Shown piece by piece: positions 1 to 37,142 of a stretch of DNA of 37,142 nucleotides. The DNA is from a bacterium. GTDB lineage: Bacteria > Patescibacteriota > Minisyncoccia > Phycocordibacterales > Phycocordibacteraceae. Position 1 is the first letter of the stretch, and each line of letters starts with the position of its first letter. Under the pieces are notes generated by a model. The model made no database searches, was not told the DNA's origin, and saw nothing but the letters and a program-made list of their open reading frames with translations. Position numbers and translations under genes: made by a program. The stretch spans positions 1-37,142 of the forward strand of contig JAKAJJ010000001.1 in the NCBI GenBank assembly GCA_021813835.1, written 5' to 3'.

Positions 1-21
1 TCATCACCATAGTAGAGATTA

Positions 22-129
22 AACCCATTTTACCAAAGATTGCTGAACGCCGCCCGCCGCCTCGCGGACTCGGCGGCAGCGGCGGAAATGCGGTGCGGGA
101 CGGCGCGGCAAGGCTGGGGTGCCGCGCCG
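22..129. repeat. Left copy of a 108-bp perfect inverted repeat (partner at 2523..2630)
   Basis: The reverse complement of 22..129 reads identically to 2523..2630 when compared base by base. Identity stops exactly at both ends. The repeat is GC-rich with internal hairpins (cggcgcgg/ccgcgccg and gccgcc/ggcggc). Confidence 0.95.
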
Positions 130-137
130 CCAAAAAC

Positions 138-166
138 TTGACATACGGCCTTGCTTGTGATAAGGT
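138..166 (+). promoter_or_regulatory. Candidate sigma70-type promoter (TTGACA, 17-nt spacer, TAAGGT preceded by TGTGA)
   Basis: TTGACA lies at 138..143 and TAAGGT at 161..166 with a 17-nt spacer. The TGTGATAAGGTC context resembles the motifs upstream of tRNA-Val (GTGTGATATAGTCC) and rnpB (TGGTATAGTCC). Confidence 0.5.
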
Positions 167-217
167 CTCTATCAGAACCTTACGCATATCGCGTGGATAA
201 AGACGATCAAGCAATAT

Positions 218-295
218 CCCCGCTAGCAAGGCCGCAAACCGCCTGAAGTTCAAAGGTTCCCCTTTGGAATGTTAGCGGGGGTATTTTGTTTGTTT
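218..295 (+). promoter_or_regulatory. Structured leader element: long compound hairpin followed by a U-rich tract (attenuator/terminator-like)
   Basis: ccccgcta (218..225) pairs with tagcgggg (273..280). An inner caaagg/cctttg hairpin is enclosed. The structure is followed by gtattttgtttgttt and lies between the promoter and the first ORF at 360. Confidence 0.4.
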
Positions 296-359
296 CGCCT
301 TTAGCCGCTCTCAGCTAAGGCGCTCTTTGACACTCACGAAAGCAGAAAGGAGGTGTTCA

Positions 360-647
360 ATGGACGAGAACGATGCCGTCAGAGGAATCATCCAAAAGAT
401 CGATTCCGACGGCAAGCATGGTCCGTATGCCATCGCGATGGTAGAGAGTTTGGGGTCAGTGACCTTTTCTCTCGAACGCCGCGTATGGAGCGAGGACGAC
501 AAACCGGGGCCGGGCGAAATCGTCATCCTATCCAAACTCCGCGAAAAGCGGGCCGGATGGAGAGCGATGCGAGCTCGGTACGTACGGCCGTCCGATAACA
601 GTCGGAACAGCCAAGCTAGCAATCAGCAAAGGAGCACCAAGCGATGA
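360..647 (+). CDS. Hypothetical small protein (95 aa)
   Basis: ATG at 360 is preceded by AAGGAGG with a 6-nt spacer. The track ORF 327..647 is trimmed to this start. The stop overlaps the next start (ATGA). Confidence 0.7.
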   Translation: MDENDAVRGIIQKIDSDGKHGPYAIAMVESLGSVTFSLERRVWSEDDKPGPGEIVILSKLREKRAGWRAMRARYVRPSDNSRNSQASNQQRSTKR

Positions 648-979
648 GCAAGAAGCAGACCCGTTCTTCCGCAGCGAAGACGAGCGCGAATTCCAAGGTG
701 ACGTACAAGGAGTTCGTGGAGCGTGCGATCAAGAGCCTGCGTGAGCCTCCCTACAAGGGGATTCACGTGGTTTTCTCCAACTTCAACAACGCATTCCGGC
801 AGTATTACGGCGAGGATCCGCGTCCCATCGTCGACCAGATGGTAGCCGAGGGATTTCTCGTTTTGCGCCCCGCGAGGGGCGGCGCCATCATCATGTTGGC
901 GTCGGATGCTGACGAGAAGTCGAAGGTCAAGAACGGCCCCAGCGCCGTGCTCGCCAAGATTCTCACCCAGAATGACTAA
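644..979 (+). CDS. Hypothetical protein (111 aa), basic N-terminus
   Basis: ATG is preceded by AAGGAG with a 9-nt spacer. It is translationally coupled to the upstream ORF through an ATGA overlap. Confidence 0.7.
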   Translation: MSKKQTRSSAAKTSANSKVTYKEFVERAIKSLREPPYKGIHVVFSNFNNAFRQYYGEDPRPIVDQMVAEGFLVLRPARGGAIIMLASDADEKSKVKNGPSAVLAKILTQND

Positions 980-1004
980 CTCACAGAGCAAGGAGCAACC
1001 AGCA

Positions 1005-1847
1005 ATGAGCACCAAGACCAACGTCGCGGTCGCCGGAAAGCAGGATGTCGTCCTGCTGCCGGTCGCCGACCTCAAGATGAAGTTCGATGTCCGCAAGGCG
1101 TTGAATGAGGACCGCGTGCTTCTCTTCATGGAGATGTACGAGTCCGGCAATCATGTCCCGCCGATCGAAGTCGTGCGGGGCACGATGGATATCCATGATG
1201 GGCGTCACCGCAAGGCGGCGCTCGACCATCTCAACCGCAGGCACGCTGAGTGCGTGCTGGTGGAGCCGATGGAGTTCGTCGACCAGCTCATGGATGCGTT
1301 CGGGAAGAACATGTCCGACTCGCCGTTCCCGCCCACGCGGGCCGACGTCATCTTCGTTATGAAGCAGCTTTTGGATGCGAACGTTCCCAACGCGCACATC
1401 CAGAAGCGTTTTGAGGCCTTTTATCGGCCGTCGCACGTGCGCAAGCTCCTCAAGGACGCGCACAGCAACGTCGTGAGGGCAAAGATGGCGAAGGCGAAGA
1501 ACGCGGTCGCGCATGGCGGTCTGACCGTCAAGGCGGCTGCGGTCGAGCATGGGGTCGAGCCGGAGCGGTTGCAGGAAGAGATCACGGGCGTGAAGAAGCG
1601 GCGCAAGGCAACGAGCGTCAGCGACATCAAGACCGAGATTACCAACCGCCATCGCGGCAACTCGCAGAAGACGATCGCGGTGTTCCGCGATCTCCTCGAC
1701 AAGTTCGAGGACGGCGAAATGTCCGAGAAGAGCGTGCTGGAAGTGCTGTTGCACGTCCAGCGCCTCAGCACGGACGGCGCCAAGCGGGTGAACTCCTGGA
1801 TCGAGCGCTTCGAGTCCCTCAAGGGCTCGATGAAGGCGAAGTCCTAA
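1005..1847 (+). CDS. ParB/Srx-fold (ParB N-terminal domain-like) protein, 280 aa
   Basis: The N-terminus reads LLPVADLK...PPIEVVRGTMDIHDGRHRKAALDHL, which is a ParB-N/DGxHR-type motif. ATG at 1005 is preceded by AAGGAG with a 9-nt spacer. The track ORF 906..1847 is trimmed to this start. Confidence 0.8.
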   Translation: MSTKTNVAVAGKQDVVLLPVADLKMKFDVRKALNEDRVLLFMEMYESGNHVPPIEVVRGTMDIHDGRHRKAALDHLNRRHAECVLVEPMEFVDQLMDAFGKNMSDSPFPPTRADVIFVMKQLLDANVPNAHIQKRFEAFYRPSHVRKLLKDAHSNVVRAKMAKAKNAVAHGGLTVKAAAVEHGVEPERLQEEITGVKKRRKATSVSDIKTEITNRHRGNSQKTIAVFRDLLDKFEDGEMSEKSVLEVLLHVQRLSTDGAKRVNSWIERFESLKGSMKAKS

Positions 1848-1905
1848 CACCTCCACCTGGGACGAGCCGAGTAATCGGCTCGTCACAAACTTCCGCGGAG
1901 AAGCT

Positions 1906-2055
1906 ATGAGCAACGAGAAACTTTTTCGAGAAGCGCAGAAGCAACTCCGACTCGCTCGCCGCAACGTCGGTAAAGCATGGAAGGAGGTGCAAGAGATGAA
2001 GTTGATGCTCGCTCGCGCACAGCGCAAGCAACCGCTCGACATCAAATCCACGTAA
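1906..2055 (+). CDS. Possible small basic helical protein (49 aa)
   Basis: This ORF was translated by hand and is below the track cutoff: MSNEKLFREAQKQLRLARRNVGKAWKEVQEMKLMLARAQRKQPLDIKST. It has a GGAG upstream and sits between a hairpin (1861..1884) and the terminator at 2087..2120. Confidence 0.4.
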   Translation: MSNEKLFREAQKQLRLARRNVGKAWKEVQEMKLMLARAQRKQPLDIKST

Positions 2056-2086
2056 TCAATCTGTCTTTCGTGAGCGAAATACCCCC

Positions 2087-2120
2087 AAACCCCATCGGCG
2101 TCGCCGATGGGGTTTTTGCT
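2087..2120 (+). terminator. Rho-independent terminator
   Basis: ccccatcggc (2090..2099) pairs with gccgatgggg (2103..2112) around a 3-nt loop and is followed by TTTTT. Confidence 0.8.
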
Positions 2121-2343
2121 GTTTGGAGAGTTAAGATGGCGGATTTTGGGGACACAAAACCCGCCACGGGGTCCCGACCGAAGCCGGGCGTAGGAGTTTC
2201 CCCCTACGGCGATCAAGCAAGTCCCACATGACGGGTTCTCTGTGCTTGATCGCCTATTCGCCATGCCAGCCGCCCTGCGGCTGGTTTAGGCTACTTCATT
2301 ATTCAGTTGTAAGAAGATGGTAGCATTTTGCTTGAAAATTATC

Positions 2344-2510
2344 TAGAGCATGTCTGAAAACCCGCGGCACCCAAGCCGAACTGCCGGTTTTTGCGCCGAG
2401 GCGCCGAACTGGAGTCCGAACCGTACTGTACGTACAGTGAGGACGAAGCGAGCGCGCCGCAGGCCAAAAAACGACAGTGCAGGCAGGGGGAGGTTTTCAG
2501 ACATGCTCTA
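2344..2510. repeat. 167-bp palindromic element with 19-bp perfect arms around an imperfectly self-complementary 129-bp core
   Basis: tagagcatgtctgaaaacc (2344..2362) is the reverse complement of ggttttcagacatgctcta (2492..2510). The core contains a perfect 14-bp palindrome actgtacgtacagt (2425..2438) and a duplicated gccgaactg. Confidence 0.85.
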
Positions 2511-2522
2511 ATTGATTGACGA

Positions 2523-2630
2523 CGGCGCGGCACCCCAGCCTTGCCGCGCCGTCCCGCACCGCATTTCCGCCGCTGCCGCCGAGTCCGCGAGGCGGCGGGC
2601 GGCGTTCAGCAATCTTTGGTAAAATGGGTT
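2523..2630. repeat. Right copy of the 108-bp perfect inverted repeat
   Basis: See 22..129. The outer end carries TGGTAAAAT, an extended -10-like motif, pointing out of the cassette. Confidence 0.95.
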
Positions 2631-2737
2631 CGTGCGAAGCGGGCTAATACATCACAATGGTGGGGATTGGAGAATAGGGCGGGGAGTTATGGGTTAGTAT
2701 TGATACGTTCGCACGCTTATCAAATTACCTTTGCACT

Positions 2738-3397
2738 ATGCGCTTTCTTAAAAATCCCCGTGTTCTCTCCGCGACCGCCGGCGCGGCGTTCGCGCTTGCG
2801 CTCCTTGCAAGCGCGCCCTTCGTTCAGGCGGCGTCCCTCAGCGCTTCCCAAATAAGCGCTATTACCAATCTCTTGCAGACGTTCGGCGTAGACGCTGCGA
2901 CCGTCGCGAACGTGCAGTCCGTGCTCGAAGGAAATGCGCCCGCGACGCCTGCGGTTTCTTCGTCGGCGCCGGCGCCCTTGAGCAACGCTTCTTCCGAAGG
3001 CGTCGCGCAGGCCACGGCGAATGCGAGCAGCTGCTCCGTGATTTCCGGCAACCTGCAGGTCGGTTCGTCGGGCGAAGACGTGACGCGCCTCCAGCAGTTC
3101 CTCTCCCAGGATAAGGCCGTCTACCCGCAGGGCCTCGTCACCGGCTACTTCGGCGAGGATACCCAAGCGGCCGTCCAGCGCTGGCAGACCGATCGCGGCA
3201 TCGTCGCGACCGGAACTCCTGATTCCACCGGCTACGGCGTTGTCGGCCCGCACACGCGCGGCGATATGAACAGAGAGATGGAGGTGGAATGCGAGGGCGG
3301 CGACCACAATGCGACGGCGTCGACGTCTCCCGAGTCGAGCTCGGGCGATGCGAGCGCCTCCTCGACGTCCGACCATTCGGGAACGGGAGATAACTAA
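2738..3397 (+). CDS. Secreted protein with a peptidoglycan-binding (PG_binding_1-like) domain
   Basis: The signal peptide is MRFLKNPRVLSATAGAAFALALLASAPFVQA. The motif GSSGEDVTRLQQFLSQD...GYFGEDTQAAVQRWQ is typical of the PG-binding domain. The C-terminal tail is Ser/Thr-rich. Confidence 0.85.
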   Translation: MRFLKNPRVLSATAGAAFALALLASAPFVQAASLSASQISAITNLLQTFGVDAATVANVQSVLEGNAPATPAVSSSAPAPLSNASSEGVAQATANASSCSVISGNLQVGSSGEDVTRLQQFLSQDKAVYPQGLVTGYFGEDTQAAVQRWQTDRGIVATGTPDSTGYGVVGPHTRGDMNREMEVECEGGDHNATASTSPESSSGDASASSTSDHSGTGDN

Positions 3398-3408
3398 ACG
3401 GGAAAAAC

Positions 3409-3440
3409 AACAGCCGCCGGCCTAGGGGCCGGCGGCTGTT
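3409..3440. terminator. Bidirectional rho-independent terminator between convergent genes
   Basis: aacagccgccggcc and ggccggcggctgtt form a 14-bp stem with a 4-nt loop. An A-run lies upstream and a T-rich tract downstream. Confidence 0.8.
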
Positions 3441-3459
3441 CTCGTTTCAGGAGATGCCG

Positions 3460-4131
3460 CTATTCCACCGAGACGTCCCGGAAGACGGACGCGGTGATGG
3501 TCGAACTGGCGACCGGCCCCCAGACGCGGACCGTATCGCCGTTATTCACCTTGCCGAAATCGAGCGTCGTCCAGTTTCCGGCGAGGACCTTCGCGCCCGA
3601 CGCGAGCGTCACGGAATATGCCGTGCCGTCCCCGGTCGTGAGCGTGAAGGCCTGCCCCGCCGTATCGAGGTTGGAGAGCGCGCCCTCGACGTTGCGCGGC
3701 GTGCCGGCCCGCATCTCCTGCCGTACCGCCTGCACGTTCGTCTTGACCTCCTGATTCAGCGCCCGGCGCGCTGTCCAGTCGCGGACGAGGGTCGCGTCGA
3801 CGGTCCACGCCGCGTTCTGGTCCACCGTGCCCTCCACGCCGACGAAATCGCCGGTCCGGAAGCTCGTGAGCGCAGCGCCCTGCGGCAGGACCTTCGCGGA
3901 GGAGCCGACATTCACCGTCCAGACACCGCCCCAGCCCTTGACCGTCACGGAGCCGGACGAAACCGCGTCCACCATGCCGCGCAAAAGGACACGGCCGTCC
4001 CTATTCACGTTAAGCACCATCGGTTGAGTTGCCGCCGCGGTCGGCGCTCCCGTCGTCCGCGCGAACGCGACGCCGGAAGACGCGAGGAGACCGGCGATGC
4101 CGAGCACTGCAAGCACGTTCTTTTTTGCCAT
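3460..4131 (-). CDS. Secreted protein, DUF5666-like repeats
   Basis: The start is trimmed to MAKKNVLAVLGIAGLLASSGVAFA, a signal peptide. Repeated beta-rich G-x-V-T-V type segments follow. It is a paralog-like relative of 12749..13411. Confidence 0.8.
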   Translation of the reverse strand: MAKKNVLAVLGIAGLLASSGVAFARTTGAPTAAATQPMVLNVNRDGRVLLRGMVDAVSSGSVTVKGWGGVWTVNVGSSAKVLPQGAALTSFRTGDFVGVEGTVDQNAAWTVDATLVRDWTARRALNQEVKTNVQAVRQEMRAGTPRNVEGALSNLDTAGQAFTLTTGDGTAYSVTLASGAKVLAGNWTTLDFGKVNNGDTVRVWGPVASSTITASVFRDVSVE

Positions 4132-4304
4132 AACCAAAGAATTAGTTCGTAATCTACTAATATTTAAGAAGAACAATCCTCATTCACAGGGAGCGGATAC
4201 GAGTATACCCGCTCGCGTACCTCTATATACGTAGGAAACTCGGCCCTGTTTCCCTTCCCATTCTCGCTTCAGAAGGACCGTGCGGTGTGATATAGTCCCC
4301 GTAC

Positions 4305-4377
4305 GCGCGGTTAGCTCAGTTGGTAGAGCACTTCCTTGACGTGGATGGGGTCAGGGGTTCGAGTCCCTTACCGCGCA
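4305..4377 (+). tRNA. tRNA-Val (anticodon GAC)
   Basis: The cloverleaf was folded by hand. The acceptor is GCGCGGT/ACCGCGC, the D-arm GCTCAGTTGGTAGAGC, the anticodon loop TTGACGT and the T-arm AGGGGTTCGAGTCCCTT. CCA is not encoded. Confidence 0.92.
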
Positions 4378-4412
4378 CAGAATGAAGTCGCGCAAATTTC
4401 CGGCAGGAAATT

Positions 4413-5270
4413 ATGCGTGACCCAGTCGCCGTGTGTGCTATAACAAACCCACCGATGCGACCGAGACGGCATACCACGCTCCCCCGCAAAACGATGCGCC
4501 GGCATTCTCCGGCGCCCGGCAAGCCCGCAAGCGGAAAAGTATATATTTACGGCCGCCACGCGCTCGCCGAAGCGCTCCGGAGCGCCCCGCAGGTCGTCCG
4601 CAAGGCCTTCATCGCTCCGGAGATGCGCGATACCGAACTGCGCGCGTTCCTCGAGAAAAACGCCGTTCCCACGGCGCCGCTTGCGGGCGGCCGCGGGAAG
4701 GAACTGGTCGGGAAAGAGGCGGCGTACCAGGGCGTCATCGCCGCGATAGACCCGTCATCCCTGCTCGTCTCCCTCGACGATTTCCTGAAAGGGCTCGACA
4801 TGCGGACGAATCCGGCTGTCGCCGTCCTCGGCGAAGTGCAGGACCCGCACAACGTGGGCGCCATCATCCGCTGCGCAGCGGCCTTCGGCCTTTCGGGCGT
4901 CTTCATCCCCGAACACCGCCAAGCGCCCGTGACGGGAGCCGTCGTGAAGGCCTCGGCGGGAATGGCGTTCCGCATCCCGCTCGTCACCATCGGCAACGTG
5001 AACCACGCTCTCCGCGTATTGAAAGAAAAGGGATTTTGGATTTACGGACTCGCGATGGGCGGCGCGGTAACGCTCGGCGCGGAGACATTCGGCGCCCCCG
5101 CCGCCTTCGTGGTCGGCAACGAAGCGGCGGGCATCCGCGAGAAAACGCTCGAGGCGTGCGACGTGACGCTCGCGATCCCGATGCATGCGCGGACGGAATC
5201 CCTGAACGCCGCCGCCTCCGCCGCGGTCGTGTTCTACGAGTGGTCGCGCAAGCACCCGGAGGCGCTTTAA
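4413..5270 (+). CDS. rlmB: 23S rRNA (guanosine-2'-O)-methyltransferase RlmB / SpoU-TrmH family
   Basis: The N-terminal substrate-binding segment YIYGRHALAEAL is present. SpoU motifs are present: VLGEVQDPHNVGAIIRCAAAFG, VVGNEAAGI, IPMHARTESLNAAASAAVVFYE. The start is uncertain; in-frame ATGs also occur at 4455 and 4494. Confidence 0.88.
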   Translation: MRDPVAVCAITNPPMRPRRHTTLPRKTMRRHSPAPGKPASGKVYIYGRHALAEALRSAPQVVRKAFIAPEMRDTELRAFLEKNAVPTAPLAGGRGKELVGKEAAYQGVIAAIDPSSLLVSLDDFLKGLDMRTNPAVAVLGEVQDPHNVGAIIRCAAAFGLSGVFIPEHRQAPVTGAVVKASAGMAFRIPLVTIGNVNHALRVLKEKGFWIYGLAMGGAVTLGAETFGAPAAFVVGNEAAGIREKTLEACDVTLAIPMHARTESLNAAASAAVVFYEWSRKHPEAL

Positions 5271-5301
5271 TCCGGCACTACTTACGCGGTACTATCCCCC
5301 T

Positions 5302-6162
5302 ATGCCCCACAAGCACACGGTTATCCTCTACCACGCCGATTGTCCGGACGGCTTCGGCGGCGCGTACGCCGCGTGGAAGAAATTCGGTCCTGACGCCGAG
5401 TACGTACCCGCCGACCATCACGCGCTCCCCGAGATCGAATGGCAGGGGAAAGATGTCTACTTGGTGGATATGTGCTACCCGCTCCCGCGCATGGAAGAAC
5501 TGCTCGCCCGCGCGCGCTCGGTGACCGTGCTTGACCATCACTTGGGCGTACGGGACGTCGTCGAGCGCATTCCCGCGCACGTGTTCGACGAGAAGAGATC
5601 CGGCTCGGTTATCGCCTGGGAGTATTTCCATCCGCACACGCCCATTCCGGTCCTGCTCTCCTACGTGCAGGACGGCGATTTGTATACGTTCGCGCTCCCT
5701 CACGCGCGCGCCTTTCTCGCTTACTGCTACGTCCAGCCGTTCACCTTCGAAGCGTGGGAGACGCTCGTCGCGCGTATGGAAGACGCGGGAGAACGGGAGA
5801 AAATACGCGCGCGCGGCGAGGCCTATGTCGAGTACGACCAGGTGCTCAAGCGCCAGATCGCGGACAAGGCGTGGCTGGTATCTTTCGAAAGCCGCGAGGT
5901 GCTCGCCGTCGACGCGCCGCGCTTTTTCGCGTCGGACGTCGGACACCTCCTTTCCGAACGCAAACCGCCGCTCGGGATCGTTATCCGGATAAAGCGCGAC
6001 GGCGTGCGCGTGTCGCTGCGCGGCGACGGTTCCGTCGACGTTTCGGCGATCGCGCGAAAATACGGGGGGAACGGGCATCCGAACGCGGCGGCATTCGTCG
6101 TTCCTCTCGGCGCTCCGCTTCCTTTCATCGCCGTCCACCATCATGAAGATCCTCGCGATTGA
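5302..6162 (+). CDS. DHH/DHHA1-family phosphoesterase (NrnA-like)
   Basis: Motifs seen are ILYHADCPDGFGGA, LVDMCY, VLDHH and the C-terminal GGNGHPNAAAF (DHHA1 GGGH-like). TACTAT lies 6 nt upstream of the ATG. Confidence 0.85.
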   Translation: MPHKHTVILYHADCPDGFGGAYAAWKKFGPDAEYVPADHHALPEIEWQGKDVYLVDMCYPLPRMEELLARARSVTVLDHHLGVRDVVERIPAHVFDEKRSGSVIAWEYFHPHTPIPVLLSYVQDGDLYTFALPHARAFLAYCYVQPFTFEAWETLVARMEDAGEREKIRARGEAYVEYDQVLKRQIADKAWLVSFESREVLAVDAPRFFASDVGHLLSERKPPLGIVIRIKRDGVRVSLRGDGSVDVSAIARKYGGNGHPNAAAFVVPLGAPLPFIAVHHHEDPRD

Positions 6163-7351
6163 GACGAGTTGCGATGAAACCGCCATCGCCATCGTTGACG
6201 CTGAAGGTGACGAAAAATCCGCGCGGTTCCGCGTGCTCGGCGACGCCCTCCTCTCGCAGGTAGAAATCCACAAGGCATACGGCGGCGTCTTCCCCGCCCT
6301 CGCCAAGCGCGAACACGCCAAAAACATCGTTCCCCTCCTCGAGGCGGCGCTCGAAGAGGCGGAACTCCTGCGCGAAGACGCGCAGGCGCTCTCCGGGAAG
6401 ACGCGCGCGGCCGTCGTCGCGCTCCTTGCACGCGAGCCGGGACTCGAGGAGCAGTTCCTCGAATTCGTCGGGGAGTGCGAGCCGCCCGCCATCGACGCGA
6501 TAGCGGTCACGGAGGGCCCCGGCCTTGAACCGGCGCTCTGGGTCGGCATCAATTTCGCCAAGGCGCTCGGCCTCGCGTGGAATAAGCCCCTCGTCGCGGT
6601 CGACCATATGGAAGGGCATATTTTCGCGGCGCTCGCGCGCGAGGCCCCTGCAGAAGGGCACCTTCTGCAGGAGGAAGGTGCCCTTCTGCAGATCGGGGAT
6701 GCGGAGATGCCGGTGCTCGCGCTCCTCGTCTCGGGCGGCCACACGGAACTCGTCCTGATGAAGGAGTGGCTCCGCTACGAGCTCGTGGGACGGACGCGCG
6801 ACGACGCCGTCGGCGAGGCCTTCGACAAGGTCGCGCGCATGCTCGGCCTTCCCTATCCGGGCGGCCCCGAGATTTCCAAACTCGCCGAAGCGGCGCGGGC
6901 CGCGGGCCAAGCCAGCCCGTTCACGCTCCCGCGGCCGATGCTTGATTCACCGTCCTGCGACTTCTCGTTCGCCGGCCTCAAGACCGCCGTCCTCTACCTC
7001 CTCAAGGAGCGGACGGGAGTGGGCGGAGCGGAGAAAAGGCATATCGCGCACGAGTTCGAGAACGCCGTCGCGGACGTCCTGTGGAAGAAGACCGCGCGCG
7101 CTCTCGCGGAGACCGGCGCGCGGACGCTCGTCATCGGCGGCGGCGTCTCGGCTAACGCCCACCTCCGCCGCGTTTTTACGGAAAAAATGAAGGAAGAATA
7201 CCCGGACGCGGCGCTGCACATCCCCGCTCCCGCCCTCACGACCGACAACGCCGTGATGATCGCGCTCGCCGGCTACTACCGCGCGCTCCGCAAGGACTAC
7301 GCGCGCGACATCATCGCGCGCGGCAACCGCGCGCTCGCGGAAAGGCGCTGA
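6143..7351 (+). CDS. tsaD: tRNA N6-adenosine threonylcarbamoyltransferase TsaD
   Basis: Motifs seen are ILAIETSCDETAIAIV, GPGLEPALWVG, VDHMEGHI, LLVSGGHTEL, DDAVGEAFDKVARMLGLPYPGGP and GGGVSAN. It overlaps the upstream gene by 20 nt. Confidence 0.95.
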   Translation: MKILAIETSCDETAIAIVDAEGDEKSARFRVLGDALLSQVEIHKAYGGVFPALAKREHAKNIVPLLEAALEEAELLREDAQALSGKTRAAVVALLAREPGLEEQFLEFVGECEPPAIDAIAVTEGPGLEPALWVGINFAKALGLAWNKPLVAVDHMEGHIFAALAREAPAEGHLLQEEGALLQIGDAEMPVLALLVSGGHTELVLMKEWLRYELVGRTRDDAVGEAFDKVARMLGLPYPGGPEISKLAEAARAAGQASPFTLPRPMLDSPSCDFSFAGLKTAVLYLLKERTGVGGAEKRHIAHEFENAVADVLWKKTARALAETGARTLVIGGGVSANAHLRRVFTEKMKEEYPDAALHIPAPALTTDNAVMIALAGYYRALRKDYARDIIARGNRALAERR

Positions 7352-7370
7352 TTTGCTATATTTTGAGGCA

Positions 7371-9524
7371 ATGCCGGAGAAATTCCTGAAGCCCTACGAT
7401 CCCGCCGCGACCGAGGGACGCCTCTACGGAGAGTGGGAGAAGAGCGGCCTCTTCAATCCCGACGAGTGCGTCCGGCGCGGCGCGGCGCGCGCGGACGCGC
7501 CGGCGTACTCCATCGTGCTTCCCCCGCCCAACGTCACCGGCCGGCTCCATATGGGCCACGCGCTTATGCTCGCCATCGAGGACATCTTCGTCCGCTACAA
7601 ACGGATGCGCGGTTTCCGCACGCTCTGGGTGCCCGGCACCGATCACGCCGCCATCGCCACGCAGGCGGTCGTCGAGAAACAGATAAAAAAAGACGAGGAT
7701 AAAAGCCGCCACGACCTCGGACGCGAGGAGTTTGTGAGGCGCGTCGAGGCGTTCGCGGAAGAAAGCCACGGCACCATCGTGAGCCAGCTGAAAACGATGG
7801 GCGCCTCGCTCGACTGGAGCCGCGAAGCGTTCACGCTCGACGATGCGCGCAGCCGCGCGGTGCGCACCGTCTTCAAGCGGATGTACGACGCCGGACTCGT
7901 CTACCGCGGCCACCGCATCGTCAACTGGGACCCGAAAGGCCAGACGACCATTTCCGACGACGAAGTCGTCTACGAGGAGCGGCCGGCGAAGCTCTATACC
8001 TTCCGCTATGCCAACGACTTCCCCATCAGCGTCGCGACGACCCGCCCCGAGACGAAGGTCGGCGACGTCGCGGTCGCGGTGCACCCGGACGACGCGCGCT
8101 ACCGGGACTTCGTCGGAAAGGAATACGACGCCGTCTTTTGCGACGTTCCGATCCGCCTGAAAATCGTCGCGGACGCGGCAGTCGATCCCTCCTTCGGCAC
8201 GGGCGCCGTCGGCGTCACTCCGGCGCACAGTCAGACCGACTGGGACATCGCCGACCGGCACGGGCTTTCACATCAAAATATAGTCATCAGCGAATACGCG
8301 AAGATGACCGTTCCCGGGCGCCTCAACGGAATGAAAACGGCCGCGGCCCGGGGCGCGGTCGTGGAATGGCTGAAGCGGGAAGGGCTTCTCGAGAAAGAGG
8401 AGGACATCCGCCAGAACGTCGCCACGGCGGAGCGCACGGGCGGAATTATCGAACCCCTCCCGAAGCTCCAGTGGTTCGTGGACGTGAACAGGGAGGTTCC
8501 GGGACGCGGGGCGTCGCTCAAGGAACTGATGCTCGAACCGGTCCGTTCGAAGAAAATAGCCATCATCCCCGACCACTTCGAGAAAACGTACGTCCACTGG
8601 ATAGAAAACCTGCGCGACTGGTGCGTGAGCCGTCAGATCTGGTACGGCCACCGCATCCCCGTCTGGTACAGGGGCGAGGAGATACAGGTCGGCGTCGAAC
8701 CGAAGGAGGTGGGCTGGACGCAGGACGAAGATACGCTCGACACGTGGTTCTCTTCCGGCCTTTGGACCTTCTCCACGCTCGGCTGGCCGGACGATGCGGG
8801 CGATCTGAAGACGTATCACCCCACCGACCTTCTCGAGACCGGCTACGATATCCTTTTTTTCTGGGTCGCGCGGATGATACTGATGACCGAATTCGCGCTC
8901 GGCACGATCCCTTTCAGGACGGTGTACCTCCACGGCCTCGTCCGCGACGCGCAGGGGCGCAAGATGAGCAAGTCGCTCGGCAACAATCTCGACCCTGTCG
9001 ACATCGCGGCGAAATTCGGCGCGGACGCCGCGCGGATGGCGCTCGTCGTCGGCAATACGCCCGGTACCGACACGCGCATCAGCGAGGACAAGGTGAAGGG
9101 CTACAAGCACTTCGCGAACAAGCTCTGGAACATCGCGCGGTTCATCCTCGAGAACGCGGACGATGCGGATGCCGCCGTGCCGCTGTCGGAAGCCGACGTC
9201 GCGCACCGCGCCGCCCTCGATGCGCTCACGCGCGAGGTGACGGCCGACATCGACGGCTACCGCGTTTACCTCGCCGCCGAGAAGCTGTACCACTACGCGT
9301 GGCATGAGCTCGCGGACAACATCATCGAAGAATCGAAGCCGGTCCTCCAGGGAGCGGATGCGGCCGCCAAAGCGTCGCGGCGGGCGCTGCTCGCCCGCCT
9401 CTTCGACCGGACGCTCCGGCTCCTCCACCCGTTTATGCCCTTCGTGACCGAGGAGATCTGGCAGTCCCTCCCTGCGAAGGATGCGGATTATCTTATGGTT
9501 GCGCGGTGGCCGGTGGTAGAATGA
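7371..9524 (+). CDS. valS: Valine--tRNA ligase (short form, 717 aa)
   Basis: The HIGH-type motif PPPNVTGRLHMGHAL and KMSKSLGN are present. Editing-domain motifs TTRPETKVGDVAVAVHPDD and GTGAVGVTPAHSQTD are present. The ATG at 7371 is preferred over the TTG at 7353. Confidence 0.95.
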   Translation: MPEKFLKPYDPAATEGRLYGEWEKSGLFNPDECVRRGAARADAPAYSIVLPPPNVTGRLHMGHALMLAIEDIFVRYKRMRGFRTLWVPGTDHAAIATQAVVEKQIKKDEDKSRHDLGREEFVRRVEAFAEESHGTIVSQLKTMGASLDWSREAFTLDDARSRAVRTVFKRMYDAGLVYRGHRIVNWDPKGQTTISDDEVVYEERPAKLYTFRYANDFPISVATTRPETKVGDVAVAVHPDDARYRDFVGKEYDAVFCDVPIRLKIVADAAVDPSFGTGAVGVTPAHSQTDWDIADRHGLSHQNIVISEYAKMTVPGRLNGMKTAAARGAVVEWLKREGLLEKEEDIRQNVATAERTGGIIEPLPKLQWFVDVNREVPGRGASLKELMLEPVRSKKIAIIPDHFEKTYVHWIENLRDWCVSRQIWYGHRIPVWYRGEEIQVGVEPKEVGWTQDEDTLDTWFSSGLWTFSTLGWPDDAGDLKTYHPTDLLETGYDILFFWVARMILMTEFALGTIPFRTVYLHGLVRDAQGRKMSKSLGNNLDPVDIAAKFGADAARMALVVGNTPGTDTRISEDKVKGYKHFANKLWNIARFILENADDADAAVPLSEADVAHRAALDALTREVTADIDGYRVYLAAEKLYHYAWHELADNIIEESKPVLQGADAAAKASRRALLARLFDRTLRLLHPFMPFVTEEIWQSLPAKDADYLMVARWPVVE

Positions 9525-9528
9525 AAGG

Positions 9529-10233
9529 GTGACCCTGACGACGCTCGGCTACGCATTCCTCGGCGGACTGCTCCCTTCCCTCATCTGGCTCTACTTCCTC
9601 CTCAAGGAGGACGCGCGCTGTCCCGAACCGCGCGCCCTCATCGCGTTCGCGTTCGTCGCCGGTATGGCGGCGGTGCCGCTCGCTCTCCCCCTCGAACAGT
9701 ATTCGAAAACGCACCTTTCCGGGGATGTGTCCGTCCTCGCCGCCTGGGCGCTCATCGAGGAAACGCTCAAGTACGCGATGGCCGCCGCTTTCATCCTCTG
9801 GCGCCGCGCGGTCGACGAAGCGCCCGATTACGTCGTGTATATGCTCACCGTGGCGCTCGGCTTCGCCTCGGCGGAAAATATGCTCTTCCTCTTCGCTCCC
9901 ATCGCGAGCGGGAATTTCGCGACCGGCATCTTCACCGGCGATCTGCGTTTCCTCGGCTCGACCCTGCTCCACGTCGTCGCCTCGGCCGCCATCGGCTTCG
10001 CGCTCGCGTTCTCGGCGAAGATGCGCCCGCTCGCGCGCAGCGCGGCGGCGGCGTTCGGACTTATCCTCGCCGTCGTATTGCATACGGCCTTCAATCTGCT
10101 TATCATCAAGCAAGGCGCCTCGACCGCGCTCACCGCGTTCTTCCTCGTCTGGCTCGTCGTCGTCATTTTCTTCGCGGCGTTCGAAGTTCTCAAATACTTC
10201 CGCTACCGTAACCTCCCCACTAATACCTGCTGA
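9529..10233 (+). CDS. PrsW-family intramembrane metalloprotease
   Basis: The protein is polytopic and carries IEETLKY (EExxK), FASAENMLF (FxxxEN) and LLHVVASAAIG. It uses a GTG start 5 nt after the valS stop. Confidence 0.8.
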   Translation: MTLTTLGYAFLGGLLPSLIWLYFLLKEDARCPEPRALIAFAFVAGMAAVPLALPLEQYSKTHLSGDVSVLAAWALIEETLKYAMAAAFILWRRAVDEAPDYVVYMLTVALGFASAENMLFLFAPIASGNFATGIFTGDLRFLGSTLLHVVASAAIGFALAFSAKMRPLARSAAAAFGLILAVVLHTAFNLLIIKQGASTALTAFFLVWLVVVIFFAAFEVLKYFRYRNLPTNTC

Positions 10234-10235
10234 CT

Positions 10236-10736
10236 ATGGCTTTAAAACTCTCGTTTCTCAGCCGACTGTCCGGCTCCTCGGCAGAGGACGCGCTCGATTC
10301 GTTCGACGATGATCTCGCGATAGCCCCGCCGCGCGGCGGGGAGCCGCGCGGGAAGCGCGGCGAGGCGGCGCGTCCCGCGCCGCTCGACGACGACCAGTCC
10401 TCGGGCGAAGGCCAGCTCCCCGTCGACGTCCATCAGACCGCGAACGAGATCGTCATCCGCGCCTTCGTCGCCGGCGTGCGTCCCGACGAGCTCACGATTT
10501 CCATAAGCCGCGACATGGTCGAGATCGAGGGTTCGCGCATGGAGCGCGAGCAGGTCTCGGGCCCCGATTATTTCACCCGCGAGCTCTTTTGGGGCTCGTT
10601 CACGCGCACCATCCTCCTGCCCCAGGAAGTCGACGTGGATGCCGCGACAGCGACCGCCAAAGACGGCCTCCTCACGCTCGTCCTCCCGAAGCTCGACAAG
10701 GCGCGCCAGACGCGCCTGCGCGTGAAGGCGGGCTGA
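10236..10736 (+). CDS. Hsp20/alpha-crystallin family small heat-shock protein
   Basis: The alpha-crystallin core reads PVDVHQTANEIVIRAFVAGVRPDELTISISRDMVEIEGSR...FTRTILLPQEVDVDAATATAKDGLLTLVLPK. Confidence 0.9.
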   Translation: MALKLSFLSRLSGSSAEDALDSFDDDLAIAPPRGGEPRGKRGEAARPAPLDDDQSSGEGQLPVDVHQTANEIVIRAFVAGVRPDELTISISRDMVEIEGSRMEREQVSGPDYFTRELFWGSFTRTILLPQEVDVDAATATAKDGLLTLVLPKLDKARQTRLRVKAG

Positions 10737-10739
10737 TTT

Positions 10740-11825
10740 TCATTTCAGCGTCACGGTTTCCTCCGCGGGCGGCAGGGCGACCGGCTCGACCGTAAACGGC
10801 AGGCGCGCGATGAGGCGCCCGTCGATGGTCTCGACATCGACCCGCCACGCTCCCGGCGCGCTGGCGAGCGCGGCCGAGTAGCCGCGGTAGCCGCCGTCGC
10901 GGCCGCCGACGATCGGGTAGGAGATGGCCGCTTTCGTGACCCACTGCTTGAGGGACGGGTCGTACCACTCCCAGCGGTGGACGATGGTCGTCTCGAGCGC
11001 GGTGGGGGCGAAGACGGCGCTGTAGGCGTAGAGCGACTCGCCGGAAACGACGTGGAGCGTCGGGGAGAAGCCGAGGTAGCGCACCGTCCAGGGCTCGATC
11101 TCGCTCGTCGCGAGGTAGGCGCCCGGGACGCGCCAGACGGCGTGGTAGACGCCCGCGGCTTCGGCCGAGAGCGGCAGGGGCGGCAAGATGTTCAGGAAAT
11201 AAAAAACGTTCACGAGGACGAAGACCGCGGCGGCGCCGGCACGGATGCGCCACACGTCCTCGCGGAAGCGCGCGCGGCCGAGGATGCGCAGGAGAACCGT
11301 GAAAAGCGCGAAAAGCGCGATGGCGACGGCGCCGCTCTCGAGGAAAGTCAGGGTGCCGAGGGTGCCGGTATAGATCGGAACGGCGAAGATCGCGTAGGAG
11401 TAGAGCGCAAAAAAGAAAAGCACGGAGGTGAAGACGAGCCGGTCGTGGTAGCGGTGGAACACTTCGTTGCCGACGAGGAACGCCGCGATGACGAGCAGGA
11501 AGGGCCATGACGCCGAGAGGACCGCCGAGCGGCCGTAGAAGACGAAGAAGCCGCTCCAAAAACCGCCGAGCGCGAATTGCGTCGCGAGGGGAAGCACGGG
11601 CCGCCAGCGCGGGCGCGGGAAGCCGCGCGCCGCGCGTTCCTCGAACCAGTGCAGGAGCGCAATGGCGAGGAAGCAGACGGCGGTATAGGCGGCGAAGACC
11701 GCCTGCGTCTGCCAGAGGTCGACGCGCTTGAAGAGGAGATTGTCGGCGGCGAAACCGGCGAGCATGGCGGCGGCCGAAAGGTGCCGTTCGTACCGCTGCA
11801 TCCATGCGAAGAGCGCGCGAAACAT
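10740..11825 (-). CDS. Polytopic membrane protein with a C-terminal DUF2914-like domain
   Basis: There are several N-terminal TM helices. The C-terminus reads HRWEWYDP...YPIVGGRDGGYRGYS...PGAWRVDVETIDGRLIARLPFTV, which I recall as the DUF2914 signature. The ATG lies 4 nt after the tRNA-Phe discriminator base. Confidence 0.8.
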   Translation of the reverse strand: MFRALFAWMQRYERHLSAAAMLAGFAADNLLFKRVDLWQTQAVFAAYTAVCFLAIALLHWFEERAARGFPRPRWRPVLPLATQFALGGFWSGFFVFYGRSAVLSASWPFLLVIAAFLVGNEVFHRYHDRLVFTSVLFFFALYSYAIFAVPIYTGTLGTLTFLESGAVAIALFALFTVLLRILGRARFREDVWRIRAGAAAVFVLVNVFYFLNILPPLPLSAEAAGVYHAVWRVPGAYLATSEIEPWTVRYLGFSPTLHVVSGESLYAYSAVFAPTALETTIVHRWEWYDPSLKQWVTKAAISYPIVGGRDGGYRGYSAALASAPGAWRVDVETIDGRLIARLPFTVEPVALPPAEETVTLK

Positions 11826-11829
11826 ACGG

Positions 11830-11902
11830 TGCTTGGAGTCGGGCTCGAACCGACGACCCCTTCCTCTTCAGGGAAGTGCTCTACCAACTGAGCTATCCAA
11901 GC
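11830..11902 (-). tRNA. tRNA-Phe (anticodon GAA)
   Basis: The reverse complement is GCTTGGATAGCTCAGTTGGTAGAGCACTTCCCTGAAGAGGAAGGGGTCGTCGGTTCGAGCCCGACTCCAAGCA. It forms a canonical cloverleaf with anticodon loop CTGAAGA. Confidence 0.93.
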
Positions 11903-11958
11903 GAAGGAAGACACGCGCGGCGCGTCTATGCCGCCCGTGCCCAAGCCATGGGCGGGCG

Positions 11959-12243
11959 CTACTGCCCCGCTTTGTACGAGTTTATCAGCTTTTGCAGATC
12001 CGCGGTAGTCGGGAGCCCGAAAAGCCCCGCCGGCGCGCTCGCGCCGCTCGCGGAGAACTTTGCGGCGAGCGGCGCGAGATACGCCTGGTAGAAATAGTAC
12101 GACAGGGCGAGCACGACGACCCAGACAATGACTTTCCAGAACGAGCTGATGAGCTGGTGGCGCCGGATGGAGCGCAGGATGCGGTGATTGTCTTTCGCGA
12201 GCGCATGCGTCTCTTCGACGAGCCGCTTGAGTTCGGGATCCAT
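11959..12243 (-). CDS. Small membrane protein (94 aa), hypothetical
   Basis: It is an ATG ORF with one central TM helix (FWKVIVWVVVLALSYYFY). It sits between tRNA-Arg and tRNA-Phe on the same strand. Confidence 0.6.
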   Translation of the reverse strand: MDPELKRLVEETHALAKDNHRILRSIRRHQLISSFWKVIVWVVVLALSYYFYQAYLAPLAAKFSASGASAPAGLFGLPTTADLQKLINSYKAGQ

Positions 12244-12322
12244 AACCGCTCCATTGTACCATCGCGATGGGGTGCCGAAAACGGTGATGCCGAACGCACT
12301 GCTCGAAGAGTGACGAAAGGGG

Positions 12323-12394
12323 TGCCCCTACCATGAGTCGAACATGGATCGCCGCGTTAGGAGTGCGGTGCACTATCCATTGTGCTATAGGGGC
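12323..12394 (-). tRNA. tRNA-Arg (anticodon CCT)
   Basis: The reverse complement is GCCCCTATAGCACAATGGATAGTGCACCGCACTCCTAACGCGGCGATCCATGTTCGACTCATGGTAGGGGCA. The anticodon loop is CTCCTAA, the T-arm CCATG/TTCGACT/CATGG and the acceptor GCCCCTA/TAGGGGC. Confidence 0.9.
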
Positions 12395-12417
12395 GCTCGA
12401 CCGGACGATAGCACGAA

Positions 12418-12446
12418 ACCCGCGCCGGCTCCGGCCGGCGCGGGCC
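12418..12446 (-). terminator. Hairpin terminator downstream of the glutaredoxin-like gene
   Basis: cccgcgccggc and gccggcgcggg form an 11-bp stem. On the - strand it is followed by TTT. Confidence 0.55.
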
Positions 12447-12458
12447 GCAGAAGGTATC

Positions 12459-12701
12459 CTACACCGCGACGCCGAGGGTGGATGCGATGCGCTCTTTGTC
12501 GAATCCGATGATCATTTCGTCGCCGATGAAGATGACCGGGACGCCCATTTGCCCGGACTTCTGGATCATTTCCTGGCGCTTCGCGAGATCGTGCGCGACG
12601 TCATAGTCGGTGTAGCCGATGCCTTTTTCCTTCAGGAATTCCTTGGTCATCTGGCAGAAATGGCAGGTCGGCGTGCTGTAAATGGTGACGGTTTTATTCA
12701 T
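12459..12701 (-). CDS. Glutaredoxin-like protein (YruB/NrdH-like, CxxC = CHFC)
   Basis: MNKTVTIYSTPTCHFCQMTKEFLKEKGIGYTDYDV...GQMGVPVIFIGDEMIIGFD is a thioredoxin-fold glutaredoxin pattern. The start is trimmed to the ATG at 12701. Confidence 0.88.
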   Translation of the reverse strand: MNKTVTIYSTPTCHFCQMTKEFLKEKGIGYTDYDVAHDLAKRQEMIQKSGQMGVPVIFIGDEMIIGFDKERIASTLGVAV

Positions 12702-12748
12702 ACGCGTTTCGTTATGGGAAAAGTATAGCACAGCCGGTTATCCCCACC

Positions 12749-13411
12749 CTAGGGCCGCCGCAGGATGACCCTGCTCGCGAGGAGCGCGCCGTCCGCCCCC
12801 CGCGTGCCGGACACGATCGCTTCGGCGCCCGCCGCAAGCGCGCTCATCGGGACCGCCTGCCCCATTTTCGTAATGACCGTATCCGCCGCGACGTCGATCG
12901 TGAGCGCTCTCCGCGCGGGCTTCCCCGGATGGCTTTTCGGGACGAGCGTGAACGCCCCCGGCGCGACGGCGGCGATCGTGCCGCCTATGACGCCGCCCGG
13001 ACGCCACGCGCGCTCGCGCGGCCCGTCGATGACCGCGCGCGCGGCGATGGCATCCCCCGAGAGCGGGCCGATGACGGCGATCGGATCGCCGACGGCGACT
13101 GCCGCGAGCGTCGCCGCGCTTCCCGCCTTGATTATTTTCGCGTCCTGCGTATCGACGGTGTACGTGGAGCCGTTCTTCGCCGACAGGGTGATGGACGAGC
13201 CGTCGACGGCCGCGACGGTGCCGATGCGCCCCTCCCCGGGCCGGCCGCGGAATCCCGAGGGCGCGTTCGCGGAGCGGACGCCGGCGGCGGCAAAGACGTA
13301 CGACGGGAGAATCCCCGCCGCCGCGAGCGCAACGCTCGCGGCGCCGATGACGATGATTCGTTGTGCGGATGAGGCCATACGTCGCGTACTAAGCGGATAA
13401 GGGCGAGACAT
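12749..13411 (-). CDS. Secreted protein, DUF5666-like
   Basis: There is an N-terminal hydrophobic anchor or signal (RIIVIGAASVALAAAGILP). Repeated modules G-T-V/I-x-AV-x-G-x-x-x-T-L follow. An alternative start exists at 13378. Confidence 0.75.
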   Translation of the reverse strand: MSRPYPLSTRRMASSAQRIIVIGAASVALAAAGILPSYVFAAAGVRSANAPSGFRGRPGEGRIGTVAAVDGSSITLSAKNGSTYTVDTQDAKIIKAGSAATLAAVAVGDPIAVIGPLSGDAIAARAVIDGPRERAWRPGGVIGGTIAAVAPGAFTLVPKSHPGKPARRALTIDVAADTVITKMGQAVPMSALAAGAEAIVSGTRGADGALLASRVILRRP

Positions 13412-13478
13412 CCGTTACTACGCGCCTGGAGCCGCTTTGTTCCGTGCCCCGGCAGGGATTTGTCGTGGGGCACCTCGG

Positions 13479-13913
13479 TCAAGACCTTCGCCGCCGACCT
13501 TTAAGCTTTGCGAGCGTTCGGTATATGTCCGTGAGGAATCCCTTTTTGCCCATCCACGTTGGCGGCCGATTCGCCGGGAAGCCGATCCACCACGTATCGT
13601 GACCGCGATCACCGCCGTGTTGGTGCTTCAGCATTTTGAACGGAATCTTCTTTTTCTCGAAAATCCACGCTTTTGCGTCGAATGGCGAGACGCCAAGGCA
13701 GATGAGGAAACGATAGTTCTGGTCGCGAATCTGCTGGAACACGTATTGCCCGCTCTCCCACTCGGTCGAGAATTTTATCTCGACGCGCGCTCCTTCGATA
13801 ACCCGATCGGCATCGCTGTCGGGCGACCGCACCACGTCGAGTCCGCGCGCTGCGCACCACCCAGCGATAAGCTGCTCGCCGATTTCCCCGCGCTGTCTCG
13901 ACGGGCGACGCAA
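13479..13913 (-). CDS. Putative PD-(D/E)XK-fold nuclease (144 aa)
   Basis: GEIGEQLIAGWCAARGLDVV...DSDADRVIEGARVEIKFS fits the pattern G-x3-E, then D, then E-x-K. There is no adjacent methyltransferase or partner gene. Confidence 0.55.
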   Translation of the reverse strand: MRRPSRQRGEIGEQLIAGWCAARGLDVVRSPDSDADRVIEGARVEIKFSTEWESGQYVFQQIRDQNYRFLICLGVSPFDAKAWIFEKKKIPFKMLKHQHGGDRGHDTWWIGFPANRPPTWMGKKGFLTDIYRTLAKLKGRRRRS

Positions 13914-14098
13914 TATCCACTCGAACGGGCTGTGTTGCCAGCGTATCGAGCCATTCTTTTCGTATTCTGATTACTTTCGAGGGTGGCGAAGGGTCAGACG
14001 TGGGGAACCATGACAGCTATGTGATTTTTGATCCTGAAAGGGCGAAAATAATTAGAGAGCAGGAGGTAAACGTCCCGGTCGTTTAAACTAGCACTGGA

Positions 14099-14128
14099 TG
14101 GTGCCTCGGCTCGGTCTCGAACTTTGTC
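14099..14128 (-). other. Decayed tRNA 3'-end-like fragment (C)
   Basis: tggtgcctcggctcggtctcgaac mimics the reverse complement of a tRNA 3' end (ACCA, acceptor and T-loop TCGAA). The T-stem cannot pair and no 5' acceptor partner is present. Confidence 0.5.
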
Positions 14129-14188
14129 ACGAGAGGCAATTCAAGGGCCTTCGGATGAATTTTAGGACAGCAGACTGGGGTATCTCGG

Positions 14189-14890
14189 TCACCAATTTGT
14201 TTTTCCTAAATCAAGTACGGGCTTCCCAACTATCGCACTTTCGGACACCATATAGGTTGACGTTGAGGTTGGATTATCTTTGGTCAGGTAAATGTCGCCC
14301 TGCGGTACAGTTATCCCATTGACCACATTGCCAGATACTCCAGCAACACGAGCGATGACATAGTATGCCCCTTGCGCGTCTTGCACTGTTGCAATAACAA
14401 CATTCCCTACCGAAACGGACTTATCGACTTTTTCAATCACGATGTACTCCCCAGAAGGATACGCGGGCGCCATGCTGTCGCCGTCAACCAAAAATGGGGC
14501 GAACAAGAATCCCCGCAGGAGTACAACTACGATAACTAAAAGGAGGAAAGCGGCAATATTGCCAATAAAAAGGACGAGAACTGACTTCCAGAAGTTTGTT
14601 TGGAGGTATTTTCTATACAGTACAGCCCCGACAATATAGGAACCGAGAACGGCGAATAACTTAAATATAACGGCGTTGAGTAAGAATCCGATTCCTGAAA
14701 TCACTAACGGAGCGACCGACGCTAAAGCCATGATCCAGACAACGCGCGGGAATGTGCTCGCAGTAATGTGAAAGAGTTTGTTGATGAGATGTTGCAATTC
14801 GGCGACCGCCAAGAACACCAGGATTGCAACGGCGATAATCGAGAGTATGAGTATGAGAATGAGACCCATATAGTCAGTATACCTTGCCAC
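14189..14890 (-). CDS. Membrane protein with a C-terminal S26/S24 signal-peptidase-I-like domain (general-base Lys apparently replaced)
   Basis: About four N-terminal TM helices precede FLFAPFLVDGDSMAPAYPSGE, the SPase I Ser box. The box normally reading (Y/V)KR(I/V)xGxPGD reads YVIARVAGVSGN here. Confidence 0.75.
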   Translation of the reverse strand: MARYTDYMGLILILILSIIAVAILVFLAVAELQHLINKLFHITASTFPRVVWIMALASVAPLVISGIGFLLNAVIFKLFAVLGSYIVGAVLYRKYLQTNFWKSVLVLFIGNIAAFLLLVIVVVLLRGFLFAPFLVDGDSMAPAYPSGEYIVIEKVDKSVSVGNVVIATVQDAQGAYYVIARVAGVSGNVVNGITVPQGDIYLTKDNPTSTSTYMVSESAIVGKPVLDLGKTNW

Positions 14891-14921
14891 TTAAGAAGGG
14901 ATTTCAACAACGCATCAGTCT

Positions 14922-14944
14922 CTTGCATTAGCACTAGTTGGTGC
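14922..14944. repeat. 23-bp direct repeat, copy 1 (cttgcattagcactagttggtgc), including a tRNA 3'-end-like TGGTGC
   Basis: It matches 16040..16062 at 21 of 23 positions. It is followed by a decayed tRNA-like fragment, tggtgccccaccctagtcgtgaacttcg. Confidence 0.8.
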
Positions 14945-15031
14945 CCCACCCTAGTCGTGAACTTCGTGGGACAAGGCGTGGGAATCACGCTTCTCTTCCT
15001 TGGTTGTCCCCTCGCGTATAGAGTATGCTGC

Positions 15032-15919
15032 ATGGATACTCCCCATATGAAAATTGATCCGGAAAGCTATCGCGAGTTTTTCGCCGGGCGCACGTTGGTG
15101 TTGGGCACGAAACACAAAAAAGAGGACGTGATCGCTCCCATCCTCGAGAGAGAGTTGGGCGTGCGTGTCGTCGTTCCGGATAATTTTGACACGGACCAAT
15201 TCGGCACCTTCACCCGCGAGATCGCTCGAACCGGAAACCAGCTTGAGGCGGCGCGCCGCAAGGCTGCGGCAGCCATGGAGCTTCTTGGGGCGGATTTGTC
15301 TCTTGCGAGCGAAGGCAGTTTTGGGCCGCACCCGGACATCCCATTCATACCATCCAATTTAGAACTCGTGCTCCTCGTGGACCGCAAGCACGGGTTTGAA
15401 ATCCGCGGTCACCATCGGAGCGAGGAGGCAAATGCCGCTTCCGCTTCTGTTTCAAGCGTTGCGGAAGCAAGACAATTTGCCGAGAAAATAGGGTTTCCCG
15501 GGCAGGGGTTGGTGGTGAGGAGGGACGAGCACCGCAATCAGGATATTTTCAAGGATATTTCCTCATATGAAGAACTCGAGGAAAAGGTTTCATATCTATT
15601 GAGTAAATTCCTCGTTCATAAGGTGTATCTAGAAACGGACTTGCGTGCGCACGCCAATCCCCTGCGTATGAAAAACATAGGACTGGCCGCGGAAGATTTG
15701 ATAAAAAATATAAAGAGCACGTGTCCGGAGTGCGCCACGCCCGGATTCGTGATTGTCGATACCGTGCGCGGACTGCCGTGCCAGTTGTGCGGCCAAGAGA
15801 CTGACTTGGCGCTGGCGGTTATCCGTGAATGTCAAAAATGCGGATCGAGACGCCGAGACCCGCACCCGGAAGCAAAAACGTCTGCTGATCCGGTGATGTG
15901 CGGCTATTGCAATCCGTAA
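15032..15919 (+). CDS. Conserved hypothetical protein (DUF6671-like by recollection) with a C-terminal Cys-rich zinc-ribbon
   Basis: Motifs seen are LGTKHKKEDVIAPILE, FDTDQFGTFTREIAR and ASEGSFGPHPDIPF. The C-terminal cysteine pairs are CPEC...CQLC...CQKC...CGYC. The track ORF 14768..15919 is trimmed to the ATG at 15032. Confidence 0.7.
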   Translation: MDTPHMKIDPESYREFFAGRTLVLGTKHKKEDVIAPILERELGVRVVVPDNFDTDQFGTFTREIARTGNQLEAARRKAAAAMELLGADLSLASEGSFGPHPDIPFIPSNLELVLLVDRKHGFEIRGHHRSEEANAASASVSSVAEARQFAEKIGFPGQGLVVRRDEHRNQDIFKDISSYEELEEKVSYLLSKFLVHKVYLETDLRAHANPLRMKNIGLAAEDLIKNIKSTCPECATPGFVIVDTVRGLPCQLCGQETDLALAVIRECQKCGSRRRDPHPEAKTSADPVMCGYCNP

Positions 15920-16039
15920 TAAAAAGCGCACATGCGACGCAGGCGATGTTGGGGGTGAGGAGTACTCACGCGGGTTGGCAACAAGACCTCCTGTCGCTCT
16001 GGAGAGGTATCTGAAATGTTGCTTAAGATATTCTAGTCG

Positions 16040-16062
16040 CTTGCATTAGCACTACGTGGTGC
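16040..16062. repeat. 23-bp direct repeat, copy 2 (cttgcattagcactacgtggtgc), spanning the 3' end of tRNA-Gly
   Basis: See 14922..14944. The last 6 nt are the CCA, the discriminator base and the last two acceptor-stem bases of tRNA-Gly. Confidence 0.8.
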
Positions 16063-16130
16063 GGGTAGGGAGAATCGAACTCCCGACTACTGCTTGGGAA
16101 GCAGTCGTTTTGCCACTAAACCATACCCGC
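16057..16130 (-). tRNA. tRNA-Gly (anticodon CCC), CCA encoded
   Basis: The reverse complement is GCGGGTATGGTTTAGTGGCAAAACGACTGCTTCCCAAGCAGTAGTCGGGAGTTCGATTCTCCCTACCCGCACCA. It forms a canonical cloverleaf with anticodon loop TTCCCAA. Confidence 0.93.
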
Positions 16131-16469
16131 CTAGAACCAGCCGAGAAGCCGCTGCCACCAGGACGGCGGCGCGGGCGGCGTCGTGGTCGCCGGCGGCACC
16201 ACTACGATAACCTCTTCTCCGGGGCGCGCAACGCCGAAGGCGGTCCGGATGGCCGCTTCCTGCCCGCGCTCGGTTTGAAGCGCGTCCAGGTTCGCCTGGA
16301 GCGTGTTCCGGCGCGATTCGAGCGCCCGGTACTGCGCCTGCGCGTCGTGGGCCTGCGAAATCGCCACCTGCGCCTTTCCGACGAGCCCCGCGATGATCGA
16401 CACGAGCCAGAGCGCGACAAGGACGAGGACGCCGAGGAGAATGCCCTGCCGGAGCTGCTTCGCGCGCAT
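16131..16469 (-). CDS. Septum formation initiator (FtsB/DivIC-like) family protein
   Basis: It has an N-terminal TM helix (ILLGVLVLVALWLVSIIAGL), then a coiled-coil (AQAQYRALESRRNTLQANLDALQTERGQE) and a Pro/Thr tail. The stop codon directly abuts the tRNA-Gly 5' end. TATACT lies 6 nt upstream of the ATG. Confidence 0.7.
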   Translation of the reverse strand: MRAKQLRQGILLGVLVLVALWLVSIIAGLVGKAQVAISQAHDAQAQYRALESRRNTLQANLDALQTERGQEAAIRTAFGVARPGEEVIVVVPPATTTPPAPPSWWQRLLGWF

Positions 16470-16576
16470 ACGGAAAGTATACCGCGCGGCCGGGCGCGGG
16501 GCGGCAGCTCGGGAGCGGGCCGGTTTTCAACGGAAAAATACGGCGTACCGGGAAAGAGCGCCGCCGACCTGTCCGC

Positions 16577-18361
16577 TCACCGGTCGCTCTCCTGCACCAT
16601 TTTCATAAAGACCTCCTCGGGAATATCCACCTTCCCGCGCGCGAGCAGCTTCTTCTTTCCCCGCTTCTGCTTCTCGAGGAGTTTTTTCTTGCGCGAGACG
16701 TCGCCGCCGTAGAGGTAGCCGGTCACGTCCTTGCGCATCGCCGAGAGGGTCCGCGACGCGATGATGCGTCCCAGGGCGCGCGCCTGGATCTTGGTCACGA
16801 AAAGCTGCTTGGGCAGGATGGCGTGGAGCTTGTCCACCATCTTTTCTGCTTCTTCCTGCACGCGCCGGCGGGCGACGATGCGCGCGAAGGCCGGCACGGC
16901 TTCCTCCGCGACGAGCACATCGAGGCGCACGACGTCCGCCGGCCGCTCGTCGAGGAATTCGTACGCGAGCGACGCATACCCCGAGGAAATGTTCTTCAGC
17001 CGATCGAAGAAGCCGCGCATCAGTTCCCGGAGCGGCATCTCCGCCGTGAGTTCTATGCGGCCGTCCGGAAACGTTTCGGTCGCTTTCGTGTCGGCCTCGT
17101 GCTCGTAGAGGAGCTGGACGAGCGCGCTCATCGCCTCGGGCGGCGCGATGACGATGACTTTCACCCACGGCTCGCGGATTTCCGCGATGTCGCCGTGTTC
17201 CGGGAATTTCGCGGGCGTGTACACGACCTCGCGCGCCCCGCTCGTGCGCGCCACCGCGTAGGAAATGGTCGGGATGGTGACGATGAGCGCGAGGCCGAAT
17301 TCGCGCCGCAGGCGCTCGGTAACGATCTCGAGATGCAGGAGGCCGAGGAATCCGCAGCGGAAGCCCCGCCCGAGCACGCCCGAGGACTCCTCTTCGAAGG
17401 AAAGGGACGAATCGGAAAGCCGCAGGCGCACGAGCGACTGCCGCAGCAAGGGCAGATCGTCCTGGCTCTCCGGATACACCGACGCCCAGACGACCGGCCG
17501 CGGGCGCGCGAACCCGGGGAGCGGCGGGAGCGCCCCCTTCGTGGGGCCGACGGTATCGCCGACGGCGACGACGCCCGCCTCCTTCACGCCCGTCACGACG
17601 TAGCCGATGTCTCCGGAGGAAAGGGAGTCGGAGGGCGTTTCTTCCGGCGTGAAGATGCCGGTCTCAAGCGCGACGAATTCCTGTCCCGCCGCGCGGAACC
17701 GGAGCGTCTGGCCCTTCCGGAAGGTGCCGTCGAACACGCGCAGGTATACCGCGATGCCGCGGTGGGCGGAATACGAGAAGTCGAAGATCAGCCCCCGCGG
17801 CTCGTCGCCCCTGCTCGCCGCGGGAGGAGGGACGCGCGAGACGATGGCGTCGAGGAGCGCGTCCACGCCCGCGCCGGTCTTCCCCGAGACGGCGAGCACC
17901 TCCGCGCTCGGCACGCCCGTAAGCTTGGCGAGTTCCGCCGTGACGTCGTCGACGCGCGCGGATGGCGCGTCGATCTTCGACACGACGGGGATGATGGCGC
18001 AGTTCTGGGCCTTCGCGGCCGCGAATGTCGTCAGGGTCTGCGCCTGGATCCCCTGCGTCGAGTCGACGAGGAGGAGGACGCCCTCGACCGCCGAGAGAGC
18101 GCGCGACACTTCGTAGGAGAAATCGATGTGGCCGGGCGTGTCGATGAGGTTCAGCACGTAGGCGCCGTAGCGCATCTGGACGGGCTGCATCTTGATGGTG
18201 ATTCCCCGCTCCCGCTCGAGGTCCATGCGGTCGAGCACCTGGGCGCGCATCTTGCGCGCCGGGATGGTTCCCGTGCGCTCGAGCAGGCGGTCGGCCAAGG
18301 TCGACTTTCCATGGTCGACGTGGGCAATGATGGAAAAATTGCGGATGGGGTCCGGGATCAC
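16577..18361 (-). CDS. lepA: Elongation factor 4 (LepA)
   Basis: The start is a GTG giving VIPDPIRNFSIIAHVDHGKSTLADRLL (G1 motif). DTPGHIDF and the conserved LepA C-terminal domain are present. The GTG overlaps the murJ stop (GTGA). The 806-aa track ORF is an upstream over-extension. Confidence 0.93.
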   Translation of the reverse strand: MIPDPIRNFSIIAHVDHGKSTLADRLLERTGTIPARKMRAQVLDRMDLERERGITIKMQPVQMRYGAYVLNLIDTPGHIDFSYEVSRALSAVEGVLLLVDSTQGIQAQTLTTFAAAKAQNCAIIPVVSKIDAPSARVDDVTAELAKLTGVPSAEVLAVSGKTGAGVDALLDAIVSRVPPPAASRGDEPRGLIFDFSYSAHRGIAVYLRVFDGTFRKGQTLRFRAAGQEFVALETGIFTPEETPSDSLSSGDIGYVVTGVKEAGVVAVGDTVGPTKGALPPLPGFARPRPVVWASVYPESQDDLPLLRQSLVRLRLSDSSLSFEEESSGVLGRGFRCGFLGLLHLEIVTERLRREFGLALIVTIPTISYAVARTSGAREVVYTPAKFPEHGDIAEIREPWVKVIVIAPPEAMSALVQLLYEHEADTKATETFPDGRIELTAEMPLRELMRGFFDRLKNISSGYASLAYEFLDERPADVVRLDVLVAEEAVPAFARIVARRRVQEEAEKMVDKLHAILPKQLFVTKIQARALGRIIASRTLSAMRKDVTGYLYGGDVSRKKKLLEKQKRGKKKLLARGKVDIPEEVFMKMVQESDR

Positions 18362-20040
18362 GGCTGTGCCGGCTCTTCGGCGGACGGCGGGAGGACGGCG
18401 GCGGGGCTCTCGTCCGCGCGGACGAGCCGGCCGAGCGCGCCGACGATGACGCGGAATTCCTCGTTCCCCATAAGGAGGAGCGCGAGCGCTGAAGCGGCAA
18501 GGCCCACGATACCAGCGATGAGACCCTGCGTGAAGACGGCCGCCAAAGTCGTGAGGGGCGCGATGCCGCCGAGAAACGCGAGCGTCGCGTAGGCCGCGCC
18601 GCCGCCGGCAAGCGCGGCGGCGGCGCCGTCGACAAGCGGCCGGGCGAGCGTCCGCGCGAGGTCCGGCGCGGCGCTCCGCAGCGCCACAAGCGACAGGAGC
18701 GCGAGGAAAAGCTGGCCGAGCGTGGCCGCGAGCGCGAGGAGGAGGATCGCGATGCCGGGAACGTCGCCGACGCGCAAGAGCGAGGCGAGGGCGGAAGGCA
18801 TACCGGAAACGGGCAGCGCGAGGAAGATGACGGCGAGGAACACGGTGAGCGCGCCGCCGGCAATTTGGTACAGGAGCGGCCGCCACGACTGGCGCACGGC
18901 ATACAGGGCGCGGGAAAAGAGCAGGACGAGCCCCTGCGCGACGAGCCCGGCGGCGAGGAGGGCGAGGAGGGCCGCGGTGAGGCGCGTCGCATTCCAATCG
19001 AACGCGCCCGAGCCGAGGATGACGCGCACGAGGTGCGCGCGCAGGACGACGATGAGGCCGAGCGCGACGACCGACCAGAGGATGACGTGCCGCGCGCTCG
19101 CGGAGAGGATGCGGGTGAATTCCCCGCGCTTCTCCGGCGCCGACGCTTCGGAGAGCGCGGGGAACGCCGCCACGGCATAGGAAGAGCCGATGAGGGCGAG
19201 CGGGACCGCCTCGAGATTCCCCGCGAGGGTGAAGACGGACACCGCGCCCGTGCCGACCCGCGACGCGAGCGCCGTGAGGACGAGCGCCGTGACGGAACCC
19301 ATCCCGAGCGCCAAGGAGCGCGGCACGGAATCGCGGACGACCGGCACCATAATGGCGCGCGTCGGCAGCGCGAAGCGCGGCACGACGCGCGCGGCGGCGA
19401 CGACCGGAATGTTCACGGCGAGGTAGGCGGCCGCGCCGACGACGACGCCGATGCCGATGCCGATGAGGCCGAAGGCGGGATAGAGGAACACGGTGCCGCC
19501 GATGATGCCGAGGTTATAGAGTACCGGCGAAAGCGCGAAAAGGACGAAGCGGCGGTGCACCTGCGTCACGCTCGCAAGCACGCCCGAAAGCCCGAGCAGG
19601 ATGGGTTGCAGGAGGAGGAGACGCGCGAGAAGGACGAACTCCGCCTGATGCGGCGAGGCGACGAAATCCGGATAGAGGAACGCGAGGAACTGCGGCATAA
19701 AAAGCGCGAGCGTCGCGCAGATCGCGCCGCCGACGCCCGCGAGGAACGTCGCCGACTCGGAAAGGAGCCGCTCTGTCCCTTCCCTGCCGAGCCCCGTGAT
19801 GCGCGGGATGAGCACGTAGGCGCTGACGAGCGACGAAACGAGCGCGAACACGAGGTCCGGAACGCGGAAGGCCGCATAGTAGAGGTCGAGTACCGGCCCG
19901 GCGCCGAACGAGTGCGCGAATGTCCTGTCGCGCAGGAGCGCGAGAATTTGCGAGGCGAGCGTGAGCGCCGCGAGCAAATACGCGGCCTGATGCAGGCCGC
20001 GTACCGGTGCCGCGATGCGCTCGAGGATCCTCCTCACCAT
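18358..20040 (-). CDS. murJ: Lipid II flippase MurJ (MviN family)
   Basis: The N-terminus AAYLLAALTLASQILALLRDRTFAHSFGAGPVLDLYYAAFRVPDLVF is typical of MurJ. The protein is 560 aa and polytopic. Confidence 0.9.
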   Translation of the reverse strand: MVRRILERIAAPVRGLHQAAYLLAALTLASQILALLRDRTFAHSFGAGPVLDLYYAAFRVPDLVFALVSSLVSAYVLIPRITGLGREGTERLLSESATFLAGVGGAICATLALFMPQFLAFLYPDFVASPHQAEFVLLARLLLLQPILLGLSGVLASVTQVHRRFVLFALSPVLYNLGIIGGTVFLYPAFGLIGIGIGVVVGAAAYLAVNIPVVAAARVVPRFALPTRAIMVPVVRDSVPRSLALGMGSVTALVLTALASRVGTGAVSVFTLAGNLEAVPLALIGSSYAVAAFPALSEASAPEKRGEFTRILSASARHVILWSVVALGLIVVLRAHLVRVILGSGAFDWNATRLTAALLALLAAGLVAQGLVLLFSRALYAVRQSWRPLLYQIAGGALTVFLAVIFLALPVSGMPSALASLLRVGDVPGIAILLLALAATLGQLFLALLSLVALRSAAPDLARTLARPLVDGAAAALAGGGAAYATLAFLGGIAPLTTLAAVFTQGLIAGIVGLAASALALLLMGNEEFRVIVGALGRLVRADESPAAVLPPSAEEPAQP

Positions 20041-20054
20041 CGTCCTATACTACC

Positions 20055-22418
20055 TCACTGTACCGGGGCCGTGGATGCGGAGAGGAGGTTCCTCGGGAAC
20101 GGGTCTTTGCCCGCTCCAAGCGCCGAAAGCTGCGGGGCGACCGCCTTGGCGTTGTCGCTCGAGAGCGCGGCGATGGCTTGCATCTGCGCGAGCGCGTTTT
20201 TCATGTCGCCCTGCTTCGCGTACACCGCCGCGAGGAAGTAGCGCGCGTTCGCGAACTGCGGATTCGCCGCGACCGCTCCCGCGAGCGCCTGTTCGGCGCC
20301 CGGAAGGTCGTTCGACGCCGCGCGCAAGACGCCGACCTGGAAGAGGATGTTCGGGTCGTTCGGCGTGAAGTAGGCGGCGGCTTCCGCGGAGGCGAGCGCG
20401 TCCTTCACGTTGCCGTCCTGCACCTCGAGCTGGGAGAGGAGGAAGATGGCGGCGGTGTAATCCTGCTTGAGCGCGACGGCGGCCTTGAGGTCCGCTTCGG
20501 CGGCTTTCGTGTCTTTGTTCGCGATATCGAGCTGGGCGAGGATATAGGGGATTTGGGGATTGGTCGGGTTCAGCGCTTGCGCCTTGCCGTAGGCGGTCTT
20601 CGCGCTGTCGTAGGCGCCGGACACCTTGAGCGGCACCGCCTGCGCGTAGAGGTTCCCGAGCGCGAGCCAGTTCTGGTAGTCGTCGGGCGCGAGGCGCGTC
20701 GCGGTCAAAGCCGCGTTGATGCCGGTCGAAAGCGCCGCCTGGAAGGCCTGCTGGGCGGCGGCGGCGCTCATCGTCGAGGATGCCGCGATCTGGCTCAAGC
20801 GCGCGCTCGCGACGGCGGCCTGAGTCTGGTAGGCGGATGCGGACGGCGCGAATGCGAGGGAACCCTGCACCGCGCTGTCGGCCGCGTCGAGATTCCCGGC
20901 CGAAAACGCCGCATCGGCGCGCGCGAGCTCGGTCGCGGCGACGTACCGCTCGACGAGCGTGTAGGCGGCGGCGACGGACGCGAGGAGAAGGAGCGTGAGC
21001 GAGAACACGATGACGAAGCCGAGGCGCGGGCTGCGCGCAAAGAGGATGCCCCACTGCCCGCCGCGCGCGGCGTAGCGCATCGTGGACGCGAAGAGTCCGG
21101 CGAAGACGAAGAGGAGCGCGAGGATGACCGTGCCCGGCAGATCGAACACGGCAGCCGCGGCGAGATACGCCGTCGCGACGAACGCGAGTATCGCGACGTA
21201 GCGGACGAACGCGTCCTCGGGCGCGCGCAGGATGAGCATGCGCAAGCCGAGCACCGCAAAGAGCGCGAGGAACGCGATCCACGCGACGGCGCCGACGAGG
21301 CCGGTCGTCGCGAACGACGTCGGGATGAAGCCGATGCCGGAGGTGAAGTCGATATTCCAGAAGACGGTCGTATTGAGCGACGGATCGCGGTGCTTGAGCC
21401 ACGCGGCGCCGAAGGTGCCCGGGCCCGAGCCGAGGACGGGCGACGAGGCGTAGACGTCGCGCACGATCGACAGCGTCGACTGCCATGAGGGACGGACGTT
21501 GAGGACGTTCACGTGGAACGCGCTCGCGAGCGCGCCGCCGAGCGTCCCGCCGATGAAGAAAAAGATCGAGACCGCGAGAACGACGAGCGGCGCGATAAGC
21601 GAGCGGGTGCCGGTGTCCGCGCCGCTCGGCATCTCGCTCACGACGACCGCGTCGTCGAGGTCGGCGTCCGCGGACGACGCGCGGCGGCGCATCACCGCCT
21701 CGACGAAGAGGCCGAGCGATACGAGCGCGAGGAGCGTCCAGACGAACGAGGAGTTCGCGACCGCGAGGACGGCGAGCGCGATGACGCCGAGAACGAGGAG
21801 CAGGCGGCGCGCGCGCGGCGCGAGCTCGAGGAAACGCAGCGTAATGAGGACGCCCGCGACGCCGAGACCGAGGAAAAGCGCGAGGTCTTCAAGCGAGCCG
21901 ATGAGCGAGAACGTCGGCGGGATCGTGTTCGGCGCGAACTGCCCCGCGATGATCGTGAGCGCTTCGAGAACGGCGATGGCGCCGAAAAGCCAGGCGCCCG
22001 CGCGCAGGAAGAGCCGGTAGTGCTCGGGGCGCCGGAGCGCGAGCGCGGCGAGCGTGCCGAGCACGGCGGCGGCCAGGATGAAGCCGAAGGTATCCGGCTC
22101 GAGAGCAGTCCCCCAGAACGCGTTCGCGAACGGGATGCCCGAGAACGCGGAGGAGAGCGCGTAGGCGAGGGCGGGAAGCCACAGCGCGACGACGAGCGCG
22201 ATCGGCGGAAAAATCACATTGCCGCGCGAGAGGCGCGCGAGGATGTAAAGCGCGAGCGTGACGAGCGTGCCGGCGGCAAGGAGGAACGTCTTCGTCGCCG
22301 CGAAAGGAAACGCGGACGATGGGATGACGACGATGAGGGCGAGGACGAGGGCGGCGACGAGCGCGATGACGCTTCCCGTCTCGACCGAGGAGCGGACACT
22401 AGACGGCTGTGGAGGCAT
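20055..22418 (-). CDS. Polytopic membrane protein (O-antigen ligase/Wzy-like) with C-terminal TPR repeats
   Basis: More than ten TM helices precede TPR-like repeats (NWLALGNLYAQA..., AKTAYGKAQALNPTNPQ..., ARYFLAAVYAKQGDMKNALAQ). The ATG at 22418 is preferred; a TTG at 22436 is also possible. Confidence 0.8.
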   Translation of the reverse strand: MPPQPSSVRSSVETGSVIALVAALVLALIVVIPSSAFPFAATKTFLLAAGTLVTLALYILARLSRGNVIFPPIALVVALWLPALAYALSSAFSGIPFANAFWGTALEPDTFGFILAAAVLGTLAALALRRPEHYRLFLRAGAWLFGAIAVLEALTIIAGQFAPNTIPPTFSLIGSLEDLALFLGLGVAGVLITLRFLELAPRARRLLLVLGVIALAVLAVANSSFVWTLLALVSLGLFVEAVMRRRASSADADLDDAVVVSEMPSGADTGTRSLIAPLVVLAVSIFFFIGGTLGGALASAFHVNVLNVRPSWQSTLSIVRDVYASSPVLGSGPGTFGAAWLKHRDPSLNTTVFWNIDFTSGIGFIPTSFATTGLVGAVAWIAFLALFAVLGLRMLILRAPEDAFVRYVAILAFVATAYLAAAAVFDLPGTVILALLFVFAGLFASTMRYAARGGQWGILFARSPRLGFVIVFSLTLLLLASVAAAYTLVERYVAATELARADAAFSAGNLDAADSAVQGSLAFAPSASAYQTQAAVASARLSQIAASSTMSAAAAQQAFQAALSTGINAALTATRLAPDDYQNWLALGNLYAQAVPLKVSGAYDSAKTAYGKAQALNPTNPQIPYILAQLDIANKDTKAAEADLKAAVALKQDYTAAIFLLSQLEVQDGNVKDALASAEAAAYFTPNDPNILFQVGVLRAASNDLPGAEQALAGAVAANPQFANARYFLAAVYAKQGDMKNALAQMQAIAALSSDNAKAVAPQLSALGAGKDPFPRNLLSASTAPVQ

Positions 22419-22520
22419 AATGAATGAGCGGTGCAAAGGGGATAATGCTCCCTAGTATATCGCGCGGGTATGCCTGTCGAGGATCTATCTCCACAGAGAA
22501 AAACGTGGTATAGTCCATAC

Positions 22521-22994
22521 GGACCGGGCCAGGCGACCGCTCGCACACTGATGTGTGACGGGAGGAAAGTCCGAACACGGCCCGCCACACTTCTGCAGTG
22601 TGACGGGAGAACGGTAGCGGGTAACGCCCGCACGCCGCAAGGCGCGAGGTGCGAGCAGAGACGACCGAGGGCGAAAGCCCGAGGGAGTCCCGCCCCGATT
22701 TTGCCGCTGATATCGGAACGAGCTTACAAGGACTGATTCCGTACGTATGCGGTGCGGCGCAGAGCCGGAATAGGCCGAGCGCAGCGAGTGCGCCGCCGTA
22801 CGTATCGGCAGCAAAATCGGGGCGGGGCGAGTCCGGGAGGCGACTTCCGGGGTGAAACGGCTAAATCCTTACCTCCGTGCAAGGCCGTACCTTTTCCGCC
22901 GGTGGCGGAGAAGGGGTGCCGCTTGAGGCCTCGAGCGATCGAGGTCCCAGATAAATGGTCGTCCGCGACAGAATTCGGCTTACCGGCCCGGTCC
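22521..22994 (+). ncRNA. rnpB: RNase P RNA, bacterial type A, with an expanded helix
   Basis: The conserved P4 strands GGGAGGAAAGTCCGAACAC and ACAGAATTCGGCTTAC are present. GCGGGTAACGCCCGC, GGGTGAAACGG and CAGATAAATGG are also present. P1 pairs ggaccgggcc with ggcccggtcc. TATAGT lies 6 nt upstream. Confidence 0.93.
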
Positions 22995-23002
22995 TCAAAG
23001 AT

Positions 23003-23038
23003 GCAAGAACCCGCGCTCCTGCGCGGGTTCTTGCTTTT
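23003..23038. terminator. Rho-independent terminator between rnpB and the nrdJ 3' end
   Basis: gcaagaacccgcgc and gcgcgggttcttgc form a 14-bp stem with loop tcct, followed by TTTT on the + strand. Confidence 0.8.
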
Positions 23039-23048
23039 CCTGCCCTGT

Positions 23049-25514
23049 TCAGACGATCTCGCAGGTGCCGCCGGCGCAGGCGAGTTCTTTCTTCATCTCC
23101 GTCTCGTCCTGGCGCTCGTACGCGATCAGCTTCGAGTAATCCACCTTGGGGAAACGGGACAGGCGTTCCTCGTATTCTTCTTTCGTGATCGTCTCGTAGG
23201 GCGCGAGCCGGTAGACGTGGTTGGCGCGCGGGAGGAAGGACAGGCCGCCGATGATGTCCCAGTTCCTCTGGAGCCAGTCGACGACGCCGATCCATTCGTC
23301 CTCGCCCACGGATATCGTCGCGGACGGATTGTGTTCGGTGTAATTGAGCTTCACCCGCTTCCAGTACTCGAGCTGTTCGAGCGCCGTGAGGGTGTCCTTG
23401 AAGCGCGCGTCCTTGGAGTGGTCGGGCGCCTTCACGGGGAACTCGAGCACGTAGGTATTCGCGTCCTCGAGCGACTGCCCCACTTCCGGATAGTACGGGA
23501 CGCCCGCGTCGCGCATCAGTTTGAAGAGGGAGTCGGTCGCGCTGATGCGCACGCGGCGGATGTAGTACGGCGCGTGGCGCGGGTGGATGCCGGAGGCGCA
23601 GTTGAAGGTCTGCGAAACCGTGCCCGAGGGCTTGATGGAGGTTACCGCCGTCGACCGCTCGACGCCGAAGCGCTTCGCGTACGCCGCGTTCGTCTTCACG
23701 GCGATGTCGCGGAGCGCGCGCATCACCTCCGGGCGGCGCGCGAAGGGCGAATCCCACTGCCCCGTCACGGAGACGCCGAGGAGGCGTTCCGCGCGGCAGT
23801 GGTCGATCCAGTCCTTCGAGATGTAATTGAATTTCGTCAGCGTCGACTGGTACGTGCCGAGGATGGCGGCGAGGCGCGTTTTCTTCGCGAGCGTGGCTTC
23901 GGTGTCGCCCGCGCGCGCGATGACTTCCGAAAGATTGCAGAACTGCTTCGACTGCAGGATGATCTCCGCGCACGGGTTCGTGCCGATGGGGCCGTGCACG
24001 ACGCCGTTCTCGCCGATGAATCCGACCTTCCGGAAATAGTCGGCACGGCGCTTCGGCAGGGTCTTCGCGAGCGAGCCGCGATTGAAGATGCCGCGCTCGC
24101 CCGCGCCGCTTTTCATCAGCGCGACCCATTCGTCCATCAGCTGCGCATTCGTCGGCTGCATCTCGTAGACGGCGGAGTTGTTCGCCACCGAGCGGTGCGG
24201 GTCGGTCATATAGAACTGGCCCTTTTTCGCGTCGCGCATCTCGACGTCGTCGAGGTCGGAGAGCGAGATCATCGCCGTGCGGCGCACTCCGCCGGCCACC
24301 ACGCATTCGCCGATCTTGCAGATGATGTCATGCGCGTCGATGTTCCGGAGGCGCCGCCCCTGACGCGCGAGCACGCGCTCGCGCGCGAAGGCGAGGAGGT
24401 TCTTGAGGGGCTCGGGGCCGGAGGCCTTGCCGCCCATCGTCTTCAGACGCGCGCCGGCCGGCCGGACCTGCGAAAAATCGAACGCGATGTCCTTGCCCGC
24501 GTACCACGTCCGGAGGCCGAGCGTGAGGGCGTCGCACCACCCCTCTTTCGAATCGCCGACGACGTGCGTCGGGAGCTTCTCGCCCGTCTGCTTCATTATC
24601 TGCGGGAGCTGTTCGATGTTCTGGCTCTCCACCGCGAAGCCGACGCCGCAGCCCTGCATCGACAGATACATAATTTCCGCGAAATCCTCGATCCTCGTCG
24701 GCGCGGTGAACGTGCAGTTATAGGCGCACGTGTTGCAGCGGCGGGCCGCTTCGCCCGAGAACTGCATCAGGCGCATCGAGGGCATCACCCACTGCTTCAG
24801 GATGCCTTCGCGCACTTCCGCGTACTCTTTTTCGGTGAGCTTGTTCCCGAGATTCTCGCGCATAAATCCCACATACCGGTCGACGGTCTCCACCCACGTC
24901 TCGCGCCGGCCCTCCTCGGGGATCCATTTCGCGTACGTGCGCAGATAGACGAACTCGCCGAGCGGGTTCCCCGCGAAATATTTCCTGCTCTCCTCCGCGA
25001 GCTTCCGCACGCGGGGCGGAATATCGACTTTCGCCGCGCGCAGTTGCGCGCGCTTGTCGCGGTAGAGGATGTAGGACTTCGCCGCCTTCACGTAGTCGTT
25101 CAGGATGAGGTACTTCTCGACCGAGTCCTGCGTGCCTTCGACGGTCGGCAGGAAGCTCCGGTACTTCTTCGCGAAGCGCGCGAGCTCCCCGACCACCTGG
25201 TGCGCGACGAGAACCGCTTCGTCCTGGCTCCCCTCCTCCGCAGCCATCATTGCTTTCCAGATCGCGGTGACGATCTTATCGAAATCGAACGGCACGAGGC
25301 GCCCGTCGCGTTTCTCGATGTTCGGAATCACTTCGCGGTAGCGCCGGGTCTCTTTCGAGATTGGCGGCTCGATCGTCTCTTCGGCGCGCAGGACGGGCGC
25401 TTTCGCGCGGAGGGGGGCTTTTGCGGTTCTCGTCATACAACAAGCGGGTGAGGGATAATGCGCGCACGAGGACGTCTCGCGGTTCGGGATGTTCGTCGTG
25501 CGGCGTACCGTCAT
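23049..25514 (-). CDS. nrdJ: Ribonucleotide reductase, class II (adenosylcobalamin-dependent) NrdJ
   Basis: It is 821 aa. The N-terminus is ATP-cone-like (IEKRDGRLVPFDFDKIVTAI). GCGVGFAVE and the active-site TNPCAEI are present, with a C-terminal Cys pair in ACAGGTCEIV. GGGAG lies 5 nt upstream of the ATG at 25514. Confidence 0.88.
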   Translation of the reverse strand: MTVRRTTNIPNRETSSCAHYPSPACCMTRTAKAPLRAKAPVLRAEETIEPPISKETRRYREVIPNIEKRDGRLVPFDFDKIVTAIWKAMMAAEEGSQDEAVLVAHQVVGELARFAKKYRSFLPTVEGTQDSVEKYLILNDYVKAAKSYILYRDKRAQLRAAKVDIPPRVRKLAEESRKYFAGNPLGEFVYLRTYAKWIPEEGRRETWVETVDRYVGFMRENLGNKLTEKEYAEVREGILKQWVMPSMRLMQFSGEAARRCNTCAYNCTFTAPTRIEDFAEIMYLSMQGCGVGFAVESQNIEQLPQIMKQTGEKLPTHVVGDSKEGWCDALTLGLRTWYAGKDIAFDFSQVRPAGARLKTMGGKASGPEPLKNLLAFARERVLARQGRRLRNIDAHDIICKIGECVVAGGVRRTAMISLSDLDDVEMRDAKKGQFYMTDPHRSVANNSAVYEMQPTNAQLMDEWVALMKSGAGERGIFNRGSLAKTLPKRRADYFRKVGFIGENGVVHGPIGTNPCAEIILQSKQFCNLSEVIARAGDTEATLAKKTRLAAILGTYQSTLTKFNYISKDWIDHCRAERLLGVSVTGQWDSPFARRPEVMRALRDIAVKTNAAYAKRFGVERSTAVTSIKPSGTVSQTFNCASGIHPRHAPYYIRRVRISATDSLFKLMRDAGVPYYPEVGQSLEDANTYVLEFPVKAPDHSKDARFKDTLTALEQLEYWKRVKLNYTEHNPSATISVGEDEWIGVVDWLQRNWDIIGGLSFLPRANHVYRLAPYETITKEEYEERLSRFPKVDYSKLIAYERQDETEMKKELACAGGTCEIV

Positions 25515-25550
25515 TTTACTCCCGCGCCACCCAAATGCCCTGTGGATAGT

Positions 25551-26060
25551 TCACTCCGAAACGCTCGGCCAACTTTGCAATAGGAGCGGCGTGCCGGTGG
25601 CGATGCCCCGCGCATCCGCGAAGCCCGCGGCGGTCTCAAGGACATACTGGGACGGAGCGCTCGGATAAAAGACATCCGGATACGTCGACGGCGCGACATC
25701 CTTCGCGAGGGAAACGACGTGTCCTTGAGCGTCCAGCCAGAACATATCGAGCGGAACGAGGGTATCCTTCATCCAAAAGCCGTAGTAATCAGGTCTCGGG
25801 AAGACGAAAAGCATTCCATAGCCGTCAGGGACATTCGTGCGGCCGCCGAGTCCGAGTTCCCGCGCGGCCGTCGTCGTCGCGAATTCGACGGTCAGGGGCG
25901 CGCCGCCGAACTCCCCCGTCGCGAACCTTCCCGCGGAAGGCGCCCGGTACGCTACGGCGAGAGCGAGGAGGATGAGACCGGCAACGGAAAGGCCGAAAAG
26001 GAAGCGCGGCATAGGCAAGGGTGGTTGCAGGTCGGTTTTGAACTCTCCTACATCAAGCAT
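25551..26060 (-). CDS. DUF192 (COG1430) domain protein, membrane-anchored or secreted
   Basis: GLGGRTNVPDGYGMLFVF...FWMKDTLVPLDMFWLDAQGHVV is the DUF192 pattern. An N-terminal hydrophobic segment is present. The start is uncertain, with candidates at 26099 (TTG), 26060 and 26012. Confidence 0.75.
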   Translation of the reverse strand: MLDVGEFKTDLQPPLPMPRFLFGLSVAGLILLALAVAYRAPSAGRFATGEFGGAPLTVEFATTTAARELGLGGRTNVPDGYGMLFVFPRPDYYGFWMKDTLVPLDMFWLDAQGHVVSLAKDVAPSTYPDVFYPSAPSQYVLETAAGFADARGIATGTPLLLQSWPSVSE

Positions 26061-26114
26061 TGTAAGGGTTCTTGAGCCGGTTGGCGACGCTGAATTCAAG
26101 GGGAACGGTCACAA

Positions 26115-26324
26115 TTAATTTAAACTTCCGGAGACTGACGAAAAATTTTTATCCTCTCTCGTATAATATTTATTACCCTCGATATCTTGGTATTGAAGAT
26201 AGATTTCATTCTCCTGACTTATTTCCTGATATTGTTTTGGGTTGAAAATTGCATTGATCGTAGTATTGGGAGCCAACCAACCCCAGGTAGGGGTAAAACT
26301 CACGGGTCGGGCGCTATAAAACAA
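26115..26324 (-). CDS. Hypothetical small ORF (69 aa) in the AT-rich island
   Basis: The open frame sits in AT-rich DNA. It has only a TTG or GTG start, no clear RBS, and overlaps the purM-like stop by 11 nt. Confidence 0.3.
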   Translation of the reverse strand: MFYSARPVSFTPTWGWLAPNTTINAIFNPKQYQEISQENEIYLQYQDIEGNKYYTREDKNFSSVSGSLN

Positions 26325-27246
26325 ATTTTCGGCCAGTGAATGCGGACGTTATGTGTACGGCAGCATTTCCCCGCACGACCTCGCCAATAATAAAGCTATT
26401 TTTAAATCTCTTGAGAATTGCTCGAACCTCGGATTTCGGAACAGAAAGAACAAAACCGATGCCACAATTGAATGTCGAATACATTGCTTTATCGGAGACA
26501 CCCTTAACGTGAATTTCGTGGAAGATCTTCGGCACGCTCTCTTTCGGCTGTAAAATTATCGCATCGACATTCTTAAGAATATCCTTTAACTTCGTGAACG
26601 CTCCGCCGGTAATATGCATCATTCCATTTACTTTGTGCTGCCCAAGTATCTTAAGTACCTCATCCAAATAAATTCTCGTTGGCTTGATAAATGCCGACTC
26701 GTAATGTTTACCAAATATCTCCCGTACCTTGGTGATGCCGTTTGAATGGAGCCCGCTGCTGGGGAAACCGATAAGCACGTCACCAACCTCGCACTGTTTT
26801 TTGAGACGTTTTCTAAGAAATGCAGAAACGGTAATGCTGATGTCCATGCTGTGTACATCGGAGTGAATCGAGGTCTCGCCTCCGGTCATGGCTATCTTTC
26901 TCTTCTTGCATTCGGACACCAATTTCTTCACTATAGCTAAAATCGCATCATGATCATCCTTGGGCAAGACGATATGGTTTTGGATTGCATACGGAATCGC
27001 TCCGACCATTGCGAGGTCGTTCAGGTTCATCGCGAGCGCATCAATCACGGCGTTCTCGAACGTTCTTTTCTTCCAATGATAGAAACCTTTCGTTCCGATG
27101 CCATCCGTATGCTGGACCTCCCAGAAGGAAAACTGCTTCTTGAAAACTGGATAGAGGCCTGGCTCGACTTTCAAATAGGGCGTATTCCAGGTACTCTCAA
27201 TCAATTTTAAGATTTGACGCTTGTATGGCTTCGTCGGGTTATACAC
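26314..27246 (-). CDS. purM: Phosphoribosylformylglycinamidine cyclo-ligase (AIR synthetase, PurM)-like protein
   Basis: Motifs seen are HTDGIGTKG, DLAMVGA, MTGGETS, SSGLHSNG, HITGGAFTK and NCGIGFVL. It uses a GTG start and is visibly AT-rich relative to the backbone. Confidence 0.82.
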   Translation of the reverse strand: MYNPTKPYKRQILKLIESTWNTPYLKVEPGLYPVFKKQFSFWEVQHTDGIGTKGFYHWKKRTFENAVIDALAMNLNDLAMVGAIPYAIQNHIVLPKDDHDAILAIVKKLVSECKKRKIAMTGGETSIHSDVHSMDISITVSAFLRKRLKKQCEVGDVLIGFPSSGLHSNGITKVREIFGKHYESAFIKPTRIYLDEVLKILGQHKVNGMMHITGGAFTKLKDILKNVDAIILQPKESVPKIFHEIHVKGVSDKAMYSTFNCGIGFVLSVPKSEVRAILKRFKNSFIIGEVVRGNAAVHITSAFTGRKFVL

Positions 27247-27281
27247 CTAAACATTGTAGCTCGACATACCTATTTTAAGTA

Positions 27282-27333
27282 CTCGGGTCTGTCCGATAAA
27301 TAATACTTCGGGCGGTGTCTCCGGGATTCGAAC
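27282..27333. repeat. Imperfect direct repeat, copy X, containing a tRNA T-arm/acceptor-like fragment
   Basis: ctcgggtctgtccgataaataatacttcgggcggtgtctccgggattcgaac aligns at roughly 70 percent identity by eye with 28993..29045. The reverse complement of 27311..27333 is GTTCGAATCCCGGAGACACCGCC. Confidence 0.55.
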
Positions 27334-27406
27334 TTTTGGAGTGAGCCCTTGCGGGCGTTCTTTGGCGGGGTTTCGAGTAGCCCACTTAGGCCTTGGGGTC
27401 GTTACG

Positions 27407-28900
27407 CTACTTTACAACTTTGGCGTCGTAATAGAAATTATTTTTATCCATGCCCTCATATTTGAGACCGTCATTGCTGTCGTCTATCACGACAAAGGAT
27501 GTCGGATCGGCGCCGGAAATTATTGATGATTGGTCGCCACCAATATAATAGACGTTTTTTGAGTCGATACCGTAAAAGTACGGGTAGGTTCGCTGAATCA
27601 CAAAAGTCGCTTTATCCACTCCGGTAATGGGCGTGCCTTCAAAATAGATGTTGTTTGAATCCTCGGCAAAATAACCGTCCGGATCACCCCAAAAGTTTGC
27701 CACATCGGACGATATAGGAAGCATGGTGGTATCCTCGTGAACAGGGCCTACCATATAGACATGCGTGGCATCCTTTCCATAAATGGGATTTATCCATACA
27801 AAAGTGGAAGGATCAGCACCTACCACAATTTTCCCTTCATAATATACGTGCTGGGAATCCTTGGCCATGATTCCATTGTAAGAACCCGCGAGGAGCCCGA
27901 CCTCATCACCGCCAAAAGGATCACCACCTAGAACTTGAAAAGTTTTAGGATCCGCTTCTGCTATTGGGGTGACAATCATAGGATTAATATTCTGTTCTAC
28001 AAAATATACATGCTGAGCATCTTTAGCGTACATCGCGCTGAGAGGTTGAAAAGTTGATGGATCGATATCTGCATCGGACGGCATATCCGCATACGTATAT
28101 GTCCACTCGGTGGAATTTCGCGCTACGCTGGTATCAGACGATGCTGTGCTAGTCGGCACAATAAAATTATTCGGATTGGCACCAGCAATAGGCTGGCCGT
28201 ACTGATACACTGCGTGAGAATCTTTTGCATAATAATTTCCGAGCGAAACGAATGTCGCAAGATTGGCACTCGTAAGAGGCAAAAATCCTTCGTAATTAGG
28301 ATTTGAGATATCTTCATAATAAACGGTCTTGGCATCCTTTCCGTACATTTGATCCAGCATGGTAAATGTCGAGGCGTCGATATTCACGTATAACCGCATT
28401 CCGTCCCGGTAAACATAATTGGTGTCTTTAGCGAATCGCGGATTTGTCGAAATAATTTGGAAAGAATTTAAGTCGGCACCCGTCATGGCATATCTCCCGA
28501 AGAAAACGTGCTGAGCATCTTTGCCGTAGCATACAGAACCCGATACTTGAGCACCTTCGATACCAAAAACGGAAAGCGGACTCGGTGTTATGGATGTGAA
28601 GCTGTTTGCATCGGCACCGAGCACTAAATAAGAGCTGGTAGCGGACACGGCGCTATTTCCCAACGTCAGAAAAACCTTGTCTTGCTGAACGACATAGCAA
28701 GGTGACGAGTCCACACTTTGAACCGTGGAGGATGGAATCATAGTTGAGAAATTATCTCGTTCTATCCAAGCCGCAAATGCTACCGTGGCTATAAGTAGCA
28801 GCACGATCACCCCTACCCATATATAAAATTTGAACCTGCTTTTTGGCACTGGCGCTACAGGCGTAGGCGCGGAATTTTGGTGCTCTGGTGAAGATGGCAT
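27407..28900 (-). CDS. DKNYY-repeat family protein with an N-terminal membrane anchor
   Basis: Repeated units occur such as YAKDSHAVYQYGQPIAGANPNNF, YAKDAQHVYFVE...ADPKTF, AKDSQHVYYEGKIVVGADPSTF and GIDSKNVYYIGG...ADPTSF. The ATG at 28900 is preceded by GAGG with a 5-nt spacer. The TM helix is FYIWVGVIVLLLIATVAFAAW. Confidence 0.82.
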   Translation of the reverse strand: MPSSPEHQNSAPTPVAPVPKSRFKFYIWVGVIVLLLIATVAFAAWIERDNFSTMIPSSTVQSVDSSPCYVVQQDKVFLTLGNSAVSATSSYLVLGADANSFTSITPSPLSVFGIEGAQVSGSVCYGKDAQHVFFGRYAMTGADLNSFQIISTNPRFAKDTNYVYRDGMRLYVNIDASTFTMLDQMYGKDAKTVYYEDISNPNYEGFLPLTSANLATFVSLGNYYAKDSHAVYQYGQPIAGANPNNFIVPTSTASSDTSVARNSTEWTYTYADMPSDADIDPSTFQPLSAMYAKDAQHVYFVEQNINPMIVTPIAEADPKTFQVLGGDPFGGDEVGLLAGSYNGIMAKDSQHVYYEGKIVVGADPSTFVWINPIYGKDATHVYMVGPVHEDTTMLPISSDVANFWGDPDGYFAEDSNNIYFEGTPITGVDKATFVIQRTYPYFYGIDSKNVYYIGGDQSSIISGADPTSFVVIDDSNDGLKYEGMDKNNFYYDAKVVK

Positions 28901-28992
28901 GAGTACCTCAACTGTATCAGTTTTAAACCGATTCAAAACTCGGTTATCAACTTACGCGAACCAACCCTCAAGGTCGCACCTTCGCCCTAGGC

Positions 28993-29045
28993 CTCGGGGT
29001 TGGTCCGATAAAAAAGTCTGACTGCGGTGTGAGTAAGTCCAGAAC
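28993..29045. repeat. Imperfect direct repeat, copy Y (partner 27282..27333)
   Basis: ctcggggttggtccgataaaaaagtctgactgcggtgtgagtaagtccagaac. Its left edge also resembles taggccttggggtcgtt at 27377. Confidence 0.5.
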
Positions 29046-29168
29046 CAGGCCGTTTGAGGCATTGTAAGGGTTTCCCACGGGTTTTGCGAATCGCGGATTT
29101 GAAAGGAGTCGGTCGCCTTCCCAAAATGCAATAAATGCAATACGACGTAGGATTGGTAAGATTGACGC

Positions 29169-29996
29169 ATGGGAAAGGAAATATCAGCACGGGCCGTGGC
29201 CGCATACCTGCCGACGATTATGAAGGCCGTGGCTTCAATCGAGGCCGAGCTCGCCCTATACCCCGACCTTGCCGGTCGGGCCTCTTTACACGTGCTCGGG
29301 CTTGAAAAAGAGACTGGCAGCTCGAACCTGACGCACGCGATGCGCATCATGAACGCGTGGCTCGAAGGCACGAAATTCAAAGCGGATTTCCGCTTCTTCC
29401 ACAAGATTGAGCCTGATGCGGACTGGAATGACATGGTCGCGCTTCTGAATGGCAAGATCACGTCGCACGACACATCCGCGATAGGACCACGGGCGAAAGC
29501 GGCACGTCGTGGAGCCGGTCCTACCATCCAAGGAATTCCTGACGGGGCTGTATGGGACGATATCGAGATACGCTTCCTGAATGCGCACGAGGTCATGGTC
29601 TCGCATAAAGGGAAAGCGCTCGAGAAGCACGGGTACGACCAGCTCGGGTTCGCGGCAAAAAATACGAAAGATCACAGGCCGAACAAGGGGTGGGACTTCC
29701 TCACGAAACTATCGATTGCCACGATGAAGAGTGCCGGCAAGCAGAGGGTCGAGGATATCGCTGCCAAGATGCACGTCACGAGAGGTGCGTGCGCGCAGAT
29801 GAAGAAATCAGCGGCAAAGAACTTGAGGAAGGCATTCGACATCGACGCCGACCCGTTTTACGACTACAAAGTCGTAGGCGAATACCGTCCCAGGTTTAAG
29901 CTCGTTCCGGAACCCGTCCTGCGCGGCGACGGAGAGCTGCACCGATCGGGCCGGAGCCTCCGCGATGACGATCTGCCGGAGGACGACGAAGACTGA
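29169..29996 (+). CDS. Hypothetical protein with a sigma-70 region-4/LuxR-like HTH near the C-terminus and an acidic tail
   Basis: VEDIAAKMHVTRGACAQMKKSAAKNLRKAF resembles a region-4 HTH. TAAGAT lies 6 nt upstream of the ATG. A tandem aaatgcaat x2 lies at 29124..29141. Confidence 0.7.
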   Translation: MGKEISARAVAAYLPTIMKAVASIEAELALYPDLAGRASLHVLGLEKETGSSNLTHAMRIMNAWLEGTKFKADFRFFHKIEPDADWNDMVALLNGKITSHDTSAIGPRAKAARRGAGPTIQGIPDGAVWDDIEIRFLNAHEVMVSHKGKALEKHGYDQLGFAAKNTKDHRPNKGWDFLTKLSIATMKSAGKQRVEDIAAKMHVTRGACAQMKKSAAKNLRKAFDIDADPFYDYKVVGEYRPRFKLVPEPVLRGDGELHRSGRSLRDDDLPEDDED

Positions 29997-30011
29997 AGCC
30001 GGTCAGGAACG

Positions 30012-30046
30012 AAAAACGCCGATGAGTTTTCATCGGCGTTTTTCGT
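30012..30046 (+). terminator. Rho-independent terminator
   Basis: aaaaacgccgatga and tcatcggcgttttt form a 14-bp stem with a 4-nt loop and a T-tract. Confidence 0.85.
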
Positions 30047-30147
30047 CTCATCGGGAGAAGGAATGTACGAGTCTGCGCGGTGGAATCGGTTCGTGCTGAG
30101 TTCTCAGCAGATGCTTATAGGAGCGATAACCAGGCTCCGCTACTACC

Positions 30148-31497
30148 ATGGAACCAAGCATCAAAGACAAGCTCAGTATAACATACGTGCCTATCGATTC
30201 GCTGCGTGAAGCGGAATACAGCCCGCGCAGGAAGACCGTGGAAATACAAAAAGTAATCAGAGACAGCTTCGACATGCACGGCCTTATCGATCCCCTCATC
30301 GTCAACAAGGCTCCCGGCCGCGAGAACATTATCATCGGCGGTAACGTCAGATGGATCGTTGCGACATCGGCGGGATTCAAGGAGGTGCCGGTCGTGTACC
30401 TCAACATCCCGGATATCGAGAAGGAGAAAGATCTCTGTCTCCGACTGAACAAAGCCGTCGGCGAATGGGATCTCGATCTCCTCGCGCAGTTTGACGAGGC
30501 GTTCCTCTCGGAGGTGGGCTTCGACAGCCAGGAGCTCGATGAGATCTTCCCGGCCGATGAGAACCCGACGCCGTTCGTGCTCGAGGAAGAGCTCAAGAAG
30601 ATCGGCATCGACGGCGTCACCGTGCAGAAAGGAGATCTGTATGATCTGGACGGGTCCCGGCTGTATGTGGGCGACAGCACGGTTGAAGCGGACATGCTCG
30701 CGCTCATGGGAAACGAGAAGGCAGATATGTGCTTCACCGATCCGCCGTATATTCTGGACTATCTCCACGGCAAAAAGCGCGCCGGCAAGGCGACGGAGGG
30801 CTTCGGTCTTAAGCGCGACCGCAAATACCTTGAGACCGACTCGCTCCCGGATAACTTCACCGACCTCTGGATGGCGAACATCGCCAAGATCCAGAAGCCG
30901 GATTTCTCAATCATCGTCTTCGAGAATCCGAAGAACCTCAAGACGATATGGACGGCGCTCGAGAAGCACTGGAAGTACAGAAGTACGATTACCTGGCACG
31001 TGCCGAACCGCGTGCAGGGCTTCGCCGCCAAACACCGGTTCTTCAACAAGACGGACGTGGCTATCGTCGGCACGGGAGGCGAAGTTGCGCTCAATCTCGA
31101 GCCGGAAGACGAGCTCTTCCAGGGCGAATACGAGAACGCGCTCTTCGCCACCTCGGGCAAACCGCACTGGGAGAGCTATGAGAAAGGCAAGAAAATCCAA
31201 CCGACGGATTTCATCGAACACGTAGCGGCAGACGAGAAGTCCTCGGGTCAGGGCATCATCTTCGGCACGAAGCCCCTCCCGGTACTCATCCCGTACATCA
31301 AGGTACTCACGAAGCGCGGCGACCTCATCGTGGAGCCGTTCGGCGGGAGCGGGTCGACCCTGATTGCCGCGAACACGCTCGGCCGGCGTTGCTTCCTCAT
31401 GGAGAAGGTGCCGACCTACGCGGAGGTCATCCTCAACCGCTGGGAGAAGACCACCGGGAAGAAGCGGGTGAAGATTATCGATGGCACGCAACAGTGA
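30148..31497 (+). CDS. ParB-N-domain-fused DNA methyltransferase (beta-class N6-adenine/N4-cytosine MTase)
   Basis: The N-terminus reads VPIDSLREAEYSPRRK...IIGGNVRWIVATSAGFKEVPVVYL (ParB N-terminal domain). Motif IV is FTDPPY. The C-terminal motif I is VEPFGGSGSTLIAA. The order IV then I is the beta-class arrangement. Confidence 0.88.
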   Translation: MEPSIKDKLSITYVPIDSLREAEYSPRRKTVEIQKVIRDSFDMHGLIDPLIVNKAPGRENIIIGGNVRWIVATSAGFKEVPVVYLNIPDIEKEKDLCLRLNKAVGEWDLDLLAQFDEAFLSEVGFDSQELDEIFPADENPTPFVLEEELKKIGIDGVTVQKGDLYDLDGSRLYVGDSTVEADMLALMGNEKADMCFTDPPYILDYLHGKKRAGKATEGFGLKRDRKYLETDSLPDNFTDLWMANIAKIQKPDFSIIVFENPKNLKTIWTALEKHWKYRSTITWHVPNRVQGFAAKHRFFNKTDVAIVGTGGEVALNLEPEDELFQGEYENALFATSGKPHWESYEKGKKIQPTDFIEHVAADEKSSGQGIIFGTKPLPVLIPYIKVLTKRGDLIVEPFGGSGSTLIAANTLGRRCFLMEKVPTYAEVILNRWEKTTGKKRVKIIDGTQQ

Positions 31498-32002
31498 AGA
31501 CCGGTCCCTATTCCTTCGGAATCTTGCGGAGTACCCCTACATCTACTACGCCGCCAAGAAGTCCGGAATCAATCCGTCCACCATCTACCGGTGGATGGGT
31601 AGCAATCCCGACTTCGCAAAGGAGGTGCGTGCGCTCTTGCGCAACGGGCTGGCGAACCAGAATCAAAAGATCGAGATGGTGCTCGTGAAGAAAGCGCTCG
31701 GCGGCGACCTCGGGGCCATCAAGTTCTATCTGCCCCACAACAGCAAGAAGTATCGGCCGATGAAGTCCGACTTCCCGCCTCCGCCGATTACCGCCGAGGA
31801 GCGCGAGATGTTCCGTGCCGTCTACGAGTGGACGCTCAAGAACAAGCCGATGCCGACCGACATTCGCGAGACTATGATTCACGCATTTCGTGCCAACGGC
31901 CATATCGACGCGGACGGCAAGCTCTCGCAAAAGTTCTACGATACCTTCCACTACTTGCTCAAGGACTGGGGCGCGGAACGGAGCAAACGAAAGTACGGAT
32001 GA
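31481..32002 (+). CDS. HTH DNA-binding protein (N-terminus reminiscent of phage small-terminase/regulator HTH)
   Basis: AAKKSGINPSTIYRWMGSNPDFAKEV is an HTH pattern. It overlaps the methyltransferase gene by 17 nt. Confidence 0.65.
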   Translation: MARNSEDRSLFLRNLAEYPYIYYAAKKSGINPSTIYRWMGSNPDFAKEVRALLRNGLANQNQKIEMVLVKKALGGDLGAIKFYLPHNSKKYRPMKSDFPPPPITAEEREMFRAVYEWTLKNKPMPTDIRETMIHAFRANGHIDADGKLSQKFYDTFHYLLKDWGAERSKRKYG

Positions 32003-32009
32003 CGGATGC

Positions 32010-32798
32010 TTATTTGCTCAAGAGGTTCGGATTGATTGCCGAGGCGTCGAAGTTCACCGTCCAGAGCCCCGGGATGACCTGGTACACGAGCGTGTCCCTG
32101 TCGAGATTCCAGTTGACCTTGTATGCGTCAGAACCGTCGAAGAAAGCGTGGTACACCTTCTGGTCGCTCTGGTTCCCATACTTGTCGATGAGCGGCTCGT
32201 ACGAGGATATCTCGACGGTATAGAGGTCCTTGCGATGCGAGTAGAGGGAGTAGAAGATTTCGGCCATCTGCTCGTCCATCGATGTCTTCGAACCGTCGAT
32301 ATTGAGACTCACGTCGACGGTCCAGCGGGTGTAGTTGGGCGAGCCGTCCGCGTTCCACGGATTGTTCGCGTCGACCGCCTGACTGGTGTCGATGCCGCGG
32401 ATGTACGGCTGGCTGTTCGCGTTGGTACCATGTACGGCGTCATACACGAGCTGCTCAAGTTGTTGGCGCGTTGCGGCAGTCGGATCGGTCTGCGCGCCCT
32501 GCTTCTGCACTACCGGAGCCGGGGCCGCTGTGGCCGTCTTTACCGGCGCCGGAGCAGTCTTGGCGGGCGACGTAGTCGCTGCGGGTTTGGATGTCTCTGT
32601 GGCCGTTTGTGCGGGCGTGCTTGCCTTCGGGAGATTCGGCGTAGTCGCGCCGACGATGAATCCGGATACCAGAATCGCTCCGCCAAAAACGAGTGCGACT
32701 CGCTTACGGGAAGCGAGTCGCACGAGAGACGGACGGACAAGGCCGACGACGAGGGCTCCCATCGATATCAGGAGAATGAATGCAAAGAGTGTACTCAT
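32010..32798 (-). CDS. Membrane-anchored extracytoplasmic protein, hypothetical
   Basis: Two N-terminal hydrophobic segments are present. A Pro/Thr/Ala-rich linker and a globular C-terminal domain follow. The ATG at 32798 is preferred; a GTG at 32855 is possible. Confidence 0.7.
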   Translation of the reverse strand: MSTLFAFILLISMGALVVGLVRPSLVRLASRKRVALVFGGAILVSGFIVGATTPNLPKASTPAQTATETSKPAATTSPAKTAPAPVKTATAAPAPVVQKQGAQTDPTAATRQQLEQLVYDAVHGTNANSQPYIRGIDTSQAVDANNPWNADGSPNYTRWTVDVSLNIDGSKTSMDEQMAEIFYSLYSHRKDLYTVEISSYEPLIDKYGNQSDQKVYHAFFDGSDAYKVNWNLDRDTLVYQVIPGLWTVNFDASAINPNLLSK

Positions 32799-33037
32799 AC
32801 AGGTTACCGAGATTAGGGGTAAATCCTGATGGACGGGTAGCACAAAACCCGCCACCAGGAAGGCCTTGCGGCCTCTATATGAGTTTCCCCATATAACGTA
32901 GGAGACGCCCTGATGACGGGTTTTCTATCTCCTACGATTTGCGACCATGCCCGAGGATTTCTCCCGCAGGTTTAGGCCATTTTATTCGTGTGTCGAACTC
33001 AGTCATGATAGCCCGTTTTGAGCTATCCTTGAAGACC

Positions 33038-33721
33038 CTAGCTTAGACTCGGAGGTTTGCGAAGGGGCTTATCTACAGCGTCCAGGAATCTCGAAATCCG
33101 ATCAAGATTCGACTGTTGGACTATTCTGGTCATATCAACAAGCGTCTTGAGTTTGCCAAGAATCTCTTCGGAAATTTCCATCGTTCGCGAATATACCCAA
33201 TCAGCAACCGGGTCAGAGAAGAGTTCTGAGTGGAGGGGTTGCACGGACGCCTTCGTCTGCAAGACTCGCCTCTTCACAAGGAATTTCTCGATACCTTGAT
33301 AGAAGCTCCCGACGATTTCTTTCGGCATCCAGTCACCGTCGTGGAGTATGAGATACGAATCACGCTGTCCGTGCGCCAATAGGTTACGGAATGAAAAAAT
33401 GAAATCGAGGTCCTCTTGATCCACCGACGAAAGGAAACTATATAGCTCGAAGCCGAAACTCTCGAAGAGGGTCTTGTACCCATCAAGCGAGCTTGTCCTT
33501 TCAATATTAACGAGCGTCTTAGCTTTCTCGCCAAGTCCGTTTGAATAATGCGGCGCAAATGTGGTCAGAGCATCCTCCAAAAATCCTTCGAGGAAAATCG
33601 CGCTGAACAAAACTATTCCCGCGTTTGCTCCCATCCGGTCATTCTGGTCGGACACCTCGTCTCTACGCGCCCTCAGCCATTTCAAGTGCGGATAGATTAT
33701 CTGGAAATAAACGGGATTCAT
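33038..33721 (-). CDS. Putative HEPN-domain (Abi-like) protein
   Basis: The Rx4H motif occurs in FSFRNLLAHGQ. The protein looks all-alpha and the region is lower in GC. The ATG at 33721 is preceded by AAGGGGG with an 8-nt spacer. Longer TTG (33790) or ATG (33760) starts are possible. Confidence 0.6.
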   Translation of the reverse strand: MNPVYFQIIYPHLKWLRARRDEVSDQNDRMGANAGIVLFSAIFLEGFLEDALTTFAPHYSNGLGEKAKTLVNIERTSSLDGYKTLFESFGFELYSFLSSVDQEDLDFIFSFRNLLAHGQRDSYLILHDGDWMPKEIVGSFYQGIEKFLVKRRVLQTKASVQPLHSELFSDPVADWVYSRTMEISEEILGKLKTLVDMTRIVQQSNLDRISRFLDAVDKPLRKPPSLS

Positions 33722-33789
33722 GAGAAAACCCCCTTGCCGCAACTTCACTGATTTCTTCATACAAAAACTATACGCTTCCAATTGCTGCA

Positions 33790-35160
33790 ATGCGAATGCC
33801 GCTTCCGCGGCATTCGCCGAGCGCCCATCCCGGCCGTTTGGTTAATTAATCAGCGCACGTTAGAACAGCACGCGATCCTCAAACAGGACCGAGAGCTGCG
33901 CCATGATCTCGCTCCAGTTGCGGAGCGCCGTCGAGCGACCCTTCGAGAAGTCTGCCTGAGCGAGCCAGAGGAGCTTCAGCAAGGAGTCATCGTGCGGGAA
34001 GACGGTGGTCGTCTTCGTCACCTTCCGGAACTGCCGGTTGAGGTTCTCGATCATGTTCGTGGTGTAGATCATGCGGCGCACCGGAGCGGGATACTCGAAG
34101 AAGGTGGCGAGATCCGGCCACCTCTCCTCCCACGAGCGGAGGTATGCACGGTACTGCGGCCAATGTTCCTTCACGCCTTCGAGAGCCTCTCTGCCTTGAT
34201 CGGCGGTAGCGGCGGTATACACCTCCTTCAGGTCTTTGCAGAACGCCTCGCGATCGTGGAACGGCAGGAACTTCATCGTGTTCCGGATCATGTGCACGAC
34301 GCACACCTGCACGTCCGTGTTCGGATACACCGCCTTGATGGCTTCGGGGAACCCCTTAAGGCCGTCGACGGCGGCGATAAGAATGTCGTCGACGCCTCGG
34401 TTCTTGAGGTCGTTCAGGACGTGCATCCAATACTTCGCACCCTCGGTATCGGTCACCCAGATGCCGAGCACCTCCTTCGCGCCATATGGGTTGATGCCGA
34501 GCGCGATGTACGCGACCTTCGAGGCGATCTTCCCGGCATCGCGCACCTTGAAGTGGATGCCGTCGAGATACACGATCGGGTACATCGCGGAGAGCGGGCG
34601 GGATTGCCACTCCTTCACGAGCGGGAACACTTTGTCCGTGATCGCGGAGACGGCTGGCTGAGAGATGTCGAGACTGTGATGCGCCTTCATATACCGCGAG
34701 ATATCGCGGGTGGTGAGGCCTTTCGCATAGAGCGAGATGACCATCGCTTCGTTGTCATTGGCTACCACGTCATACCACGGTTCGAAGGCGAGATCGTCGC
34801 GGTCGATTGCGGGCGCGCCAAGGCGACGCTTGGCGTATGGCTTCGGGACGTGTTCCTCCTTCGGTTCGGGCTTAGGCACGGCGGCCATCGCGGCGGCTGC
34901 AAATTCCTTCGCGAGCGCGGCGGCGTCCTCGGGCGTACGGATGCCCTTGAGGCGAGTCTGGTATTCTTCGAACGTCAAAGTCTTTTCCATGTGATTTCAG
35001 GGGTTACGGGCCGGGCGGGCGCCCGTTTCGACATTACGCGTAACCTCATGGAATCAGAATCATTTCGTCTGCCGGCAGGAACGCCAAAGCCGCTCTGGAC
35101 TTGCCGGAGCGGCCGCGTCATCCATTGAGGCATGGAGGCATACGCGACCAGCGCCCCGAT
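33790..35160 (-). mobile_element. IS256-family insertion sequence (ends approximate)
   Basis: It contains the transposase CDS. Candidate imperfect terminal inverted repeats are gcgaatgccgcttcc (about 33792) and the reverse complement of ggaggcatacgc (about 35145). The implied length of about 1.37 kb fits the family. The boundaries are not verified. Confidence 0.55.
33860..34990 (-). CDS. IS256-family (Mutator-type) transposase
   Basis: It is 376 aa. Family-typical stretches are YAKGLTTRDI, PIVYLDGIHFKVR, VAYIALGINPYGAKEVLGIW, AVDGLKGFPEAI, QVCVVHMIRN and YTTNMIENLNRQFRKVTK. Confidence 0.93.
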   Translation of the reverse strand: MEKTLTFEEYQTRLKGIRTPEDAAALAKEFAAAAMAAVPKPEPKEEHVPKPYAKRRLGAPAIDRDDLAFEPWYDVVANDNEAMVISLYAKGLTTRDISRYMKAHHSLDISQPAVSAITDKVFPLVKEWQSRPLSAMYPIVYLDGIHFKVRDAGKIASKVAYIALGINPYGAKEVLGIWVTDTEGAKYWMHVLNDLKNRGVDDILIAAVDGLKGFPEAIKAVYPNTDVQVCVVHMIRNTMKFLPFHDREAFCKDLKEVYTAATADQGREALEGVKEHWPQYRAYLRSWEERWPDLATFFEYPAPVRRMIYTTNMIENLNRQFRKVTKTTTVFPHDDSLLKLLWLAQADFSKGRSTALRNWSEIMAQLSVLFEDRVLF

Positions 35161-35191
35161 GAAGGAAGGCCGGACGATAATCGTCCGGTCC

Positions 35192-36487
35192 CTAGTGCGA
35201 ATCGACCACGTCCTTGATGAATTTCTTATCGAGCCAGAAGCAGCGCTTCGTTATCGCAGAACCGTCCGGAAGGACATCAGTGTCGGAGCCGTCACGGCCA
35301 TGCGGACGCACGTGGGCGACCGCGCTTTCGGATTTCTTCGGGAGGCGGCTCCCGTCGCTCTTCTTCACCGCCTTGACTGCGCTGCGCCATACGCGCTGCA
35401 CTTCGCCCTCGAGCACGTCATTCGGCATCGTCCAGAAGAACGCCTTCACGAAGCGCTTCCGGTCGCCGCTCTTGCAGTCACCCTGGCACTGATAGACGAC
35501 GATGAGGAAACGCTTCTGAAGCTGCTCCTTGAACGAGCTGCCGGGCTTCTCGTCATCGACCGCCGCATCCCAATCCTCCTTCACGAGCTCGGCGAACCTG
35601 AACGCCGGGAACGACATGTCTTCCTTCGGCATCCCGTCGGCGCGCAGCTGCACGGTCTTCATCGTTATCTCGGCCTTCTCGAATTCCTCGATCTTCTTGC
35701 CCTGCACGCCCATCATGCGCCGCGCGAGCATGGCGTAATAATCCTTCGACTTAGGGTTGAGGCCTTTGCCGACCTCTTTCTTGATGTCGGTTATGGTCTT
35801 CCCGGCGAACGGCGTGAAGCGGCTCAGGATCTCCTGCTCGAACGTCTTCTTGCGCAGCACGGAAGAGTCCTTGATCGCGGATTCGTATTCTTCCGCAGCC
35901 TCGTCCGGCGAGAGCATCTGACGGAGGAGGACGGTCATGTATCCGGCCTTGAACGAGAACGCGCGCGGCTTTGCCGCTTCGCCGCCGTTCGCCTGCGTCC
36001 TGGTCACCGATGCGTTGGCTGCTTTCGTGCATGCGCCGAGATACTCGGTGTCGCCTTCGGAGAGGTCCTGCGCGCGACCGGCGCTGATCTTCCCGTGTAT
36101 CTTCCGCCAGTCCTCCTCGATGATGCGCCGGTCGCGTTCAGGGAGCTCGCTGAAGGAGAGTCGTTGCGCGATGCGTACCGGATGGTCGACCGCGGCGCGT
36201 CCGTCTTCGTGCTCGTACGACACCAGCATGATGTCAGCGTTCTTCCTGAGGAACGAGCTCGTGCCGAACGTCTCCTTGGCCTCCTTCTCGTAGTTGATGA
36301 TGTTGAGTACGAGGCGTTCCTTCGCGGAATATCCGCCGCGGGAGAGCTTCTTGAGCGGCGTCGACTTGAGCTCGACCCCGGCTTCCGGGAAATCCGGGGC
36401 GGATTCGTTCGGCGGGTTGATGCCGTAGTAGTAGCGCTCGAGGATGGTCCCGAAGGAGCCCCAGAAATGGTCGGGCCGGAAGCTCCA
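35192..36487 (-). pseudogene. Sau3AI/MutH-family restriction endonuclease gene, 5'-truncated
   Basis: The track ORF 35192..36229 continues upstream in frame. My hand translation there gives GSFGTILERYYYGINPPNESAPDFPEAGVELKSTPLKKLSRGGYSAKERLVLNIINYEKEA, the catalytic D...ELK region. That stretch has no ATG, GTG or TTG and is closed by a TGA at 36488..36490. The first usable start, 36229, lies downstream of the catalytic motif. Confidence 0.75.
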
Positions 36488-37094
36488 TCAGTGGCTCAAG
36501 TTCGACCTGAACTTCAAATCGAAGGGCAACAAGAATCTCTCCCTCGGAAACATCTACGTCATCCTCCAAAACCCCTTCTACTACGGCACCTTCGAGTACC
36601 CGGAGAAGAGCGGCAACTGGTATCAGGGCAAGCACGAGCCGCTCATCTCGAAGGAACTCTTCGACGCCGTGCAGGCACACCTGAAGCGGGACCAGATCGT
36701 GCGGTCGGAGATCAAGGAATTCGCCTTCACCAAGCTGATGACATGCGGCTCCTGCGGGAGCGGTATCTGCGCCGACGAGAAATTCAAGCGCCTCAAGGAC
36801 GGCACCTCAGCCCGCTACATCTACTATTCCTGCACCCGGCACAAGGACAAGAATTGCAAGAACGGGTACGTGCGCGAGGAGGCCTTGATCGAGCAGATGG
36901 TGAAGGTGATGGACGGCGTCGATTTCAACAAGATCGCCATGCGCGAGAAATTCGAGGAGGAGGTGGAGCGGCTACGGAAATTCCAGCGGGCGTTCGCCCA
37001 TGGTGGGGACGCCGCACCACAGAAGGACATCGACCTCCGCGACTATGCGAAGTATCTCCTTCCCTATTGTGACCGAACTCGCGACGATGCTTAA
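36444..37094 (+). pseudogene. Large serine recombinase, C-terminal fragment only (recombinase and zinc-ribbon domains; no resolvase catalytic domain)
   Basis: Motifs seen are LGNIYVILQNPFYYGTF, GKHEPLISKELFDAVQ, LMTCGSCGSGI and YIYYSCTRHKDKNC. No upstream sequence can encode the N-terminal catalytic Ser domain, because the opposite-strand endonuclease remnant occupies it. Confidence 0.75.
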
Positions 37095-37142
37095 AAGACT
37101 GCCGTATTTACGAACGCTTTCTGCAAAATCCTGCCCAGCTGT

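Follow-up and report, generated by a model that had tools for sequence, protein, structure and literature searches.

In integrative elements of large serine recombinases (LSRs; phiC31, Bxb1, and A118-type integrases and the TnpX/TndX type), the recombinase gene adjoins the junction sequences, a conserved core lies where different DNAs meet, and recognition motifs flank the inserted DNA in inverted orientation. Putative counterparts of these three features occur at the locus described here or in an alternative allele of it; the locus occupies one end of the 37,142-nt stretch of Patescibacteria DNA that we analyzed (the window). In a related lineage the likeness extends to the presence of a Rep gene and to integration next to a tRNA. 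Unlike the usual att sites of 40 to 50 bp, the arms found here, as putative sites, measure at least 108 to 150 nt; they include two perfectly identical repeat copies, and the unit that the repeats enclose lacks a recombinase.

Serine-invertase switches (Hin/hix, Gin/gix, Cin, and Pin) also place inverted repeats around a segment with a serine recombinase gene adjacent, but their repeats are about 26 bp long rather than 108 bp, whereas the present locus is associated with a large-type recombinase, has direct cores, and was observed in a single orientation. IS and MITE elements likewise end a discrete segment in perfect inverted repeats; they differ from this locus, which has no transposase, no target-site duplication, a single copy, and repeats far longer than typical terminal inverted repeats (TIRs).

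Candidate-phyla bacteria have tiny genomes and, to our knowledge, almost no characterized mobile elements. The locus is a population-level structural polymorphism that ties together an LSR family, a conserved junction sequence, and a widespread gene module. On balance, we favor the interpretation that serine recombinases acting at their sites gave rise to the 2.6-kb unit, as a composite found in this lineage and built around LSR junction sequences, and that it is not a transposon. The unit comprises an apparently horizontally acquired operon, a LOOT small RNA (sRNA) gene, and a long hairpin. Its two repeats would be inverted copies of a noncoding arm, with LSR genes joined to other DNA at a CAC core, and the left repeat (IR-L) would have arisen recently by inverted copying of the right arm's distal 108 nt. 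We infer that LSR-mediated events generated the present arrangement.

The inverted repeats and the DNA between them

IR-L (positions 22 to 129, plus strand) and IR-R (2523 to 2630, minus strand) are 100% complementary over 108 nt, with 2,393 nt between them. Their description in the original prediction as perfect reverse complements was confirmed by an independent assembly with an identical layout: contig L001, a MEGAHIT k141 assembly from another sample, differs from the window by 8 SNPs, and its succession of left flank, IR-L, IR-R, and right flank is identical. Because the k-mer length of 141 exceeds 108, each repeat copy was read together with its unique flanks, and an assembly artifact of the repeat-collapse kind is ruled out by k=141 contigs that cross both repeats unbroken. 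IR-R is also present at 100% identity in L002, L004, and L071, and L003 begins within IR-L. Additional copies, for which the original prediction had proposed a search, were absent from the window, which has just these two arms, and the repeat end had zero matches in 185,579 species-representative GTDB genomes, JGI metagenomes, and IMG/VR; blastn against plasmids and phages gave no match. There was no sign of a target-site duplication, in that no short direct repeat adjoins the repeat ends, where the flanks read ...GTAGAGATTA before IR-L and CGTGCGAAGC after IR-R. The inner end of IR-L (102 to 128) forms a hairpin with a 10-bp stem and lies 6 nt from the conserved left edge of the operon.

Positions 136 to 2125 constitute a promoter-to-terminator operon of four genes (g1 to g4). 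The consensus-like promoter noticed earlier (136 to 166, plus strand) can be read from the sequence as a conserved ACTTGACA start, TTGACA at 138 to 143, a 17-nt spacer, and TGnTAAGGT at 158 to 166; the aCTTGACAaa start is also the left module edge in L009, L015, L018, L034, L035, and L036. The structured leader (165 to 300, plus strand; −53.2 kcal/mol, z=−6.3) proved to be attenuator-like, with a terminal hairpin and a U-run at its end, and carries CGATCAAGCAA at 204 to 214. All four predicted open reading frames were recovered on the plus strand, encoding 95 aa (g1, 360 to 647), 111 aa (g2, 644 to 979), 280 aa (g3, 1005 to 1847), and 49 aa (g4, 1906 to 2055), with g1 and g2 overlapping as ATGA. 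The terminator after the operon was located at 2087 to 2115; it is intrinsic, bidirectional, and common to the operon and the LOOT gene. As originally stated, the unit contains no transposase, integrase, or invertase recognizable by Pfam, NCBIfam, PHROGs, or PADLOC.

Profile and structure searches assigned g1 an OB/cold-shock-like fold, the AF2 model (pLDDT 76.5) matching CspA in Foldseek (TM 0.57/0.75, rmsd 2.4, E value 0.014). At most related loci g1 adjoins g3, of which it is a conserved partner. No family was detectable for g2, which occurs in the near subfamily only, and g4 is a helical protein, found in the closest relatives and preceded by a conserved hairpin. The ParB-like character of g3 held up: it matched PHROG 1033 at 8.8e-9, and its best Foldseek matches were Noc (E value 5.6e-6), ParB-CTPgammaS (8.2e-6), and KorB, with a probability of 1.0 for the top matches. 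The model predicts a ParB/Srx N-domain followed by a helical DNA-binding part, and the GRHR motif is invariant across 20 aligned sequences. Pfam ParB_N (PF02195) gave no match to the window g3 at the curated threshold, and among its relatives P0025 alone matched, weakly.

These models suggest that g3 resembles the CTP-switch DNA clamps Noc, ParB, and KorB rather than a nuclease. As in KorA/KorB and the ParB/Noc clamps, the helical region of g3 follows a ParB/Srx N-domain that bears an arginine-rich GRHR patch, and g3 is accompanied by small partner proteins in an autoregulated-looking operon. It differs from them in falling short of the Pfam ParB_N threshold and in having no ParA/IncC ATPase, a cognate ParA/Walker ATPase gene being absent from the operon and related loci; the partner of KorB is KorA, whereas here it is an OB-fold protein. 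We infer that g3, working alongside g1, is a CTP-gated regulator or partition factor that binds the DNA of an excised element sequence-specifically, and is not the nuclease of that element. The trio resembles a maintenance or regulatory module such as an integrative, plasmid-like element would carry. The earlier suggestion of a plasmid or phage partition/regulatory remnant survives in part: the maintenance or regulatory appearance stands, as does the company of Phage_rep_O, an LSR, and a tRNA in L013 to L016.

Two further features are enclosed by the repeats yet lie outside the conserved module. A LOOT sRNA gene (2141 to 2292, minus strand) has an Rfam match (RF03000) at 2173 to 2292 with 69.2 bits, above the gathering score of 46.4; the conserved tail GTGGCGGGTTTTGTG follows the match on its 3' side, and a −10-like GCTACCAT lies upstream. 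This gene had been missing from the original description of the unit. A second match in the window (32860 to 32978, 78 bits) lies outside the repeats, which enclose one copy; both matches are full length (model positions 1 to 121). An 11-mer is common to the enclosed LOOT copy and the operon leader, and the locus might, tentatively, supply this orphan RNA with its first concrete genomic partner. The second feature is the palindromic element noted before, a 167-nt imperfect palindrome or long hairpin (2337 to 2517, z=−7.8) that ends 5 nt from IR-R.

Recombinase arms and the CAC core

Sequence comparison indicates that the repeats and both flanks are homologous to the noncoding arm beside genes of a Patescibacteria LSR family, different from the LSR that accompanies the module in L013 to L016. 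The arms have in common a bipartite element, AAxTxGGTTC-N18-21-CAC. At the right junction (2621 to 2668, plus strand), AAAATGGGTTC at 2621 to 2631 is followed by an 18-nt spacer, CATCAC at 2650 to 2655, and AATGGTGGGGATT at 2656 to 2668. The right arm is longer than IR-R, which forms its distal part: it runs on into the right flank, and 38 nt of that flank together with IR-R make up one complete arm-plus-core. The outer end of IR-L carries AACCCATTTT, which is the arm motif minus its first base. To its left, the end of the left flank (F; 1 to 21, plus strand) has the core CATCAC at 2 to 7, then the 13 nt CATAGTAGAGATT, then A, and represents a second arm-plus-core in direct orientation; the 13 nt after the left and right cores are 9/13 identical. 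The DNA upstream of position 1 is seen in L001, where F goes on for at least 112 nt. Positions 1 to 119 of L001 equal 327 to 445 of L005 at 100% identity in reverse orientation, and this part of L005 is the upstream region of a serine recombinase gene.

The outer end of the repeat is identical to the L033 arm at 23/29 positions, a score reached by 0/300 shuffles; the same was true of repeat positions 37 to 76 against L005 406 to 451 (0/300). The left flank aligned collinearly and directly with IR-R plus the right flank at a score reached by 1/1000 shuffles and 0/452 real segments. These homologies are short gapped alignments with an empirical p of about 0.001 to 0.003 each, for pairs chosen after inspection of the sequences. 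A five-way alignment (A6) takes in the arms, the motif, and the core, and among 81 loci the exact GAACCCATTTT is confined to the IR-R junction and to the DNA preceding the LSR genes of L033 and L060. The 516-aa LSR of L060 lies within inverted repeats of its own (133 nt, 90% identical) that start exactly at a conserved CCAC, and the other end of that unit abuts a tRNA.

From these sequence relationships, the arms would be recombinase substrates (att-like half-sites) beyond any role as promoter or operator DNA. If they are true substrates, they would provide new, readily testable att sites, possibly of a trans-mobilized type of cassette. The conserved block could instead be the promoter of the recombinase (TATAAT lies 7 nt before the core), the operator of a divergent HTH repressor, or both. 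A symmetric attP should show the motif in mirror image, which the recombinase-side half-sites of L005, L033, and L060 do not. The half-site of the Listeria integrase is 25 bp (PMC3783163), and the motif-to-center distances here (18 + 6 nt) exceed it; the symmetry is also noncanonical.

An alternative hypothesis is that the whole 2.6-kb unit is a nonautonomous integrative cassette, in which circularization creates an attP with IR-L as its P' arm and IR-R as its P arm, and the serine recombinase of a neighboring element excises and integrates the unit in trans. The arm motif at the repeat ends would fit this, as would the similar post-core sequences, the long inverted repeats, beginning at the core, around the L060 recombinase gene, and a CATCAC outside each repeat, at a distance of 13 nt on the IR-L side and 18 nt on the IR-R side; the 5-nt difference in spacing recalls the 5-bp shift of the zinc-ribbon motif between attP and attB (PMC3783163). 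Direct cores outside both repeats predict excision, with a deletion junction that reads left flank, core, AATGGTGG. We nevertheless think such a cassette unlikely, given that no contig holds a circle junction or an empty site, that the collections searched hold no second copy of the repeat ends, that the allele called variant B below has IR-R with a diverged left arm, and that relatives of the cargo are entirely without arms.

A fuller version strikes us as rather improbable. In it, a cassette without a recombinase would have an attachment site of unusual length and perfect symmetry, with the repeats as its two arms, and would be moved in trans by a Patescibacteria LSR on a separate minimal unit. 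Like the one in L060, that unit would itself lie between long inverted repeats beginning at the same CAC core. The OB-fold and ParB/KorB-like CTP-switch cargo would maintain or silence the excised circle, and the LOOT sRNA would regulate the module by pairing with the leader attenuator.

Two alleles in the population

Two alleles exist in the population, and the breakpoint between them coincides with the CAC core. In variant B (L002, L004, L005, and L006), an LSR gene, with the 172 nt upstream of it, is joined to the same arm directly after CATCAC, and the arm there faces the other way with respect to g3. Variant B is without IR-L, g1, and the 5' half of g2; it retains IR-R, and its left arm is diverged, not identical. 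In L005, a 51-aa N-terminal LSR fragment adjoins the same arm, and relatives of full length are encoded in L060 (516 aa) and L013 to L016 (489 aa). The LSR gene is absent from 22 to 2630, and the repeat-bearing contigs stop 21 to 133 nt left of IR-L; with both repeat-bearing assemblies ending within 133 nt of that repeat, any history linking the two alleles would be conjecture. No contig contained an excision, inversion, or circle junction.

The perfect identity of IR-L to the right arm's distal 108 nt implies that the IR-L copy is recent, and a very recent event is also what a functionless inverted duplication would entail. Template switching during replication, at the 167-nt palindrome or at GC hairpins, would have copied 108 nt from the upstream region of the peptidoglycan-binding gene across the module. 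The nearness of the long palindrome to IR-R agrees with this, as does the presence in variant B of IR-R without IR-L; moreover, the motif runs 1 nt past IR-R and not past IR-L, so that IR-R looks parental. Incidental duplication leaves unexplained, however, why IR-L sits exactly between the second recombinase arm and the conserved module edge and why the allelic breakpoint falls on the conserved core, and we rate it as quite unlikely.

A segment invertible through its repeats was also among the original proposals; as a phase-variable switch, such recombination would turn the 2.4-kb interior around and change which transcription unit faces the flanking promoters. Perfect 108-bp inverted repeats would suit RecA-dependent or site-specific inversion, one allele has a serine recombinase gene nearby, and the samples differ in how the left-flank arm is oriented relative to g3, with both orientations represented. 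Every contig that spans a repeat junction showed one orientation, however, both at IR-R (window, L001, L002, L004, and L071) and at IR-L (window and L001), so the interior always stands the same way round against the right flank. The k=141 contigs pass through both repeats unbroken, the flanking cores are direct and not inverted, and the change of orientation affects DNA left of IR-L, not the cassette. We regard inversion as very unlikely.

Relatives of the module elsewhere

The g1+g3 core recurs at about 45 other Patescibacteria loci in varied chromosomal contexts, none of which is flanked by inverted repeats that reach 20 nt. The repeats are absent from the rest of the gene family, and the gene set is widespread without them. 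A new TIR-bounded transposable element with the ParB/Srx-fold protein as its transposase, as first proposed, is scarcely credible and already largely refuted: the module does move between genomes, most loci lack a recognized recombinase, and some ParB/Srx-fold proteins are nucleases, but against this stand the relatives without repeats, the lack of a target-site duplication, the single copy in all collections searched, a g3 fold and motif that match CTP-binding clamps, and the enclosure by the repeats of a LOOT gene and hairpin foreign to the conserved module.

Arms and motif are likewise absent from the other module loci, so the arms do not explain the mobility of the module in general. Judged by its sequence and contexts, the module looks like a Patescibacteria-wide family of horizontally acquired mini-islands of 1.2 to 2 kb, mostly without a recombinase of their own. 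The family spans 304 clusters at 50% identity (E value of 1e-30 or better). Its GC content is about 0.5 to 0.63 (0.41 at one locus), mostly higher than that of the hosts (flanks 0.34 to 0.61), and the foreign origin first suggested for the region is supported, in the sense of foreign, rearrangement-prone DNA. Close relatives (g3 at 83 to 90% amino acid identity) lie between different housekeeping genes: M24 peptidase and NDK, DprA and SerRS, or M3 peptidase and AlaRS. In L013 to L016, the trio is accompanied by Phage_rep_O (RepO) and an LSR of 489 aa situated directly next to a tRNA.

Inverted repeats of the unit

A repeat search of the 37-kb window returned the two arms bounding the 2.6-kb unit, at 22 to 129 (the left repeat, IR-L) and 2523 to 2630 (the right repeat, IR-R), as 108 nt that are 100% complementary and separated by 2,393 nt. 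The perfect 108-bp inverted repeats of the original prediction are thus confirmed, and they are also present in a second assembly, L001. No further copies were found in the 37-kb window. Ten public contigs encode the 280-aa protein of the unit. L001, a MEGAHIT k141 assembly of a sample different from that of the window, shows 8 substitutions relative to the window in 11.8 kb. From the left flank through IR-L, the interior, and IR-R to the right flank, its arrangement is exactly that of the window. L001 reaches 112 nt further left than the window, whose start is probably the start of its own 53,454-nt contig, and then ends. We reject an assembly artefact because the two assemblies, which are independent and differ by SNPs, agree with each other and because a k-mer of 141 exceeds the repeat length of 108, so that k-mers reach unique sequence on both sides of each copy.

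Searches with the repeat end and the left flank (the DNA left of IR-L) gave 0 matches elsewhere in species-representative genomes, JGI metagenomes, and IMG/VR, and no blastn match in plasmids or phages. The hairpin of the repeat, GGCGCGG-N-CCGCGCC, occurs in the two repeat copies only and is not a dispersed REP element. The repeats are real and unique to the lineage of the window.

An uncharacterised OB-fold/ParB-like module

Between the repeats, the predicted operon anatomy held throughout: four plus-strand ORFs (g1 to g4, of 95, 111, 280, and 49 aa), the first two joined by an ATGA overlap; a near-consensus promoter with TTGACA at 138 to 143; a very stable structured leader ending in a U-run (z=-6.3); a terminator at 2087 to 2115; and a palindromic element that folds as a 167-nt hairpin (z=-7.8). 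None of the four proteins matched a Pfam, NCBIfam, or PADLOC family above threshold. The g3 product (280 aa) matches the PHROG "ParB-like partition protein" (8.8e-9), and its GRHR motif is invariant in 20 homologues. The best PDB matches of its AlphaFold model (mean pLDDT, 84) were Noc, ParB bound to CTP analogues, KorB, and PadC (E of 5.6e-6 to 4e-4; probability 1.0). The model of g1 is an OB/cold-shock-like barrel, comparable to CspA (TM 0.57/0.75, rmsd 2.4 A, E of 0.014). For g2, Pfam and PDB profile searches gave no match that would indicate a function, and no relatives were detected beyond its own family. Because g3 resembles KorB, ParB, and Noc, we take it, together with g1, to be a putative sequence-specific, nucleotide-gated DNA-binding regulator or a partition factor of an element.

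The g3 family is sizeable and unnamed, with 304 clusters (50% identity, E of 1e-30 or better) of similar length throughout; relatives with a named organism belong to Saccharibacteria, Nomurabacteria, or "Patescibacteria group." Among the approximately 45 related loci that we collected, the core of the module is g1 followed directly by g3, with g2 restricted to the subfamily nearest the window and g4 to its nearest relatives. Relatives with 83 to 90% g3 amino acid identity occupy different housekeeping-gene contexts (methionine aminopeptidase and NDK, DprA and SerRS, peptidase M3 and AlaRS, or upstream of HD_3/DHFR), and in each case the conserved DNA extends from an aCTTGACAaa promoter to a terminator. 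Module GC is about 0.5 to 0.63 (0.41 at one locus), mostly above that of flanking DNA at 0.34 to 0.61; at L030 the values are 0.557 and 0.336, respectively. These modules are recently acquired islands of 1.2 to 2 kb. We also observed that the g3 genes at L030 (6900 to 8850), L029, L026, and L052, with GC of 0.62 to 0.65 in host DNA of 0.34 to 0.44, lie in sharply bounded GC-rich mini-islands of 1.2 to 2 kb that lack an integrase.

None of the approximately 45 related loci has flanking inverted repeats of at least 20 nt; the cargo family makes no use of the repeats seen here. In the window, 6 nt separate the conserved left edge of the module, ACTTGACA (136 to 143), from the inner end of IR-L, and all of 2173 to 2630, comprising an sRNA gene, the hairpin, and IR-R, falls outside the conserved module. 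In one lineage (L013 to L016), the trio is accompanied by genes for a Phage_rep_O protein and for a large serine recombinase (LSR) of 489 aa, the LSR gene abutting a tRNA gene at its 3' end; this is a small integrative element, probably a replicative one. The earlier suggestion that the unit is the remnant of a plasmid or phage maintenance module survives in part, being consistent with these loci; no g3 relatives were found in plasmids, phages, or IMG/VR.

Large serine recombinase arms and the two arrangements of the locus

The locus exists in two forms. Variant A (the window, L001, L003, and L007) has the arrangement originally described. Variant B, represented by four contigs (L002, from the NCBI MAG GCA_021843245.1, and L004, L005, and L006), is 100% identical to the window rightwards from position 792, including IR-R and the chromosome beyond. 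Left of 792 it carries an in-frame fusion of an Xre-type HTH gene with the C-terminal 61 codons of g2, then 178 nt of noncoding DNA, and then the left flank of the window in reverse complement (L005 327 to 445 is 100% identical to L001 119 to 1). Beyond this lie 172 nt and the start of a serine recombinase gene directed away from the module. The breakpoint between variants falls immediately after the core, CATCAC/CAC, and g1 is on record in variant-A samples only. The full recombinase of this strain was not found: the records contain only N-terminal fragments, at most 96% identical and mostly located at the ends of contigs. A relative of the variant-B recombinase, at L033, has the same divergent layout of HTH and recombinase genes and adjoins housekeeping genes.

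Both the repeats and their flanks resemble the arms, that is, the noncoding DNA beside LSR genes. Of the outermost 29 nt of the repeat, 23 agree with the region upstream of the L033 recombinase, and repeat positions 37 to 76 can be aligned to the distal portion of the arm at L005, with CTCGCGGACTCG common to both; in each case 0/300 shuffles reached the score. In direct orientation, the left flank and the next 14 nt align collinearly with a stretch made up of the outer 50 nt of IR-R and 38 nt of right flank; the score of 61.5 was reached by 1/1,000 dinucleotide shuffles and 0/452 real segments, and the flank alignment is significant only when it is gap tolerant and includes the outer half of IR-R. 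A search of 81 loci for the exact 11-mer GAACCCATTTT located it only where IR-R meets the right flank and upstream of the L033 and L060 recombinase genes. A five-way alignment defined a bipartite element, AAxTxGGTTC-N18-21-CAC. Its right-side site has the motif at 2621 to 2631 and the core CATCAC at 2650 to 2655; on the left, the core is at 2 to 7 and the inverted motif opens IR-L 13 nt further on. In three independent settings, the CAC core is the point at which DNA is joined. Judged by these alignments, the repeats and flanks alike are paralogous to the arms beside recombinase genes. The motif runs 1 nt past IR-R and not past IR-L, which points to IR-R and its flank as the parental arm and to IR-L as the copy. 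Two comparisons were rejected or set aside: a target-site or long direct repeat in the outer flanks alone (133 nt; local alignment nonsignificant, 84/1,000 shuffles reaching the score), and homology of the repeat to the 172 nt that separate the core from the start codon of the recombinase gene (marginal; 6/500 shuffles, 22 aligned nt in a GC-rich hairpin).

We infer that the arms are LSR substrates and that the present structure would have arisen by recombinase-mediated events among several arm copies. Serine integrases have a zinc-ribbon motif shifted by 5 bp between attB and attP (PMC3783163), and the motif-to-core spacings of 13 and 18 nt here recall that shift, although the distances are longer than in that model and the recombinase-side half-sites have no mirror motif. 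The whole is a real, unusual, lineage-specific structure, best read as the product of LSR junction sequences enclosing a mobile OB-fold/ParB-like module and an sRNA gene. We place it with serine-recombinase-associated integrative DNA; its interest rests mainly on a module family that is uncharacterised, on a candidate att-like motif, and on a possible trans-mobilised cassette.

Such a cassette would be excised and integrated as a whole. With both cores in direct orientation, recombination from one to the other would remove the unit, not flip it. This possibility predicts a circle junction, IR-R-GTGCGAAGCGGGCTAATA-CATCAC-CATAGTAGAGATT-IR-L, and an empty site, left flank-CATCAC-AATGGTGGGGATT. 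Alternatively, given a TATAAT box that lies within it 7 nt ahead of the core, the conserved block could be the recombinase promoter or an operator. The proposal of an invertible segment finds no support in the contigs, as every contig spanning an IR junction shows a single orientation; it is the arm left of IR-L whose orientation varies from sample to sample. Nor is the structure a ParB-driven TIR element: there is no target duplication, no Pfam, NCBIfam, or PHROG transposase, and no other copy in the window or the collections searched, and the cargo occurs elsewhere without repeats.

LSR genes were also seen in other settings. At L060 (9592 to 11417), a 516-aa LSR gene lies inside 133-nt inverted repeats (9634 to 9766 and 11285 to 11417; 90% identical), one arm overlapping the 3' end of the gene beside a tRNA and the other beginning at the conserved CCAC core; the unit looks like a minimal, IS-like element with the recombinase as sole cargo. 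In 12 contigs from several studies (L072 to L081; e.g., L072 505 to 2020), a related LSR gene is in two pieces, a Resolvase-domain ORF of 86 aa and a Recombinase/Zn-ribbon ORF of 374 to 424 aa. The two overlap by 8 nt in some contigs and lie 130 nt apart in others, and the split may reflect a conserved frameshift or mark a pseudogene. At contig ends there are many further N-terminal fragments of this family. An ORF fragment at the far end of the window (36444 to 37094, plus strand) matches the Recombinase domain of the L015 LSR (29% identity over 153 aa, 3e-9) and could be another recombinase remnant.

LOOT RNAs and probable further islands in the window

The sRNA gene in the unit, which the original prediction missed, is LOOT (Rfam RF03000), on the minus strand at 2173 to 2292 (69.2 bits; gathering score, 46.4). 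A second copy, at 32860 to 32978 (minus strand, 78 bits), lies directly upstream of a gene for a membrane-anchored protein and beside a phage-like remnant with a ParB_N plus N6/N4 DNA methylase gene (30148 to 31497) and a terminase-small-like HTH_Tnp_1_2 gene (31481 to 32002); these neighbours lie at 29169 to 32855. Both LOOT genes have a GCTA(C/T)CAT box upstream and a GTGGCGGGTTTTGTG tail past the Rfam model. We rejected an association of LOOT with the module, as none of 23 related loci has a LOOT RNA.

The 11-mer CGATCAAGCAA occurs exactly twice on both strands of the window (0.01 expected), at 204 to 214, in the 5' arm of the terminator-like hairpin of the operon leader, and at 2210 to 2220, within the LOOT gene, so that its complement lies in the 3' arm of a variable hairpin of the LOOT RNA. 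LOOT could, from this complementarity, open the attenuator by pairing. The global duplex energy of LOOT and leader was nonsignificant (reached by 65/500 shuffles).

Just right of the unit, L071 differs from the window by thirteen substitutions clustered in 140 nt (2729 to 2869) at the start of a peptidoglycan-binding-domain gene. The 3 kb around this cluster, IR-R among them, show no other difference, which makes it a local patch of hypervariable or recombined sequence. Farther along, the stretches at 14000 to 16000 and 26000 to 29000 have GC of 0.44 to 0.54, compared with about 0.65 for the backbone. They encode DUF6671, DKNYY-family, and AIR-synthase-related proteins and are probably further acquired islands.
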